DNA from: Bacilli bacterium
Lineage (GTDB): Bacteria; Bacillota_I; Bacilli_A; RF39; UBA660
NCBI GenBank assembly: GCA_017398945.1
Contig: JAFQES010000018.1
Location: forward strand, 74,494-138,493
DNA: 64,000 nt
Reading direction: 5' to 3'
Each line of letters begins with the position of its first letter. The first letter of the stretch is position 1. The position numbers were made by a program, and so were the translations under genes. The notes beneath the pieces are model-generated. The model saw only the letters and a list, made by a program, of their open reading frames with translations, was not told the DNA's origin and did not search any database. Below are positions 1-64,000 of the stretch, piece by piece.

Positions 1-1071
1 ATCGATTTTATACCGTTTATATGTTTCTGTTACGACATCAGTAAACATTGCTAAAACATCATCTTCAATACTTGGCGTATAGTATTTCATAAAAGCTTTT
101 AATTGTTGTAAAGTTTTAGCTATAACTGTATATCCTAAGCCTTGAGCTATTTCAGTTTCATCGATATCTAAAACAACTTCTAAAGGATTTATCATTCCAA
201 GTTGTCCACCACTACCTAAATCGATAAAGTCTCCACCAACAATATCACACATGTTTTGTAATTCACCTTCTGGGTCAATACAAACAACTTTATAACCATT
301 TCTTAAGTGACTTCTAACAAGTAACTTAGCTGCAGTTGATTTACCACTACCAGCAGAACCCAAAATAATAATGTTAGCATTATTACGATTATTTTCTTTC
401 TTTATTTGATATAAAAATTGATTGAATAAAATGACTCCACCAGAGAAATCAACTCCTAAAAGTGTAGAATTTCCTGGATCTTTAATACTATCAAATACAA
501 ATGGATACATTGCCGATAATGTAACAGATGGAATTGGCGTTCCAATTCTATTTTCAATATCTTGGCTTGGAAAAATTGGAATAATAGACTTTAATACTTT
601 TTCTTGTTCAAACATTAAAGATATTCCACGCATTCCGTAACGATCTAAATGATTACGTACATGCATTTTCTTAAGTTCCAAATCTTCTTTATTATCAGCA
701 GTAATCATTAAATGCATTTGGAAATCGAATATACGAGCTTGAGTAGCTGCTAACATCGAAATAAATTGTTCTAATGATTCATAATCCAAACGAATGCTTT
801 CTTGAATTGTATTATCTTTTTCATTTTGATAACGCATCTTTAGTTCTGCTACTTCTTTATTAAGCATTTTTCTAATTGTGTCAAATGGCATTGGAATATG
901 TTTAATCGCTAACTTGACACCACCGATAGCAGTAATATCTGCTAAGTATCCTACTGGAACAGCTTTTGGAAAAGCAATAACAGTCATAATTGTACAATAT
1001 TTACCACCTAAAATAAATTCAGTTGGTTTAAACTCCATCCCTTTTGGAGCTACTTCACTTTTTAATCCCAT
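1..1071 (-). CDS. VirB4/TraE-family type IV secretion (conjugation) ATPase, ATPase portion; 3' end lies beyond the window
   Basis: The minus strand is open from ATG 1069-1071 down to base 1 (357 codons; my translation starts MGLKSEVAPKGMEFKPTEFILGGKYCTIMTVIAFPK...). Walker A 'IILGSAGSGKST' and 'KVVCIDPEGE' fit VirB4/PrgJ/TcpF-type ATPases. It is missing from the ORF track only because no stop lies inside the window. Confidence 0.85.
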   Translation of the reverse strand, partial: MGLKSEVAPKGMEFKPTEFILGGKYCTIMTVIAFPKAVPVGYLADITAIGGVKLAIKHIPMPFDTIRKMLNKEVAELKMRYQNEKDNTIQESIRLDYESLEQFISMLAATQARIFDFQMHLMITADNKEDLELKKMHVRNHLDRYGMRGISLMFEQEKVLKSIIPIFPSQDIENRIGTPIPSVTLSAMYPFVFDSIKDPGNSTLLGVDFSGGVILFNQFLYQIKKENNRNNANIIILGSAGSGKSTAAKLLVRSHLRNGYKVVCIDPEGELQNMCDIVGGDFIDLGSGGQLGMINPLEVVLDIDETEIAQGLGYTVIAKTLQQLKAFMKYYTPSIEDDVLAMFTDVVTETYKRYKID

Positions 1072-1073
1072 TA

Positions 1074-1628
1074 TTACATCACCGTCCCAAAACTAGTATT
1101 AGCACCATCGTTAAAGAAATTATCTAAAATTACTCTTAAATCATTATTAGAAACTTGAACTGAATTTAATCCAGCATTAGCTAAATTCATAATTAAATTA
1201 CGTAATTTCTTTTGAACTATTTCTAATCTCTTTTCTTTAAATAAAATAAAATATTCTGTATCAACAACGCCATATTCTTGACCAGCAAACATATTCCCTT
1301 TGTTGATATCTTGCATGATTAATTTTCGAGCAATTGGATTAGGGTTGTTATTATATAATAATTGTAATTGAGACATATAAACATGAATATCAACTGGACG
1401 ATCTGCTACGATTAACCAAAATTCATAATCAATTGTATTGTAAAAATTACGAAGGGCTGCTAATGCTGAATCTTGAGCTCCTTTTTCTAAAATAAAGATA
1501 TTTTTAGGAGCAATTTTAACCCCACTTACATATTGTCCATCTTCAAGTTGGATCATACCATTTAAAATTTGTTTAATTGGTAACCAATCCTCTGTATATT
1601 TTTCTCCACTATTTTGTGTCATCGCCAT
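1074..1628 (-). CDS. N-terminal segment of the same VirB4-like protein, cut off from the ATPase part by a frame change (possible pseudogene or split gene)
   Basis: The track ORF 1074..1685 (...EKYTEDWLPIKQILNGMIQLEDGQYVSGVKIAPKNIFILE...) sits where the N-terminal domain of Gram-positive VirB4 proteins would be. It ends at TAA 1074-1076, 2 nt before the ATG of the ATPase part. I chose the internal ATG at 1628 as start because the longer form overlaps the upstream gene by 77 nt. Confidence 0.6.
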   Translation of the reverse strand: MAMTQNSGEKYTEDWLPIKQILNGMIQLEDGQYVSGVKIAPKNIFILEKGAQDSALAALRNFYNTIDYEFWLIVADRPVDIHVYMSQLQLLYNNNPNPIARKLIMQDINKGNMFAGQEYGVVDTEYFILFKEKRLEIVQKKLRNLIMNLANAGLNSVQVSNNDLRVILDNFFNDGANTSFGTVM

Positions 1629-1935
1629 ACCACACACACCAACCTTTCCATTTATAGCTTTTTTGCTTAAAAATAAATGTAACAATATTAATGATTAATT
1701 GTAAAACATTATGATAATGAGGCACTGGCATTACTAAGAAAGCTGATACTAATGCCGGTGCTAAAATCATCATCAAAGTTTTAAATTCAGTTGAATTAAT
1801 TACTAACAACATTATAACTGTAGTTAAGACACCAAAACCAAATATAAACAAATCAACCATTGTAAAATAACCCAATATTAATCCCGATCTTTTTGCATTT
1901 GCTGGAATTAAATATGTTTGTTCTTCTTGTTCCAT
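1609..1935 (-). CDS. VirB3/PrgI-like small membrane protein of the T4SS
   Basis: 108 aa with two hydrophobic segments (GLILGYFTMVDLFIFGFGVLTTVIMLLVI; LMMILAPALVSAFLVMPV), placed directly upstream of the VirB4-like gene as PrgI/VirB3-type genes are. Call rests on topology and context. Confidence 0.55.
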   Translation of the reverse strand: MEQEEQTYLIPANAKRSGLILGYFTMVDLFIFGFGVLTTVIMLLVINSTEFKTLMMILAPALVSAFLVMPVPHYHNVLQLIINIVTFIFKQKSYKWKGWCVWYGDDTK

Positions 1936-1950
1936 ATGTTATCTCCCTTT

Positions 1951-4449
1951 TTATTTATCTTTTCCTTTAATTTTCTTTTGAAACTCTTCTCTTTCTTTTG
2001 CTTCTCTTGCTAAAACCTCGTTATTAGCTCGCAATGCTTCAGCTGCATCCTTGATACTTTTAATATCGCTATTAACATTTGCTGTAACCTCATCTATATA
2101 CTCTTGTCCAAGTTCATTAATTTTCTTAACTTGTCCAGTTATAGTTCCACCCATGGACTTTAATTTGCTTTTTAAATTATCCATGGAAGTTCTTATACCC
2201 TCGAAATCACCATAATTACTTTCTGCAATGTCAAAATTTTCGCTTAAATATTTAAAATCACTAGCATGATCAATTATAGTGTTTTGAGTAGCTTTTGTAA
2301 CTTGTTCCACCATATCATCATAGTATTCTTTATATTTCCCATATGCATTTCTTGCATTAACAATTGCCCTTTCTTTAGCGTGCTCAAAGGCCTCTGTATA
2401 TTTTTTATTTAATTCTTCTGTAATTTTTTTCATTTCCGTTTCAAACTCGTCAGATCCTTCAGTATACATTTTTGAAACTTCTAATTTCTTAGTGTCTAAT
2501 TCTTTATTATATTCAACACCGCCAAGATAATCATCTATGTTAATTGATGTAGCAGCATCAGAAAAATCTGTTTTTGTCATTGTACTAAGTACTGCTTTGA
2601 ATTGCGCTATACTAACTCCGCCTTCTAATGCTCCTGTTTCAATAAATACAGTAGCAACATCCTTGCCTGTTTTTCCCTTAAATTTACCATAATTCATTAG
2701 TCCGTCTTTTAATATACATTTTCCATCTTCTATTTTTCCAATTTTTTCGTTTGTTTCAGCATCTAAAATGTCACTTCCATCTAATTTCATTCCCATTTTA
2801 TCTAACATCTTAAATTTTGCAATTACAGAATCTGCACCAGATACCGCATTTTTCTGATAACTTAATAATTGATTTGCATCGTCAATAACAACTTGATAAT
2901 TTCCAGCTTTTCCTGTCGCCCACTCCATAATATGATCTTTGCGATATTTTAAATTTTCTGCAATTCTTCCTGTTTGAATTACTTCTCCAGCATCGTTTTT
3001 TTGATTAAATAAATAAGGGTTACTAGTTAATGCTGTATATTTTCCAGAGGTCTTGGCATCAGTTCTTGAATTAGCCTTATGAATGCTTCCTTTCATATCT
3101 CCAAAGGTTTTAGCATCCTTACTTGATGTCGCTCCTCTCCATCCACCAGAAACTAATCCACCAACTGCACTAGCTACTCCACGCCCAATTAAACCTGCGC
3201 CTTTTAATTTTGACCATTTATCTTCGCTTTCTAGTTGTTTTTTTCTAATATCATAATAACCTTTTGAAGCTGCTCCTCTTTTAACAAGACCAGATAATGC
3301 ACCACCAACTAATCCTCCGGCCATAAATGCTCCTCCAGCAGATAATTTATCTTTGATACCCATACTCATATTTTTGCTGTCTATACCAGTTATTTCACTT
3401 ATTAATTGTGGAGCTTGTTTAGCAAACATTAAACAGCCCATAATTAGTAAAGCTCTTAACGTACGTATTGTAAAAAAACCTGCATTCTGATCTATAATTT
3501 TTCCATTATTAAGAACAACACAAATTACTCTTATTAAGTAAACCATTAAAAATAGCACTGCAATTCTAAGCATTGCTTCAAAAAAAGTTGTTAAAGTTAC
3601 TTTTATCCATTTTTTTAACATATCTTTTTTACCAGGAATTATATCAGCCATAGCTGGAAGTGGAGCTATGATTTCATAAAGAGCTAACTTTACTAGTCTT
3701 AGTGCAAGGGATAAGTTATAGCTAATCATCATATACAGACAAAAACCTCCTGCGATTATAGCAAAAACCCAATTATATACTATATATCCGTCTCCACGAG
3801 TTTCTTCGTTTATGACATCAGCATAATGTTTATAATGATTAAAATTACCATCAGCTACAACCATGTCATGAATTTCTTGAAATTTTCTTCCACCATAATT
3901 AAAATTAGCTATTTCTTCTTGAATGGTTTCATTATCTTTTGATTCTTCCGCTATATATGGATAGAAAAAAGATTCAAATATAGTAATAGAAATATCTATT
4001 CCAGCTTGATCAATAGCTTCAGCAACAGTTTGTTGATCCCCTGTTTGAGAAACTAAATATTCATTTTTAGAATTAGAATCATTTGTTCCTAATATTATTT
4101 TTCCTATTGTGTTTTTTTCTAGCAATGAATCTTGTACTACAAACGCAAATTCAAATGCAGTTGGGACTATAGCAATAACAATAATTGCTTTTATTACGTC
4201 TAAAATAATTTTACCTGTTCCATTTTTATCTTTTGCATCAGGATTTACGATTGTTCTTAACATTGAGTAAGCTAAGAAAAATAGCATCACAACCCCTATT
4301 ACAGTGTACATTCTTCTTATAATTGGCGCTAAAACATTATCTTCAGTGCTAAATATATTTAATCTTGCTAAATAAAGAAAAATATTATATAAAGCGGCTA
4401 CGCCACTATATATCCAACTTACTACTTCAATCAAAAAGTTATTTATCAT
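1951..4449 (-). CDS. VirB6/TrbL-like polytopic membrane protein with a long charged C-terminal half
   Basis: 832 aa. The N-terminal ~400 aa has multiple TM segments, followed by a Gly-rich stretch (SAGGAFMAGGLVGGALSGLV) and a Lys/Glu-rich, coiled-coil-like C-terminus. It lies between the pilin-like genes and the VirB3/VirB4-like genes. Call rests on architecture and context. Confidence 0.55.
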   Translation of the reverse strand: MINNFLIEVVSWIYSGVAALYNIFLYLARLNIFSTEDNVLAPIIRRMYTVIGVVMLFFLAYSMLRTIVNPDAKDKNGTGKIILDVIKAIIVIAIVPTAFEFAFVVQDSLLEKNTIGKIILGTNDSNSKNEYLVSQTGDQQTVAEAIDQAGIDISITIFESFFYPYIAEESKDNETIQEEIANFNYGGRKFQEIHDMVVADGNFNHYKHYADVINEETRGDGYIVYNWVFAIIAGGFCLYMMISYNLSLALRLVKLALYEIIAPLPAMADIIPGKKDMLKKWIKVTLTTFFEAMLRIAVLFLMVYLIRVICVVLNNGKIIDQNAGFFTIRTLRALLIMGCLMFAKQAPQLISEITGIDSKNMSMGIKDKLSAGGAFMAGGLVGGALSGLVKRGAASKGYYDIRKKQLESEDKWSKLKGAGLIGRGVASAVGGLVSGGWRGATSSKDAKTFGDMKGSIHKANSRTDAKTSGKYTALTSNPYLFNQKNDAGEVIQTGRIAENLKYRKDHIMEWATGKAGNYQVVIDDANQLLSYQKNAVSGADSVIAKFKMLDKMGMKLDGSDILDAETNEKIGKIEDGKCILKDGLMNYGKFKGKTGKDVATVFIETGALEGGVSIAQFKAVLSTMTKTDFSDAATSINIDDYLGGVEYNKELDTKKLEVSKMYTEGSDEFETEMKKITEELNKKYTEAFEHAKERAIVNARNAYGKYKEYYDDMVEQVTKATQNTIIDHASDFKYLSENFDIAESNYGDFEGIRTSMDNLKSKLKSMGGTITGQVKKINELGQEYIDEVTANVNSDIKSIKDAAEALRANNEVLAREAKEREEFQKKIKGKDK

Positions 4450-4467
4450 ATACTATTTACTCCTTTA

Positions 4468-5751
4468 CTAACTTAATTTACACGTGGTGTAAGCCCCTAA
4501 TAAAGATAATATAAAATTAATTAATATTGGGAGAAAGAATATTACAATAGCAGCAATTAATCTTTTTACGGCAGTTGTTGTAGATTTTTTTAGTTGGTCT
4601 TTATCTTGATTTATTGTAGCTTTAATAAAATCCATAGTGCTTAAAGCAAACGTTAAAATAATTGCGCCATATTTCATGATATTTAATGTTAAATCCAAAT
4701 AATATGCTGGTTCACAATTAGTCCCCGTCGGACACTCACGACTTCCTAAAAAACCTTCACAGCCTTCTTCTCCGCCCCAATCGATTTTATATTTTTCTAT
4801 ACTTTTAATTCGAAAATTAGCATAATTTCCTAAGCCTTCTGCAAGGTCATTTATATTTTCTGAAACATTTCCTATGTATTCTTGTCTTTGCTCTTCGCTT
4901 AATGATTGATCATTTTCTATAACTTTTTGACACGAATCATAAGCTGAATTAAATTTTGTATTAACTACAGAGGCTACCTTATCAAAAGCATTAGTGTTTA
5001 ACATAAAATCTGGAATATCTTCCACTTGCCAATCGCTATGAATAAAATATGATTGGATTAATTGTTTTTTTATTTGAGTTTCTATTTCTGTAATGTATTC
5101 AGTTACTATTCCATTTTCATCTTCCCTTTTATTTTTCAAATTATTACAAAATGGATTTTCTTCCAAACTTTTATCAGGATAAACACTAAATTTAACAGCT
5201 AAATATTTATCTAACATTGTATTAATAATTTTTTCTTGCTCAGACATAAAATTGAAAGTTCTAATTGCATTTGTTATTGTCCAAGACTTTTCCTTGTGTT
5301 TTGTTTCTAAATAGAATTTTTCATCAGTTGGTTCGTCAAAAAATTTTGGTTCCCCAATTGCTCCCAATGCATCCGGCAAGTCAAAGTAAGCATATGATGG
5401 ACATTGATAAGCTTCTATCATTTCTTTAAATTTTGTTTTATTTAAAGTTTCTCGAGGTATTAAAGCTATCGGATCTGAAGACTTAATACTATATGACTTA
5501 ATTTCATTATCTACCTTTAAACCTTGATAAATCAATTCATATTTATCTGAATTAGGAGAATAGTAAATTGCTGATTTTAATTTTATTAATTTGTTTTCAT
5601 TGGAATCCTTTGAGTTTTTATATTGCAAATGATTTTCATACTCACAAATTTTCACAGAATCACCATATGAAGGTTCCAAATCTGTAGCTAGAACTTTTGT
5701 GGGAAGAAACATAAAAATAACTAGTATTACAAAAAATATAACTTTCTTCAT
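4468..5751 (-). CDS. Secreted T4SS-associated protein with a C-terminal pilin-like two-TM module
   Basis: 427 aa with signal peptide MKKVIFFVILVIFMFLPTKVLA. The last ~80 aa (IMKYGAIILTFALSTMDFIKATINQDKDQLKKSTTTAVKRLIAAIVIFFLPILINFIL) align with the 124-aa and 139-aa pilin-like proteins at 5760..6134 and 35892..36308. Confidence 0.5.
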   Translation of the reverse strand: MKKVIFFVILVIFMFLPTKVLATDLEPSYGDSVKICEYENHLQYKNSKDSNENKLIKLKSAIYYSPNSDKYELIYQGLKVDNEIKSYSIKSSDPIALIPRETLNKTKFKEMIEAYQCPSYAYFDLPDALGAIGEPKFFDEPTDEKFYLETKHKEKSWTITNAIRTFNFMSEQEKIINTMLDKYLAVKFSVYPDKSLEENPFCNNLKNKREDENGIVTEYITEIETQIKKQLIQSYFIHSDWQVEDIPDFMLNTNAFDKVASVVNTKFNSAYDSCQKVIENDQSLSEEQRQEYIGNVSENINDLAEGLGNYANFRIKSIEKYKIDWGGEEGCEGFLGSRECPTGTNCEPAYYLDLTLNIMKYGAIILTFALSTMDFIKATINQDKDQLKKSTTTAVKRLIAAIVIFFLPILINFILSLLGAYTTCKLS

Positions 5752-5759
5752 AAATTCAC

Positions 5760-6134
5760 CTACTCTGAAAATATTCCATCTTTATCGTTTATTTTACATG
5801 AAGATGGTTCCTTTAAACACTTTGTTAAACAATCGAATGTTTTAACTTTATTAACACCATCTACTAAAGACATTACAGCAGTTATTGCATAAGGAATAAA
5901 GAAAATTATTATTGCTGCAATTGCCTTTTTTACTAAAGCACTTATTGCCACTTTGATTGCTTTATCATCGCTTGCTAAAACTGCTTTACCTAGTTCAAAT
6001 GATCCAAGTCCTATTAAAAGAATTGGAATAACAATTTTTAAAAATACTAATACGTATCCAAGTATTTGAAACGCTTTTAATAAGCCACTTTGATCACATA
6101 TTGCAAAGTCAGCTAAAGTAAAAAATTTTTCCAT
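5760..6134 (-). CDS. VirB2/TrbC-like (pilin-like) two-TM conjugal transfer protein, first gene of the T4SS operon
   Basis: 124 aa with a TM hairpin, IVIPILLIGLGSFELGKAVLASDDKAIKVAISALVKKAIAAIIIFFIPYAI, and a Cys-containing tail. Topology and position match pilin-like genes of Gram-positive and Mollicutes ICE T4SS clusters. Family assignment is from memory of that family and is not verified. Confidence 0.5.
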   Translation of the reverse strand: MEKFFTLADFAICDQSGLLKAFQILGYVLVFLKIVIPILLIGLGSFELGKAVLASDDKAIKVAISALVKKAIAAIIIFFIPYAITAVMSLVDGVNKVKTFDCLTKCLKEPSSCKINDKDGIFSE

Positions 6135-6163
6135 AATAAACCTCCAAAAGATTTATATTCTTT

Positions 6164-6180
6164 GACATAATTATACAATA
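6164..6180 (-). promoter_or_regulatory. Possible extended -10 promoter (TGTATAAT) for the T4SS operon
   Basis: The minus strand reads ...ttattgTATAATtatgtc... about 30 nt upstream of the GGAGG and ATG of 5760..6134, just downstream of the weak hairpin that ends the VanY-like gene. No good -35 element. Confidence 0.3.
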
Positions 6181-6195
6181 AAAAAATAGCTTGTG

Positions 6196-6735
6196 CTATC
6201 TTTTTTTGTTATTTAATTGGAAATATTCTTCTAAAGTTAAGTAATCTCCATTGTTATATAGTTCTTTTGCTAAATTTTTACCTACATATCTAAAGTGCCA
6301 TGGTTCATATTTATAACCAGTAATCAACTTTTTTCCTTTCGGATATCTTAAGATAAATCCAAATTTATAAGAATTATGATATAACCATTTGTATTCTTTA
6401 TGATGTTTTTTTATTAGCTTTGATTCTGTATTTACTAAATCTATTGCCAGTCCAGTTTGATGCTCGGAATAACCTGGCATAGCTAAGTATTTTTTGATAT
6501 TTTCAATATTATCAACACGTAAATACTCTTTTAATAATTTTTGTTGATATTTATAAGATCTATAACCACTTACTATATGTAAATTAATTTTATCTTCTTG
6601 AGCTTGACGCCACATTTTATCATATTGGATTAATAATTCTTTATTTAGTTTTTTAGGATTAAAAAATCTAGATAATTTATATTTTTTATTAACTATTAGT
6701 ATTTTTTCTTTATTAAATTTAACATACTTTTTCAC
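6196..6735 (-). CDS. D-alanyl-D-alanine carboxypeptidase, peptidase M15B (VanY-like)
   Basis: Motifs SGYRSYKYQ, SEHQTGLAIDL and EPWHFRYVG match the VanY/M15B zinc-binding and catalytic motifs. No N-terminal signal peptide or TM segment is visible. Confidence 0.85.
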   Translation of the reverse strand: MKKYVKFNKEKILIVNKKYKLSRFFNPKKLNKELLIQYDKMWRQAQEDKINLHIVSGYRSYKYQQKLLKEYLRVDNIENIKKYLAMPGYSEHQTGLAIDLVNTESKLIKKHHKEYKWLYHNSYKFGFILRYPKGKKLITGYKYEPWHFRYVGKNLAKELYNNGDYLTLEEYFQLNNKKR

Positions 6736-6803
6736 TATATCACCAATGTAATTCTATGCTAATTTTTAATTTACTTTAAACATATAATTTGTTAAAATAA
6801 ATT

Positions 6804-7367
6804 ATGAAAGGATATGATAGTATGCCTAAGGCAAAAAAAGTTAAAAATATACCTGTAAAAAATTATTATATGGTTATTTTTATTATTATAGCAGTAATAT
6901 TAGCTACTTTATATATTTTTAAAATGTACGAAGTAAAAAAAGCTGAAAAATATCAAGAAAGTTACCTAATTACAAGTGAAACAGTTAGTTTAGAAATTAA
7001 TGATTTAAACGAAATTAATCAAGTGTTTATGGAAGCCCCAGAAACTTATTTTGTTTATATTGGTTATACTAAAGATGAAAATGTTTATAATTTTGAAAAA
7101 GAACTAAAACCAATTATTGAAGAATATGGTTTAAAGGATGTCTTTTATTACATCGATGCTACTAATTTAAAGGAAGAAGATAATTATCTTGATAAATTAA
7201 ATGATAGTTTAAATTTAAAAGAAGATAAATTAGATAAGATACCAGCTATTATATATTTCAATAATGATACTTATGAAATTGTCAAAAGAGATGATGATAA
7301 TATGATTAAAGCTGCAGACTTAGGCAAATTATTAGATATAAATAATATAGAAAAGATAAGCCAATAA
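6804..7367 (+). CDS. Membrane-anchored protein with a thioredoxin-fold-like ectodomain lacking CxxC (hypothetical)
   Basis: 187 aa with an N-terminal TM segment (YYMVIFIIIAVILATLYIF) and a C-terminal 'IPAIIYFNND' strand like thioredoxin-fold proteins, but no cysteine pair. The ATG at 6822 has the better SD (AAAGGA). Confidence 0.4.
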   Translation: MKGYDSMPKAKKVKNIPVKNYYMVIFIIIAVILATLYIFKMYEVKKAEKYQESYLITSETVSLEINDLNEINQVFMEAPETYFVYIGYTKDENVYNFEKELKPIIEEYGLKDVFYYIDATNLKEEDNYLDKLNDSLNLKEDKLDKIPAIIYFNNDTYEIVKRDDDNMIKAADLGKLLDINNIEKISQ

Positions 7368-7393
7368 GGCTTATTTTTTAAAGGAGTTAAAAG

Positions 7394-7906
7394 ATGATAA
7401 ATATAGTTTTATTTGAACCAGAAATACCTACTAATACTGGTAATATTATGAGAAGTTGTATTGCTACTAAATCTACCCTACATTTAATTAAACCTCTAGG
7501 TTTTTCTTTAGATGATAAATACGTTAAAAGAAGTGGTGTCAATTATATAGATAAATGTAATTATAAAATTTATGAGAATATAGAAGATTTTTATAATCAA
7601 AATGAGGGAACAATGTATTATTTTACAAGATATGGTCATAAACCACATACTTCCTTTGATTATAGTGATTCTAATGAAAATATCTATTTTATTTTTGGTA
7701 AGGAAAGTACTGGAATACCACCTAAGTTATTAAAACCTCATTTAGATAAATGCATGCGCATTCCAATGAGTGCTGATGTAAGAAGTCTTAACTTATCTAA
7801 TTGTGTTGCAATTGTCTTATACGAAGCTTTAAGACAACAAAATTATAATGATTTATTATTTGATGAACCACATAAAAGTAAAACTTTTATTGAAGACGAA
7901 AATTAA
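7394..7906 (+). CDS. trmL: tRNA (cytidine/uridine-2'-O)-methyltransferase TrmL (SpoU/TrmH family)
   Basis: MINIVLFEPEIPTNTGNIMRSC..., GKESTGIP and RSLNLSN are the SpoU-type motifs. The ~170 aa size fits TrmL. Confidence 0.85.
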   Translation: MINIVLFEPEIPTNTGNIMRSCIATKSTLHLIKPLGFSLDDKYVKRSGVNYIDKCNYKIYENIEDFYNQNEGTMYYFTRYGHKPHTSFDYSDSNENIYFIFGKESTGIPPKLLKPHLDKCMRIPMSADVRSLNLSNCVAIVLYEALRQQNYNDLLFDEPHKSKTFIEDEN

Positions 7907-7916
7907 AAATATAAAG

Positions 7917-8741
7917 TTAATCTAAAACTTTATATTTTTTATTTTCTTTTTCAATTTGTTTTAAGCTTTTATCAGGTGTAGGTAAAGCTTCTGGCATCGT
8001 TCCACCAATATCTGCAATTGCTTTCCTAACTTTTTTCCCAACATCATAATGTACTTGATTGGCATTATTTTCTCCTTGGACTTTATCTTTCTTTAATTTT
8101 TGTTCTGTTTGCGAAATTCTAAATAAGTTTGCGATAAGTTCGTCACTACCCATATTATCTAAAATATCTTCTCTATAGTTAAGATTTTTTCTTTTAGCAA
8201 TATCATTTGCTGTTTCTCCATTATATAATCCCTTATAACCAGCGTTATGAAACTTATCAAAATTTTTAACTGCAGAGTTTTTAGCAGCAATGTTTAAGGA
8301 ATGATTTCCTTTTCTAGTTAAGTTTCTTTGGTAGAATCTTTTTTCTTCTTCAGTCAAACTAGAATATTCTTTTTCAGTAATTTCCATTTTCCTAGTTTGG
8401 ATAGCAAAATAAGTTTGTCCAAGAGCAACAGATTTTTTTCTAGGATTAGCATTTTGTACTATTAAATAACATGCATATCTTGACAAACGATAATCTACAA
8501 TATTTTGAATATTTCCTTTACCGCCTACTATCGGTTTCCTGACTTCAGGAAACTGATCAAAAGCTTTTGAAGTACTGTTTTCACATGAAACTATCGCTTG
8601 TTTTATGACTCTGTGAAAATTTTCCCATTTACTATATTCAAGTATTGGCATTAGCTCTCTCGCTTCCCAATATTCTCTTCCGAGTTCATCTATATGTTTT
8701 ATATTTTCAAATATATTATGATTAATTTCTAAATCAGTCAT
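7917..8741 (-). CDS. dinD: DNA-damage-inducible protein D (DinD family), copy 1
   Basis: LSRYACYLIVQNA, GQTYFAIQTRK, HNAGYKGLYNG, DNMGSDELIANLFRISQTEQKL and GGTMPEALPTP are collinear with E. coli DinD. Confidence 0.85.
   Translation of the reverse strand: MTDLEINHNIFENIKHIDELGREYWEARELMPILEYSKWENFHRVIKQAIVSCENSTSKAFDQFPEVRKPIVGGKGNIQNIVDYRLSRYACYLIVQNANPRKKSVALGQTYFAIQTRKMEITEKEYSSLTEEEKRFYQRNLTRKGNHSLNIAAKNSAVKNFDKFHNAGYKGLYNGETANDIAKRKNLNYREDILDNMGSDELIANLFRISQTEQKLKKDKVQGENNANQVHYDVGKKVRKAIADIGGTMPEALPTPDKSLKQIEKENKKYKVLD
8046..8400. repeat. Near-identical ~350-bp direct repeat shared by the two tandem dinD copies (copy A)
   Basis: By-eye alignment with 8909-9263 shows only a handful of mismatches across ~350 nt. 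The flanking gene parts are clearly diverged. Confidence 0.8.
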
Positions 8742-8806
8742 TATATATCACTCCTTTCATTAGTTATATTTCTAAAGTTTAAATTATTTCCTTGTTATAT
8801 TTGGTT

Positions 8807-9604
8807 TTATTTTTCCAATTGTTTTAAGCTTTTAGCTGGAGTTGGTAACTCTTCTGGCATAGTTCCAACATTTTTTGCTATTACATCTCTGATATTTTTT
8901 CCAATATGATAATGTACTTGATTGGCATTATTTTCTCCTTGGACTTTATCTTTCTTTAATTTTTGTTCTGTTTGAGAAATTCTAAATAAGTTTGCGATAA
9001 GTTCGTCACTACCCATATTATCTAAAATATCTTCTCTGTAGTTGAGATTTTTTCTTTTAGCAATATCATTTGCTGTTTCTCCATTATATAATCCCTTATA
9101 ACCAGCGTTATGAAACTTATCAAAATTTTTAACTCCAGAGTTTTTAGCAGCAATGTTTAAGGAACCATTTCCTTTTCTATTTAAGTTTCTTTGGTAGAAT
9201 CTTTTTTCTTCTTCAGTCAAACTAGAATACTCTTTTTCGGTTATTTCCATTTTTCTGGTTTGAATTGCAAAATATGTTTGCGCAAATGCAATCACTTCTT
9301 TTCTTGAATCACCATTTTGCGCAACGAGATAACATGCGTAACGACTCAGTTTATAATCTTCAACCCTTCTTTTACCACCTTTTCCAAGTTTTATCATTTT
9401 GGCTACCTTGACAAAATGATCATTAATACTAACGTTACTGTTTTCACAAGCGATTAAAGCTTTTTTAATAACATTTTCAAACTTACGCCATTCTTTATAA
9501 ACAAAAACTAATTGCAACTCTCTTGCTTCCCAATATTCTTTTCCAAGTTCATCTATATGTTTTATATCTTCAAATATATAATGATTAATTTCTAAATTAT
9601 TCAT
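8807..9604 (-). CDS. dinD: DNA-damage-inducible protein D (DinD family), copy 2 (tandem paralogue)
   Basis: Same motifs as copy 1. The C-terminal half is nearly identical at nucleotide level, while the N-terminal ~110 aa are divergent. Confidence 0.85.
   Translation of the reverse strand: MNNLEINHYIFEDIKHIDELGKEYWEARELQLVFVYKEWRKFENVIKKALIACENSNVSINDHFVKVAKMIKLGKGGKRRVEDYKLSRYACYLVAQNGDSRKEVIAFAQTYFAIQTRKMEITEKEYSSLTEEEKRFYQRNLNRKGNGSLNIAAKNSGVKNFDKFHNAGYKGLYNGETANDIAKRKNLNYREDILDNMGSDELIANLFRISQTEQKLKKDKVQGENNANQVHYHIGKNIRDVIAKNVGTMPEELPTPAKSLKQLEK
8909..9263. repeat. Near-identical ~350-bp direct repeat shared by the two tandem dinD copies (copy B)
   Basis: See 8046-8400; the offset is about 863 nt. 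Confidence 0.8.
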
Positions 9605-9665
9605 TATATATCACTCCTTCATTAGTTATATTGCTAATAACACATCAATTTCCTTTTTATTTCAT

Positions 9666-9699
9666 AAAAAAAGTAAAATAGTTTATTTATTTTACTTTT
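9666..9699 (-). terminator. Rho-independent terminator after the P-type ATPase gene
   Basis: 11-bp stem aaaagtaaaat/attttactttt with a 9-nt loop, followed by a T-run on the minus strand, 8 nt after the stop at 9707. Confidence 0.65.
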
Positions 9700-9706
9700 A
9701 GAAAAT

Positions 9707-12337
9707 TTACACTCCGGTTTTTAAATGTTTCTTACGTAGGATAGTCTTACGGATAAAGTCTATCGGTATAACAGTAAATGCCATGATTAAAACAAAAGCA
9801 AATTCTGATGCATGAAGTCCATAAGTTCTAAATAAGTCTCCACCATGATAAATTAAATATATTTGAACACTAACGATAAATGCTATTACTACTATAAAAA
9901 CTTTGTTTTTAGTAATGTTTCCTAAAATGTTTAATCTTTGACTTCTCGCGTTAAATGAATTAAAGATGCCAATAAAAATAAATAACGCAAAGTAAGCAGT
10001 CATTAAGTATATATTATCAGGTCCTGTTCTTATAAATGTTTTAATTATTGGTAATTTTAGAAATAAAATACATAAAATTGCTGAATATAAACCGGTAAAG
10101 AATATTTCCCCATACATATACGAATTCATAATTGGTTCATTTTTAGCTTTTGGTGGTTCTTTCATATATTCTTTTAATGGTGGTTCAAAGGAAAATGCTA
10201 AACCAGCAAAAGTATCCATAATCATATTTAACCATAGCATTTGAATTATTGTTATAGGTGTATCTATCCCAATAAATGGTCCAACAATTGATAAAACTAA
10301 AGCACACATATTAACTGTTAATTGATAGATAATAAATTTACGAATACTTTTAAAAATAGTTCTTCCATAAAGGATAGCTTTACTTATAGATAAAATGTTA
10401 TTATCTAGAATGATTATATCAGCAGCTTCTTTGGCAACCTCTGTTCCACTTCCCATAGCAAAACCAACATCAGCTTTTTTTAATGCCGGAGCATCATTTA
10501 CGCCGTCTCCTGTCATTCCGACAATTAATTCCATATCTTCAAGTATCTTAACTAATCTAGATTTATCACTAGGTAAAGCTCTAGCAATAACTTTGATATG
10601 CATAATTATTTTTTTGATTTCCTCATCAGATAAGTTATTTAAATCATTACTTGTTAAAACTAAATCATTAGCATCATCAATTAGCCCTACTTCCGCAGCA
10701 ATATTTTTGGCAGTATCTAGAGCATCTCCTGTAATCATAATGGTATGAATTCCGGCGCTTTTAATTAATGATATTCCTTCTTTGGCTTCTTTTCTTAATT
10801 CGTCTTTTATACAAACAATTCCTAAAATTGTACAACCACTTAATTTATCACTTGTATCATTATAAGCGAGTAATATTACTCTGTTTCCTTTTTTGGTTAA
10901 ATCTTTTATTTTATTTTCAATATTATCTTTTTTTAATAAAACATTTTTTTTACCAAATTTATCAACACAATATCTAGCTGCCGGCAATATAACTTCAGTA
11001 GCACCTTTAAAATAAGTAAAACCATTACTTTTGGCAATTGTAACGGCACTATACTTTTTGGAACTATCAAATAAAATTTTGTTAATAACTCCAAAATTAT
11101 TTACTTTGGCGTCTTTAACGTAATTAAGTAAAGCTTGGTCAGTCATATTACCACCGATAATCTTTTCTCCCGTTACTTTACTTTCATTATTATAATAAAG
11201 ATTTTCTATTACTAATTCGTGATAAGTTTTAAATCTTTCTAAAGCTTTGATTGAATTAAATAAAGTTAGATCTGGACTATAAATAGCAGATACTTCTAAC
11301 TCTCCTTTAGTTAATGTTCCTGTCTTATCGGTAAGTAAAACATTTAAACTTCCGGCGGTTTCAATTCCAACTAATTTTCTAACCAAAACATTATCTTTTA
11401 ACATCCTTTTCATATTACTTGATAATACTAAAGTTATCATCATTGGAAGTCCTTCTGGTACTGCAACTACAATGATTGTGACACTTAATGTTAACGCATA
11501 TAATAAATAACTAGACATCATTTGAAAATTTGTTATTGTTGATAAAATTAATTCTTTATCAAAATTATTTTTAATAAAAATTACTGCAAAAAGATATGAT
11601 AGAGTAACCAAACCAGCCCCGATATAACCTATTTTACTAATAACATTAGCTAGTCCTCTTAAACGTAATTTTAAAGGACTTGTTGGATTTTTTTCTTGTA
11701 GTTCTTTAGCTAACTTTCCGTAAATAGTTTTATCCCCTACACTTGTCACAATCATTGTTGCCTCACCACTATAAACAACAGCTCCACGATATATTTTATT
11801 TGCTTCTGTTGGAGGATTTAGTTTATTTAACACGCTAAATTTTTTAGCTTCTTTTTTTTCACCATTTAATGAACTTTCATCAACCGATAAATTTCCTTTA
11901 AACAGATATCCGTCAGCTGGTATTTTATCTCCACTTTGTAAACTAACGTAATCACCTACTACTATTTCTTCTATAGGTATTTCTTTTAATTTGTTTTGAC
12001 GCCACACTTTAGCTTTTATTTTAGAAGCTTCTTCTTGTAATTTTTCAAATGCCGCTTCACTTCCATATTCAGAAATTGAAGAAATAAACGACGCTAAAAA
12101 GACAGCTATTAGTATTCCAATTGTTTCATATATATCAAAATCTTTAAAAAGAAATAACACTTTAATGGCTAAAGCAATTAATAAGATTCTAATAATTGGA
12201 TCAGCAAGTGATTCATATAATAGCTTTAAAAAACTATTTTTTTTAGTTTGAGTAATACTATTTGTACCATTTTCTTTACGGCTTTTTAATACTTGTTCAT
12301 TATTTAATCCGTTCATTATAGGCTTGTCCTCCCACAA
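9707..12337 (-). CDS. P-type Ca2+-transporting ATPase (P2 type)
   Basis: Phosphorylation motif LLTDKTGTLT, VPEGLPMMITL in TM4, TGDALDTA and GDGVNDAPALKKADVGFAMG. 876 aa with about 10 TM segments. Confidence 0.9.
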   Translation of the reverse strand: MWEDKPIMNGLNNEQVLKSRKENGTNSITQTKKNSFLKLLYESLADPIIRILLIALAIKVLFLFKDFDIYETIGILIAVFLASFISSISEYGSEAAFEKLQEEASKIKAKVWRQNKLKEIPIEEIVVGDYVSLQSGDKIPADGYLFKGNLSVDESSLNGEKKEAKKFSVLNKLNPPTEANKIYRGAVVYSGEATMIVTSVGDKTIYGKLAKELQEKNPTSPLKLRLRGLANVISKIGYIGAGLVTLSYLFAVIFIKNNFDKELILSTITNFQMMSSYLLYALTLSVTIIVVAVPEGLPMMITLVLSSNMKRMLKDNVLVRKLVGIETAGSLNVLLTDKTGTLTKGELEVSAIYSPDLTLFNSIKALERFKTYHELVIENLYYNNESKVTGEKIIGGNMTDQALLNYVKDAKVNNFGVINKILFDSSKKYSAVTIAKSNGFTYFKGATEVILPAARYCVDKFGKKNVLLKKDNIENKIKDLTKKGNRVILLAYNDTSDKLSGCTILGIVCIKDELRKEAKEGISLIKSAGIHTIMITGDALDTAKNIAAEVGLIDDANDLVLTSNDLNNLSDEEIKKIIMHIKVIARALPSDKSRLVKILEDMELIVGMTGDGVNDAPALKKADVGFAMGSGTEVAKEAADIIILDNNILSISKAILYGRTIFKSIRKFIIYQLTVNMCALVLSIVGPFIGIDTPITIIQMLWLNMIMDTFAGLAFSFEPPLKEYMKEPPKAKNEPIMNSYMYGEIFFTGLYSAILCILFLKLPIIKTFIRTGPDNIYLMTAYFALFIFIGIFNSFNARSQRLNILGNITKNKVFIVVIAFIVSVQIYLIYHGGDLFRTYGLHASEFAFVLIMAFTVIPIDFIRKTILRKKHLKTGV

Positions 12338-12360
12338 TAACTATATGAACTAATAATGAT

Positions 12361-13308
12361 TTAATGACTAGTTTTATAATTTAAAAAATTTATAACTAAA
12401 TCGACTAAAATATCTTTTTCTTTAGGATCAGATTGAGCGATTAACAATGTAATGCCAACTAACGCATTATTATCAATAACTTGATTTCCATTTAAATAAA
12501 GTAAATTATAGAAGTTTAAGAAGTAGATAAATAATGTTGCCGCAATTCTTTTATTCCCATCAATAAATACATGGTTTTTCGTAATTAAATATAAAAGATT
12601 AGCCGCTTTTTCTTCAATGGACGGATATACATCCTTGCCATCAAATGATTGATATATAGCTCCTAATATTGATTTTAAACCTTCATTCCTTTCAAGAGCA
12701 AATAATTTACTCTTTTCATCAAATTTTAAACTCCTAATAACATTTAAACAATCTTCATAAGTTATTTTGTTATAAGAAATATTTCCTTTGGGTTTAGAAA
12801 GTCTTTGATGATCATAATCATCCAGAAGATTAAAAGCTTTTGAATAATTATTTATAACTCTGATTATCTCTTGAGATTCAGAATTCTCCAAATTTTGATC
12901 AATTCTACTAGCAATATCAATTAGCTTAATAGTTTTTTCGAGATATTCTAATCTTTTATTATTAATAGCGTGTCCTTTAATTAAATAATCTTTTAGAATC
13001 TTATTTGCCCATTTTCTAAAAATTATTCCATTTTTTGATTTAACGCGATAACCTACACTTATTATCATGTCCAAATTATAATAATCAACATTATAAACTT
13101 TACCATCTCGAGCAGTTGTTGCAAATTTTGCAATAACTGAATTTGATAATTCTTCTGCCAATATATTTTTAATGTGCCTAAATATAACCGATTTATTTCG
13201 ATTAAATAATTGAATCATCTGATCTAAAGATAGCCACACAGTTTCATCTTGAAGATTTACTTCTAATTTTATATCTTGATCTTCAAACAAGATAATTTCA
13301 TTTTTCAT
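12361..13308 (-). CDS. RhuM-family N-domain fused to a Fic/DOC domain
   Basis: The N-terminal half has YNLDMIISVGYRVKSKNGIIFRKWA (RhuM-like core). The C-terminal half carries the Fic/Doc motif HVFIDGNKRIAA. Confidence 0.75.
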   Translation of the reverse strand: MKNEIILFEDQDIKLEVNLQDETVWLSLDQMIQLFNRNKSVIFRHIKNILAEELSNSVIAKFATTARDGKVYNVDYYNLDMIISVGYRVKSKNGIIFRKWANKILKDYLIKGHAINNKRLEYLEKTIKLIDIASRIDQNLENSESQEIIRVINNYSKAFNLLDDYDHQRLSKPKGNISYNKITYEDCLNVIRSLKFDEKSKLFALERNEGLKSILGAIYQSFDGKDVYPSIEEKAANLLYLITKNHVFIDGNKRIAATLFIYFLNFYNLLYLNGNQVIDNNALVGITLLIAQSDPKEKDILVDLVINFLNYKTSH

Positions 13309-13462
13309 TTTTGATTTTCCCTTTCTGCCTTATCCATGCAAAAATCAAAAAAATATTTTTAATAACCTTCCATATTAATTATACCATGCGTCTATTTTTA
13401 CGCCAATGTTTATTTAAAGTAAATTATCCAAAAATAGAATTTTCTTCTAAATTTATAATTAT

Positions 13463-13975
13463 CTATTTATAAATAATCTTATACGTTTTATTCATTGGAT
13501 CAAAAAAGAAAAAATTATCTAAAGGATTAAATGTTAAGTAAGCATTTAGTATTAAAATTAAAATAATTATTATAATTGATATGTCATTAACATTTTTTGA
13601 ATTTATATTAATTAATGATGTAATAAATTCTCCAAATACAATTGATAAGAATAATAGTATTAAAGTAAAAACTAAGTTTTCATTGTAATTTAAATAAATT
13701 GGTATATAAATAATTAAAAAGAATATAATGCAACTTAAACTAGAAATTAAACATTCAATAGTTATGTTTTCTTCTTTATATTTAAATATTTTTCTAATTA
13801 AGTAAAAAATTACATAACAAGTAAATATCATTTTCATATGCTGAAATATGCTTTCATTTACTGGAAAGAATAAAGCGGTAAAATTATTTGGAAAATAACC
13901 AAAAAGAAAATGAGCTGGAAAATTTAAAAGATATATTATGACACTTCTAATTAAAATTTTAACAATATTTTTCAT
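13463..13975 (-). CDS. Polytopic membrane protein, function unknown
   Basis: 170 aa with about 5 hydrophobic segments. Last gene of the cluster with the Tyr-rich peptide and the ABC transporter. Confidence 0.4.
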   Translation of the reverse strand: MKNIVKILIRSVIIYLLNFPAHFLFGYFPNNFTALFFPVNESIFQHMKMIFTCYVIFYLIRKIFKYKEENITIECLISSLSCIIFFLIIYIPIYLNYNENLVFTLILLFLSIVFGEFITSLININSKNVNDISIIIIILILILNAYLTFNPLDNFFFFDPMNKTYKIIYK

Positions 13976-13986
13976 ATTAAATTTTA

Positions 13987-15993
13987 CTATTCTTTAGATA
14001 ATGATATGACTGGTTCTTTTTTAGAAGCAATAAATGCCGGAATCAAACTACTTATTAGAGTTAGGATTATACTAGTAACTAATACTGAAACACAAATATT
14101 AAAGTTAATTTGAGCTATATTACTTATTTCTAAGTATTGATATAGTAATTTGTTTATGTAATCAATAAGAAGATAACTGATTACTATAGCGATAATCCCG
14201 GAAGTTAGACCAATTAAAAATCCTTCGGCCAAAAATATTTTTCTAATGTCTTTTGATCGTGCCCCTAAACTTCTTAAGATGCCGATTTCTTTTGTTCTTT
14301 CTAATACAGAAATATAAATTACTATGCTTATCATTAAAATAGATACAATTAGTGATATACATGAAAATAATATTAAAATAATTGTTAAAATGTTAATAAG
14401 TTCTTTAGTCGTATCTGTAAGATCTTTAGCATAATCCGAGAAAATTATTTCTTTGTTTTCTGAAAGATAATTTATTATATTTTCTTTTCCTTTAAAATCT
14501 TTAGGATATAAGTAAATAATTTGAGGCATTATATTTTTATTGAGGGTTTTATCTAAACTATCCAAATAAACAAAATTATCTTTATCATAATTAAATTGCA
14601 TAGCTCCTATAACACTTTCATCTTTTATGATACCTATTCCAACTATTGTTAGTTTTGTATCTTTGTTCTTATTTTTTAATAATATCTTTTGATTAATTAT
14701 TTTTTGTGAATCAATCTTATTTTTATTTAAAGAGAATGCATCTACTAAGCTCCTAGATATTTCTTTATTTTCATTTACTAATAGCAACGCTTCATTATCA
14801 TCTTTAGGATAACAACCAGTCAATAAATTAAATTCGGAAGAAAAATAATCTTTGTTAATGCTAAACATATTTATATTAATTGAAGACAAAGATTTTTTAT
14901 TAATTTTTATCTCATAATCTATAGCATATTGATAGCTAACAGATGATATAAAGTTATTATTAAGATTAGCAATAAAATCCAAATAAGAGTTGGTAAATTT
15001 GTTTTCATGGTATTTATTAGCAATAGTTTCACTTACTATTAAATCTTTACTGGAATTTTTTAATTTGTTGTTGTTAATAGTCTGATTAACTACGCCATTT
15101 TGAATAACTATAGGAAAATTAGCCATAGCTTGCTTTTCAAAATCTTTAATTTGTTTATTAAAGCCACTTGATATCGCTAAAATTATAACAATACCAATTA
15201 AACCAATTGATGCTGCCAAAGCAGTTAGAAAAAAGCGAAATTTTTTAGATAGAAGATTTTTTAAAGAAAGTTTTATAGCAGTTATAAATGATAATTTAGT
15301 TTTTTTTAAGTTAATTTTTGTATTTATATTATTCTTTTCTAGTTGTGGTTTATTAATGATTTTACCATCTTGCATTCTAATGATATGATTAGTATATTTT
15401 AAAGCTAATTTTTCATTATGAGTTACCATTATGACTAACTTTTCTTTGGATATTTCTAAAAAAAGGTTCATTATCTCTAAACTTGTCTTAGAATCAAGAG
15501 CTCCGGTCGGTTCATCAGCCAGGATAATTGGTGGATCATTTACCAATGCTCTAGCGATAGCTACTCTTTGTTTTTCGCCACCTGATAATTGATATGGATA
15601 GGCTTTTTTTTTGGATAATAATCCTACTTCATTTAAAACTTTTAATGATTTCTTAGTATAATCAAATTTGTTGGATAATTTAAGTTTTAAGTTGATATTA
15701 TCCATAACTGATAAATGATTTATTAAATGGTAATTTTGAAAAACAAACCCAATCATATTATTGCGATAGCTATCCCACTCTTTTTCTTTAAAATTTTTAG
15801 TATTTTTATTCGCTAATATTATATTTCCACAACTCGGCTTAGTTAATCCCCCAATAATATTTAACAAAGTTGTTTTACCACAGCCACTATGACCTAAAAT
15901 TGCTATAAAGCCTTTTTTGGGAAATTTGATGTTTATATTTTTTAAGGCTATTGTTTCTTTATAATATTTTGAAATGTTTTTTAGTTCAATCAT
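13987..15993 (-). CDS. ABC transporter, fused ATP-binding and FtsX-like permease protein (MacB-like)
   Basis: Walker A GHSGCGKTT, signature LSGGEKQRVAIARAL, Walker B ILADEPTGALD, and a C-terminal 4-TM FtsX-type domain. The start is set at MIELKNISKYY (SD aaaggaaa upstream); the track start at 16035 is an upstream extension. Confidence 0.85.
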   Translation of the reverse strand: MIELKNISKYYKETIALKNINIKFPKKGFIAILGHSGCGKTTLLNIIGGLTKPSCGNIILANKNTKNFKEKEWDSYRNNMIGFVFQNYHLINHLSVMDNINLKLKLSNKFDYTKKSLKVLNEVGLLSKKKAYPYQLSGGEKQRVAIARALVNDPPIILADEPTGALDSKTSLEIMNLFLEISKEKLVIMVTHNEKLALKYTNHIIRMQDGKIINKPQLEKNNINTKINLKKTKLSFITAIKLSLKNLLSKKFRFFLTALAASIGLIGIVIILAISSGFNKQIKDFEKQAMANFPIVIQNGVVNQTINNNKLKNSSKDLIVSETIANKYHENKFTNSYLDFIANLNNNFISSVSYQYAIDYEIKINKKSLSSININMFSINKDYFSSEFNLLTGCYPKDDNEALLLVNENKEISRSLVDAFSLNKNKIDSQKIINQKILLKNKNKDTKLTIVGIGIIKDESVIGAMQFNYDKDNFVYLDSLDKTLNKNIMPQIIYLYPKDFKGKENIINYLSENKEIIFSDYAKDLTDTTKELINILTIILILFSCISLIVSILMISIVIYISVLERTKEIGILRSLGARSKDIRKIFLAEGFLIGLTSGIIAIVISYLLIDYINKLLYQYLEISNIAQINFNICVSVLVTSIILTLISSLIPAFIASKKEPVISLSKE

Positions 15994-16041
15994 GTTTTTT
16001 CCTTTTCTAATCATAAAAGAAAAAGAAGTATGCACTTCTTA

Positions 16042-16236
16042 TTATCTATATGGAATATATCCACCATATGAATTATAATAATATGGATATGGTGCATATC
16101 CTGCATTATAGTAAGGAGCTACATTATAAATTGGTCTTGGTCTAGTTAATCCAACTGCTGCTCCACCTACTAAAGCACCTGTTAAAAACGGAAAAATTAT
16201 ACGATCTCCATCTTTATAATAAGTATTATAATACAT
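16042..16236 (-). CDS. Small Tyr/Gly/Pro-rich protein with a central Gly-zipper hydrophobic segment
   Basis: 64 aa, roughly a quarter tyrosine (MYYNTYYKDG...APYYNAGYAPYPYYYNSYGGYIPYR), with a central FPFLTGALVGGAAVGL. It sits directly upstream of the MacB-like ABC gene. Confidence 0.5.
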   Translation of the reverse strand: MYYNTYYKDGDRIIFPFLTGALVGGAAVGLTRPRPIYNVAPYYNAGYAPYPYYYNSYGGYIPYR

Positions 16237-16486
16237 ACAAAAATCCCCCTTTTTGTTGTATTTTATGCATAGCTCTTTTCATATGACTAAGCAAATATAC
16301 CATACTTATATTTAAAAATAAAATTGCTAAAATTAATGTTCTGTACTATGTTTTTTCCTAAAATTTATTTATTGTTATACAATTTTATAAAATTAATATT
16401 TTTGAAGATTTAATAAATTAATTTTAAGCATATTTAAAATTTTTATATTGCTTGTTAAAGAATTCACTTTGTGTTATATTAAATAT

Positions 16487-16603
16487 GTCAAGAAAACTTG
16501 AATATAATAAAAAAGGATATATCTAATTTTGCAAGGTTAGGTACACTCCTAAAATTGGGTGTGCACACTAAAACTCAAGCTTTGAGCGTTAGTGTGTTTT
16601 TTT
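16487..16603 (+). ncRNA. Candidate antitoxin small RNA (type I TA-like module, copy 1)
   Basis: Extended -10 TGtTATATT at 16472-16480. A hairpin cacactaa...ttagtgtg (16564-16596) plus T7 lies at the 3' end, abutting the stop codon of the convergent 25-codon ORF. The 5' ~45 nt are conserved in the inverted second copy at ~31.4 kb. Ends are predicted only. Confidence 0.4.
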
Positions 16604-16679
16604 ATTTAAATAGTATTATAAATACTAATATAAATAGGAGGATAATTATAATAAATTGAGAAAATTCTCTTTTTGTCAT
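16602..16679 (-). CDS. Candidate type I toxin: 25-aa hydrophobic peptide MTKREFSQFIIIILLFILVFIILFK
   Basis: Found by hand; too short for the ORF track. GGAGG lies 9 nt upstream of the ATG at 16677-16679. It is convergent with the predicted sRNA, and a paralogous copy lies at 31289..31366. Confidence 0.45.
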   Translation of the reverse strand: MTKREFSQFIIIILLFILVFIILFK

Positions 16680-16866
16680 AAAACCTCACCTCCTTTACGT
16701 ATATGTAACGGAGTGCACCTAACGCCATTAAATATATCCAAAGTCATTAAATATTTTATTAATTATATAAGCAAACCACAAAAAAAGAAGTTTAGATAAT
16801 AGTTACGAAGTTAAAAATTTATTGGTGTTAACAAATTTATATCTTTTCGAAAAAAAGAATTACTAT

Positions 16867-18093
16867 CTAAGCAAATATCGCTAAATAGTAATTCTTTTTT
16901 CCTTTTTTTATTATTATAACTTTTTCATCAATTGCCATACTTTTTGAGATAACTAAATCAACATTAGTTACTTTTTTATTATTTATGCTTATAGCATTTC
17001 CTGTTATCATTTCTCTAGCTTCTCTTTTACTAGAACAGATTCCATTATTAACTAATACATCAATAATATTTTCTTCATTAGTCAAAGTTACTTGTTTAAC
17101 ATCTTTAAAATTAGCAATAATGTCATTAGCACTTAAGTTAACAATGTCTTCTGTAAATAATGCTTCACTAATTTTTAAAGCCTTTTCATATTCTTTATGA
17201 CCATGTAAGAATGTAATTACTTCTTCTGCTAGTTTTTTATGAGCACGACGTTTTTCTGGAGCTACATTATGTTCTTTTTCAATTTCTTCAATCTCTTCTT
17301 TGCTTAAGAAAGTTAATTTTTTTAGATAATCAATTACCATACTATCTTCAACATTTATGAAAAATTGAAACATTTCATAACTAGAAGTTTTATTAAGATC
17401 TAACCAGATGGCATTACCTTCAGTTTTACCAAATTTCGTACCATCAGACTTTGTTATTAACGGCATGGTAAATCCATAAGCTTCTTTACCAATTTTTTTT
17501 CTAATTAATTCAATACCAGCAGTAATGTTTCCCCATTGATCTTGACCAGCCACTTGCATAGTACAATTACGCGTTTCATATAAATGTAAGAAATCTAATG
17601 CTTGCATTATCATATAAGAAAATTCAGTATAAGTAATCCCTAATTCTAATCTTCTTCTAACGATATCTTTATTTAACATATAAGAAATATTAAAATATTT
17701 TCCGTAATCTCTTAAAAAGTCAATAAAATTGATATCTTTACACCAATCATAGTTGTTTACTACTTCAAATCCAAAAATCTTTTTGGCTTGATTAGTTAAG
17801 CATTCAACATTATGAGCAACTGCTTCTTTAGTAATCATGGCTCTTTCTGCAGTTGGCTTTGGATCTCCAATTTGTCCAGTAGCTCCTCCTACTAACAATA
17901 TTGGATTATGACCAGCTTTTTTTAATCTTGTTGCAATTAAGAAAGATGAGAAGTGTCCAATGTGCATTGAATCTCCAGTTGGATCTGTTCCAATGTAAAA
18001 TGTCATTCCTCCATTATTTAATTTTTCAATTAATGCCGGATCAGAAAAATCTTTTATTAACCCTCTCCATAATAATTCATCATATATTTTCAT
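16867..18093 (-). CDS. tyrS: Tyrosine--tRNA ligase
   Basis: HIGH motif (SMHIGHF), KMSKS-type motif (KFGKT), and a C-terminal S4-like domain. 408 aa. Confidence 0.95.
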   Translation of the reverse strand: MKIYDELLWRGLIKDFSDPALIEKLNNGGMTFYIGTDPTGDSMHIGHFSSFLIATRLKKAGHNPILLVGGATGQIGDPKPTAERAMITKEAVAHNVECLTNQAKKIFGFEVVNNYDWCKDINFIDFLRDYGKYFNISYMLNKDIVRRRLELGITYTEFSYMIMQALDFLHLYETRNCTMQVAGQDQWGNITAGIELIRKKIGKEAYGFTMPLITKSDGTKFGKTEGNAIWLDLNKTSSYEMFQFFINVEDSMVIDYLKKLTFLSKEEIEEIEKEHNVAPEKRRAHKKLAEEVITFLHGHKEYEKALKISEALFTEDIVNLSANDIIANFKDVKQVTLTNEENIIDVLVNNGICSSKREAREMITGNAISINNKKVTNVDLVISKSMAIDEKVIIIKKGKKNYYLAIFA

Positions 18094-18103
18094 AAATACC
18101 CTC

Positions 18104-18733
18104 CTATAATATATCTTTTAATTCATATATATTTTTTATTGTTTTTTCATTTGGTTCTTCTTGTTTTGTTAACCAAATGGCATCCATCCCTAATTTTTTA
18201 GGGGTTTCATAATCCAATTTTTTATTATCACCAATCATTAAGCATTCTTCAAATTTAGTACCATTAGCAGCCATAAAATAAGCTTCTTTATTCGGTTTGC
18301 TATGAAGATCAGCACCATATACTTCTTTAAAATATTTCGCTATTTCATATTTTTCCAATCTTTTATATTGTGATTCATAAAAGAAATTAGTTAAAACTAC
18401 AAGTTCATATTTACTAGCTAAATATTCCAAAGTTTTGATTAGTTTTTCATCTTTACTAACTGGTACACAATCCCCAACCCATTCTTTAATTAATAAGAGT
18501 ATTTCATCGGTAATAGTTATACCTGATAATTCACTAACTAATTTTTTAAAATTTTCATCATTATAATTTTGGCAATTATTTTCATATTCATCGATACTAT
18601 CAGCAATATGAACTAATTGTTGTAAATCTAAACTAATGTTGTGATTTTTAACTAGTTCAACAAAATTCATGTAATACTCTTTTGTCCAAGGAATAAGAGT
18701 ATCATCTAAATCAAATATTATTCTCTTTATCAT
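18104..18733 (-). CDS. HAD-superfamily hydrolase
   Basis: Motif I IIFDLDDTL, motif IV GDN, and a cap region between them. It lies between the T-box leader and tyrS. Confidence 0.8.
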   Translation of the reverse strand: MIKRIIFDLDDTLIPWTKEYYMNFVELVKNHNISLDLQQLVHIADSIDEYENNCQNYNDENFKKLVSELSGITITDEILLLIKEWVGDCVPVSKDEKLIKTLEYLASKYELVVLTNFFYESQYKRLEKYEIAKYFKEVYGADLHSKPNKEAYFMAANGTKFEECLMIGDNKKLDYETPKKLGMDAIWLTKQEEPNEKTIKNIYELKDIL

Positions 18734-18747
18734 TCTGCCTCCTAAAA

Positions 18748-18879
18748 TAAAAAATTCATAAACAAAGGACGAGTTTATACCCGCGGTACCACCTTTATTT
18801 ATGAATTATCATACACTTTATGTTATAACGTTACAAACGTTTTGACTCCAGAGTCGTAAATTCCTTCATTGCCAAATAT
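18748..18879 (-). promoter_or_regulatory. T-box leader (tRNA-sensing riboswitch) controlling the HAD-tyrS operon
   Basis: The minus strand carries the conserved T-box sequence AAAGGTGGTACCGCGGG (18782-18793 core), followed by a hairpin and T-run ending ~18748. A promoter TTGAAT-17-TATAAT lies at 18886-18914. A UAC triplet (18856-18858) lies in the upstream stem region. Confidence 0.75.
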
Positions 18880-18916
18880 AGCTTAATTATACTATTAAAA
18901 CTTATTTAATTCAAGT

Positions 18917-19315
18917 TTATTCTTCTATTTTAGCTGCAGCTTCTTTTAATAGTTTTGCTGCTTGTTTTTTTACAGATTTAGCTGCTTCTTCTACTACTGG
19001 AGTTGCTTTTTCTTTGGCTAGTCTTGCTAATTCTTCTGCTTTTTTACTAATTTCCTTAGCTTTTTTCTTAATCACTTCGACAACCTTTTCTTTATCTAAA
19101 TCTGCTAATTCATTTTGAAGTTCTTTTACTTTTAGTTCTATATTTTCTTTTACTTCCTCAATATCGATATCTTTGGCCTTATTTAAAAGTTCATCTAATT
19201 TAGCTTTTAATTCTTTTCTTGTTTGTTCACCTTTTTTTGGGGCAAATAGCATTCCTATACCTACACCTAAACCAGCACCCACTAAAAACTTTCCAATTCC
19301 ACCTTTTTTACTCAT
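18917..19315 (-). CDS. YtxH-domain protein
   Basis: MSKKGGIGKFLVGAGLGVGIGMLFAPKKGEQTRKELK followed by a Lys/Glu coiled coil is typical of YtxH. The ATG at 19313-19315 overlaps the end of the upstream gene (ATGAGTAA); the track start at 19453 is an extension. Confidence 0.75.
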   Translation of the reverse strand: MSKKGGIGKFLVGAGLGVGIGMLFAPKKGEQTRKELKAKLDELLNKAKDIDIEEVKENIELKVKELQNELADLDKEKVVEVIKKKAKEISKKAEELARLAKEKATPVVEEAAKSVKKQAAKLLKEAAAKIEE

Positions 19316-19607
19316 CTTCGTATTCCTCCTCGTTTTGATTTTTCTTTTTTTTGAATAGTCTCTTGGCAAAAAAGTCGCTAATAAAACTGACAAATTTGTC
19401 AGATAAAGATGCAATTTTGTCTGTAGTAAAGTCAATAAGGGAAAAAAAACCATTAAAAGATTCTACTTTTTCTGTTACATCATCAACTACTTTTTCTACC
19501 TTATCTATAGTATTAATCGCTTTTATACCAATTATTATACCAACTATTAAAATTACTATCAAAAGTATATAAATGATTATAGGTAAAAACGTTAACCAAA
19601 ATTCCAT
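19308..19607 (-). CDS. DUF948/YtxG-like membrane-anchored stress protein
   Basis: 99 aa with an N-terminal TM segment (LTFLPIIIYILLIVILIVGIIIGI) and a helical tail. It is paired with ytxH as in Bacillus ytxGH. Confidence 0.65.
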   Translation of the reverse strand: MEFWLTFLPIIIYILLIVILIVGIIIGIKAINTIDKVEKVVDDVTEKVESFNGFFSLIDFTTDKIASLSDKFVSFISDFFAKRLFKKKKNQNEEEYEDE

Positions 19608-20458
19608 TAATCTTCAACCTCCTTTTTATCATCGTACATTGAATCAATTAACTCAAATAAGTCTTGTTCCAAAGTATCATCATCACTAGGTTCTTTTATT
19701 TTATCATCTAAAATTAAATCATCATCTTCATCAATTTTGTCTAATTCATCTTCGATTTCTTTAATATTATTTTCTAGTTCTAAGTCTTCATCAACAATAA
19801 TAGTTTCTTCAGCACTTTCTTCTAATAGTTCGTCTAAAGATTTTTCTTTTATCTCAGGTATTTCTAACTCATAAGATTTTTTTAATTCAATTTCTTCAGG
19901 TTGTTCTATAGTTTCTTTAATAGCATCTTCTAAAGATCCAAAAGCTTTTTTTCTTACAACATCAACATCTAAACGACTCTGTCTTTTTATAGAATCTTCT
20001 TTTACTTTTGGCATTATATCATCTGGATGATAATCTTTGTCCAAAATACCATAAACTGGTGATATTATTGGTGATGGCTTAAACTTTTTCTTTTCATTAT
20101 TTCTTATATCACGTTCTTTTTCAAAAATTCGATATTCATGTTTAACCACTTCCGGTCTTTTCTTTCTCTCTTCTGTATATTCCCTAACCATTTTAGGTTT
20201 TGGTTTGGGCTTTGGTAGAGTATTTTCAAATTCATCTTCATCAAAAGCTGGAAAATTAAAAGTGTTTTCTGATTTGAATAATTCTCGTTCACTTAATTCA
20301 TCTTGCTTTGTAATCGTTTGTTTTACTTGTTCCAATTTTTCTTCAGCATCAACTACTGGAGTTGGAGTAACTATTTTCTCTTCTTTTACTGGAGTTACTG
20401 GAACTTCTATTTCTTCTTCCTCAAAAAGAATATTTTTAATTTTACTAATAAAACCCAT
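19607..20458 (-). CDS. Highly acidic protein with an N-terminal amphipathic helix (function unknown)
   Basis: 283 aa. MGFISKIKNILFEEEE at the N-terminus, a central SPIISPVYGIL motif, and a Glu/Asp-rich C-terminus. Confidence 0.5.
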   Translation of the reverse strand: MGFISKIKNILFEEEEIEVPVTPVKEEKIVTPTPVVDAEEKLEQVKQTITKQDELSERELFKSENTFNFPAFDEDEFENTLPKPKPKPKMVREYTEERKKRPEVVKHEYRIFEKERDIRNNEKKKFKPSPIISPVYGILDKDYHPDDIMPKVKEDSIKRQSRLDVDVVRKKAFGSLEDAIKETIEQPEEIELKKSYELEIPEIKEKSLDELLEESAEETIIVDEDLELENNIKEIEDELDKIDEDDDLILDDKIKEPSDDDTLEQDLFELIDSMYDDKKEVED

Positions 20459-20472
20459 AATAGTGCACCTTC

Positions 20473-21120
20473 CTAGTTTATTAAGTCTGTATCAGGAATA
20501 TAATTATCTTCTACATCATTATCCTTTAAGTTTTCATCATATTTTAAAACATTACCATCATTAGATATTGTTGAAAATATATCGTATTCTTCTTCTTTAA
20601 AATTCATAACATCTTCATCCATTAAACTTGCTATGACATTTTCATTATACGCAATAGAAGATAAAATTGTTATTGCATAACTTATACTTTCATTTATATT
20701 ATCTTTATCTACTATCACTTCTATTTTAGCATAATTATACATAATTTCAATTAAATATTTGTCGTTTTCAAAATTATTTATTTCTAAATATCCTTTTTTT
20801 CCGGTATTTTCATACACTTGAGAATATTGTGCTTCATTATTTTTTTGATAAGTAAAAGCACCTTTATTATAAAAACTAATTCTATCAACATATAAATACA
20901 TATAATATTCATTGTTAGTAAATATGTCATTCACATCAGTGTTATTAATTAACTTTAATCCTTTAGGAAGGTAATAGTTATACCCTTTTCGGTAAATATT
21001 TACATAATTGTATTTATTATCCAAACCATTTGCTATTATACCATCGTAACTTAAATCTTTTATGTCACTACAACCAGTAAGAATAAACAAAGAAATTAAT
21101 AATAAAGCTAGTTTTTTCAT
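20473..21120 (-). CDS. Lipoprotein, function unknown
   Basis: Signal peptide with lipobox MKKLALLLISLFILTGC. Confidence 0.7.
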   Translation of the reverse strand: MKKLALLLISLFILTGCSDIKDLSYDGIIANGLDNKYNYVNIYRKGYNYYLPKGLKLINNTDVNDIFTNNEYYMYLYVDRISFYNKGAFTYQKNNEAQYSQVYENTGKKGYLEINNFENDKYLIEIMYNYAKIEVIVDKDNINESISYAITILSSIAYNENVIASLMDEDVMNFKEEEYDIFSTISNDGNVLKYDENLKDNDVEDNYIPDTDLIN

Positions 21121-21178
21121 ACTGCCTCCTATAATTATATATTATAACAGAAACATATTTAATATTTCAACTTCATAT

Positions 21179-21805
21179 TTATTTCTTATAGGCCTTTAAA
21201 TAGTTAATTTTAAAGCCTTTTTGACTAAATTTATCCTCATATTCGGTCCTAATATTAGGAATTTCACTATTATGTAAATCTAAAGAAACATCTTTAAAAA
21301 GATACCCATAATTTGATAAATATACTAGACTATCCGCAAATAAATCTATATTGTCCGTTTTTTGAATTATTTTCTTTTCATCTTTAAATATTAAGTCGTA
21401 TACTTTCAGAAAATCTTCATGAGTAAGTCTTCTTTTATGATGACGTTTTTTAGGCCATGGATCTGAAAAATTCAAATAAATAGTATCAATTTCATGATCA
21501 AAAATTTCTGCTAATTTTAAAGCATCATAACTAATTAAATATAAATTAGGTAATTTATTAGGCATTTTAGCAATAGCTTTAGCAATTACACTATCAAATT
21601 TTTCTAATCCAATAAAGTTTATATGAGGATTATTTGAAGCCATCTCATAAATAAATTTTCCCTTTCCCATTCCTATTTCTAAATGAATTGGATTATCATT
21701 TTTAAACAATTTTTTAAACTTTCCTTTATACTCGCTCGGATTTTTAATTAAGAATTCACATTTATTAACAATCTCATTTTTATTTTTAATATTTCTAATA
21801 CGCAT
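21179..21805 (-). CDS. trmB: tRNA (guanine-N7)-methyltransferase
   Basis: EIGMGKGKF SAM-binding motif and the hallmark NFSDPWPKKRHHKRRL. Confidence 0.9.
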   Translation of the reverse strand: MRIRNIKNKNEIVNKCEFLIKNPSEYKGKFKKLFKNDNPIHLEIGMGKGKFIYEMASNNPHINFIGLEKFDSVIAKAIAKMPNKLPNLYLISYDALKLAEIFDHEIDTIYLNFSDPWPKKRHHKRRLTHEDFLKVYDLIFKDEKKIIQKTDNIDLFADSLVYLSNYGYLFKDVSLDLHNSEIPNIRTEYEDKFSQKGFKINYLKAYKK

Positions 21806-21860
21806 TTATATCACTACTTTCTAATCTTTTACATATAATAGGAAGTAAGGAGGAATACCT

Positions 21861-22181
21861 ATGAAAAAAGATCGAAATACATTTTTTCAAGAAGCTCAAA
21901 TGAGTTCAGCTAGTTATTTTCCTAACCCTAATATGAATATGATGAGTGCCAATAGTCCAACTGTAGCAAGCCAAGCTAGTCAAAGCTATTATTCAGGTCC
22001 TGGAGTTTATCCAAATAATATGATGCCTAGCGGAAATTATGCTCTTAATGATTTAGAAAGTCGCTTAGCTAAAATGGACCGCCAAATCAACCGGTTAGAA
22101 ACAAGAGTTAATAAGCTGGAAAATCAAGCAACATGTCAAATAGATAATTATGATAACCAAACCAATATGTATATGGTATAA
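21861..22181 (+). CDS. Low-complexity (N/M/P/S/Y-rich) protein with a C-terminal coiled coil, function unknown
   Basis: 106 aa with a C-terminal LESRLAKMDRQINRLETRVNKLENQ. GGAGG is upstream. It neighbours cse60 and the kinase-like genes. Confidence 0.5.
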   Translation: MKKDRNTFFQEAQMSSASYFPNPNMNMMSANSPTVASQASQSYYSGPGVYPNNMMPSGNYALNDLESRLAKMDRQINRLETRVNKLENQATCQIDNYDNQTNMYMV

Positions 22182-22205
22182 CTTACTTTTTAAGTAAGTT
22201 TTTTT
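22180..22205 (+). terminator. Rho-independent terminator (usable from both directions)
   Basis: 9-bp stem aacttactt/aagtaagtt followed by T7. It sits between the convergent genes 21861..22181 and cse60. Confidence 0.65.
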
Positions 22206-22374
22206 ATGAATAAATAATCATTGCACTGAAACAATATAATTGCTCTTCTCCACAAGTGCTAATAGCAACATTGTATTTAATATCAATTATATCAGCTACA
22301 ATTGTTTCTAAGAAAGCATTAATAGCTTGTTCTAAATCTTTTTCATGACTCTCATCAAATATTTTAACTTTCAT
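22204..22374 (-). CDS. cse60: Sporulation protein Cse60 family
   Basis: MKVKIFDESHEKDLEQAINAFLE... matches the Cse60/YteV N-terminus (VKVFDEEHEKDLE). The start is set at the SD-preceded ATG at 22374. Confidence 0.65.
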   Translation of the reverse strand: MKVKIFDESHEKDLEQAINAFLETIVADIIDIKYNVAISTCGEEQLYCFSAMIIYS

Positions 22375-22475
22375 CTTATCACCCTTATAATTATAACATT
22401 TTATAAAGGTCGTAATTTGACAAATTAACATCCATATTATATAATAAATCGCACTAAAAAAAAAGAGGGGTTATT

Positions 22476-23135
22476 ATGTCAATACCATTAAATTATGTAA
22501 AAAAGAACGCTCATAGATATAAACGAACAAATAATAGTATTTTATATAAAAAAGATGATCAACTTTATAAAGTTTTTCAAAAAATCAATTTTAAAGATGC
22601 TGCATCTAAACAAATCGAATATAATCATATGCTTAGAAATGAAGTTAGTCCAACTATTGTTTTACCTACTGATATTATAAGGGAAACAGATGATTATTAT
22701 GACTATAGTGTTGCAGGGTACAAACAACCATATATTCCATCTTATACTTTTCAAGCTTGCTTAAAGAAAAATATTCTGTTAGATAAAAAAGAGCTTATTG
22801 TCAATAGTTTATTTAAAAGTTTGGAAGAAATAAATCAATACTTAGTGGTTGGAGATATTAATTTAGAAAATCTTCTTTTCCCTAAAGATAAAAATGATAA
22901 CGATGGATATATGATAGATTTAGACTTTTTTAAAAGATTAAATAGTAATATAATCATACGTAGTAATTATAATATTCGTGGGCAATATAGTCTTATTGCT
23001 GATTATGACACTAACACTGATATAATAAAAATGTTTATATCTACTTTATCCTTCTTTTATAAATATAATTTTGAAGAACTTGTTTTAGAACCTCAATTTC
23101 CTACTTTAGATATTATTTTAAGAAATCTCAGATAA
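22476..23135 (+). CDS. Mini protein-kinase-like fold protein, paralogue 1
   Basis: 219 aa. It has LYKVFQK (candidate ATP-binding Lys), VVGDINLENLLF (catalytic-loop-like D..N) and YMIDLDFF (DFG-like). Confidence 0.5.
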   Translation: MSIPLNYVKKNAHRYKRTNNSILYKKDDQLYKVFQKINFKDAASKQIEYNHMLRNEVSPTIVLPTDIIRETDDYYDYSVAGYKQPYIPSYTFQACLKKNILLDKKELIVNSLFKSLEEINQYLVVGDINLENLLFPKDKNDNDGYMIDLDFFKRLNSNIIIRSNYNIRGQYSLIADYDTNTDIIKMFISTLSFFYKYNFEELVLEPQFPTLDIILRNLR

Positions 23136-23137
23136 AA

Positions 23138-23926
23138 TTGGATGTGAAATTTATGAAACTAGATGGAAATACAGTTGATTTTTTTACTACCACTTTTTCG
23201 GCGGATTTATATAGAAAAAATGAATATATTTACAAAGTTTTAAAAAATTCTTTTGTAGGATCAAATCACGTTATACGTCAGATTAAGTATAATTATAAAA
23301 TATCCAGTGAAATAAGTAGACAGCTTGTTTTACCAAATAAACTTTTAGCAGATAATATTTATAGAATGGATTTTATAGAAGGATATAATATTGATACTTG
23401 CTTTAAAAGTAAAAACATTTCCTTAGAGAAAAGGATTGCAATAATAAATAGTTTATTTAGAACTTTACAAGAAGCTCATCAATTTTTAATAGTCGGAGAT
23501 GTTGCTGCGAGAAATTGTATGATTCCCAAAGATATTAATGATAAAAATATTTATTTGATTGATTTTGATTTTGCGGCACCAATAAACGCTGGTTATGAAG
23601 CATTATCACCATATGATATTGTTTCTGAAAGAGGAATAATTATTTCAAGTAATTGTAATAGCGATATTGTCAAACTATTTATTGTTAGTCTAAATCTTTT
23701 ATATCAATATGATTTTGAAAAGAAATTTATAAGGCACCCAAAGTTAAAACTGGTTAGAGAATTTTTAAGAGAAAATGTTCAAAATAATGGATATCTTTTA
23801 GAATATTTTAACTATATAAGTGGTGGGATTGAAAATAATCATCCATTTGAATATTTACACCTTCCTGATTCTAGGGCATTTAGAAATGAAATTGAAAAAG
23901 GCGTGAAAAGGATTCGTAATTTATAA
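23138..23926 (+). CDS. Mini protein-kinase-like fold protein, paralogue 2
   Basis: 262 aa. IYKVLKN, IVGDVAARNCMI and YLIDFDFA are collinear with paralogue 1. The gene starts 2 nt after the stop of paralogue 1. Confidence 0.5.
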   Translation: MDVKFMKLDGNTVDFFTTTFSADLYRKNEYIYKVLKNSFVGSNHVIRQIKYNYKISSEISRQLVLPNKLLADNIYRMDFIEGYNIDTCFKSKNISLEKRIAIINSLFRTLQEAHQFLIVGDVAARNCMIPKDINDKNIYLIDFDFAAPINAGYEALSPYDIVSERGIIISSNCNSDIVKLFIVSLNLLYQYDFEKKFIRHPKLKLVREFLRENVQNNGYLLEYFNYISGGIENNHPFEYLHLPDSRAFRNEIEKGVKRIRNL

Positions 23927-23942
23927 AAATATCTAAATTTAA

Positions 23943-24551
23943 TTAGATATTTTTTAATGATGCTAAAATAAGTTCTGATGATGTTTTAATAAAGTTGTTT
24001 ATATTATCTATATTAAAAACAAAGGTTTTGGGTCTATTAATATTTTCATTTATAATTTTAATTTGTTCTAAAAGTAATGATATTCTATCTAAAGGAATTT
24101 CATTAATTATACTAGATATCTCAACATTATTTAGTTCATTTAAATTCAATTTATACTTATCAACTAACTTTTCATTTAAGTTGGTATAATCATTATATAT
24201 GTATAACCTAGCCATTTCACCATTTAATTTTACAATAGTACCATCTAATTTTTTTATTTTATCATTATTATCAATTTCTGTTATAAAATACTTAAACCAT
24301 AAATAATCTGTATAAAGATGGATATAATATCCTAATACAAAATCATCATCTAAATAATTCTTATATTTAGCTAAGAATTTATTTAAATCTACTTTATTAT
24401 TATCATCTAAAAAATGTGAATACTTTTTTGTTTCACCTACTAATTTAGAAAGATCAGGTGCTATGCTGCCTAACAACAATTTTGATTCATCTTTTTTTAA
24501 ATTTTTATTCATTTCTTTGGCCACGGCCATGTGAATTATGGATGATGCCAT
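23943..24551 (-). CDS. Predicted metal-dependent hydrolase (zinc phospholipase C-like His motifs), uncertain
   Basis: N-terminal SSIIHMAVA, SIAPD, YSHF and YIHLYTDYLW resemble the His/Asp ligand spacing of the zinc-dependent phospholipase C superfamily. Weak call. Confidence 0.35.
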   Translation of the reverse strand: MASSIIHMAVAKEMNKNLKKDESKLLLGSIAPDLSKLVGETKKYSHFLDDNNKVDLNKFLAKYKNYLDDDFVLGYYIHLYTDYLWFKYFITEIDNNDKIKKLDGTIVKLNGEMARLYIYNDYTNLNEKLVDKYKLNLNELNNVEISSIINEIPLDRISLLLEQIKIINENINRPKTFVFNIDNINNFIKTSSELILASLKNI

Positions 24552-24587
24552 CTTATTACCTTCTTTTTATTTTAGTATACATTAAAG

Positions 24588-24620
24588 CAAAAAAATAACA
24601 CCTTTATAAGATGTTATTTT
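24588..24620 (-). terminator. Rho-independent terminator after leuS
   Basis: The minus strand reads aaaataacatcttataaaggtgttatttttttgc: a ~9-bp stem with one mismatch, then a T-run. It overlaps the leuS stop. Confidence 0.6.
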
Positions 24621-27022
24621 ACAACTATATTAACAATTTTATTTTTGACTACAATAACTTTAATAATTTGTAATCCCTCTGTGTGTTTTTTAACATTTTC
24701 TTCTGCTAAAGCTTTTTCTTTAACACTATCTTCAGCTTCATCTAATTCAATGTTGATGCTTCCTCTTAATTTACCATTAACTTGTACTCCAATAGTAATT
24801 TCTTTATCAATTGTTTTAGCTTCATCATATTCTGGCCAAGTACTTTCACAAATTGGTTTAAACCCTAATTGTTCATTTAATTCTTCAGTAACATGTGGAG
24901 CAATTGGATTTAATAATGTTAATAATAATTCATAATCTTTTTTAGAAATACTTTGAGCATCTTCATATGCATTAGTTAAAATCATTAAAGCGGACACAGC
25001 TGTATTGTAAGCCATGGTTTGTAAATCATTAGTGACTTTCTTGATTGTTTTATGTTGAATTGATTCTAAAGAACTCGTAAATTCATCGCTATCATTCAAT
25101 TTGCTTTGTAATCTAACTACCTTATCTAAGAAACGTTTACATCCTTTTAATGAATCGGTACTCCAAGGAGCATCCGATGTATAATCACCCATGAACATTT
25201 CATAAATTCTTAGGGTATCTGCTCCATACTCGTTAACGATATCATCTGGATTAATAACATTTCCTTTCGATTTACTCATTTTTTCATTATTTGAACCTAA
25301 AACCATTCCGTGAGAAACTCTAGTCCAAATCATTTCTTTATTAGGAACTAATCCAATGTTGTATAAAAATTGAACCCAGAAACGGGCATATAACAAATGT
25401 CTTGCTGTATGTTCCATTCCACCATTATACCAATCTACTCTATTCCAATATTTCATGGCATCCATAGAAGCAAATTCTTTATCATTACATGCATCCATAA
25501 ATCTTAAGAAATACCAGGAAGATCCAGCCCAGTTTGGCATTGTATCGGTTTCTCTTTTAGCTGCGCCATGACATTTTGGGCAAGTAGTATTTACCCAATC
25601 AGTTATTTTGGCAAGTGGACTTTCGCCATTATCAGTTGGTTCATATTCTGCAACATCAGGTAATAGTAATGGTAAATCTTTTTCATCCATTGGAACCCAT
25701 CCACATTTTTCACAATAAATCATTGGAATTGGTTCTCCCCAGAATCTTTGTCTTGAGAATATCCAATCACGCATTTTATAATTATTAACTTCTCTAGCAA
25801 TACCTAAATCCACTAGTTTTTTAGTTATAGCAGGTTTAGCTTCTTCAACTGTTAGTCCATCAAACTCAGCTGAATTCATTAACTTACAACCTTTTCCTAA
25901 ATAATCATGTTTTTCAAAGGCTTTTTCTTCTACTGATGCTCCGTCAATTACTTGAATCATTTCTAAGTTATGTTCAGTTGCATATTCAAAGTCTCTTTGG
26001 TCATGAGTTGGAACAGCCATAACTGCTCCAGTCCCGTAATCTCCTAAAACAAAGTCTCCTAAGAAAATTGGTACTTCTTTACCATTAATAGGATTAATTG
26101 CTTTGATTCCTTTAATTTTAACACCAGTTTTTCCTTTATTTAATTCAGTACGGTCCATATTAGATTTTTTAGCAGTTTCTTTAATATAGTTTTCTACTTC
26201 TTCTTTATTTTCTACACGAGGCATTAATTCTTTAATTAATTTACCATCTGGAGCAATTACAAAGAATGTAATTCCATAAACAGTTTCGATACAAGTTGTA
26301 AAGACAGAAAATTTTCCGCCACCAACAATATCAACATCTAATTCAACACCAGTTGATTTTCCAATCCAATTTATTTGACCAAGCTTTACTCTTTCGGCAA
26401 AGTTAGTATCATCTAAGCCAGTTAATAAATCCTCGGCATATTCACTCATTTTTAACATCCATTGAGATTTTTCCTTTTGAACTACACTGTCTCCACAACG
26501 TTCACAAACTCCACCTGCGGCATCTTCGTTAGATAAAACACTTTTACAAGTAGGACACCAGTTAACAGGAATAGTAGCTTTGTAAGCCATATTATGTTTA
26601 TAAAATTGTAAGAATTGCCATTGTGTCCATTTATAATATTCTGGATCTGTTGTGGAAAATTCTCTACTCCAATCAAAAGAGAATCCTAATGATTTCATTT
26701 GCCCTTTAAACGTTTTAATATTTTCTTTAACAGCATCTTTAGGATGTATATGATTTTTAATAGCATACTGTTCAGCAGGAGATCCAAAAGCATCCCATCC
26801 CATAGGATATAAAACATTATATCCTTGCATTCTTTTCATTCTAGCTAAAGCATCCTGTGCTGTATAACTTCTTACATGTCCAACATGTAGTCCTGATCCT
26901 GATGGATAAGGAAATTCTACTAATATGTAATATGGTTTTTTATCTCCATTAGTTTTAGCTTCAAATACTTTCGTATTATCCCAAAAATCTTGCCATTTCT
27001 TTTCAATATTTTTAAAATCCAT
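24614..27022 (-). CDS. leuS: Leucine--tRNA ligase
   Basis: HIGH region GLHVGHVRSY, KMSKS region EKMSKSKGN, and the CP1 editing domain. The start is set at MDFKNIEKKW (SD agagg). Confidence 0.95.
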   Translation of the reverse strand: MDFKNIEKKWQDFWDNTKVFEAKTNGDKKPYYILVEFPYPSGSGLHVGHVRSYTAQDALARMKRMQGYNVLYPMGWDAFGSPAEQYAIKNHIHPKDAVKENIKTFKGQMKSLGFSFDWSREFSTTDPEYYKWTQWQFLQFYKHNMAYKATIPVNWCPTCKSVLSNEDAAGGVCERCGDSVVQKEKSQWMLKMSEYAEDLLTGLDDTNFAERVKLGQINWIGKSTGVELDVDIVGGGKFSVFTTCIETVYGITFFVIAPDGKLIKELMPRVENKEEVENYIKETAKKSNMDRTELNKGKTGVKIKGIKAINPINGKEVPIFLGDFVLGDYGTGAVMAVPTHDQRDFEYATEHNLEMIQVIDGASVEEKAFEKHDYLGKGCKLMNSAEFDGLTVEEAKPAITKKLVDLGIAREVNNYKMRDWIFSRQRFWGEPIPMIYCEKCGWVPMDEKDLPLLLPDVAEYEPTDNGESPLAKITDWVNTTCPKCHGAAKRETDTMPNWAGSSWYFLRFMDACNDKEFASMDAMKYWNRVDWYNGGMEHTARHLLYARFWVQFLYNIGLVPNKEMIWTRVSHGMVLGSNNEKMSKSKGNVINPDDIVNEYGADTLRIYEMFMGDYTSDAPWSTDSLKGCKRFLDKVVRLQSKLNDSDEFTSSLESIQHKTIKKVTNDLQTMAYNTAVSALMILTNAYEDAQSISKKDYELLLTLLNPIAPHVTEELNEQLGFKPICESTWPEYDEAKTIDKEITIGVQVNGKLRGSINIELDEAEDSVKEKALAEENVKKHTEGLQIIKVIVVKNKIVNIVVK

Positions 27023-27023
27023 T

Positions 27024-27437
27024 TTAATTACCTCTTTTCCTTTCAACATTTAATAAGTATCTTCCATATATTTCATAAATAGCATAAATAAGAGCAGTTA
27101 GCAAAGCAAATCCTATTAGTAATTTAAAAATTGTTCCTAAGGGAATTAGTTCTATAATAAAAGTTACAAAAGTTATAATAAAACCATTTAATAAAGGAAG
27201 CATAATTTTTAAACTATTATAATTTAACATATCTCGATCTAGCTTAAATTTATTAACCAAATATTCTACCTCACCAATTTTACGCGGTTCCTTTTCTTTG
27301 CTGCTTTTTCTTCCTCTTTTTTTCTTTTTTCCTAACTTTTCATCAATAGCCGGTTTAGTAAGAAAAAAGTAATGAAGAATAAAAACAACTAAGTAAATTG
27401 ATAAAAACGATAAAATATAATAAGTAGTATTATTCAT
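27024..27437 (-). CDS. Small membrane protein co-transcribed with leuS
   Basis: The reading frame from MNNTTYYILSFLSIYLVVFILHYFF... has 3 TM segments and a Lys/Arg-rich loop, with SD agaaagagg. The track's longer start lies inside the T-box terminator. Confidence 0.5.
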   Translation of the reverse strand: MNNTTYYILSFLSIYLVVFILHYFFLTKPAIDEKLGKKKKRGRKSSKEKEPRKIGEVEYLVNKFKLDRDMLNYNSLKIMLPLLNGFIITFVTFIIELIPLGTIFKLLIGFALLTALIYAIYEIYGRYLLNVERKRGN

Positions 27438-27454
27438 ATAAAAACCTCTTTCTA

Positions 27455-27644
27455 AATAAAAAACATTCCTCCCAAAGGACGAATGTTTTCGTGGTACCAC
27501 CTTATTTTTTTCTCTGTAATCTGTTAAGGAAGATTAGCCCAATACAATCAAAAAGCAAGTTCATCAATTTCTTTTCTTAGTTTACACCAACCACTAAGTC
27601 TCTAGAAAAAGAAGATTTGATTACTACTCTTTTCTCATCTGCTT
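27455..27644 (-). promoter_or_regulatory. T-box leader upstream of the membrane-protein-leuS operon
   Basis: The minus strand has Stem-I-like elements (gagaaaagagtag..., tctagagac, ggttggtgtaaac), the T-box sequence AAGGTGGTACCACG (core 27490-27501), and a terminator aaacattc/gaatgttt plus T-run. A TATAAT -10 lies at 27651-27656. Confidence 0.8.
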
Positions 27645-27680
27645 AAAACTATTATACATAAATGTCTTTTTAAAATCAAA

Positions 27681-30071
27681 TTAAATTTCCGAAATATACT
27701 CTAATAGTTTTAAAAACATTCGAATAAATCTTTTTTCTAAACCTATATTAGCTAGTTTTCTAATAGCAATACGTTTTTTTCGAACTTCTTCTTTACTAAA
27801 GAAAATAACTGCTATCTTTTCTTTTAACTTTGTATCTATCTTCAAATCACTAATAATAAAATTTACATCTTCATTTATTATTCTTGCTGCTTCTATTTCT
27901 ATGTTTTTTCCTCGACAATTTATAGTCATCGGTTCTGTTGTATCTACATTTTTCACTTCTACAATAAAATCGTTATCTTCTTCATAACTCACAAAATCCA
28001 GTTTATTTTTTAAATTTTTAGAATAAACATCTACATTTTCAGCTTCTTTGGTATTTCTAAAGCGGATTTTATAATCACGATGATGAGGAATTATGCCATT
28101 TTTTCCTTCAATAGGTCGAATAATAACATTAAAGTTATTTGGCAAATAATTATAATCTATTTCGGTAATCGTATAAAATCCTTCTTTATATAAATTACTT
28201 ATTCCATCATCTTCATATAGTTTATATTTATTATTTTGTCCAGGAAATATATGAATCTCCATTGCACGTGGATTATTTGTAGCATTTAAATTTTCTTCCA
28301 AAATTGCTAATGGAATAATAGCTCCTGCTTTGGCAAATACTGGATAATCCTCATCTTTAAAAAATGTTATATAACGCTTATTTCCCAAAAATTTCTTACC
28401 TGATTTAAAATCATACCAAATACCTTTAGGAAGATAAAGTCTTTCTACAGATCTATTCATTGTTAGATCTTTAGGTTTAGTAATAGGAGCAATTAATAAG
28501 CTTTTTCCTAAGTAATATTCATCTTTATAAAGTGGTTCATCTATTATTTCAGGATAGTTGTAGTAAAGTGGTTGAACTAACGGTTGATATTCTTTATGAT
28601 ATCTATACGTTTCTGTATATAAATATGGTATTAAGCGATGACGTAAAGTACAATATTCCCTTACAATGTTATATGTATTATTATCCCAAAGCCATGGTTC
28701 TCTTTTATAATATAATCCTCTTCTAGCACTAAAGCGAAAAATTGGACTAAACGTTGCTAATTGAACATGTCGTGTATATAACTCACTATCTTCTATTCCA
28801 TTTTTAAAACCACCTACATCATGGCTCCACCATGATACTCCAATATTAGATGAATTGGAATTTAAATATGGTAAAAAATTTAAAGTATCCCAATTAACAA
28901 TTGTTTCTCCCGAATAACTAACGGGATAACGATGAGCTGCTACTAAAGCATTTCGAGTCAACATAATTCCTCTTTTTTCTTTATCTTGTTCCATTTCTTG
29001 GTGATGATAATAATTTAAAGCTCTTAAGCTTAAAATATCTTTTTTGTAATCTATCCAAAAGAAATCTACTCCAATTTGCTTTAATGGTTTAATTAGAAAT
29101 TTGAAATATGAATCCATAAATTTTGGATCAAACGCATTGAAAGGAACAACCTTATTATCACTAATTCCTAGTGACGAAGCAAAGCTATTGTAATTTGCTT
29201 CATGTGGATAAACTCCTTCTTCCGGATCTATATTAATCCCTACTCTAATACCTCTTTGATGCATATAATTTATAAATTCAGTTGGGTTAGGAAATAATCC
29301 AGTATCAAATGTATATCCAGTTTTAAATTTGGAATAATCCTCGGTGTTTTTTAAATGCCAAAATTCGCTTAAAAGTAATGTTGACATTGGGATCTTATAT
29401 CTATTAAACGCTTTAATTAAAGTTTTTATATTTTCAAAGGAATAAATTTTATCTCTATTCCACCATATTCCTAAAGCATATCTTGGAATCATTGGACTTT
29501 TCCCTGTTAAATTAAAATAATCTTTTAAGCACATTCCAAAATCTTTATTATATATAAATAAATAAGTATCTACTCTTCTATTTTTTGGCTTAAATAATGT
29601 TTTATCTTGCATAATTAAAAACGACTCAGAATCATCAACTGAAGCAAAACCATCTGTTGAAAAAAGTCCATTAATTAATTTTGTTTTATTTGGTTCATCA
29701 GCGTTAATTTCAGATGCACTAGCTTTAAAGTTTCTTGCTTCAGGATGATTAAAAAACCAAATCTTATCTGTATTTTTTAACACAACTTTTAAATTAGAGT
29801 CCGGAGCATATTTTGGACCTATATAGGGTTTGTCTTTTTGATATAGAAGAGCAAAATACTTTCCCTCTATTTCCAAGTACTTTTCATCTTCTTCATATTT
29901 TAAATTTACACTTGGAAATTCCCTATTAATAGCAAATTCTGTTGGTAAATCTAAAAATTCTCCGCCAATATTATATTCAAAACGAATTAATCTATCGGTT
30001 AAAATAGTAATACGATATGTTTTCCCTTGAAAAACATTTTGAGTTGTACTTTTGCTTTTTTTCTCGGACAT
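27681..30071 (-). CDS. Glycoside hydrolase family 31 (alpha-glucosidase/alpha-xylosidase type)
   Basis: GVDFFWIDY (nucleophile region) and WWSHDVGGF (acid/base region) are GH31 signatures. The start is set at MSEKKSK (SD gaaggtgga). Confidence 0.85.
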   Translation of the reverse strand: MSEKKSKSTTQNVFQGKTYRITILTDRLIRFEYNIGGEFLDLPTEFAINREFPSVNLKYEEDEKYLEIEGKYFALLYQKDKPYIGPKYAPDSNLKVVLKNTDKIWFFNHPEARNFKASASEINADEPNKTKLINGLFSTDGFASVDDSESFLIMQDKTLFKPKNRRVDTYLFIYNKDFGMCLKDYFNLTGKSPMIPRYALGIWWNRDKIYSFENIKTLIKAFNRYKIPMSTLLLSEFWHLKNTEDYSKFKTGYTFDTGLFPNPTEFINYMHQRGIRVGINIDPEEGVYPHEANYNSFASSLGISDNKVVPFNAFDPKFMDSYFKFLIKPLKQIGVDFFWIDYKKDILSLRALNYYHHQEMEQDKEKRGIMLTRNALVAAHRYPVSYSGETIVNWDTLNFLPYLNSNSSNIGVSWWSHDVGGFKNGIEDSELYTRHVQLATFSPIFRFSARRGLYYKREPWLWDNNTYNIVREYCTLRHRLIPYLYTETYRYHKEYQPLVQPLYYNYPEIIDEPLYKDEYYLGKSLLIAPITKPKDLTMNRSVERLYLPKGIWYDFKSGKKFLGNKRYITFFKDEDYPVFAKAGAIIPLAILEENLNATNNPRAMEIHIFPGQNNKYKLYEDDGISNLYKEGFYTITEIDYNYLPNNFNVIIRPIEGKNGIIPHHRDYKIRFRNTKEAENVDVYSKNLKNKLDFVSYEEDNDFIVEVKNVDTTEPMTINCRGKNIEIEAARIINEDVNFIISDLKIDTKLKEKIAVIFFSKEEVRKKRIAIRKLANIGLEKRFIRMFLKLLEYISEI

Positions 30072-30177
30072 GATTCCACCTTCTCTAGTATTCATAATAA
30101 TGTTATCACAAAAGTCTTTTTATTACAATTGCTAGATTTTTAAAAATTATACGCTATAATAGTTAGCAGGTGATATT

Positions 30178-31098
30178 ATGTTTAAATATTCTTTTGATAA
30201 TAAAAGATATCATACATTAAATTATTTTTTTAAAAACAGATTTAATTCAAAAGTTTTTAAGGTTAGTTTAAATGCAGGATTTTCATGCCCAAATAAAAAG
30301 AATGGTAACGGATGTATATTTTGTAGCAAAGGTTCCGGAGACTTTGGCGGAGATAAAGAAAAAGATTTAGTAACTCAGTTTAATGAAGTAAAAGACAAAA
30401 TTAGTAAAAAGTGGCCGAATAGTAAGTATATTGCCTATTTCCAAGCCAATTCTAATACTTATGCGCCATTAGAAGAATTAAAAGAAAAATATGAAACAGT
30501 AATTAATCTTCCTAATGTAGTTGGCCTTGCGATAGCTACGAGAAGTGATTGTTTGGAAGATGATGTTTTAGATTATTTAGCAGAACTTAATAAAAAAACT
30601 TTTTTAATGGTTGAATTAGGATTACAATCTATGCATGATAAGACTTTAAAACTGATCAATCGTGGTCATGACTTAAAAAACTTTGAAGAAGCTGTTAATA
30701 AGTTACAAGAAAGAAATATTTTTGTTACTATTCATATTATTAATGGCCTACCAGGTGAAAATAAACAAGATATGATTGAAACCGTAAAATATTTAAATAG
30801 TCTAAATATAAATTCCTTAAAAATTCATATGCTTAGTGTTTTAAAAGATACTCCATTAGAAAGATATTATGAACAAAATAAATTCCCTATATTATCCAAG
30901 GAAGAATATATTGATATTGTTTGTGAACAGTTACAATATTTAAATAAAGATATTGTTATTGGAAGGATTACGGGAGATCCTGATCCATTAAAGTTAGTTA
31001 CTCCAAGTTGGCTCGTTAAAAAATTTTGTGTTTTGAATGATATTGATAAAGAAATGAAAGAATTAGATATTTATCAAGGTGATAAAATTAATAAATAG
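30178..31098 (+). CDS. TIGR01212-type radical SAM protein (YtqA-like)
   Basis: Cluster motif CPNKKNGNGCIFC, plus VELGLQS and the overall ~306-aa layout typical of this family. Confidence 0.8.
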   Translation: MFKYSFDNKRYHTLNYFFKNRFNSKVFKVSLNAGFSCPNKKNGNGCIFCSKGSGDFGGDKEKDLVTQFNEVKDKISKKWPNSKYIAYFQANSNTYAPLEELKEKYETVINLPNVVGLAIATRSDCLEDDVLDYLAELNKKTFLMVELGLQSMHDKTLKLINRGHDLKNFEEAVNKLQERNIFVTIHIINGLPGENKQDMIETVKYLNSLNINSLKIHMLSVLKDTPLERYYEQNKFPILSKEEYIDIVCEQLQYLNKDIVIGRITGDPDPLKLVTPSWLVKKFCVLNDIDKEMKELDIYQGDKINK

Positions 31099-31288
31099 AG
31101 TTTATTTAACTACAAAATAAACCTGTACTTATTTAAAATATTTTATTTTTGATTCATATTAATGGCAAAAATAGAAATGTTGTAATTTGATCCTAAATAA
31201 CCTAGTATATAATGCAAATGGATACATTTGAAATATTAGATGTTTTCCCTTTCAATAATCATTAGATTAAAGAAAGGTGGTGATAATT

Positions 31289-31366
31289 ATGACTAAAAGA
31301 TAATTCTCTCAATTTATTATAATTATACTATTATTCTTTATAATAATTACTTTATTATATAGATAA
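31289..31366 (+). pseudogene. Second copy of the 25-codon hydrophobic ORF, interrupted by TAA at codon 5
   Basis: ATG ACT AAA AGA TAA TTC TCT CAA TTT ATT ATA ATT ... = MTKR*FSQFIIIILLFFIIITLLYR*. Compare MTKREFSQFIIIILLF... at 16602..16679, where GAA stands in place of TAA. SD aaaggtgg is upstream. Confidence 0.45.
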
Positions 31367-31479
31367 TAAAAACATCTGATTTCAACATTAGTTGATTTCA
31401 GATGAATATCCAACAAGGGATTACATCTGATTCTCACAATCAAATGTATCCTTTTTTATTATATTCAAGTTGCCTTGAC
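31367..31479 (-). ncRNA. Candidate antitoxin small RNA (type I TA-like module, copy 2)
   Basis: Promoter TTGTCA-17-TATATT (with TGa extension) at 31486-31514. The conserved 5' segment is atgtcaaggcaacttgaatataataaaaaaggatacat. A hairpin lies at 31373-31404, followed by a T-run on the minus strand. Confidence 0.4.
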
Positions 31480-31603
31480 ATATTTAATATATCATATAAA
31501 TAATAATTTGACAATTAGTAAATCATAATGTTTTATAAGATTTTTTAATCAAACGCTATTAAATCAATTGCTTTTCTTAGTAAATGAGATAATATTCAAC
31601 CAA

Positions 31604-32458
31604 TTATATTTGAATGCTATTTAATAAATCATAAATGAAATCTAATTCTTTATTTATTACCGATTCCATATAATTTATAGTATGCTTTTTTGATAGATTA
31701 GGAAAAAATATTTTTTTCTTATTATTTATACAAGTTATCAATTTATTGTCTTTAATATGATATAACACTTTAGAATTTATCAATTTAGTTATATTGTCTA
31801 TTTTAGCTATTAATTCATTATTTAAATAATCTTCTGATTCTTTTGTCCTATCAAAATAAATTTTATACTGGTTTTCTTTACTCTTAATATTTGTTATTGT
31901 TTTTTCATTAATTTTATTTTTTAAAACAAAACTATCATTTGTAATTGTATATTCGTAAGGAATGTTATTTAATAAATCAATTTTAATATATCTTCCATTA
32001 AATAAAATTGCAGTTTTATAACTTATGTCTTTACGACTTAAATCATAATATTTATATTTAAAAGATATTTTTACAAATGATTGTTTAAAATTTCTTTTAT
32101 TATGTTTTAAACTCATTTTATAATCTGATTCATAATCTGGATAATGACAATTCTCAGATAAATATAAAACACTATCATCATTAATTTCATTATAAGAAAA
32201 ACCATTCATGGCAATTTCTATATTTTTTTGCTCTAATAAATTTGTTAAAGTTTGCGAATATAATTTGTGAAATTCTTTAGCATTTTTTCCTGTAAGTACT
32301 GAATACAATACAAAAGCAAAAATTGCAATTAAAGGAATTATTGAGAAGACCTGATGATTAATGATTGCGATAAAGATAATTGGTAACATTATTATTACAT
32401 CTATAACAATATATAATAATATCCTTTTCCTATAATGTTCAAGTTTATCTAAATTCAT
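31604..32458 (-). CDS. Membrane-anchored protein, function unknown
   Basis: 284 aa with two N-terminal TM segments and then a soluble domain. No motif recognised. Confidence 0.45.
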   Translation of the reverse strand: MNLDKLEHYRKRILLYIVIDVIIMLPIIFIAIINHQVFSIIPLIAIFAFVLYSVLTGKNAKEFHKLYSQTLTNLLEQKNIEIAMNGFSYNEINDDSVLYLSENCHYPDYESDYKMSLKHNKRNFKQSFVKISFKYKYYDLSRKDISYKTAILFNGRYIKIDLLNNIPYEYTITNDSFVLKNKINEKTITNIKSKENQYKIYFDRTKESEDYLNNELIAKIDNITKLINSKVLYHIKDNKLITCINNKKKIFFPNLSKKHTINYMESVINKELDFIYDLLNSIQI

Positions 32459-32541
32459 AATAACACCTAATTACATTTTAACAAACAGCTATTAATATTT
32501 CCATAAAAAAAGAAATCGTTTATCTAAACAATTTCCAATTA

Positions 32542-33090
32542 CTATCTATTAACTGTTAACAAGTTAATTACAAAAAGCAAGAATAAACATACATTATAGT
32601 TTACGATATATTTACCAAATTCCCCAAATGCCACTAACATATCAGCTGCACATACTATCCAAGCTTCCCTACTTTTAGGCATTGATTCCTTAATAGATGC
32701 ATTTTCCTTTAAATTAATTAGTGGACATATTTTTCTAGCAACGACATGATGAAACATATGTGTTCTAATAATACTTTCTTCTTCTTCATCAATATTGTAA
32801 TAATATTTAGCATTTAATACACTTGTTTTAGGATGTTCTAAATATGAATTTTCCGGTTTTTCCGTACGTTCTCCATAGAAGAAATCATGTAATAATGCTG
32901 GCCTTACAATATGTTTGTAATCAAAGTTAAAGAATTTAGCTAATTTATAACTTAAATAAGAAACTCTTCGACAATGATCGTATTTATTTGTATTACCGTG
33001 ATGACGGTCTTTTTTTAATAATTTAAAATTTTCATCATTTAACATGTCTTTGGCTAACTGAAGAAACTCTTCATCTTGACTATTTGTCAT
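32542..33090 (-). CDS. HD-domain phosphohydrolase
   Basis: HHGNT...DHCRRVSYLSY and ALLHDFF motifs. Confidence 0.7.
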   Translation of the reverse strand: MTNSQDEEFLQLAKDMLNDENFKLLKKDRHHGNTNKYDHCRRVSYLSYKLAKFFNFDYKHIVRPALLHDFFYGERTEKPENSYLEHPKTSVLNAKYYYNIDEEEESIIRTHMFHHVVARKICPLINLKENASIKESMPKSREAWIVCAADMLVAFGEFGKYIVNYNVCLFLLFVINLLTVNR

Positions 33091-33167
33091 ATTTCCTTTT
33101 CACCTCGAACCATTAAATTATATCATATATTGCACAAAAATGCAAATTTTCATCCTGAATTGACACT

Positions 33168-34379
33168 CTAAGAGAAATTAAACATTAGCCAATTAGGCTT
33201 AAATATCATTAAAATTCCGATTAATAGCATGATTATCGCACCGATTAAATGTGAGTATTTTGTATATTTTGTGGTTAATCCACTTACTTTAAAACTAATC
33301 ATGGCTATAGTAAATATTATTAAATCATCTAACAAAAAGAACAAAATATAGACAATTAAGTATAATAAAGCTTTTATTCCTGTAATATTATTGATTGCTA
33401 AGATATTACTAAACACTACTGGAAGTCCTGCTGAACAAGCTAGTTCAACAATATTTACTGATATAGCTAAACCAACTACCCCGATAATTGATAAAAAAAT
33501 ACTCTTTTCACTCGTAAATTTCTTTATTTTAGCAAATGTCTTTTTTCTTTTACTTTCATCAACAATCCTACATCCAGCATCTTTTTTACATTCATTATAG
33601 TAATTTCTAAAGTTAAATAAACTTGCTAAAACAGCTAAAACACCAATAATTAATTGAACTATTTTTATGTTAGTAAAGTTTACAATAACAGTTAACCACG
33701 ACATCATGAATGCTAAATAAATCAAAGCGGAAGTTACTAAGAAAGTAATTCCAAGTATCCACATTTTTTTACGATCCTTCATATTGATTAACATGCTGAT
33801 TAAAAATATCAACACCCACATTGCGCAAGGATTAAAGCCATCAACTAAACCAATAACTGCACTTGCAAGCAAAATACTTACCTTTTTAGGATTAATCTCA
33901 CCTAATAATGGTATTTTTATATTAGATTCATCAATTGTTATCTTTTCTTTTTCATAATATTCATCGATATTATCTTTAGTAATCTTTTTATTTAAGATTT
34001 TATCAACAAAATCAATATAAGTCCCCTCTTGGTATGCTTCAACTATTTTTTTTATCTCAGATGAGGTATCATCACTATATCCTACTATAGTTTTACTTCC
34101 AATTACGGTAAATGGAACATAAGGACTTGATTCATCAAAAACATCTTTAACTAAATCTAGTTTTTCAGCATTAACTTTATTGTAATTCACTTCAAAATAA
34201 TGAATTTTAATATTTTCTTCATTTTTATACTCATTTAAAAACTCTTTTTCACTTTGACAATGTGGACAATCTTTAGAATAAAATAAATAAATGTCAATTA
34301 ATTTTTGTTCATCAGCAAATCCTAATAAAGGAAATAATATGAATAAAAATAAACTAAATATATATACAACTTTTTTCAT
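33168..34379 (-). CDS. Secreted thioredoxin-like domain fused to a CcdA/DsbD-type thiol-disulfide membrane transporter
   Basis: Signal peptide, CPHC in the N-terminal domain, and a six-TM C-domain with GFNPCAMWVL and ELACSAGLP. Confidence 0.65.
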   Translation of the reverse strand: MKKVVYIFSLFLFILFPLLGFADEQKLIDIYLFYSKDCPHCQSEKEFLNEYKNEENIKIHYFEVNYNKVNAEKLDLVKDVFDESSPYVPFTVIGSKTIVGYSDDTSSEIKKIVEAYQEGTYIDFVDKILNKKITKDNIDEYYEKEKITIDESNIKIPLLGEINPKKVSILLASAVIGLVDGFNPCAMWVLIFLISMLINMKDRKKMWILGITFLVTSALIYLAFMMSWLTVIVNFTNIKIVQLIIGVLAVLASLFNFRNYYNECKKDAGCRIVDESKRKKTFAKIKKFTSEKSIFLSIIGVVGLAISVNIVELACSAGLPVVFSNILAINNITGIKALLYLIVYILFFLLDDLIIFTIAMISFKVSGLTTKYTKYSHLIGAIIMLLIGILMIFKPNWLMFNFS

Positions 34380-34387
34380 AAAACCTC

Positions 34388-34642
34388 CTAATTTTCAATT
34401 ATATTTTTAATTTCTTCTAAAGTTTTTTCGCCATCAAGACGAGCAATTAAATCATCATTTCGATAAAACAAGATAACGGGTAAAATATCTTTTACATCGT
34501 ACTCTTTAACAATATCTTCATCCATATCATAATCGTATTCAATTATTTCAATATCAGGATAATCTTTTTTTAAAATATCCCAATATTTATGCATTTTTAA
34601 ACATGCTGAGCACCACATTGCCCCTATTTTAATTATTTTCAT
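34388..34642 (-). CDS. Thioredoxin-family protein
   Basis: 84 aa with GAMWCSACLKM (CxxC) and a thioredoxin-like layout. Confidence 0.75.
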   Translation of the reverse strand: MKIIKIGAMWCSACLKMHKYWDILKKDYPDIEIIEYDYDMDEDIVKEYDVKDILPVILFYRNDDLIARLDGEKTLEEIKNIIEN

Positions 34643-35762
34643 GAGCGACCTCTAATAATTTAGTTACTTCATTCTTGAATATCTTAATAAACTCATCAAG
34701 TTCTTCTTTAGTAGTATTATAAGACAAACTAATTCTGATACTGCTTTTAGCTCGTTCTTCATCATTTGTTAATGATAAAACAGATTTAGATAAAGAATTT
34801 GTGCTAGAGCATGCAGTTTGTGTTGAAATATATATTTCATGTTTTTCTAAAGCATGAAGTAAGCTTTCTGGTTTTACTCCAATAACACTTAAATTAAGGA
34901 TATGAGCTATACATTTTTCGTTACTATTTATTTTAACATTTTTATTAAATACTAATTCTTTTTGGAGATATTCATTAAATTTTCTAATTTGTTCATAACT
35001 TCCTAATTTCTCATAAGCTAAGCGTAGTGCTTTAGCCATTGAAGCAATTAGAGCAACTGTTGGAGTTCCACTACGATATTTTGTAGTACTTTTCCCGCCA
35101 TGAATTAAAGGAATTATATCGATTCCTTCTTTTTTTATTAACCCTCCAATACCTTTGATGCCATAGAATTTATGAGCAGAAAAGCTAGCTAAATCAACAT
35201 TACTTAGATCAATTTCTTTTTTTCCAACAATTTGGGTAATATCTGAATGGAAAAAGGCATTAGAATTTTCCTTTATAGTTTTACCTATCTCATTAATTGG
35301 TTGAATGATACCTATTTCACTATTTACTGCTCCGATACTTACTAATATAGTATCTTTTTTTAATAATGATTTTAAATGTTCTAAGTTAACTAGACCATTA
35401 CTATCACTATCTACAAATTCAACTTCATATCCTAGAGTTTGAAGATAACCAATTGGGCCATATATAGAAGAATGTTCAAATTTCGTTGTAATTATATGTT
35501 TACGATTAGGATATTTTAAACATATCCCTTTTATCACTGTATTATTTGATTCACTTGATCCACTTGTATAAATAATTTCTGATTCTTTAACTTTTAAAAT
35601 ATCTGCTATTTGCTTATTGGCTGCATCAATTAAGTCTTTGCTTTTACTACCTAAATCATGTAATGAATTGGGATTACCAATAAATTCATTTGTAACTTTA
35701 CAAAATGTATCTAATACATCTTTATGTACTGGAGTTGTTGCTGAATAATCCAAATATATCAT
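34629..35762 (-). CDS. Cysteine desulfurase (NifS/IscS-like, class V aminotransferase)
   Basis: MIYLDYSATTP..., PLP-lysine region SFSAHKFYGIKGIG, and RSGTP. Promoter TTAACA-17-TATAAT lies upstream. The track start at 35837 is an extension. Confidence 0.9.
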   Translation of the reverse strand: MIYLDYSATTPVHKDVLDTFCKVTNEFIGNPNSLHDLGSKSKDLIDAANKQIADILKVKESEIIYTSGSSESNNTVIKGICLKYPNRKHIITTKFEHSSIYGPIGYLQTLGYEVEFVDSDSNGLVNLEHLKSLLKKDTILVSIGAVNSEIGIIQPINEIGKTIKENSNAFFHSDITQIVGKKEIDLSNVDLASFSAHKFYGIKGIGGLIKKEGIDIIPLIHGGKSTTKYRSGTPTVALIASMAKALRLAYEKLGSYEQIRKFNEYLQKELVFNKNVKINSNEKCIAHILNLSVIGVKPESLLHALEKHEIYISTQTACSSTNSLSKSVLSLTNDEERAKSSIRISLSYNTTKEELDEFIKIFKNEVTKLLEVAHENN

Positions 35763-35833
35763 AATATCGCCTTCTTTTATAAATTGTAATATTATTATAC
35801 TATAAAATAAGTGTATTGTTAATAAATTTGCCC

Positions 35834-35858
35834 ACAAAAAAACCCAATTAGGGTTTTA
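35834..35858 (-). terminator. Rho-independent terminator closing the Tad-like/pilin-like gene block
   Basis: The minus strand reads aaaaccc-taatt-gggtttt followed by further Ts, 34 nt after the stop of 35892..36308. Confidence 0.65.
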
Positions 35859-35891
35859 GGTTGTAAAATATTTTATATAGAATTACTAAAG

Positions 35892-36308
35892 TTAATTTCC
35901 GTTATTATTTTCATCAGTTTTTTCGTTATATGTTGCATCTTTAGCAGATTCTACAGCGGTTTTACAAGCTCCATCTTTTTTATTAGGATTAGTAATACAA
36001 GCTTGACATATTTTATAGTCTTTTTCAACATCATCAAATCCTATTACAATTCCAAAAATAAAACTTACTAAGAATGGTAAGAAGAAAATTACTACTCCAG
36101 CAATCGCTCTTTTAACTAATGAACTTGTAGCATTTTTAATAGCCTTATCATCATTAGCAACTACTGCCTTTCCTAAATCCATCATACCAAAAATAATTAA
36201 TAATAGTGGAATTGCTATTTTAAATACATATAAAACATATCCTACAAATTGCCATATAGGTGATGTTCTTGTACAAAATTGAGTTACCTCTGCAAGAATA
36301 TTTAACAT
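35892..36308 (-). CDS. VirB2-like (pilin-like) two-TM protein, paralogue of 5760..6134
   Basis: IAIPLLLIIFGMMDLGKAVVANDDKAIKNATSSLVKRAIAGVVIFFLPFLV aligns residue-for-residue with the T4SS-operon protein. The Cys-containing tail is ICQAC...GAC. Confidence 0.5.
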   Translation of the reverse strand: MLNILAEVTQFCTRTSPIWQFVGYVLYVFKIAIPLLLIIFGMMDLGKAVVANDDKAIKNATSSLVKRAIAGVVIFFLPFLVSFIFGIVIGFDDVEKDYKICQACITNPNKKDGACKTAVESAKDATYNEKTDENNNGN

Positions 36309-36333
36309 CAAAATCTCTCCTTCTCTGCATATA

Positions 36334-36362
36334 ATTTTATCTAAATTATCTTATTTTGTCAA
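36334..36362 (-). promoter_or_regulatory. SigA-type promoter for the pilin-like gene (TTGACA-17-TAAAAT)
   Basis: The minus strand reads TTGACAaaataagataatttagaTAAAAT, then GAAGGAGAG and ATG. It lies immediately after the TadZ-like stop. Confidence 0.5.
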
Positions 36363-36368
36363 TATATA

Positions 36369-37364
36369 TCACTTAAACAAGCCAAATAGTTTGCTTTTTC
36401 CACCATTAGGATTTTTAAGCTTTGCAAATCCTAGTGCTATTCCAAATTCATCCATAACTTTATGATGATCTTTTTTATCATCGATATATGGTATGTTAAA
36501 GAAAACTTTACTATTACTTTCGTATTCAAAATCACTAACATCTTTATTACTTAAAATACTTCTATTTAAAACTACTTTTTTATCTTTTAATTTATCAAAC
36601 ACTTTAGGATCTTCTCTAATAAGCTTATTTAATTTTATGATTCCTGGTTCAATTAAATACACAACATCTGTACATCCAGTTTCACTACCATCATCCCCTA
36701 AGTCAACCAAAATAGCTTCTAAATCTTGATGCATTGCTACAAAAGCAGCAAATTCTAGCGTACTAATACTTTTTAATGATTCATCAGAAAAAAATGCAAA
36801 GTCATTTTTATCAAGTTCTACTGCTACAACTTTGTACGCCTGTTCTAAATGTTTTTTTAGCATATATACTAAAGTTGTTGATCCAGCATGGGATGTAACA
36901 TTTTTAAAACCAATCACTCTCGTCTTCATCGACCCAAAAACTCCGCCAATACCATTCATATCAGGAACTTGTGATGCTACACCTTCCATATTATGATAAC
37001 TTGCAACATCTTTATATGTATTTGGATTATCAATTAAAAATTTAATGGCATCTAAGTTACGGGTAAAGTTATAAATTCCCATTGAGACTAATTGAGAAAG
37101 ATACATAGGCGCATTAGCTTCTTCTGAATCATCTAAAAGAATAATAACTTTATTCATATCAAAACTAACTGAAAGTTCTTGAATAACAGCTATTTGTTTA
37201 TAATCTTTTATAGCTGTAATATCTAAAATCATTTTATTATAAAAAAAATTATTAAATTGATTAGCTAACTCACCTGGAGTAAATTCGCCATTAATGCTTT
37301 TTATTACATCTACATCTAAAGTTGTTAGCATTGCTTGGTATTTATTTGAAACTATTACATTCAT
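36369..37364 (-). CDS. tadZ: TadZ/CpaE-like protein (receiver-like N-domain plus degenerate ParA/MinD-type domain)
   Basis: The C-domain RVIGFKNVTSHAGSTTLVYMLKKHLEQAYKVVAVELD has ParA/MinD spacing, but the P-loop is SHAGSTT instead of KGGxGKT. The N-terminal ~120 aa are CheY-like in pattern. Context is the Tad-like operon. Confidence 0.55.
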   Translation of the reverse strand: MNVIVSNKYQAMLTTLDVDVIKSINGEFTPGELANQFNNFFYNKMILDITAIKDYKQIAVIQELSVSFDMNKVIILLDDSEEANAPMYLSQLVSMGIYNFTRNLDAIKFLIDNPNTYKDVASYHNMEGVASQVPDMNGIGGVFGSMKTRVIGFKNVTSHAGSTTLVYMLKKHLEQAYKVVAVELDKNDFAFFSDESLKSISTLEFAAFVAMHQDLEAILVDLGDDGSETGCTDVVYLIEPGIIKLNKLIREDPKVFDKLKDKKVVLNRSILSNKDVSDFEYESNSKVFFNIPYIDDKKDHHKVMDEFGIALGFAKLKNPNGGKSKLFGLFK

Positions 37365-37376
37365 TTTTATTCCTCT

Positions 37377-37865
37377 TTAATCAAATTGATCCTTTCTATC
37401 TATCATATCTGAAGTCTTTCCTTTAACGGTAAATCTGGCAATATCACCAAGAATAGGAACATTAAAACTATAAAATAGTGTTACTTCATAATTGACTCTT
37501 GTTAAACTATCATTAAATCCTTGTTTTCTTTCTTGTTCTATACAATAAAAATAATTTTCATTTTCAGTTACATTTTGAGCATTTATATCATTATAATCAT
37601 TTATTCCTAACATAGGGTTCTCGGTCGGATTATTTTGATCAACGCATCTTCCCATAGTCATGTATCCAGAGTTTCTTAAATAATTATTTATTATTTCAGC
37701 AGATACATCTGTATATCCTTGGTATTTTTCTATTATCGATATAACTTCGTTTTTTACTTTAAATACCTTTGAGTATGTTATAGTTAATGTTAGGAAAGCA
37801 ACAAATAACAAAATGAACCCTATCATTAATTGTAAAGTCCATGTTGAGCCATAAACGTCTTTCAT
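37377..37865 (-). CDS. TadE/TadF-like pseudopilin candidate
   Basis: 162 aa starting MKDVYGSTWTLQLMIGFILLFVAFLTL. It is a paralogue of 37876..38349 (shared VFKVKNEVISIIEK and a C-terminal beta-strand region ending FTVKGKTSDMI). Confidence 0.5.
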   Translation of the reverse strand: MKDVYGSTWTLQLMIGFILLFVAFLTLTITYSKVFKVKNEVISIIEKYQGYTDVSAEIINNYLRNSGYMTMGRCVDQNNPTENPMLGINDYNDINAQNVTENENYFYCIEQERKQGFNDSLTRVNYEVTLFYSFNVPILGDIARFTVKGKTSDMIDRKDQFD

Positions 37866-37875
37866 AACAAACCTC

Positions 37876-38349
37876 CTATATCATTGGTTTTGTATCACCT
37901 TTTATAGTTAAATTAAAAATCGAGCGAATAAGGGGTATTTCTAAATGATAAAAGGTTTTTATTTGATAATAATACATAGGTGCCCCTAATGTTGCTGATG
38001 CACTATTTACTTTTCTTACACAAAAGGCTGCAGCTCCGCTTGCAATATTTCCTCGTTCATCAAATCCTACCCATTCTGCGTCACCATCAAAATCTGAGTT
38101 ACAATTACCATTTATTCTATAACCTATTTCTTCTAATTCTTCAGTTACTTCTTCAGTAAAATATATATCATCTGCTAAATCAGTAACTTCCGTTAGTCCA
38201 GCACCATTTCGTTCTAATATTCTAATTAAACTATTTTTTACATTAAAAGCTTTTGTTTGATTAATTGACAAACACATATATCCAGCAAATAAAATAACAA
38301 AAAAGATTACTATCATAAATAACCAGTTACCACCAATAGCTTCTTTCAA
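37876..38349 (-). CDS. TadE/TadF-like pseudopilin candidate
   Basis: 157 aa starting MKEAIGGNWLFMIVIFFVILFAGYM, with the C-terminus YYYQIKTFYHLEIPLIRSIFNLTIKGDTKPMI. Confidence 0.5.
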   Translation of the reverse strand: MKEAIGGNWLFMIVIFFVILFAGYMCLSINQTKAFNVKNSLIRILERNGAGLTEVTDLADDIYFTEEVTEELEEIGYRINGNCNSDFDGDAEWVGFDERGNIASGAAAFCVRKVNSASATLGAPMYYYQIKTFYHLEIPLIRSIFNLTIKGDTKPMI

Positions 38350-38359
38350 TTTTGTTCAC

Positions 38360-38590
38360 CTACCCTTTATATGCACAATCGAAAGTATTACCTGGATTGC
38401 TTTCCATATAACACTCACATACACCTGTAGATTCATTACAACTTGTACATATTGCATCACTACAATTAGCGGAATCTTGTATTCCTGTTTTAATAGCTGG
38501 CCATATCACCACAGAAAAAAGAGCCACTAGACCAGCTACGGCTAAAACAATTATTACTGTTAAATTAAGTTCACTAATGGCTTCTTTCAT
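38360..38590 (-). CDS. Small pilin-like protein (candidate fibre subunit), Cys-rich
   Basis: 76 aa starting MKEAISELNLTVIIVLAVAGLVALFSVVIWPAIK, then 6 Cys in the last 34 aa. Confidence 0.5.
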   Translation of the reverse strand: MKEAISELNLTVIIVLAVAGLVALFSVVIWPAIKTGIQDSANCSDAICTSCNESTGVCECYMESNPGNTFDCAYKG

Positions 38591-38599
38591 TATTTATTC

Positions 38600-38872
38600 C
38601 TATTCTTCTAAACAATTTCGAGTATAATCTCTATTATTATAGTGAGCTGTACACTCAAAATGAGTACATTCAACAGTTCCTTCTCCATTAGCTCCAACTC
38701 CAGCATCAGCTGAGCTATAGTTTCCGTTTGAATTAACACTACTACAAGCCGTACTTAAAAGTAAATTAGCTTGAATATTTGGCCAAACAAACATTGTAAA
38801 TAATAATCCTACTGCAGCAATTGCTACTACAGTAATTACTGTCATATTTAATTCTCCTGTTGCTTCTTTCAT
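38600..38872 (-). CDS. Small pilin-like protein (candidate major subunit), Cys-containing
   Basis: 90 aa starting MKEATGELNMTVITVVAIAAVGLLFTMFVWPNIQ, then 4 Cys. It is preceded by a near-consensus promoter. Confidence 0.5.
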   Translation of the reverse strand: MKEATGELNMTVITVVAIAAVGLLFTMFVWPNIQANLLLSTACSSVNSNGNYSSADAGVGANGEGTVECTHFECTAHYNNRDYTRNCLEE

Positions 38873-38907
38873 TTATATATCATCTCCTATTTTTAATCTA
38901 TATTTTT

Positions 38908-38936
38908 ATTATACATATTTTTTAATTTAATATCAA
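38908..38936 (-). promoter_or_regulatory. Internal near-consensus SigA promoter (TTGATA-17-TATAAT) in front of the pilin-like genes
   Basis: The minus strand reads TTGATAttaaattaaaaaatatgTATAAT, in the only sizeable (80-nt) gap within the operon. Confidence 0.55.
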
Positions 38937-38952
38937 TATTTTAAATTATATT

Positions 38953-39741
38953 TTACATATTCATCATTTGTAAAACTGCTAATACTAGCAAAATCATAAC
39001 TCCAACTCCAGTAGTTACTAACATTTGCATTGTTTTACTTTCCATTTTTTCCAAACGTTCTTTATATCTAGTCTCTCTGGCTTTTTGTTGAAGATTAGAA
39101 ATTGTTTTAGAAAAAGTCATTAATTGTTCTTGTTTTCTTTCTTGTCTCCCTAAACTTAAACGATATAGTAATCTCATCATACGCATTGAATCTCTAACTG
39201 GATAATTTCTAGCAAAATCCATATATGGTTCAATAGTATCATTACCAGCATTAATTTCATTTATCATTTGTTGTAATCCATCTTTAAAAATTGCTGGTGC
39301 ATCATTCATTGACTTACCTATAGCAACAGGAACAGTATAATGTTGGATTAAAATTTCTAAACTTTTTAAATAATAAGGAAGCATTGAATCTATTTTGTGC
39401 AAATGTGATTTATGATAGTTTTTTATAGATATGTAGTCCCATTTAAAAATAGCAAATGCTCCTATTAAAGATATAACTACTGATATAGCACTAATATCTT
39501 TTATCATAAATAACATTATTAGTATAAAGATCAAAAAAGCATTTTTTATTCTTTTGGCAAATAATATATCTGGACTTACTCCATCACCATATTTAGCTCT
39601 AACATAAAAATCCCAATCGTCTTCTTTTAATCTTCTAAATAACATTTCATTGTCAGCAAATAATTTATTGAGATCTAATCTTCCGGTGTAACTCATTATA
39701 AAGAAGACAATAATCGCTATAATAATAATTTCTATTTGCAT
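38953..39741 (-). CDS. TadC-like platform protein (T2SS-F-type domain)
   Basis: 262 aa with N-terminal and central TM segments, a cytoplasmic helical domain (LPYYLKSLEILIQHYTVPVAIGKSM...) and a C-terminal TM segment. It overlaps the upstream gene by 1 nt. Confidence 0.55.
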   Translation of the reverse strand: MQIEIIIIAIIVFFIMSYTGRLDLNKLFADNEMLFRRLKEDDWDFYVRAKYGDGVSPDILFAKRIKNAFLIFILIMLFMIKDISAISVVISLIGAFAIFKWDYISIKNYHKSHLHKIDSMLPYYLKSLEILIQHYTVPVAIGKSMNDAPAIFKDGLQQMINEINAGNDTIEPYMDFARNYPVRDSMRMMRLLYRLSLGRQERKQEQLMTFSKTISNLQQKARETRYKERLEKMESKTMQMLVTTGVGVMILLVLAVLQMMNM

Positions 39742-40634
39742 TATTCTACCCCCACATCTTCATTATAATATTTTACACCTTTAATTAAAAAGATAGCATT
39801 TATTATGATAATGGCATGAAGAATAATCTGAACATAAACTTTTTCTAATAATTCAACGTAATTTTCAGAACCTAGTAAAAATTGCATAACTAAAACTAAC
39901 AAAAATAAAACAAAACCAAAAGTTAAAAATTTTCGATAGAATGTTTTTCTATCCATTTGATCTCGATAGACACCTTCAACTAGGGTATCAATATCCATAG
40001 CCATATTTTCTAAGGATTCTCCAGAGTCTCTTGCTCCTTCTTTAGTGATTTGTAAGAATAATTGATGCATATTTTTTACCATATAAAATGGGTATTTACT
40101 ATTAAAATATTCGATTGATTCATCAATGGTACCATTTTTATATGACATATCTATCATATTTTTTAAATCTCTTAAAACAGGATCTTCAATAATACCAGAA
40201 TCTCTAACTCCTTCTAAGGATTTAACAAAACTCTGTGTTGTATTAAATTCCATTATAACGTTAGTCGTATATACTTGAATTTGTTCAAAAATGTATTCAC
40301 TATATAACCTTTGACTTCTTAAATAAGCAAGATATGGAATAAAAGCAATTGCTACCCCAGCATAAACTATTGCCCATAAGATACTATAGAAATAAAAGTA
40401 TGAAATACCACCTGCTAATCCTCCAAATAAAACTACTTGTAATACATATTGTTTTTTAGTATATTGAAAACCTAATTCTTTTGTTTTTTGATTTACTTCT
40501 TTGAAAGTATATGGAGCATATTTTTCATATACATCAATAGCCTTCTTAGAAGCATCCTTGTAAGCTTGTTGACCATTACCAGTTCTATATAACATTACAA
40601 AAGCTGCAATTGCAAGTAATAAAATTAGCTCCAT
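39741..40634 (-). CDS. TadB-like platform protein (T2SS-F-type domain)
   Basis: 297 aa with the same TM/helical-domain/TM layout. It directly follows the ATPase gene. Confidence 0.55.
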   Translation of the reverse strand: MELILLLAIAAFVMLYRTGNGQQAYKDASKKAIDVYEKYAPYTFKEVNQKTKELGFQYTKKQYVLQVVLFGGLAGGISYFYFYSILWAIVYAGVAIAFIPYLAYLRSQRLYSEYIFEQIQVYTTNVIMEFNTTQSFVKSLEGVRDSGIIEDPVLRDLKNMIDMSYKNGTIDESIEYFNSKYPFYMVKNMHQLFLQITKEGARDSGESLENMAMDIDTLVEGVYRDQMDRKTFYRKFLTFGFVLFLLVLVMQFLLGSENYVELLEKVYVQIILHAIIIINAIFLIKGVKYYNEDVGVE

Positions 40635-40649
40635 TTATTAACCTTCTTT

Positions 40650-41786
40650 CTATAATGATTCTATATTGTTAGAAATCAATTGAGTTTCTAAATTGTTTTG
40701 TTGACTATTATCTTCTACTGCTTCAGCAGCTGTTATATGAAGAGGATTTTCGTCTAAAATAACACCTTGCGCTCCCATATATCTTCTTAAATACTCAGTT
40801 GGATTATTAAAAGATATCGTTCCATCTAATCCCTTTTTAAATAAGATATTAGAACCTGCTTCATTGTTATCATCAACAAAGAACTCACATACTTCAACTA
40901 TTTCTCTTTGAAATCTACCTAATTCTTTGCTTAAATAACCTTTTACATGAACCCCAATTTGAACATATCGATGAATTGATTTTAAAAATTGGTCAATATC
41001 TTGATTACTTTCTAATAAACTGTACATACGCATCGGAATATTTTTGGCACTGTCTGAGTGAATAGTAGAAATTATGTTATGTCCAGAAGAAATTGAGTTT
41101 CTTACAGCCATTACAGCTTCTCCACTACGAACTTCGGAAAGTAAAATCCATCGAGGATTCTGTCTCATACATGTTACCAATACATCTGAATATGAAGCGA
41201 TATTATTAGTTTTCATTGCAACAATATCACGCATTGGAAATATTTTGTCTAAGTGTAATTCTAGTGTATCCTCAATAGTAATAATTTTTTCATTTTCCTT
41301 TGTGTTACTAGCTAAGTATTTTACCAATTCGGTTTTACCTGAACCAGTTTCTCCACTTACTATAATATTGCAATGTCCAATAACACATTGAATAAGAAAA
41401 TTATGTAATTCCTCTGTTACATATTTTTCGTCTAATAATTTTTCTTTATTTAATCTAATTTTGGCTGGAGTTTTACGTATAACTAACGCTGTTCCATTTG
41501 TAGCAATTGAGTCATGTACAAAGTTCATACGTAACTCAGCACTTTCAGCATCCAAAAAAGGATGAGCCATATTAAACGTCTTACCCATAACATTAGCACA
41601 TTGAAAGGCTAACTTATCAATTAAGGGATCATTTATTTCTGGTCTTTCAACTTTATAAACACCTTTGTCTAAAGACTTTAACCAAATTTGCCCCCCATTG
41701 GTATATGAAACGTCTGTTATATTGTCATCCTCTAAAAACTCTTTTAACGGACCAAAATCGATTTGGGAAAATATTGCATCTCTCAT
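40650..41786 (-). CDS. tadA: TadA/CpaF-type secretion ATPase (T2SS-E/VirB11 superfamily)
   Basis: Walker A SGETGSGKTE, Asp box IITIEDTLEL, MRQNPRWILLSEVRSGEA, His box STIHSDSA, and the N-terminal NITDVSYTNGGQIWL motif. Confidence 0.8.
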   Translation of the reverse strand: MRDAIFSQIDFGPLKEFLEDDNITDVSYTNGGQIWLKSLDKGVYKVERPEINDPLIDKLAFQCANVMGKTFNMAHPFLDAESAELRMNFVHDSIATNGTALVIRKTPAKIRLNKEKLLDEKYVTEELHNFLIQCVIGHCNIIVSGETGSGKTELVKYLASNTKENEKIITIEDTLELHLDKIFPMRDIVAMKTNNIASYSDVLVTCMRQNPRWILLSEVRSGEAVMAVRNSISSGHNIISTIHSDSAKNIPMRMYSLLESNQDIDQFLKSIHRYVQIGVHVKGYLSKELGRFQREIVEVCEFFVDDNNEAGSNILFKKGLDGTISFNNPTEYLRRYMGAQGVILDENPLHITAAEAVEDNSQQNNLETQLISNNIESL

Positions 41787-41800
41787 GGTCTTACCTCTTT

Positions 41801-42598
41801 TTAATTTCCAACTACTGCAGAATTTGCTTCTATCATGTTTTTTAAATATAAATTTACGATATTTTCTTTTTGTTCAGTTATTTCTGAGTACGGTACTTCT
41901 TTCGGAACCGGTATAAGTTCAAATGAATATGTACTTAACATAGTCGCTTTTGTTAATAACTCAAAATTTGCTTTAGAAACAACCGTAATTATGTATTTCG
42001 GAGATGAACCTTCATCACCAGCCGTTGTACTCCATTTTGTATCAACTACATCTATTACTTCCAAGTTTTCCATAAATGGCGCAAATATTACTTTACCAGT
42101 TTCATCTTTCCCTTGTAAATATAAGTCGATAGCATTCCCTGGTGCAATGGAATTTCCGTGTGTTGTATCTAAATCAACATCTAACATAAATAACTTGTAA
42201 TCTTTTTTTAAATTTTTATATAATTTTTGATCAGCTTTTTCTGATTTAGCAACCAGATCATCAGTACATAGCAAAGAACCAGCTGTCAAACTATGATCAA
42301 AATTTACAAAAAAGAATTCGTTGTTACCATCTTTTATTTGCGATAAATTTGTAACTAAATTTTTATATGTTTCGGTTAATTTTTTATTAACAGTAACCTT
42401 ACCTAACATATCTTCTGTTAATTGCGTATTACTTCCTACGGCTTCTTTAACATAATATACTTGAATCGTTGCAACGCTTTGATTTACCCGATAATTATAC
42501 CCAACATATAAAACGATAATCCCTGCTAATACACCTAAAATTGTTACAGTGTTTTTATTTGCTATAAATCTTTTTAAATTATTTAATAAATTACCCAT
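41801..42598 (-). CDS. cpaB: CpaB/RcpC-like pilus assembly protein (N-terminal TM, SAF-like and beta-clip domains)
   Basis: TM segment TVTILGVLAGIIVLYVG, then IQVYYVKEAVGSNTQLTEDMLGKVTV (SAF-like), and LFMLDVDLDTTHGNSIAPGNAIDLYL...LEVIDVVD...YIITVVSKANFELLTKA (RcpC-like). Confidence 0.65.
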   Translation of the reverse strand: MGNLLNNLKRFIANKNTVTILGVLAGIIVLYVGYNYRVNQSVATIQVYYVKEAVGSNTQLTEDMLGKVTVNKKLTETYKNLVTNLSQIKDGNNEFFFVNFDHSLTAGSLLCTDDLVAKSEKADQKLYKNLKKDYKLFMLDVDLDTTHGNSIAPGNAIDLYLQGKDETGKVIFAPFMENLEVIDVVDTKWSTTAGDEGSSPKYIITVVSKANFELLTKATMLSTYSFELIPVPKEVPYSEITEQKENIVNLYLKNMIEANSAVVGN

Positions 42599-42613
42599 TT
42601 TTATTCCTTTCTA

Positions 42614-43027
42614 CTACTTTTCAAATTCTCCATGGTTTATTACTGCATCTATTTTTTCAACTATATCAAAACTATCTGCATCACCCATAACGTTAAATGA
42701 ATTTGATTGACTCGAAACTCTTACACTAACTTTTGGAGGTGCCTCATAAATATCATAAAAACTTATGGTATAAGTACTACTTAATGATACTGAATCAGCA
42801 AATCTTCTGATGAAAGATTCTATAAACTTCTCTTTGTTAATTCTTACTTCTTTCCAATCACGATAATAAGTATAATCAATAGCATCTAACATAGAAGCTT
42901 GAGCTATTTCTTTTACTAAGTAATAGTCTTGACTTTTTGTAGTTGTAATATTATTTATAAGCATCATTACTACTACAATAAATATACCTAGTAAAACTAA
43001 CCAATAACCCCAATAGGTATCTTTCAT
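42614..43027 (-). CDS. Pilin-like/pseudopilin candidate
   Basis: 137 aa starting MKDTYWGYWLVLLGIFIVVVMMLINN, with the same MK(E/D)-type short leader as the four genes at 37.4-38.9 kb. Confidence 0.45.
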   Translation of the reverse strand: MKDTYWGYWLVLLGIFIVVVMMLINNITTTKSQDYYLVKEIAQASMLDAIDYTYYRDWKEVRINKEKFIESFIRRFADSVSLSSTYTISFYDIYEAPPKVSVRVSSQSNSFNVMGDADSFDIVEKIDAVINHGEFEK

Positions 43028-43043
43028 TATTTACACACTCCTT

Positions 43044-46007
43044 CTATCTGAATGCTGGTCCTTCTTGTGATTTTTTACCCTTGTAAGCGGACCATATACG
43101 TTCTGATACATCTAATTCATCAAGATTGTCTTCAATTTTATTATTATCTAATTCTCCTGCTAAAGTATCAAGATAAGTACTTGTACAAATTACATAATCA
43201 TTTGTTAAATTTATACAATTTAAAGTATTATTTAAATAACCTCCAGCATCTTCAACAGAGTCATTATAATCACGAATTCTATTAATATCATTTGGTTCTA
43301 ATGTAATACTGTAAACTAAATTATCCTCAGTATATGCTTCTTCGCCTGAATTTTTAATATTAGCTAAAGCCGCTTGTCCTTTCTCAGTTCTCCAATTTGC
43401 TGCCAAGCCTTCTGTATTCGGAGTTGCTGTTGCAACAACATCTTCAACATTATTTTCTTCTTTTGCTTCAACTGAATTATAAGCTAAAGCATTTTTATGA
43501 ACATTATTTAAGTATGCTACATCTGCTCCTGCAAAAGGATTCATTAGCGAAATTGGTGAAAAATCTATTGCCAAGCCATTAGAAATATCAAATACACATC
43601 CTACGCTACGACATTGCCAAATACATTCATCATCACAATCAGGATCTCCCCAACACATTCCTTCGGGATCACATCCCCAATCACAGTCTGTACATCCGTT
43701 AACGTTATAAGGACAAATAAGATCTACTTCATCCAAACCTAATTCATAAGCAACTGCTTCTAGTCTACCTGCTTTACATTTGCCGCCATGAAGATGGTGT
43801 CCATAATTACTAACAATAAATTGATATGAGTATTGACCTTGAGGTGTTTCATAATCTACTGGCCATCCTTCAGTATATACTGTTCCAGGCATCTCTTCAC
43901 ATTGATCTTTAGTATAATTATAATATGATTCCCCTTTGTTGTAATCATTACAAATTCCAACAGAATTTAATTTGTAAGTATTTTTTATAGTAGCTGAACC
44001 ACTCGTATAGTTAGCATCAGTAAATTCTTTAGTCTTTTCAGAACCAATACCTAAAGAAACCGATGTTTTTTTGCTTGTTTTGTTACTTTGATATTTTCCA
44101 GTAGTAGATTTATAAGTAGTAGTAGGTGTATTAGTTGTTACCTCTACATTTACAAGTTCTAAATCCTTGCTAGTTATTCTTAACCATTCTCCATCTGTAT
44201 ATGTAAAACTTACACTTGGATGACAATTTCCTGATTTAGATACTGCTTTTTCTAAATTTCCAAAGTCCCAACTATTACATTGTTCATACAATCCAACTTG
44301 TTCATTTGAATAATTAATATATTCAGCTTTTTTTGCTGCAATAGTCGCGTCATCTGCCTTTATTGTTTGAGCAACACATGTTCCTACAGCTACCTCTTCA
44401 GTTATTGTGCCTGATTTAGTAGGGTCATTTACTATTTCAACTGCCAAACTACTTCCTTTTCTTCTAGCAACATATTCTTTGGTAGTTGTAGTTTTAGCTT
44501 CTTTAGTTTCTTTTGAGCCATCATCTAAAGTTTCTTTCCAAGTAGTACATGTTACAGTTGTTTCACTTAAAGTATTAGCATATTGTTGCGCTTTATTTAC
44601 TATGTTTTCCATTAATTTATCAATATAGTTTTCACCATAACATGAAATATGAGTTTCATCATAAGCTTCATCAGGTTCAAAATTAAAATACGACCCAGAT
44701 GTTATTAAATATTCATTACCATTTTTATCTAGTGTACTTAATGGCCCAGGTGATAAGAATTCGTAATCTTCTGTACAATAAATATCACAATATTCATTGG
44801 ATTTAATTGTTTCACCCATTATCATTTCAGTCGCCTTTAACGACGTTCCGGTTATATCTTCTTCACCAATAATACATGCATCAATAGATTCATCAGTTGA
44901 TGTATATTCATCTCCTTCAGTAACAGTAACAACTGTTTGCCCAAAACTATCACATAATCCACTAAATGCTCCTGGAACGCCACCAGATGAGTTGTCAGTG
45001 TATCCAGGTATTTCTCTACAGTCTTCATCTCCTGGATCATCAGGATCAGCACCACAATTTATTGGTTCACCAGAAGCTATATCTATAGTTGATTCTCCGC
45101 CTCCGTTACTTGTTTGGTCGCATCCCATATAATTTTGAGCTCCAGATCCTAAATTACAGTTATATTGAACTACTTTAGTACAAGCATTGGCTGCCCCACT
45201 ATAAGTAAGTGTTGCAGAATAAGTTCCACAATTTCCGCTTCCATCATCCTTTTTGGTTGCATTAAAACTTTTTGAAACTGAACCTGATACTTCTGTAGTA
45301 CCAGCACCTTCCAAATCTCCAGTAACCGTAAGTTTTGCTCCAGAAGGTACATTTGAACATGTTATTGTTACTTTACCATTAGCATTTTTAGCGCTACAGC
45401 TTGGCGCTTGAAATTGGGCCGGACTTCCTGTACCAGCTCCACTAGCCGAAATAGCTCCAGCCGCAAGATCTATAGCAGCAGTACCAATTTCATCAGTTTG
45501 GACGCCAAACTCACTAGCGCAATTTGCACCATAAGAACTTTTCTTACTTGTTAATCCTTCAGACATTTTATACCCAGCTTTTGATGATGCTTGAGATGCT
45601 GCAGAAATATATCCACATTGAGTGTTTACAACATCCTTACTAGAAGAATTCTGGAATCTAGAAGTTCCTGTGGCAGTAGAATAAATTCTCATCGCTAACG
45701 CCTTTGTTTCTTCATCAGCATTACTACTAAAAATGTAGGCCGCTCCAGCCGCTTGTTGCCCAGTTACTTCTTTTGAAGTACAAGATGCTCCACTAGTTGC
45801 AGTTACCTTTCCTGGATCAACACAGTATGCGCTTCCTCCATCTTCAAAATTAATTATTGTTGCCCCTCCAGCTTTATAACCATCATCTTTATAAAAATGA
45901 GTACTACTAACATCAGAATAATCAGAAACTTTTTTATCTGCGTTTGCCATCATTGGACAAACAAATAAAGTTAAAATAATTAATAAACTTAATATTTTCT
46001 TTTTCAT
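43044..46007 (-). CDS. Large secreted cysteine-rich protein (987 aa), function unknown
   Basis: Signal peptide MKKKILSLLIILTLFVCPMMANA. About 35 Cys by my count, including 9 in CPYNVNGCTDCDWGCDPEGMCWGDPDCDDECIWQCRSVGC. There are Gly/Ser/Ala/Thr-rich segments. No LPXTG motif or C-terminal TM segment is seen. Confidence 0.7.
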   Translation of the reverse strand: MKKKILSLLIILTLFVCPMMANADKKVSDYSDVSSTHFYKDDGYKAGGATIINFEDGGSAYCVDPGKVTATSGASCTSKEVTGQQAAGAAYIFSSNADEETKALAMRIYSTATGTSRFQNSSSKDVVNTQCGYISAASQASSKAGYKMSEGLTSKKSSYGANCASEFGVQTDEIGTAAIDLAAGAISASGAGTGSPAQFQAPSCSAKNANGKVTITCSNVPSGAKLTVTGDLEGAGTTEVSGSVSKSFNATKKDDGSGNCGTYSATLTYSGAANACTKVVQYNCNLGSGAQNYMGCDQTSNGGGESTIDIASGEPINCGADPDDPGDEDCREIPGYTDNSSGGVPGAFSGLCDSFGQTVVTVTEGDEYTSTDESIDACIIGEEDITGTSLKATEMIMGETIKSNEYCDIYCTEDYEFLSPGPLSTLDKNGNEYLITSGSYFNFEPDEAYDETHISCYGENYIDKLMENIVNKAQQYANTLSETTVTCTTWKETLDDGSKETKEAKTTTTKEYVARRKGSSLAVEIVNDPTKSGTITEEVAVGTCVAQTIKADDATIAAKKAEYINYSNEQVGLYEQCNSWDFGNLEKAVSKSGNCHPSVSFTYTDGEWLRITSKDLELVNVEVTTNTPTTTYKSTTGKYQSNKTSKKTSVSLGIGSEKTKEFTDANYTSGSATIKNTYKLNSVGICNDYNKGESYYNYTKDQCEEMPGTVYTEGWPVDYETPQGQYSYQFIVSNYGHHLHGGKCKAGRLEAVAYELGLDEVDLICPYNVNGCTDCDWGCDPEGMCWGDPDCDDECIWQCRSVGCVFDISNGLAIDFSPISLMNPFAGADVAYLNNVHKNALAYNSVEAKEENNVEDVVATATPNTEGLAANWRTEKGQAALANIKNSGEEAYTEDNLVYSITLEPNDINRIRDYNDSVEDAGGYLNNTLNCINLTNDYVICTSTYLDTLAGELDNNKIEDNLDELDVSERIWSAYKGKKSQEGPAFR

Positions 46008-46750
46008 AAAACACTTTCTCTCTTTCGTTTTATATTCACCACTACAATGGCAACCCCTGCAATAACGATTATAGAGCCTCCAGCAATAAATGCTACTTTA
46101 TGTTTTTTAACAAAATCCCCTATATTTTCGTACCATTTTTTATTCTCTTCTTTTTCTTTCTTTTCATTTTCTACTACTTCTAAGTATTCACTAATTTGTT
46201 CATATTGGTCAGCATATTCCATTTTGACAGTGATATACTTTTGACAAGGTAAATAATCAGTTATTCCTTCACACATTATTGTTTCATAAAAATCATTGTA
46301 CATTGGAGTAACTAGATAATTTGTAAAATATTTTTCATTCCTACAGTCGGTTTCATCTGAAGAATATATTTCAAATGTAAAATTAACTACATCATCTAAG
46401 TTATACCAATTTAAAGTATACATTCCATCGGTTGTATCTTTGTACCTAATGAATTTAACTTCATCGTTATAATCGTTCATAACTTTAACATATATTTCTT
46501 TCGTAATATTTGTAAAAATAATTTTAAAGTATTCTCGATATAGTTCAACTTCTCCAACAGTTTCATTTGTAGGAGCATATAAAGAAGAATCTACTTTTTG
46601 CGATGCTTCTTCATATACAGCTTTAACACTGCCAGCCACCTTACTTAATTCCACTTGTTTTTCATAAGAACATGCCGATGCAGCGTCTACTACATTTAGA
46701 TTTGTTAATGCAAGTATTCCAGCTAGTATTCCAACCACTTTTTTCTTCAT
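46004..46750 (-). CDS. Secreted protein with a C-terminal membrane anchor, first gene of the operon
   Basis: MKKKVVGILAGILALTNLNVVDA signal peptide, C-terminal TM segment VAFIAGGSIIVIAGVAIVVV, and an NIKRKRE tail. Its stop overlaps the next ATG (ATGA). Confidence 0.6.
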   Translation of the reverse strand: MKKKVVGILAGILALTNLNVVDAASACSYEKQVELSKVAGSVKAVYEEASQKVDSSLYAPTNETVGEVELYREYFKIIFTNITKEIYVKVMNDYNDEVKFIRYKDTTDGMYTLNWYNLDDVVNFTFEIYSSDETDCRNEKYFTNYLVTPMYNDFYETIMCEGITDYLPCQKYITVKMEYADQYEQISEYLEVVENEKKEKEENKKWYENIGDFVKKHKVAFIAGGSIIVIAGVAIVVVNIKRKRESVL

Positions 46751-46774
46751 AGTATACACCAACCTCTACATGTG

Positions 46775-46803
46775 ATTCTACCATAAATTAAAGAAGATAG
46801 CAA
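46775..46803 (-). promoter_or_regulatory. Promoter of the Tad-like operon (TTGCTA-17-TGgTAGAAT)
   Basis: The minus strand reads TTGCTAtcttctttaatttaTGgTAGAAT, about 25 nt upstream of the SD and ATG at 46750. Confidence 0.5.
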
Positions 46804-46876
46804 TTATAAATTAATAGTCATAAAAAGCTTTAAAATAATTAAAAATATGGTATATTATATACGAGGATGATAAAAA

Positions 46877-47548
46877 ATGATAGATGTTAAAGAAAAATCA
46901 AAAAATATTGGAAAGTTTTTAATAATTTTATTTTTATATTTTGCTTTATCTTATGTATTAGCTTTTGCTTTTCAAGAAGCTTTCAACTCAAAAAACAATT
47001 TAATAAATCAAACTAGTTCAATATTAGCAAGCCTATTTATATTATTAGTATTGGCACTTTTTCATATCCCGAAGATTATTAATGATTCTAGAAATTTAAC
47101 TAAAGATAATTTAAAATTAGCTTACAAAAATTGGTTAATTGGTTTAATTATAATGTATATTAGTAATACATTTATACTACTTATTAACAAAGATTTAGCT
47201 GCTAACGAAACCGCTAATCGCGCTATCTTAGAACAAGCACCTATATATGCAATTTTAGTTATGATAGTAATTGCCCCTATAACCGAGGAGATAATATTCA
47301 GATTATCACTAAAAAAAATTTTTAAAAGTAAATATACATACTGCTTCTTTTCCGGATTAATTTTTGGGCTTATGCATTTAACTTCAATTAAAGAAATATT
47401 ATTTATAGTTCCTTACGGAGCTTTGGGTTTTTTCTTCGCAAAAACTTTATATGATACTGATAACATTTTTGCTCCTACGATTACTCATATTACACATAAT
47501 GCAATGATCATATTTATTTTACTTGCCAGTAATTTTGTAGGTATTTAA
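46877..47548 (+). CDS. CPBP-family intramembrane glutamic endopeptidase (CAAX protease/Abi)
   Basis: Motifs ITEEIIFR, FGLMH and HITHN in a polytopic membrane protein. It is divergent from the Tad-like operon. Confidence 0.8.
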   Translation: MIDVKEKSKNIGKFLIILFLYFALSYVLAFAFQEAFNSKNNLINQTSSILASLFILLVLALFHIPKIINDSRNLTKDNLKLAYKNWLIGLIIMYISNTFILLINKDLAANETANRAILEQAPIYAILVMIVIAPITEEIIFRLSLKKIFKSKYTYCFFSGLIFGLMHLTSIKEILFIVPYGALGFFFAKTLYDTDNIFAPTITHITHNAMIIFILLASNFVGI

Positions 47549-47549
47549 G

Positions 47550-48323
47550 ATGAAGAAATATATAAAAATAGTATTATTTATCTTATTTTTTATTATTTTG
47601 GTAATAATGTTTGGCTTCTTAGAGACAAAACGTTTTAAAATAAAGGAATACAATATTATAGATAAATCTTTACCAAGTAGTTTTAACGGAATTAAAATAG
47701 TTCATTTCGGGGATATTTTATATGGGACTTCTATTAATAAAAATATGTTAAAAAAAATTATTAACGAAATAAATACTTTAAAACCAGATATAGTCATTTT
47801 TACTGGAGACTTATATCCAGAAGGTATTAAATTAACTAAAGATAACGAAAAAGACATAAAAAATATTTTAGGAAAAATTGATGCAAGTTTATATAAATAT
47901 GCTATTAAAGGAGATAATGATACTGATAATTATAATCATATTATGAGTGAAGCAGGTTTTATTTTATTAGATAATACCAAAGAAAAACTTTATTATAAAG
48001 GAAATACTCCAATAATTATTAGCAATACAACCTGTGAAGAAGATTTGTTTTCTATAAGATTAATCCATAAGCCTGATGATGTTGATAATTTAGATTTTAC
48101 TAACATTAATCTTATCATTGCTGGTCATAGTTTAAATGGACAAATTAGAATTCCTTTTTATGGCGGAGCCATAAAAAAAGAAGGTAGTAAGAAATATCTT
48201 GACGAGAAATATATGGTTAATAATATTCCATTTTATATTACCAACGGACTAGGAACAAACTCATTTAAATTTCGTCTATTTAATACACCTTCATTTAATT
48301 TATATCGTTTAACTAATTATTAG
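47550..48323 (+). CDS. Membrane-anchored metallophosphoesterase
   Basis: HFGDILYG, FTGDL, GDND and AGHSLNGQIR motifs, with an N-terminal TM segment. Confidence 0.75.
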   Translation: MKKYIKIVLFILFFIILVIMFGFLETKRFKIKEYNIIDKSLPSSFNGIKIVHFGDILYGTSINKNMLKKIINEINTLKPDIVIFTGDLYPEGIKLTKDNEKDIKNILGKIDASLYKYAIKGDNDTDNYNHIMSEAGFILLDNTKEKLYYKGNTPIIISNTTCEEDLFSIRLIHKPDDVDNLDFTNINLIIAGHSLNGQIRIPFYGGAIKKEGSKKYLDEKYMVNNIPFYITNGLGTNSFKFRLFNTPSFNLYRLTNY

Positions 48324-49023
48324 TTAAAATTTCTCTCTTAAGTTTTTGAATTTGTGGTTGATACACAAATTCATTTTTTGTATAACGAATAATCGCTTTA
48401 ATAGTATCAATAGTAATTTTTTCGTTTTTTCTATTATTTAGAATTTCTTTTATCCCTTCAGGAATATTTAAATCAGGTATTTCTTCAGCATTAATTATTG
48501 AAAAATCTAATCCATACAAAACACTTAAAACTAATACGCAAAAATTATAATCTAATAATGGAGTATCGAATTGTTCATGCATTATTACATCAATTAAAAA
48601 ATGCGGATTTATTAACCTTATTTTTTGGGAATTTTCTACTAACAGATCTTCTAAACACCAATTTGTATATGCACTATTATTATTTAATAATTTTTCATAT
48701 AAATCGACTAAGTTTTGAGCAATAGCTTTTCTATCCGCCAAATCAGGTAAATTTTCAATAATTTTGACACCATCTACACCATAAGTAAGGCTTGTTACAT
48801 ATCCAACACATTTGCCTTTATTAATAATTAGACAGCTAATCGGTATTACACAAGTTTCATTTTCTTGCGAAATATCTTTCCAATCTAACGCATCAGATAA
48901 TTTAACCTTGCTATTAAAAATAGTATAACAATGGCTATAGCCTCTGTAAACTTTCAATTCATTATTTTCTTTTTCTAAATATTTATTGTTTAAATCTACT
49001 TTTTTTAAAGAAATAAAATTCAT
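48313..49023 (-). CDS. Mini protein-kinase-like fold protein, paralogue 3 (possibly catalytically degenerate)
   Basis: Collinear with 22476..23135 and 23138..23926. It has LKVYRG, CLEDLLVEN in place of the GD...N loop, and RLINPHF where the others have IDLDF/IDFDF. Confidence 0.45.
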   Translation of the reverse strand: MNFISLKKVDLNNKYLEKENNELKVYRGYSHCYTIFNSKVKLSDALDWKDISQENETCVIPISCLIINKGKCVGYVTSLTYGVDGVKIIENLPDLADRKAIAQNLVDLYEKLLNNNSAYTNWCLEDLLVENSQKIRLINPHFLIDVIMHEQFDTPLLDYNFCVLVLSVLYGLDFSIINAEEIPDLNIPEGIKEILNNRKNEKITIDTIKAIIRYTKNEFVYQPQIQKLKREILTNN

Positions 49024-49198
49024 TTAATCCACCTCTTCTAAAGATTATACTATAAAACTATTTTTAAGCAATTATTTTTGCAAAAGCTAACAAGTTTGAC
49101 CATCGCAATTTTTTCTTACATTATTCTTTGCTTCAATAATTTTCATATGACTTTTCTCACGTATTTTTAATTATACATAAGATTAACTATTTTGCAAT

Positions 49199-49221
49199 CT
49201 AAAAAAGGACTAAAGTCCTTT
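49199..49221 (-). terminator. Rho-independent terminator after the CotY/CotZ-like gene
   Basis: The minus strand reads aaggac-ttta-gtcctt followed by T5. It overlaps the stop codon. Confidence 0.6.
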
Positions 49222-49663
49222 AGCAAACACAATCTACAAAAGTATCTGATAAACATTTTATGGCACATATACAATTACAATTCATAGTAAAGAATGAGTT
49301 TGTTGAAACATATGGATTTAAACTTGTTGGATCTGGATTTTCTTGTAATACCCTAAAAGTAGCACAACATCCTTCAATTTTTTCTACTCTAAACACTGTT
49401 GAGCATGTTTCTGACACAGTACCCACTTCACAAGTTGTTGTAGTATCTTTAGAAATTGGCATACTCCATGGAGCCCCATTTCCACAACAAGTATAAAGCA
49501 TTACTGGTCTTGTATTACAAATCAAACAATTTGGTCCTCCACCTAAAACTGGACGATCACAGCTATCTAAGCAATTATCTGGGCATGCATTTTCTTGTAA
49601 AACTAAAATAACTTTTAAGATTTCCATAATGCAGTTGCTTTGATTGTTTTCATTATTGCACAT
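49220..49663 (-). CDS. Cysteine-rich spore coat/exosporium protein, CotY/CotZ/ExsY family
   Basis: CIMEILKVILVLQENAC, FRVEKIEGCCATFRVL and CNCICAIKCLS are collinear with B. subtilis CotY (CVCDAVEKILAEQE, FRVEKLCDCCATLSIL, CFCAIQCLS). Confidence 0.8.
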   Translation of the reverse strand: MCNNENNQSNCIMEILKVILVLQENACPDNCLDSCDRPVLGGGPNCLICNTRPVMLYTCCGNGAPWSMPISKDTTTTCEVGTVSETCSTVFRVEKIEGCCATFRVLQENPDPTSLNPYVSTNSFFTMNCNCICAIKCLSDTFVDCVC

Positions 49664-49694
49664 ATCTTTTCACCCTTTCATGTATTCTCATTAA

Positions 49695-49721
49695 TAATTT
49701 ATGATTATTATTTAAAATCGT
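49695..49721 (-). promoter_or_regulatory. Possible SigK-type promoter (AC-16-CATAAATTA) for the coat gene
   Basis: The minus strand reads AC gattttaaataataat CATAAATTA, matching AC-N16/17-CATAnnnTA. The information content is low in AT-rich DNA. Confidence 0.25.
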
Positions 49722-49781
49722 GATTATAAAATAATGTTTTATTTTTAAATAATTTAGTGTATAATTGTTTTAGGTGATAAT

Positions 49782-50099
49782 ATGTCAACAATGATTCAAT
49801 ATATTATAATTATATTTATTATGGTTATTATAGCTGCTGTTATAGTAAAAACTTCTAAAAAAGATTTTAATATTCAAGCAAACAAATTAATTACTTATTT
49901 AGGAGGCAAAGATAATATTATTAACGCTCAATGTAATATGTCGAGATTTAAAGTAATTTTAAAAGATGTTAGTATTGTTGATAAAGATGCTATTTTAAAA
50001 TTAGGCGCTACTGGTGTTGTTGAGATAGATAATCAATTAAAAATAATTTTAGGAAAAGATGCTCGACAATTAAAAAAATATATTGATGAATTATTATAA
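49782..50099 (+). CDS. Membrane-anchored PTS EIIB(Glc)-like domain protein
   Basis: N-terminal TM segment, then YLGGKDNIINAQCNMSRFKVILKD...GATGVVEIDNQLKIILG, resembling the EIIB LGGxxNI...C(I/A)TRLR pattern with an altered motif. Confidence 0.55.
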   Translation: MSTMIQYIIIIFIMVIIAAVIVKTSKKDFNIQANKLITYLGGKDNIINAQCNMSRFKVILKDVSIVDKDAILKLGATGVVEIDNQLKIILGKDARQLKKYIDELL

Positions 50100-50115
50100 G
50101 AAGAAAAATATCTTC

Positions 50116-50421
50116 TTATTTTTTTTTAATATCAATTATTTCATTTAATCTAATAGTTTTTCCTGTCATAGTTAAAATACTATTTGCTGTTTTTCCAATA
50201 ATAACTTCCTCTTTTTCTCCGTCTTTTGTCGTTATTAATACAATACTTTTAAATATATGGTCAGATGAATTAAAAATATTATTAATTTTTTTAATGATTT
50301 CATTTAAACTAAAGCTTCTATTTGATTGACTAATATTAACATTTCCATAAAATATTTCTTGTGTGTTATTCAGTTTCTTATTAAAATGGTTAGCAAATAC
50401 TTTTGGTAACTTTTTTTCCAC
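50116..50421 (-). CDS. Hypothetical small protein
   Basis: 101 aa. No motif recognised. The C-terminal half is beta-rich (SIVLITTKDGEKEEVIIGKTANSILTMTGKTIRL). Confidence 0.4.
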   Translation of the reverse strand: MEKKLPKVFANHFNKKLNNTQEIFYGNVNISQSNRSFSLNEIIKKINNIFNSSDHIFKSIVLITTKDGEKEEVIIGKTANSILTMTGKTIRLNEIIDIKKK

Positions 50422-50480
50422 TTATACCACCTCACAATATTTTATGATAATCGTCATGTTTTGAGACATAATATAAATAT

Positions 50481-51551
50481 ATGAAAAAAAGAGTAAAAGA
50501 AAATAATCTGTTTATTTACATCCCCGTTCTTATTATTTTATTAATAAGCATTTTTGTTTTGTCAAAGTATCCCCTAGATAGTTATATGCTAAAGCAAGTT
50601 TTATGGATAGTAATTGGATTAGTTATCTTTTTTATCGTTAAGAAATTTAAAATTAAAATACTTTTCGCTTATAGTCATTGGATTTATTTATTTAATGTTA
50701 TTTTACTTATCTTAGTTTTGTTTATAGGTAAAGAAATAAATGGAGCTAAAGCGTGGTTTGACTTTAAATATTTTTCTTTTCAACCAAGTGAACTTATGAA
50801 AGTTAGTTTAGCTTTATATTTATATCAGATTGTTAATACAAACTTTCCTAAACATTTTAAAGAAGAAATTCTATTAATTTGTAAAATTAGTTTCATTTTT
50901 CTTTTACCAGCTATTTTAGTTTTTTTAGAGCCTGATACGGGTGCTATTATTTTATATTTTATAATTACAATTGTAGCTTTGTATTTTGCCAAAATTAGGC
51001 GAAATTGGTTTATTATGATATTTGGATTATTAATATGTTTATTAGTTATATTTTTTATTTTGTATTTTGGAAACCAAAATTTATTAATAAAGTTAATTGG
51101 AACTAGTTTTTTTTATCGGGTTGATCGACTGATTTCTTTTGCAAACAATTCTGGTTATCAAATAAATCAAGCGTTAATAGCTATTGGGTCTGCAGGTTTA
51201 TTTGGAAAAAAACATTCTTTACACATCCCAGAAGCAACAACTGATTTTATTTTTGCTTTTATGATAAGTAAGTTTGGCTTTATTATGGCAATTATTATTC
51301 TAGGATGTTATTTATTAATAGATATTTACTTTATAAAACTAATATTAAAAACTAAGAATCTCTTTATTTCTATGTTTTTCTTTATGTTTTTATTTCAACA
51401 AATACAAAATATTTTAATGAATATAGGATTATTTCCTATTATGGGAATTCCTTTGCCATTCTTATCTTATGGAGGCACTAATACTATTATTTATTTTATT
51501 TTTTTGGGAATAGTTTTAAACATTAAAAAAGTTAGAAATTTTTCTTTCTAA
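50481..51551 (+). CDS. FtsW/RodA/SpoVE-family peptidoglycan polymerase
   Basis: FQPSELMK, EPDTG, PEATTDFIF and GIPLPFLSYGGT motifs, with 9-10 TM segments. Confidence 0.85.
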   Translation: MKKRVKENNLFIYIPVLIILLISIFVLSKYPLDSYMLKQVLWIVIGLVIFFIVKKFKIKILFAYSHWIYLFNVILLILVLFIGKEINGAKAWFDFKYFSFQPSELMKVSLALYLYQIVNTNFPKHFKEEILLICKISFIFLLPAILVFLEPDTGAIILYFIITIVALYFAKIRRNWFIMIFGLLICLLVIFFILYFGNQNLLIKLIGTSFFYRVDRLISFANNSGYQINQALIAIGSAGLFGKKHSLHIPEATTDFIFAFMISKFGFIMAIIILGCYLLIDIYFIKLILKTKNLFISMFFFMFLFQQIQNILMNIGLFPIMGIPLPFLSYGGTNTIIYFIFLGIVLNIKKVRNFSF

Positions 51552-52496
51552 CTATTTTGTTAATCCTCTTGTCATATCATTCTGTCTTCTTTGTAGATCT
51601 GCTAAAAACTCTTGATAAACCCGAATATTATATTCCCTAGCTAGTTCTGCTACCTCAACAGTGAGATAAACCCCATTATAAGTAGCGGCAACTTTTCCAT
51701 CTATTACAACGTCTACCAAAGCTGTAAATTCATTAGCTAGATAAATGTAACAACTTATCGCTCCTTTGCAATTACTATCTGTTATAAATTCTTCAGGGAA
51801 TTGATTCCAAAATCCTTCTAAATCTGCCATTACATTTTGATCTAAATGCTCTTTTGAGTATCCTGTTAGAACAAGTACTTGTATTAATTTCATATAATTT
51901 TTATTATCTTCATAAACAGCATTAATATCTTTGGTTGGAGAATTTACAAACATCGGAAATTGAATATCATTATTATTCGTATTCCCTTTAATTAGAAACG
52001 CCAAAGCTGCTGCTGTTTTTAAATCATTATCTTTTGCTATATCTTCTTCATAAACATTTTGAATTATTTCTAAAGGCGTTCTTCCTGCACTTTTTTCGTT
52101 CCATACACCCATATAATAATTACATAAATCGTCTAAATCGTTAAATCTACTTGATGATATTATTCTATCTTCAGATATTTCATATGTAGTAGTTGTTTCA
52201 ACTATATTAGTACTTTCAGCAAATTTATTTATTGAAGCTTCTGGGTTAGTTTCAGTAACAAATCCAAATATTGATGTTGTTGGTTCCTCAACTACAAAAG
52301 TTTTTCCACTTATATTATATTCATTACTTGTGGGTATTTGTCCTTTATATTCCTGAGACTGTTCAGTAGTAGCTTCAAGATATTCTGGCTCATTATTATT
52401 TATGTGATGAGTAACGGCAATCCCTCCACCTACTGCTACAGCACCGGCAACTCCAATAGCAGTTGCTTTCTTACTTATATCACTAAATTCACTCAT
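51552..52496 (-). CDS. Membrane-anchored protein, function unknown
   Basis: 314 aa with an N-terminal Gly/Ala-rich TM segment (AIGVAGAVAVGGGIAV). No motif recognised. Confidence 0.45.
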   Translation of the reverse strand: MSEFSDISKKATAIGVAGAVAVGGGIAVTHHINNNEPEYLEATTEQSQEYKGQIPTSNEYNISGKTFVVEEPTTSIFGFVTETNPEASINKFAESTNIVETTTTYEISEDRIISSSRFNDLDDLCNYYMGVWNEKSAGRTPLEIIQNVYEEDIAKDNDLKTAAALAFLIKGNTNNNDIQFPMFVNSPTKDINAVYEDNKNYMKLIQVLVLTGYSKEHLDQNVMADLEGFWNQFPEEFITDSNCKGAISCYIYLANEFTALVDVVIDGKVAATYNGVYLTVEVAELAREYNIRVYQEFLADLQRRQNDMTRGLTK

Positions 52497-52510
52497 TTTT
52501 TATTCTCCTT

Positions 52511-54061
52511 TTATTTTGCTTCTTCTTGCGCTCTTGTTTCTCTTACTACCGTAATTTTAATTGTACCAGGATATTGCATTTCGGATTCAATTTTTTCTTT
52601 TATTTCACGAGCCATTTTGTAACTAGATAGGTCATCTACTTCATCAGGTTTTACGATAACTCTTACTTCTCTTCCCGCTTGCATTGCATAGGCTTTATCT
52701 ACTCCTTCATAAGAGTTTCCAATTTCTTCTAATTGAGCAATTCTTTTAACATAGTTTTCTAAAGAATCGTTTCTTGCTCCAGGACGAGCTGCTGATAATG
52801 TATCAGCTATTTCAACCAGGATAGAAATAATATATTTTTGTTCCGTATCATGGTGATGCGATGCAATAGCATTTATAACAACATCATCTTCACGATATTT
52901 CTTAGCTATTTCTTCACCTAGTTCAACATGGCTTCCTTCAACTTCAAAGTCAATTGATTTACCAATATCATGTAGTAAACCAGCTCTTTTAGCTAAAGAG
53001 ACATTTTCTCCTAACTCGCTAGCCATTAAACCAGCTAAATGAGCTACTTGTAAACTGTGAGTTAAAGCATTTTGACCATAGCTTGTTCTAAATTTCAATT
53101 TACCAATTAAAGTAATTAATTCCGGATCTATTTTACCTAGTTTAAGTTCATAAATAGCATCGTTACCAATTTCGGTAATTTTATTTTGCATATCTTTACT
53201 TACTTTATCATATACTTCTTCAATTCTAGCTGGATGAATTCTTCCGTCTTTAATTAAAGTTTCGATAGTAATTTTAGCTATTTCTCTTCTTAATGGGTCA
53301 AAACTGGAAATAACAATTGCTTCTGGAGTATCATCAATAATTAAATCTACTCCTGTTACTGATTCAATCGTACGAATGTTTCTTCCTTCTCTTCCGATTA
53401 AGCGACCTTTCATTTCATCGTTAGGAAGGGCAATTGTACCTACAGTAATTTCTTCTACAACATCACTAGCATAACGTTGCATGCTATTTACTAATAAATT
53501 TTTAGCTTTTTCATTAGCTTCTAATTTAGCTTTCGCTTCTTCTTCTTTTAAGTATTCATTAATTTCACTAGCCATTTGTTCTTCCACTTTTCTCATAATT
53601 GTATCATGAGCTTTTTCTTTAGAAAATTTGGCTATTTTTTCTAATTCTTCTAATTCTTTTTTTAGAAGTTCTTCCACTTTAACTTCTTTTTCTTGTAAAC
53701 TTTTTTGCTTTTCTAATAAATTATTTTCTTTTTCTTCTAATATTTCATCTCTTTTTTGAAGCATTTCTTCTCTTTTATCTAGACTTTTTTCTCTAGTTAA
53801 AAGTCTTTCTTCACTATCTTTAATCTCTGATTTTTTTTCTTTTACTTCAGCATCTACTTGTTGTTTTAATTTGTAAGATTCTTCTTTTAATTCTAGTAAG
53901 GTATCTCTTTTATGTTTATCTGCTTCTTTTTTAGCATCTTCAATTAATTTATTAGCTTTCGCTTCTACACTTTTATTTTTAATAAAGTTTATGATAACTA
54001 CAATAATAGCTCCTACAAAAAGTCCAATCATAAGAGTTAAAATGGCTTGTGCATTATCCAT
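52511..54061 (-). CDS. rny: Ribonuclease Y
   Basis: N-terminal TM segment, long coiled coil, KH domain (LIGREGRNIRTIE), and HD domain (LLHDIGKS, HH). Confidence 0.95.
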   Translation of the reverse strand: MDNAQAILTLMIGLFVGAIIVVIINFIKNKSVEAKANKLIEDAKKEADKHKRDTLLELKEESYKLKQQVDAEVKEKKSEIKDSEERLLTREKSLDKREEMLQKRDEILEEKENNLLEKQKSLQEKEVKVEELLKKELEELEKIAKFSKEKAHDTIMRKVEEQMASEINEYLKEEEAKAKLEANEKAKNLLVNSMQRYASDVVEEITVGTIALPNDEMKGRLIGREGRNIRTIESVTGVDLIIDDTPEAIVISSFDPLRREIAKITIETLIKDGRIHPARIEEVYDKVSKDMQNKITEIGNDAIYELKLGKIDPELITLIGKLKFRTSYGQNALTHSLQVAHLAGLMASELGENVSLAKRAGLLHDIGKSIDFEVEGSHVELGEEIAKKYREDDVVINAIASHHHDTEQKYIISILVEIADTLSAARPGARNDSLENYVKRIAQLEEIGNSYEGVDKAYAMQAGREVRVIVKPDEVDDLSSYKMAREIKEKIESEMQYPGTIKITVVRETRAQEEAK

Positions 54062-54184
54062 TTTAATTCCTCCATTTTTTATTTATAGTAATTTAATATA
54101 AACTATCTATACTTTAATTATAAAAGTTTTATAATTATTTAGCAAGAATTTTAAACACAAAAAAAGGAATTTTGCATTCCTTAA

Positions 54185-54652
54185 TTATTTTCTTATTAAA
54201 GTTTGTGGCGCTTCTGTCAGATTTCCAACTTTTTCACAGCCAATATTTGGTTTTTGGGACAAATCTTCCGCTTCATTACAAATACAAGTTTTGTACTTTC
54301 CTTCCAAAAAATATTTATTTAATTTTAAATCAGCAATTTTTTGATGACAAGCTTTACGATCTTTATGTGTACTAAAAAGAATTGTTCCTGCCATTAGCGT
54401 ATTACCTGCAGTTAGTGATAGCAAATAAGTTTTTACAGTTTCATAAAGTTCTTCCGTAATTACTGTTTCTGGTTCAATATTAAAGTATCTAAATATAGCA
54501 TTTACTGCACTAAGACCAAATACTGATATAATCCAGTAAGTTAATATTAACATTAATCTTTCTGAACGTATCAATGAATTATAGTACTTAATTGTTTGTT
54601 TATTGTTATAATCTAATTTTTCAAATAAATTATCGCAATTTTTTTTATTCAT
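54185..54652 (-). CDS. Two-TM membrane protein, function unknown
   Basis: MNKKNCDNLFEKLD... with TM segments MLILTYWIISVFGLSAV and LLSLTAGNTLMAGTILF. AGGAGG lies before the ATG at 54652. Confidence 0.45.
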   Translation of the reverse strand: MNKKNCDNLFEKLDYNNKQTIKYYNSLIRSERLMLILTYWIISVFGLSAVNAIFRYFNIEPETVITEELYETVKTYLLSLTAGNTLMAGTILFSTHKDRKACHQKIADLKLNKYFLEGKYKTCICNEAEDLSQKPNIGCEKVGNLTEAPQTLIRK

Positions 54653-54799
54653 AATTTTTCCTCCTAATAAAAAACTCATTGTAAATACAATGAGTCCTAA
54701 AAATCAATTTTACTTGTTTCTTAAAACCCCTAAAATATTTACAAGTAATTAAATTATATCATAAACATCTATTTTTGTCAAATTCGTGTAAACATTATA

Positions 54800-55566
54800 T
54801 TATTTTAAAGATTTAAGTGTATTTTTTTCTTTTTCTATTTGTTTTAAACTTTTTTCAGGTGTTGGCAAAGCTTCTGGCATTGTTCCTCCATTTTTTTCTA
54901 TAACATCTCTAATATTTTTTCCGATGTTATAATGCGTTTTATTTGCTTCATTCTCATTTTCGATTTTATTATTCTTTAATCTAGACTCGGTTTGCGTAAT
55001 TCTAAATAAATTTGCAGCTAACTCTTCACTACCCATATTATCTAAAATATCTTCTCTATAATTTAGATTTTTTCTCTTAGCTATGTCATTAGCAGTTTCA
55101 CCATTATATAAACCTTTGTAACCAGCATTATGAAACTTATCAAAATTTTTAACTCCAGAATTTTTAGCAGCAATGTTTAATGAATAATTCTCTTTTCTAG
55201 TCAAATCTCTTTGATAAAATCTTTTTTCTATTTCTGTTAAATTGGAAAGTGCAATTGTTTTTTTCTTGAATCACCATTTTGGGCTATTAAGTAACAAGCA
55301 TATCTTGTCAAATGATAATCAATTATTGTTCTTTTACCGCCGTTTACATTTATTGACAATTTCCCGACCTCGGGAAATTGTTCATTTGTGTCAACATTAC
55401 TAATTTGACACGCTATCATGGCTTGCTTAATTACTTTAAAAAAATTGTCCCATTTTTCATATCCTAATACTTCTTGTAGTTCTCTTGCTTTCCAATATTC
55501 CTTTCCATATTTATCAATATGTTTAATATTTTCAAAAATGGCGCTATTTATTTCTAATTTATTCAT
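54800..55566 (-). pseudogene. dinD: Decayed third dinD copy (frameshift plus internal deletion)
   Basis: The 109-aa N-terminal ORF (55237..55566) and the 134-aa C-terminal ORF (54800..55204) are in different frames. The frame change is at an A7 run (T7 at 55258-55264 on the plus strand). About 19 codons that include the conserved AQTYFAIQTR block are missing. Confidence 0.8.
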
Positions 55567-55693
55567 ATAATCCAGCCTTTCTATTATTGTGTATATCCTT
55601 TTGTTTGCATATTACAAAAAATATATTTGAAAGTCAAAAAGCAAAAAAGTTGTTTTTGTTTTTACGGTTTGACAAAAAATAATTTATTGAATT

Positions 55694-55726
55694 AAAAAAG
55701 AACTATCTTTTGCAAAAATAGTTCTT
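55694..55726 (-). terminator. Rho-independent terminator after the PFOR gene
   Basis: 8-bp stem agaactat/atagttct with a T-run on the minus strand, 9 nt after the stop. Confidence 0.65.
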
Positions 55727-55734
55727 CAATAATT

Positions 55735-58700
55735 TTAATTTGCTATTTTTTTATAATATTCATATCTTTTCTTCGCAAATTCAATTTGTTTTGCTAGTAA
55801 TTCTTTGGCTAGATTCTCATCTTTTTCTAAAAGAGTTTTGTATCTTCTTTCATTGTTAATAAACTTCTCATAAAGACTAAAATCTGGTTCTTTAGAATCA
55901 AGATATAATTTTTCTTCTTCTGGATTATAACGCATTAGTAAGTTATAACCAGCGTCGACTGAGAGTTTTTGTTCTTCTAAAGCATTAGTCATACCACCTT
56001 TAATACCTTGTTCAACGCAAGGACTATAGGCAATTATGATACTTGGACCATTATGAGCATCTGCTTCTTTAAACGCTTTTAATGTTTGAAAATAATTAGC
56101 CCCTAAACTTATGGAAGCAACATAACAATTTGGATAAGCCATCGCAATTCTAAATAAATCTTTTTTGAAAGTTTTCTTGCCTTCATTAGCAAATTCAGCA
56201 ACTTGGCCCATCTTGCTTGATTTACTTGCTTGACCTCCAGTATTAGAGTAAACTTCGGTATCTAAAACTAAGATTTTAATATTTTCATTTGTGGATAAGA
56301 TATGATCTAGACCTCCAAAACCGATATCATAAGCCCAACCATCTCCTCCAATTACCCATACAGTTTTTGGAGTCATATAATTTAATAAATCTATTAAATC
56401 ATTAGGTATTTCTTTATTTTTTAAGTTTTCAACAATTGCTTTAGTTTTATTATAGTCGTTTTTATGTTCTTGATATGAGTCATATAGTCTTTTTACTTCA
56501 TTATCAACAGATTCATATGATTTAGCAATAATATCATCGATTTGTTTGTGCTTTTCTTGATATGTTAAATGCATTCCTAAACCAAATTCTGCTGCATCTT
56601 CAAATAATGAATTTGCCCAATTAATACTATATGGAGTACTAGGTGTACTTCCCGCGTAAATTGAAGAACATCCAGTAGCATTAGCAATTGTTATTTTATC
56701 TTGATAAAGTTGAGTTAATAACTTAATATATGGAGTTTCTCCACAACCAGCACAAGCTCCACTAAATTCAAAACGGGGTTTACATAATTGACTTCCTTTT
56801 ATCGTAAATTTATCCATCACTTGATCATTTTTATGAGTTTCAAACAATTTATCAACTCTATCTTGTTCTTCATAAGTTGGCGCGGTTAATTCTAAGGCTT
56901 TATTGCCAGCTTTTCCCGGACAAGCTTGTACACATAGTCCACAGCCAGTACAATCTGCTTCACTTATTAATATTTCGTATTTGTATTCGCTATTTCCTAA
57001 TAAAGGTATTCCTTTTTCATTTTCTTTATCAACAATCGGTCTTATAACAGCATGAGGACAAACTAGCGCACAAATTCCACAAGTTGTACAATTTTCTTTA
57101 ATCCAAGAAGGTACAACATTACTAATTTTTCTTTTTTCATACTTAGATAATTCATTAGGAAAAGTACCTGTTTTAAATGGAACTAAATCACTTACTTTTA
57201 AATTATTTCCTTCTAAAGCATTTATTTTATCGTAAATACTTTTTTCTTTATTAAAAATATTTCCTTTAACAGTAAAGTTATCCATAACATTTATTTCATC
57301 TTCAACATGAGTTAAAGCATTTAAATTGTTATTAACTATGTCGTTTCCTTTATTAGCTAAAACCTTTTTGACACTTTCTTTTATAAGCTCTTCATAATTT
57401 GGTACATTTAATAATTTTAATATTAGGAGTTGCATAATTTTATTAATCTTACCGTTAATATTATTTTCCATAGCAATTTTTTCAGCATTAATAATAATTG
57501 TTGTTATATTTCTATCTTTGATAATCATTTTATCTTTATCTGTTAATAATTCATTTAGTTCTTCAGAATTTTTGACGGTGTTGATAAGTAAATAACCGTC
57601 TTTGGCTATATCATCCAAACATGATATTTTTTTAAAGTAAGCATCTTTAGTTACAACAACAATTTTAGGACTCGTCACATAATATGGAGCATTTATTTTA
57701 TGATCAGATATTCTTAAATGACTTATAGTAATTCCCCCACTTTTTTTAGAATCATATTGAAAATATCCTTGAACATATTTATTTAAAGAGTCGTGTAATA
57801 TTTCTAGTGTATTTTTACTAGCACTAACCATTCCATCAGAACCAAAACCATATATTTTTAGTTCTTCACAATCTAGATTAACATTTAAATCGATTGGTTT
57901 TAAACTTAAATTAGTTACATCATCCTCAATACCGATTGTAAAGTTATTAACAGGACTTGTTTTTAACATTTTAAAAACAGCATTAATTTGGACTGGAGTA
58001 GTATTTTTACTAGATAAACCATATCTTCCTCCGACCACATTAATATTATTTGGAACCGATGTTTTCACATCTTGATATAAAGCTTCTCCATTAGTTGAAA
58101 AATCTTTAGAACGATCTAAAACAGCAATATTAGTGACTGTTTTAGGTAAACTTTCTAATAAATATTTTTGACTAAATGGTCTAAATAAATGGACTCCGAT
58201 AACCCCAACTTTTTCATTAGTTTCATTTAACTTATCCACTACTAATTTTATGGTATCTATAACACTTCCCATGGCAATAATAACTCTGGTAGCATCTTTC
58301 GCACCATAATATTCAAAAGGTGCATAATTGGTATTTTTTATTCCATTAATTTTTTGCATGTAGTCATTTACAATATCAGCAACATTGTCATAATCTTTAT
58401 TACGAGCTTCAACGGATTGAAAGTAAATATCTTCGTTTTGAGCCATACCTTTTTGAATTTGATTTCCGTCATTGATACTGCGAGATTTAAATTCGTTAAT
58501 TTTTTCATAGTTAACTAATTTTAATATATCGGTATCTTTTAATTCATCAATCGTATTTATCTCATGACTAGTTCTAAATCCATCAAAGAAATGTAAGAAT
58601 GGTAATGATGACGATATAGCACTTAGATGAGCAACGGCTGCTAAGTGATTAGCTTCTTCCACATTAAAACTAGATAGCATACAAAAGCCCGTTTTACTTG

Positions 58701-59085
58701 CAGCATAAACATCTGAATGATCCCCAAATATTGAAAGAGCGTGAGTAGCTATAGTCCTTGATGCACAATGAATAACTCCGGGAAGCATTTCTCCAGCTAT
58801 TTTATACATATTAGGAATCATTAATAAAAGACCTTGGCTTGAAGTAAAGGTTGAAGCTAATGATCCTGTAATTAACGCACCATGTAAAGTTCCAGCTGCA
58901 CCTGCTTCGCTTTGCATCTCAACTACTTTAACTTTTTGATTATATAAATTTTTGGCATCTTTATTTGCCAGCAAATCTACTTGAGAAGCCATTGGACTTG
59001 AAGGGGTAATTGGGTAGATACTACATATTTCACTTAATAAATAAGCAACATTACTACAAGCTTTATTTCCATCTAAAATTTTCAT
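55735..59085 (-). CDS. nifJ: Pyruvate:ferredoxin (flavodoxin) oxidoreductase
   Basis: Two ferredoxin-type clusters, CTTCGICALVCPHAVIRP and CTGCGLCVQACPG; the TPP region GGDGWAYDIGFGGLDH; 1116 aa with a single-chain PFOR layout. Confidence 0.95.
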   Translation of the reverse strand: MKILDGNKACSNVAYLLSEICSIYPITPSSPMASQVDLLANKDAKNLYNQKVKVVEMQSEAGAAGTLHGALITGSLASTFTSSQGLLLMIPNMYKIAGEMLPGVIHCASRTIATHALSIFGDHSDVYAASKTGFCMLSSFNVEEANHLAAVAHLSAISSSLPFLHFFDGFRTSHEINTIDELKDTDILKLVNYEKINEFKSRSINDGNQIQKGMAQNEDIYFQSVEARNKDYDNVADIVNDYMQKINGIKNTNYAPFEYYGAKDATRVIIAMGSVIDTIKLVVDKLNETNEKVGVIGVHLFRPFSQKYLLESLPKTVTNIAVLDRSKDFSTNGEALYQDVKTSVPNNINVVGGRYGLSSKNTTPVQINAVFKMLKTSPVNNFTIGIEDDVTNLSLKPIDLNVNLDCEELKIYGFGSDGMVSASKNTLEILHDSLNKYVQGYFQYDSKKSGGITISHLRISDHKINAPYYVTSPKIVVVTKDAYFKKISCLDDIAKDGYLLINTVKNSEELNELLTDKDKMIIKDRNITTIIINAEKIAMENNINGKINKIMQLLILKLLNVPNYEELIKESVKKVLANKGNDIVNNNLNALTHVEDEINVMDNFTVKGNIFNKEKSIYDKINALEGNNLKVSDLVPFKTGTFPNELSKYEKRKISNVVPSWIKENCTTCGICALVCPHAVIRPIVDKENEKGIPLLGNSEYKYEILISEADCTGCGLCVQACPGKAGNKALELTAPTYEEQDRVDKLFETHKNDQVMDKFTIKGSQLCKPRFEFSGACAGCGETPYIKLLTQLYQDKITIANATGCSSIYAGSTPSTPYSINWANSLFEDAAEFGLGMHLTYQEKHKQIDDIIAKSYESVDNEVKRLYDSYQEHKNDYNKTKAIVENLKNKEIPNDLIDLLNYMTPKTVWVIGGDGWAYDIGFGGLDHILSTNENIKILVLDTEVYSNTGGQASKSSKMGQVAEFANEGKKTFKKDLFRIAMAYPNCYVASISLGANYFQTLKAFKEADAHNGPSIIIAYSPCVEQGIKGGMTNALEEQKLSVDAGYNLLMRYNPEEEKLYLDSKEPDFSLYEKFINNERRYKTLLEKDENLAKELLAKQIEFAKKRYEYYKKIAN

Positions 59086-59582
59086 TATTTTCCTCTTTTC
59101 CCTTTATTTTTTCGTTCACCATATAATATGTCTATAATTACTTTATCTATTTCCTGATCCAACTCTTCATCAGTTATATCTAAATTTGTTATTTTCTCAT
59201 TTTTACTTTCTACTTCCTTAATAGTATTTTCAACCTTTGGAGATTCTTCAGTTTTATTTAATAATCGTTTTTCAAACTCAATTCTTTGATCGGGATCAAA
59301 TATTTTATATTTAGGATCAATAGTGTCATTATTTAATATTTCCTTTCTAAACCAATCAACTAATGTTTGATAATGTTCTTTACTAGTTATTTCAATAATA
59401 TATTTTTTTACAATAAAAATCTTCACGGTAAAGGGATATTTAATATTCTCAGCATAAATGATGGGATAATTTTTATTATCTTTTTCACTAGTTACTTGCC
59501 CTACGTGAACAACTATATATTTTCCAATACCTTTTCCAGCTAAAGAAATGATGTCACCATTTTTGAAATCTTTTAATGTCAT
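59085..59582 (-). CDS. Hypothetical protein translationally coupled to PFOR
   Basis: 165 aa. Its stop overlaps the PFOR ATG (ATGA at 59085). No motif recognised. Confidence 0.45.
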   Translation of the reverse strand: MTLKDFKNGDIISLAGKGIGKYIVVHVGQVTSEKDNKNYPIIYAENIKYPFTVKIFIVKKYIIEITSKEHYQTLVDWFRKEILNNDTIDPKYKIFDPDQRIEFEKRLLNKTEESPKVENTIKEVESKNEKITNLDITDEELDQEIDKVIIDILYGERKNKGKRGK

Positions 59583-59660
59583 ATTATAATCCTCACATAT
59601 TTTTAATTATAGCATAAATAACTAAATAATAACCATAATAATAATAAAGGAGTTAAAAAA

Positions 59661-60197
59661 ATGTTAATAATAGTTGGATCGCGCCGGGAAGGAAATTGCT
59701 ATAACTTAGCAAAGAAATTAAAAGAAAAATTTGATCAAGAAAGAATAAATTGTGAAATAATAACCCCAGGTAATCAAAAAATACACTTGTGTACAGGTTG
59801 CATGGATTGTGATAAAAATGGTGTTTGTGATTTTACTGATGATATGAGAGAAAATATAAATAAAATTAGTAAGGAAGAAATTATAATGTTTATAACTCCA
59901 ACAAGATGGAATTTATTATCAGGAGATTTAAAAATATTTATGGATCGCTTAAATCCATTGTATGCTAGAAAAGGTCTTAAAAATAAAAAAATGATAGCCG
60001 TAAGTATTGGCGCAAGGCCAAAACAACTTTATAGCACTGAAGCCGCTATAAGCTCTTTAACTAGTTTTGCAGAAAGTGCTGGAATGAATGTTATATTAAA
60101 AAAAGAATTTAATAATTGCTTAAATGCGTATGATATATTATCTCAAGAAGACGAAATAAATAACTTTTTTAATGAAATTAATAAGCTAACTATTTAA
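59661..60197 (+). CDS. Flavodoxin-like fold FMN reductase / iron-sulfur flavoprotein family
   Basis: MLIIVGSRREGNCY and CTGCMDCDKNGVC are typical of NADPH-dependent FMN reductase / iron-sulfur flavoproteins. Confidence 0.65.
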   Translation: MLIIVGSRREGNCYNLAKKLKEKFDQERINCEIITPGNQKIHLCTGCMDCDKNGVCDFTDDMRENINKISKEEIIMFITPTRWNLLSGDLKIFMDRLNPLYARKGLKNKKMIAVSIGARPKQLYSTEAAISSLTSFAESAGMNVILKKEFNNCLNAYDILSQEDEINNFFNEINKLTI

Positions 60198-60279
60198 TAA
60201 TAGTTTGTTTTTTTCTATGGATATTCAAACTCAAAACATAAAAAAATCCAGATTTAAGAAATAATCTGGATTTTAATTG

Positions 60280-60819
60280 TTAATAATTGTTGGCTTTTCT
60301 TTCAAAATAGCTTTGTGGATGTGCACATACTGGACATACTGCTGGAGCTTTAGTTCCAATAACAATATGTCCGCAGTTACGACATACCCAAATAGTATCT
60401 CCATCGTTTGAGAATACTAAACCTTCTTCAATATTGCTAATTAATTTACGATATCTTTCTTCATGTTCTTTTTCAATTTTAGCAACACCTTCAAATAATT
60501 TAGCGATTCTTTCAAACCCTTCTTCTCTTGCTGTCTTAGCAAATTCATCATACATGTCTGTCCATTCATAATTTTCACCTGCTGCAGCATCGGCTAAATT
60601 TTCTAAGGTATCTGGCACTTTACCACCATGTAATTCTTTAAACCACATTTTAGCATGTTCTTTTTCATTGTTAGCAGTTTCTTCAAAAATTGCTGCTATT
60701 TGTTCATAACCATCTTTTTTAGCTTTGCTTGCATAATAAGTATACTTATTTCTAGCTTGACTTTCTCCTGCAAAAGCTGCCATTAAATTTTGTTCTGTTT
60801 TACTTCCTTTTAATTCCAT
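60280..60819 (-). CDS. rbr: Rubrerythrin
   Basis: Ferritin-like [14 protein letters not shown] and EKEHAKMW, plus the C-terminal rubredoxin-type CRNCGH...CPVCAHP. The start is set at MELKGSK (SD aaaggag). Confidence 0.9.
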
Positions 60820-60824
60820 AATTT

Positions 60825-61193
60825 CTACTCCTTTTCTTTTTTCAAACAATCATTACAAATTCCTTTAAAATTAATTTCATAGTCATTTACTTTACCAAAT
60901 TTATCATTAAGAGAGATTTCAATATCTTCAAATATATCAATTATTTTATGACACTTTGTACAAAACATATGATTATGTTTAATATTTATTTGGTCATATC
61001 TATCAAATTCTTCAAATTTTATTTTTTTAATTAAATTCTCATTAACTAAATTATTTAAATTACGATAAACAGTACCCAAACTAATATTTTTAATTGATTT
61101 TAAACTTTCTTTGTGAATTTCTTCAGCACTTAAGTGATTCTTGCTATTATTTACGATATCAAGAATTAAATTTCGCTGTTTGGTAACTCTCAT
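60825..61193 (-). CDS. Fur-family transcriptional regulator (PerR-like by context)
   Basis: 122 aa with a winged-helix N-domain ([11 protein letters not shown]) and CTKCHK...CNDC zinc motifs. It is in an operon with rubrerythrin. Confidence 0.8.
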
Positions 61194-61206
61194 GATCTCT
61201 CCTTAA

Positions 61207-61221
61207 TAGTAATGATTACTA
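61207..61221. promoter_or_regulatory. 7-1-7 palindrome TAGTAATnATTACTA, a Fur/PerR-box-like operator
   Basis: A perfect inverted repeat between the extended -10 (TGaTATACT, 61227-61235 on the minus strand) and the SD of the Fur-family gene. It has the same architecture as Fur/PerR boxes (TnAnAAT-n-ATTnTnA). Confidence 0.55.
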
Positions 61222-61257
61222 ATAATAGTATATCACATTTATTAAAAAAAGCAATAA

Positions 61258-62991
61258 TTATTCTTGCTCTTTTAATTCATTTTCATAAAGTTTTTTATAA
61301 GCTTTACTCTTTTTTAATAGCGTACTATGTTTTCCTTTTGCTGTTATTTTGCCATCTTCAATTAACATGATTCGATCTGAATCTACTATGGTAGATAAAC
61401 GATGAGCTATTATTAAAATAGTATATTTATTTTTTAAATTATTAATGGCTTCTTTAATTAAAGTTTGCGTTTCATTATCTAATGCACTGGTAGCTTCATC
61501 AAATAAAATGATTTCAGTATCTTGAACAAATGCTCTAGCTATGGCAAGTCTTTGACGTTGTCCACCTGATAAAGTAACACCACCTTCACCTACAATGGTA
61601 TCGTACTTATCAGGTAAGGCTTCAATAAATTCACTTAAACAAGCTAAGCGACAAGCTTCTTTCATTTCTTTATCAGTTAAGTTTTCTTTAACTAATCTTA
61701 AATTATCTTTAATTGACATATTAAAAATATAAGGATTTTGCGAAATTATGGTGATGTTATTACGAATAGAATATTCATCTAATTCTTTTATATCAATACC
61801 ATCTAATAAAATTTGCCCTTTATTTATATCATATAACTTGCATAAAAGGGAAAAGATAGTTGTTTTACCTGCTCCACTTTTTCCAACAAACGCTACAGTT
61901 TCATTTGCTTTAATTTTAAAACTTAGACCTTTTAATACTTCATTGCTTCCATAGCTAAAATAAACATCTTTAAATTCAAAATTTCCTTCTACTTTATCTA
62001 AATGTTTTGTTCCAAAAGTTTCTTTTTTAAATTCTTCATTTCCTAATACAGAAAATACTCTAGCACATGATAAATTAAACCCTTGAATTTCAGTAAATAA
62101 ATGACCTATATTATTGATTAGATTTTTTAAAATATTAATTCTATAACTATATAAGATTATAGCTGCAGATAAAACAATTTTTTCTTTCGACAATAATACA
62201 ATAAGTAAGACAATTAGTAAAAATTGGATTGTAGCATTTACAATATCTGCAACACAATTAAATGCCATATCAACATTTCTTAAATCAAATTGACTTTGAG
62301 TAAGTTTATCTATGTTTACTTCCATTTCATTAACAAACGAATCTTTAGCATGTAGCATTTTAATATCTCTAATCCCTCTTACTAATTCGCCAACAAGACC
62401 ACTAGTTTTTTCTCTTTGTTTACGAAACATTTTATCTTTTTCATCTACTTTTTTTACTTTAATCAAATGAATTATACATAAAACAACTGCGCTTATAACA
62501 AAAAATAAGAAAGCTGTTTTGTTTATAATAAAAATCGCTACAAAAATACCAACATCAGTTACTATTCCTGTTAAAAATCCCATTCCTCTTGTAAATATAA
62601 CTGACATTTCATTTGTATCGTTGCCAATTCTTTGAATAAAAGTTCCGCTAGAGCGTTTATCTATATCACTAAGTTCAATTTTTAAAATTTCTTTAGCAGT
62701 TTTTAACTGAATATTTTTAGTAGTTCCTCTAAAAAACACTTGAGTATTTTTTCTAATAACTAAATGATTAATCGCACGTAAACAGTCTACTATTAATATT
62801 AAAGCTGAAGCTCCTAATAATTGATTAAATAGTCCATCTGTTATATATATTAATTGTTTAGCAGTTATAATTGGTAATAGTATATTTATAAAAACAAAAA
62901 ATAAAGATAATAAACATAATAGAATTAAGTTCTTTTTATACTCTATTCCAAATTGATATACCTTTTTTAAATTACGAAAAGTTTCTTTCAT
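61258..62991 (-). CDS. ABC exporter, fused permease and ATP-binding protein (MsbA/MdlB-like)
   Basis: Six-TM N-domain, Walker A GKSGAGKTT, signature LSGGQRQRLAIARA, Walker B ILFDEATSALD. Confidence 0.9.
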   Translation of the reverse strand: MKETFRNLKKVYQFGIEYKKNLILLCLLSLFFVFINILLPIITAKQLIYITDGLFNQLLGASALILIVDCLRAINHLVIRKNTQVFFRGTTKNIQLKTAKEILKIELSDIDKRSSGTFIQRIGNDTNEMSVIFTRGMGFLTGIVTDVGIFVAIFIINKTAFLFFVISAVVLCIIHLIKVKKVDEKDKMFRKQREKTSGLVGELVRGIRDIKMLHAKDSFVNEMEVNIDKLTQSQFDLRNVDMAFNCVADIVNATIQFLLIVLLIVLLSKEKIVLSAAIILYSYRINILKNLINNIGHLFTEIQGFNLSCARVFSVLGNEEFKKETFGTKHLDKVEGNFEFKDVYFSYGSNEVLKGLSFKIKANETVAFVGKSGAGKTTIFSLLCKLYDINKGQILLDGIDIKELDEYSIRNNITIISQNPYIFNMSIKDNLRLVKENLTDKEMKEACRLACLSEFIEALPDKYDTIVGEGGVTLSGGQRQRLAIARAFVQDTEIILFDEATSALDNETQTLIKEAINNLKNKYTILIIAHRLSTIVDSDRIMLIEDGKITAKGKHSTLLKKSKAYKKLYENELKEQE

Positions 62992-63079
62992 AGTTATCTA
63001 CTCCTATGATAAATTATATCATAGAAATTTAATTTAACATAAATTAATTTTTAGATTGTTATATTTAAATATTCTTTTT

Positions 63080-63199
63080 TCATCTTTTAAGTAAGTTATC
63101 ACGCTTACCAACATCTACAATTTTTCCTTCATCAATAACAACAATTTTATCACAAGAAATAACGATTGATAAGCAATAGGTAATTGTTAAAAATTTGTT
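63080..63199 (-). pseudogene. Remnant of the C-terminus of a second ABC exporter ATPase
   Basis: My translation gives NKFLTITYCLSIVISCDKIVVIDEGKIVDVGKRDNLLKR*. It parallels ...IIAHRLSTIVDSDRIMLIEDGKITAKGKHSTLLKK of the neighbouring gene. There is no start, and the upstream part is absent. Confidence 0.5.
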
Positions 63200-63201
63200 T
63201 A

Positions 63202-63831
63202 TTATTTTATAGGAACCATATTGGCATATACTTTTTTTAAATAATTATCATTATATTTATTATCAATATAAGTCCAAAATTTATTATTACGAGTAATGTT
63301 GTTTCTTCTTTCCTTCATACGGTAAACTGCTATAAAAGAAATTATAATGTCATATAGTAGAAATATTAATTCACCTATACTTATAATTATTAGAAATAAT
63401 TTAACTTTTATTTTGGCGAAGAAAGTTATAAATGGTAGTAAAAATAATTTATATGCTATTGTTGTAACTAAACCAAACAATATAGAATATATCAAGTTTA
63501 CTCTTCCGTTTAAATTAACCGGAAATTTTGTATAATCCCACGATTTGGTAGCAAAAATTTTTTCTTGTAAGAAGCTTGATATATATTCAATAATTGTACT
63601 AATTAAAACACCAACTATAAATATTTCATATATTTGACTTATTTTTAACAAATGTATTACTAAAACAATTAAGACACTAGTAATTCCGTATATAGGAATA
63701 AATGGTTCGTAAATCAATCCCTTTCTACTTTCTAATCTACCATTTTTAATAAAACACCAAACTGTTTCGATGATAAATCCTAAGAAATTTCCTAAAATAA
63801 ATATCCAAAAATAACATAATAATGTTTGCAA
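63202..63831 (-). CDS. Polytopic membrane protein (resembles the 'putative ABC-transporter type IV'/DUF1113 family)
   Basis: 209 aa. GNFLGFIIETVWCFIKNGRLESRKGLIYEPFIPIYG is reminiscent of that family. Weak call. Confidence 0.45.
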   Translation of the reverse strand: MQTLLCYFWIFILGNFLGFIIETVWCFIKNGRLESRKGLIYEPFIPIYGITSVLIVLVIHLLKISQIYEIFIVGVLISTIIEYISSFLQEKIFATKSWDYTKFPVNLNGRVNLIYSILFGLVTTIAYKLFLLPFITFFAKIKVKLFLIIISIGELIFLLYDIIISFIAVYRMKERRNNITRNNKFWTYIDNKYNDNYLKKVYANMVPIK

Positions 63832-63845
63832 TTGATCACTTCCTT

Positions 63846-64000
63846 TTACTTTCTCTTTGATGGTATAAAATGCCGTACAAATTTATATTTATCGCGATTT
63901 AATATATACAAATACCCAAATAGACTAAAACAAGTTGCTCCTATAAAATTTACAAGTAAATCTTTCATAGTATCATTTAATCCAACATCAAGATACCCAT
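63846..64000 (-). CDS. C-terminal end of a membrane protein (5' part outside the window)
   Basis: The open frame reads ...GYLDVGLNDTMKDLLVNFIGATCFSLFGYLYILNRDKYKFVRHFIPSKRK*, with the stop at 63846-63848. Confidence 0.4.
   Translation of the reverse strand, partial: GYLDVGLNDTMKDLLVNFIGATCFSLFGYLYILNRDKYKFVRHFIPSKRK

Follow-up and report, generated by a model that had tools for sequence, protein, structure and literature searches.

A candidate thioester-domain adhesin near the head of a Tad-like operon in an uncultured gut bacterium

The 987-aa cysteine-rich protein encoded near the head of a minus-strand operon in an uncultured gut bacterium is interpreted here as a Sec-exported covalent adhesin that bears a thioester domain (TED) and is displayed by a partner protein together with a Tad-like machine. 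The probability of this reading is put at roughly 0.55. The operon lies within the window, the stretch of 64,000 nucleotides that was analysed, and has 13 genes, headed by two that are translationally coupled, the first for a 248-aa protein and the second for the 987-aa protein. No description of a covalent adhesin associated with a Tad-type machine was found in the literature. The genes concerned are the following.

46877..47548, plus strand, Rce1-like (CPBP) intramembrane protease, divergently transcribed, always adjoining the gene pair, with a hypothetical functional link
46004..46750, minus strand, 248-aa partner protein, ATG start
43044..46007, minus strand, 987-aa secreted Cys-rich protein (predicted thioester-domain adhesin with a novel body)
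42614..43027, minus strand, 137-aa DUF5411 protein with an N-terminal TM, pseudopilin-like (Pfam E 6e-56)
41801..42598, minus strand, 265-aa CpaB/RcpC-like protein (weak match, 1.7e-7, below cut-offs)
40650..41786, minus strand, 378-aa TadA/VirB11-type secretion ATPase (T2SSE 6e-29; below equivalog cut-offs)
38953..40634, minus strand, two polytopic membrane proteins, 297 aa and 262 aa long, likened to TadB/TadC only from where they lie and from their topology
37377..38872, minus strand, two pilin-like proteins, small and Cys-rich (90 aa, 76 aa), and two of pseudopilin type (157 aa, 162 aa)
35892..37364, minus strand, 331-aa cytoplasmic protein and 139-aa T4SS_pilin-like membrane protein, the end of the operon

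Most of what an initial annotation had read from the two head genes stands. They overlap by ATGA (...GTTTTATGAAAAAG), as it had seen, in keeping with coupled translation; an alternative in-frame TTG at 46762 would give a 252-aa version of the partner. Sec-type signal peptides are recognised in both proteins by eye and by hydropathy, and the N-terminus of the 987-aa protein (MKKKILSLLIILTLFVCPMMANA, with DKK following the predicted cleavage site) has n-, h- and AxA-type regions and is of the Sec rather than the prepilin type. The reported TM segment and basic tail of the 248-aa protein correspond to a hydrophobic segment at ~217-240 and the ending KRKRESVL. As described, the 987-aa protein has no LPXTG motif and no C-terminal anchor, its only hydrophobic segment being N-terminal, and it is rich in Thr, Ser, Gly and Ala, which make up 36% of its residues. 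The count of about 35 Cys is correct for the predicted mature part (35) and not for the whole protein (36); nine of them do fall within 40 residues, at 765-804. Neither Pfam nor NCBIfam gave a match at E<0.1, and no CnaB or other Pfam domain was found in the protein, which is divided as follows.

45939..46007, minus strand, Sec-type signal peptide, aa 1-23, predicted cleavage after ANA (Ala at -1 in at least 90% of 50 relatives)
45048..45938, minus strand, predicted class II TED, aa 24-320 (AF2, Foldseek and hhalign)
45822..45824, minus strand, codon for the predicted thioester Cys, Cys62, within AYCVD
45135..45137, minus strand, codon for the predicted thioester Gln, Gln291, within AQNYM
43728..44942, minus strand, central beta-rich domain, aa 356-760 (pLDDT mostly 85-97)
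43596..43715, minus strand, 9-Cys knot, aa 765-804, CPYNVNGCTDCDWGCDPEGMCWGDPDCDDECIWQCRSVGC, with nine Cys in the segment
43047..43427, minus strand, C-terminal domain, aa 861-987, ending GPAFR, common to the widest circle of relatives

The AF2 model of the 987-aa protein was built from 50 sequences. Residues 25-320 are confidently modelled (pLDDT ~80-96), and the order of their elements, a beta-barrel and a helical lobe followed by a beta-sandwich insert that brings the Gln strand back, fits a TED fold of class II. The four best Foldseek matches in the PDB are all class II TEDs (probability 0.95-1.00), including those of BaTIE (6FWV; 1.00, E 2.6e-3) and EfmTIE86 (6FWY; 0.97), and every match beyond these four has a probability below 0.2. 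The TED matches are themselves modest, with E about 1e-3, TM 0.23-0.35 and rmsd ~11 A. Cys62 is invariant in all 50 relatives and in 27 of 27 diverse N-terminal domains; Gln291 is invariant in the same 27 domains and kept in at least 90% of the 50 relatives. These two positions are the sole invariant columns across the 27 domains, and the thioester Cys and Gln alone are the universally conserved residues of TEDs (PMC6194298). Their AYCVD and AQNYM contexts agree with the TED motifs [YFL]C-phi-zeta and phi-Q-zeta-phi-phi. Alignment of the family profile with seven plasmid TIE TEDs by hhalign gave a probability of 89% (E 2.2e-6), the confident part spanning only 46 columns around the Cys. Cys62 falls on Cys68 of TIEpLS20 in the local alignment, a residue that is essential according to the C68S mutant, and Gln291 falls on TIEpLS20 Gln256 in the extended and global alignments. 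Weak sub-threshold matches to Pfam TED or TED_2 occur in 4 of 27 relatives, making this the most frequent family there.

Other searches did not return a TED. The 987-aa protein has no match to TED (PF08341) or TED_2 (PF20610) at E<0.1, its relatives stay below the gathering score, and a profile search of PDB sequences did not find a TED. The conserved Q...W of TQxx-phi-W, a motif on helix alpha2, is absent from the helical region after Cys62 in the family consensus; this Gln and Trp are reported not to be needed for bond formation (PMC6194298). The typical TIE architecture of isopeptide/ester stalk domains and an LPXTG sorting signal is lacking as well. BaTIE and EfmTIE86, the best and only credible structural matches, share with the family a TED placed after the signal peptide, a Cys in a first-lobe strand and a Gln ~200-230 residues further on, after the beta-sandwich insert. 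However, they are sortase-anchored and have isopeptide (CnaB) stalks, whereas the protein described here has disulfides as its likely counterpart and neither LPXTG nor a Pfam match, and an HMM search found no sequence similarity of the family to either of them. The initial annotation had recognised no family for either head protein. This is still true of the 248-aa protein and of residues ~350-987, and no longer of the first ~300 residues, which are best placed with the TEDs of the TIE adhesins. The structure and profile searches that it had proposed, carried out with Foldseek and hhalign, point to class II TEDs, and this N-terminal fold backs the adhesin among the roles it had considered.

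The cysteines are more than a chance feature, with 21 of the 36 positions retained in at least 40 of 50 relatives. The mature Cys count ranges from 17 to 47 and is odd in 47 of 50 relatives (binomial p 3.7e-11, a value that overstates the independence of these related sequences). Since the count is so regularly odd, it fits a set of disulfides plus one unpaired Cys. The body outside the TED, comprising the central domain, the 9-Cys knot and the C-terminal domain, is novel. For the central domain, which is proposed to be a stalk, no credible fold match was found in the PDB or BFVD and no sequence match in the PDB. Every Cys of the knot is kept in 45 to 50 of the 50 relatives, and among close relatives it is the best-conserved segment (76%). 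Distant relatives match mainly profile positions ~855-980, in the C-terminal domain, for which a role as docking module is proposed. The chain ends in GP[AS][WYFLK][KR]-COOH in 45 of 50 relatives, the GPAFR seen here being a variant.

The AF2 model of the 248-aa partner (pLDDT 77.6) has a beta-sandwich ectodomain (~43-148), a long helix (~179-217), the C-terminal TM and the KRKRE tail. C27, C136, C160 and C169 are invariant in 15 homologues, and the partner always has four Cys; this number, like the 4 and 6 Cys of the pilin-like proteins, fits the disulfide reading. Comparison of the model with known structures returned only generic Ig/FN3-like folds, at E>0.04. It is proposed that this protein anchors the adhesin to the membrane or gives it a docking site.

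The pair of genes is present in all related loci. Its link to the Tad-like genes, for which the initial annotation had set co-occurrence of orthologues as the test, holds wherever a contig reaches far enough. In all 17 such informative loci the order is small gene, big gene, DUF5411, CpaB-like and TadA-like ATPase, with membrane and pilin-like genes also downstream, and the DUF5411 gene always comes directly after the adhesin gene. The pair has also been duplicated as a unit, without the machine genes, and both of its members have diverged. It is the fastest-evolving portion of the operon; in comparison with the closest relative, identity is 97% for the ATPase, 57% for the adhesin and 43-48% for the TED, a pattern in favour of surface exposure.

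The downstream genes show a tentative resemblance to the Tad/Flp systems of Aggregatibacter and Caulobacter in having a TadA-type ATPase, a CpaB/RcpC-like protein, two proteins in the TadB/C position, small pilins and TadE/F-like pseudopilins. They differ in that all matches are below family cut-offs and in including DUF5411 and T4SS_pilin-like genes. The pilin-like N-termini (MKEATGELN..., MKEAISELN...) lack the Flp motif G/XXXXEY, and no prepilin peptidase (TadV/A24; Pfam Peptidase_A24) was found among the 53 window proteins run through Pfam. No secretin would be needed because the cell is monoderm. The ATPase scores on the VirB11 and 'TadA family conjugal transfer-associated ATPase' models. 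The 297-aa and 262-aa membrane proteins have no Pfam match and are 68-95% conserved. All four pilin-like and pseudopilin-like proteins start with MK[ED]xxx and then a hydrophobic helix, without a family match, the pilin-like ones carrying 4 and 6 Cys. The 331-aa protein is 61-97% conserved, with a weak ParA/CbiA match in a relative (CbiA 1.8e-3), and the 139-aa protein matches PF18895 at 8e-5 (relatives 1.6e-5).

Taken as a displayed covalent adhesin, the 987-aa protein would form an internal thioester between Cys62 and Gln291 after export, as the fold, the motifs and the Cys parity suggest. A nucleophile on the surface of a target, be it host or bacterial, would attack this bond, leaving the bacterium covalently linked to its target. 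The other 34 Cys could give about 17 disulfides that rigidify the novel stalk of central domain and 9-Cys knot, and these would stand in for the CnaB domains with isopeptide bonds that classical TIE adhesins have. Retention at the surface may depend on the conserved C-terminal domain and its GPAWK-type tail, docking onto the co-translated 248-aa partner and/or onto DUF5411 and the pseudopilins. An ATPase-driven filament may take the adhesin through the wall, by carrying or pushing it, and the TED would be the most distal part, diversifying fastest.

It is tentatively suggested that this monoderm has an ATPase-driven Tad-like filament with the adhesin as its tip, an extended covalent grappling hook that would be locked onto a target by its thioester and held by the partner. 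The PilY1/PilC tip adhesins are also of ~1000 aa, Sec-exported without a prepilin signal and encoded together with minor pilins, and probably attach to the minor-pilin tip complex via their C-terminal domain. They belong to diderm bacteria and have a beta-propeller as C-terminal domain; Foldseek of the model gave no sequence or fold similarity between this type and the 987-aa protein. Cpa, at the tip of the sortase pili of Streptococcus pyogenes, is a pilus-associated thioester adhesin. Unlike the present protein, which has no sortase signal and whose neighbour is an ATPase-driven type IV filament/Tad-type system, it carries class I TEDs and is linked covalently to a pilus assembled by sortase. 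Cpa is cited among TED-bearing proteins in PMC6194298.

The thioester adhesin would have no tip location if it sat on the cell body, anchored by the 248-aa partner only, with the filament separate or a mere piston. The strictly conserved order with DUF5411 and the machine genes makes this arrangement rather doubtful. A second partial machine set adjoins the second adhesin in some loci (L002 and L028), and the C-terminal domain is the most widely conserved part of the protein, as expected of a docking module shared with conserved machinery. On the other side are the Sec rather than prepilin-type signal peptide of the adhesin, its dedicated bitopic partner, which has a long helix as stalk, the duplication of the pair without machine genes, and TIEpLS20, described as an adhesin of the surface without a pilus (PMC8092201; PMC8557374).

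TIEpLS20, the product of pLS20 gene 34, also has a Sec signal peptide and, at its N-terminus, a class II TED whose Cys and Gln align with those of the 987-aa protein; it lacks LPXTG and is sortase-independent. It has a CnaB-like stalk and one Cys in its TED, in contrast to the 35 mature Cys, novel body and GPAWK-type tail found here, and outside the TED no similarity between the two proteins is detectable. Both pLS20 and Listeria pLM5578 encode, in the same order as the operon, a TED adhesin without LPXTG, a DUF5411-like protein, an ATPase, two membrane proteins and a T4SS_pilin, and small N-terminal-TM proteins likewise stand in series in the pLS20-family operons of Bacillus and Listeria. The pLS20 protein p36, a relative of the 137-aa protein, matches DUF5411 (E 1.4e-5), p37 is 35% identical to the operon ATPase (E 3e-47) and p45 matches PF18895 (1.3e-7). 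The operon described here differs from that of pLS20 in its extra membrane-anchored partner, CpaB-like gene and 331-aa protein, and in its chromosomal location, with no VirD4, VirB4 or relaxase gene adjoining it. Because pLS20 genes 34-45 are collinear with it and partly homologous, the filament-tip location, if true, would imply that Gram-positive conjugative plasmids, at present described as having no pili, likewise make a Tad-like mating filament with TIEpLS20 at its tip.

The same collinearity raises the question of whether the operon serves mating-pair formation as one half of a pLS20-like DNA transfer system, its TED binding other bacteria and the T4SS being encoded elsewhere in the genome. 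The TED adhesin of pLS20 is needed for liquid conjugation, the ATPase of the operon matches conjugal transfer-associated TadA and VirB11 models and a T4SS_pilin-like gene closes the operon. The window also has a T4SS-like cluster at 1-6134 (VirB6-like, TcpE/VirB3-like, VirB4-like and two more T4SS_pilin-like genes), but its VirB4-like gene appears split across two frames and the housekeeping genes for LeuRS, TyrRS and GH31 lie between it and the operon. Relaxase, VirD4 and VirB4 are all absent within about 29 kb of the operon. The chromosomal neighbours (FtsW, PTS EIIB, CotZ-like, Metallophos and Rce1-like) are kept even in relatives with an adhesin less than 30% identical, which suggests a core, vertically inherited locus. 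A mating role is considered unlikely.

It is improbable that the protein has no thioester domain and is secreted cargo knotted by disulfides, be it a toxin, an enzyme or a metal-binding protein, that the machine exports or handles and whose Cys and Gln serve otherwise: the missing direct Pfam match, the modest structural scores and the two thirds of the protein without a known fold would suit such a cargo, but Cys62 and Gln291 alone are invariant, with no invariant His or Asp for a Cys-protease-type site, both fall on the thioester residues of a TED that has been tested, the odd Cys parity points to one Cys outside disulfides, and the dedicated, co-evolving membrane-anchored partner speaks against free release and makes the cargo role raised by the initial annotation less likely. 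Fe-S cofactors are disfavoured by Sec export of an unfolded chain.

In Roseburia, Ruminococcus and Eubacterium, an operon related to secretion has been predicted that contains CpaF, PilC/GspF, DUF5411 and an internalin-like protein (PMC9523054). In these gut Firmicutes, too, DUF5411 and an ATPase of the CpaF type accompany a large protein with a putative role in host interaction. By its description, that protein is internalin-B-like and not TED-like. In two of the loci related to the present operon (L008 and L013), a membrane-anchored CxxC thioredoxin is encoded next to the Rce1-like protease.

The 987-aa secreted protein at the head of the Tad-like operon is, from its predicted fold, most likely a class II thioester domain (TED) adhesin whose body is novel and disulfide-rich, whose C-terminal tail is new and which has a membrane partner of its own. 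Thirteen ORFs run without interruption on the minus strand from 46750 down to 35892, and the first two encode this pair:

46004-46750, minus strand, 248-aa membrane protein (the small protein, or partner)
43044-46007, minus strand, 987-aa secreted protein (the large protein, or adhesin)

The features that the initial annotation described in these genes are present. The two overlap by ATGA, and both products start with a K-rich n-region, followed by a hydrophobic core and a site of the AxA type, as in the Sec-type signal peptides assigned to them. The TM segment and KRKRE tail described for the small protein correspond to a hydrophobic segment at residues ~217-240 followed by KRKRESVL. The large protein, said to lack an LPXTG motif and a C-terminal anchor, has neither LPXTG nor a second hydrophobic segment. 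Its cysteines, estimated at about 35, number 36 (35 after the signal peptide), and the nine reported within 40 residues lie at residues 765-804. Neither protein matched Pfam or NCBIfam at E<0.1, and megablast against plasmid and phage collections gave no match. A promoter and terminator scan of the locus did no better than shuffles; the candidate -35/-10 at 46803-46775 (minus strand) is a pattern match only. The setting is chromosomal DNA of an anaerobe, low in GC (23-35%). Its genes include PFOR, rubrerythrin, RNase Y, TyrRS and a LeuRS with a T-box. Among named genomes the nearest are MAGs of uncultured 'Bacilli bacterium' (goat rectum, rabbit gut) and one genome labelled uncultured Mycoplasma sp.

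The large protein was modelled with AlphaFold2 from an alignment of 50 sequences. Mean pLDDT is 77.6; residues 25-320 and 370-760 are modelled with confidence, the cysteine knot and C-terminal domain less well. When 350,542 PDB chains were searched with Foldseek, the top four matches were all class II TEDs, from the B. anthracis TIE protein (6FWV; prob 1.00 and 0.99, E 2.6e-3) and E. faecium TIE86 (6FWY; prob 0.97 and 0.95), with all remaining matches at prob <0.2. An independent lead was a sub-threshold Pfam TED match in a 1297-aa relative, and among 27 N-terminal domains searched singly the commonest Pfam families were TED_2 (3 members) and TED (1 member). An alignment of these 27 diverse N-terminal domains has only two invariant columns, Cys62 and Gln291, the predicted thioester residues, which lie in AYCVD and AQNYM in the window protein.

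A homologue search seeded with the TED of pLS20 returned one protein, so a class II TED profile was built instead from plasmid records, those of the pLS20-family adhesins. The family matched it by hhalign with Prob 89% and E 2.2e-6. The family cysteine falls on Cys68 of TIEpLS20, the pLS20 adhesin (Cys57 in the 767-aa RefSeq form), and in the extended and global alignments the glutamine falls on Gln256 (RefSeq Gln245). Cys68 is essential to TIEpLS20 function, as judged from a C68S mutant, and was modelled as pairing with Gln256 (PMC8092201). The model of the large protein runs through strands, a helix bundle and a sandwich of seven strands, the sixth of which Gln291 enters, 229 residues from Cys62; both the predicted order and the spacing fit a class II TED. 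Four sequence profiles built in the analysis (A1, A2, A4 and A5) found no meaningful match among PDB sequences. A cysteine protease reading of Cys62 was dropped, there being no invariant His or Asp. The earlier reading as an adhesin is thus strengthened by a predicted TED fold with conserved Cys and Gln, and the statement that no family could be recognised is superseded for the first ~300 residues.

Beyond the TED, residues ~356-760 are well modelled and have no relative in the PDB or BFVD; Foldseek of the large model against viral structures likewise gave no match. Between close relatives the nine-cysteine knot is the best-conserved segment (76%) and the TED the least (43-48%). The protein ends in GP[AS][WYFLK][KR]-COOH in 45 of 50 relatives (alignment A4), and the residues just before this vary freely. 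Most relatives have GPAWK and the window protein GPAFR (43047-43061). We know of no sorting signal of this form, and the tail is proposed to be a docking motif. The pLS20-type TIE proteins also have a conserved C-terminal Trp-plus-basic tail (...NWLKK), yet the two cannot be aligned, and HMMs of the central domain, knot and C-terminal domain showed no similarity to plasmid TIE proteins. The model of the small protein (pLDDT 77.6) has a signal peptide, a beta-sandwich (~43-148), a long helix (~179-217) and a TM anchor; its Foldseek matches were generic Ig/FN3-like folds at E>0.04.

If every cysteine but the one of the thioester is in a disulfide, an odd number is expected in the mature protein. 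This was counted in 50 aligned relatives cut at the conserved Ala(-1). The number is odd in 47 of the 50, over a span of 17-47 (binomial p 3.7e-11, a generous value because the sequences are related), and one of the three even-numbered exceptions is C-terminally truncated. Going by these sequences, cysteines have clearly come and gone two at a time, while a single unpaired one has stayed constant. An Fe-S or metal cluster in the knot was dropped as a reading, with Sec export and the pairwise parity against it. The partner family always has 4 Cys. Two small pilin-like proteins of the operon (37377-38872, minus strand) are also Cys-rich, with 4 in 90 and 6 in 76 residues, both even. In two distant loci a membrane-anchored CxxC (CSHC) thioredoxin lies directly upstream of the pair (L008, 2397-2852; L013, 1724-2173) and may be the oxidoreductase that serves so many disulfides. 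The window was found to have no such gene. The DUF6568/PedC-like protein (6804-7367, plus strand; E 1e-50; N-terminal TM) has no Cys and is therefore not a redox-active thioredoxin-like protein; it was dropped as a candidate for the disulfide-forming role.

A word-indexed protein search found 17 homologues of the small protein and just three of the large one (56, 42 and 31% identity), which made an exhaustive HMM search necessary. Seeded with four large proteins, it recovered 294 cluster representatives at E<=1e-3, and for 35 the match reached E<=1e-30. Nearly all members are 900-1400 aa, and the distant ones align chiefly to the last ~125 profile positions. A Pfam scan of eight diverse members found no domain, save for an inserted Peptidase_M23 at residues 965-1056 of P0156, a distant 1450-aa relative, whose sequence hints that some members may cut peptidoglycan. 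A metagenome scan with the adhesin as query gave one short contig only.

Nineteen related loci were compared, and in 17 the contig extends beyond the large gene. In all 17 the next gene is DUF5411. After it, as far as each contig reaches, come genes for the CpaB-like protein, the ATPase, two membrane proteins and the pilin-like proteins, then those for the 331-aa and T4SS_pilin-like proteins. The co-occurrence with Tad-like genes that the initial annotation proposed to check is therefore found in every informative locus. A ~250-aa partner precedes the large gene wherever there is upstream sequence. The neighbours FtsW/RodA, PTS EIIB, CotZ-like, Metallophos and a divergent Rce1-like protease are kept even where the large proteins are <30% identical, which argues that the operon is a core, vertically inherited locus. 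The divergent Rce1-like (CPBP) protease and Metallophos genes (46877-48323, plus strand) flank the pair in every relative, and the CotZ-like gene (spore-coat protein Z family; 49220-49663, minus strand) is near the locus in all. In four loci the small and large genes are duplicated in tandem, with paralogues 26-37% identical:

L015, 7246-15077, small proteins 30-37% and large 26-33% identical
L027, 482-8155, the ranges given being those for L015 and L027 together
L002, 1-8084, second partial machine set (DUF5411, CpaB-like, TadB/C-like) ahead of the second pair
L028, 12-4215, second partial machine set as in L002

Because both duplicate together and both diverge deeply, the two proteins behave as a cognate unit.

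Identity to the window proteins (L005, L001 and L007 are three relatives, nearest first; L026 and L013 are the two most distant loci compared)
ATPase: L005 97%; L001 93%; L007 89%; L026/L013 72-86%
TadB/C-like: L005 93-96%; L001 86-91%; L007 81-84%; L026/L013 68-74%
Partner (248 aa): L005 85%; L001 73%; L007 51%; L026/L013 38-45%
Adhesin (987 aa): L005 57%; L001 41%; L007 29%; L026/L013 local matches only

No other gene of the operon evolves nearly as fast as that of the adhesin, which is what a part that meets the outside world would be expected to do.

The downstream genes can be called Tad-like only loosely from their sequences. The ATPase is a clear T2SSE/VirB11/TadA-type protein in Pfam and NCBIfam, and the CpaB-like gene is a weak match. 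The TadB/C candidates and pilin-like proteins match no family, the Flp motif is absent from the latter, and no prepilin peptidase was found among 53 window proteins scanned against Pfam. The five N-terminal-TM proteins of the operon all start MK[ED]xxx, seemingly a leader that they have in common and that is not canonical. The 331-aa protein (36369-37364, minus strand) matches no family and is, with the ATPase, the best conserved of the operon (identity is 97% to the closest relative and 61% to the most distant). In view of a weak ParA/CbiA match in a relative, the 331-aa protein may be a positioning protein of the TadZ/CpaE type that has degenerated.

The conjugation operon of pLS20 (L018, NC_015148) has the same gene order as the window operon: thioester adhesin (gene 34), small ORFs, p36, p37, two membrane proteins, small N-terminal-TM proteins and p45. 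The p36 protein is DUF5411-like (E 1.4e-5), the p37 ATPase is 35% identical to that of the window (E 3e-47), and p45 is a T4SS_pilin protein like the last product of the window operon. The order recurs in Listeria pLM5578. Within pLS20 9036-14265, p38 and p39 are polytopic and take the TadB/C position, p40 resembles DUF4320 weakly and has the N-terminus of a pseudopilin-like protein, and p41 is a 47-aa Flp-sized hydrophobic peptide. Outside the TED, TIEpLS20 has no similarity to the 987-aa protein; both lack LPXTG, and TIEpLS20 does not need sortase. It is needed ~1000-fold for conjugation in liquid (PMC8092201). In the literature p37 is called 'VirB11' and p36 and p38-45 'unknown' (PMC8557374), and Gram-positive conjugative elements are said to make no pili (PMC8557374; PMC8092201). 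Genes 36-45 may be a Tad-like module, a character of the 'unknown' genes of which no discussion was found in the pLS20 literature. By gene order and partial homology, the chromosomal operon is best seen as a sibling of this unexplained plasmid module. If genes 36-45 are Tad-like, a filament in Gram-positive conjugation becomes directly testable in the tractable B. subtilis.

In the proposed mechanism, the thioester would form in the TED and capture a nucleophile on a target, disulfides would build the stalk, the C-terminal domain and tail would dock on the 248-aa anchor, on DUF5411 and the pseudopilins, or on both, and an ATPase-driven filament would present the adhesin. A literature search found no paper joining a thioester domain with a Tad pilus, or TEDs with type IV-type pili. 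At this locus a probable TED adhesin and a Tad-like machine are cleanly paired, and the pairing is strictly conserved. There is also a dedicated membrane partner, and a stalk that would be built by disulfides where others use isopeptide bonds. The family, of at least 294 sequence clusters in uncultured gut Bacilli, is unannotated, and its hypervariable TED is probably a main determinant of what these bacteria attach to.

The initial annotation proposed a candidate tip adhesin, secreted cargo or anchoring complex of the Tad-like machine. The predicted TED supports the adhesin reading and the strict synteny supports the link to the machine; placement at a tip is conjectural. Thioester adhesins occur on sortase pili and as wall-anchored proteins. 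Anchoring of the adhesin to the cell body with no part played by a filament is an unlikely reading here. Less likely again is a mating adhesin serving a T4SS, as could be suggested by the T4SS-like cluster at the left end of the window:

1-6134, minus strand, T4SS-like cluster
5760-6134, minus strand, T4SS_pilin-like, 124 aa, clearly paralogous to the last protein (139 aa) of the Tad-like operon
4468-5751, minus strand, secreted protein, 427 aa, same pilin-like TM hairpin at its C-terminus
1951-4449, minus strand, VirB6-like, 832 aa, weak match to Mycoplasma ICE Mbov_0396/MMCAP2_0566
1609-1935, minus strand, TcpE/VirB3-like, 108 aa, weak match
1074-1685 and an ORF off the left edge, minus strand, VirB4-like ATPase, Walker A GSAGSGKST

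This cluster, however, is ~30 kb off with housekeeping genes between, and the VirB4-like gene in it seems to be broken into two frames. A secreted cargo that is not a TED protein is the least probable of the three. A TED adhesin presented by the Tad-like machine is the preferred reading.

A metagenome scan with the VirB6-like protein gave no match. Between the T4SS-like cluster and the housekeeping genes are two BRO-N domain proteins and a RhuM/Fic protein (7917-13308, minus strand), typical mobile-element cargo. The T-box leader (27472-27647, minus strand; 97.6 bits), just upstream of a 158-aa ORF (27024-27500) and LeuRS (24614-27049), is ordinary.
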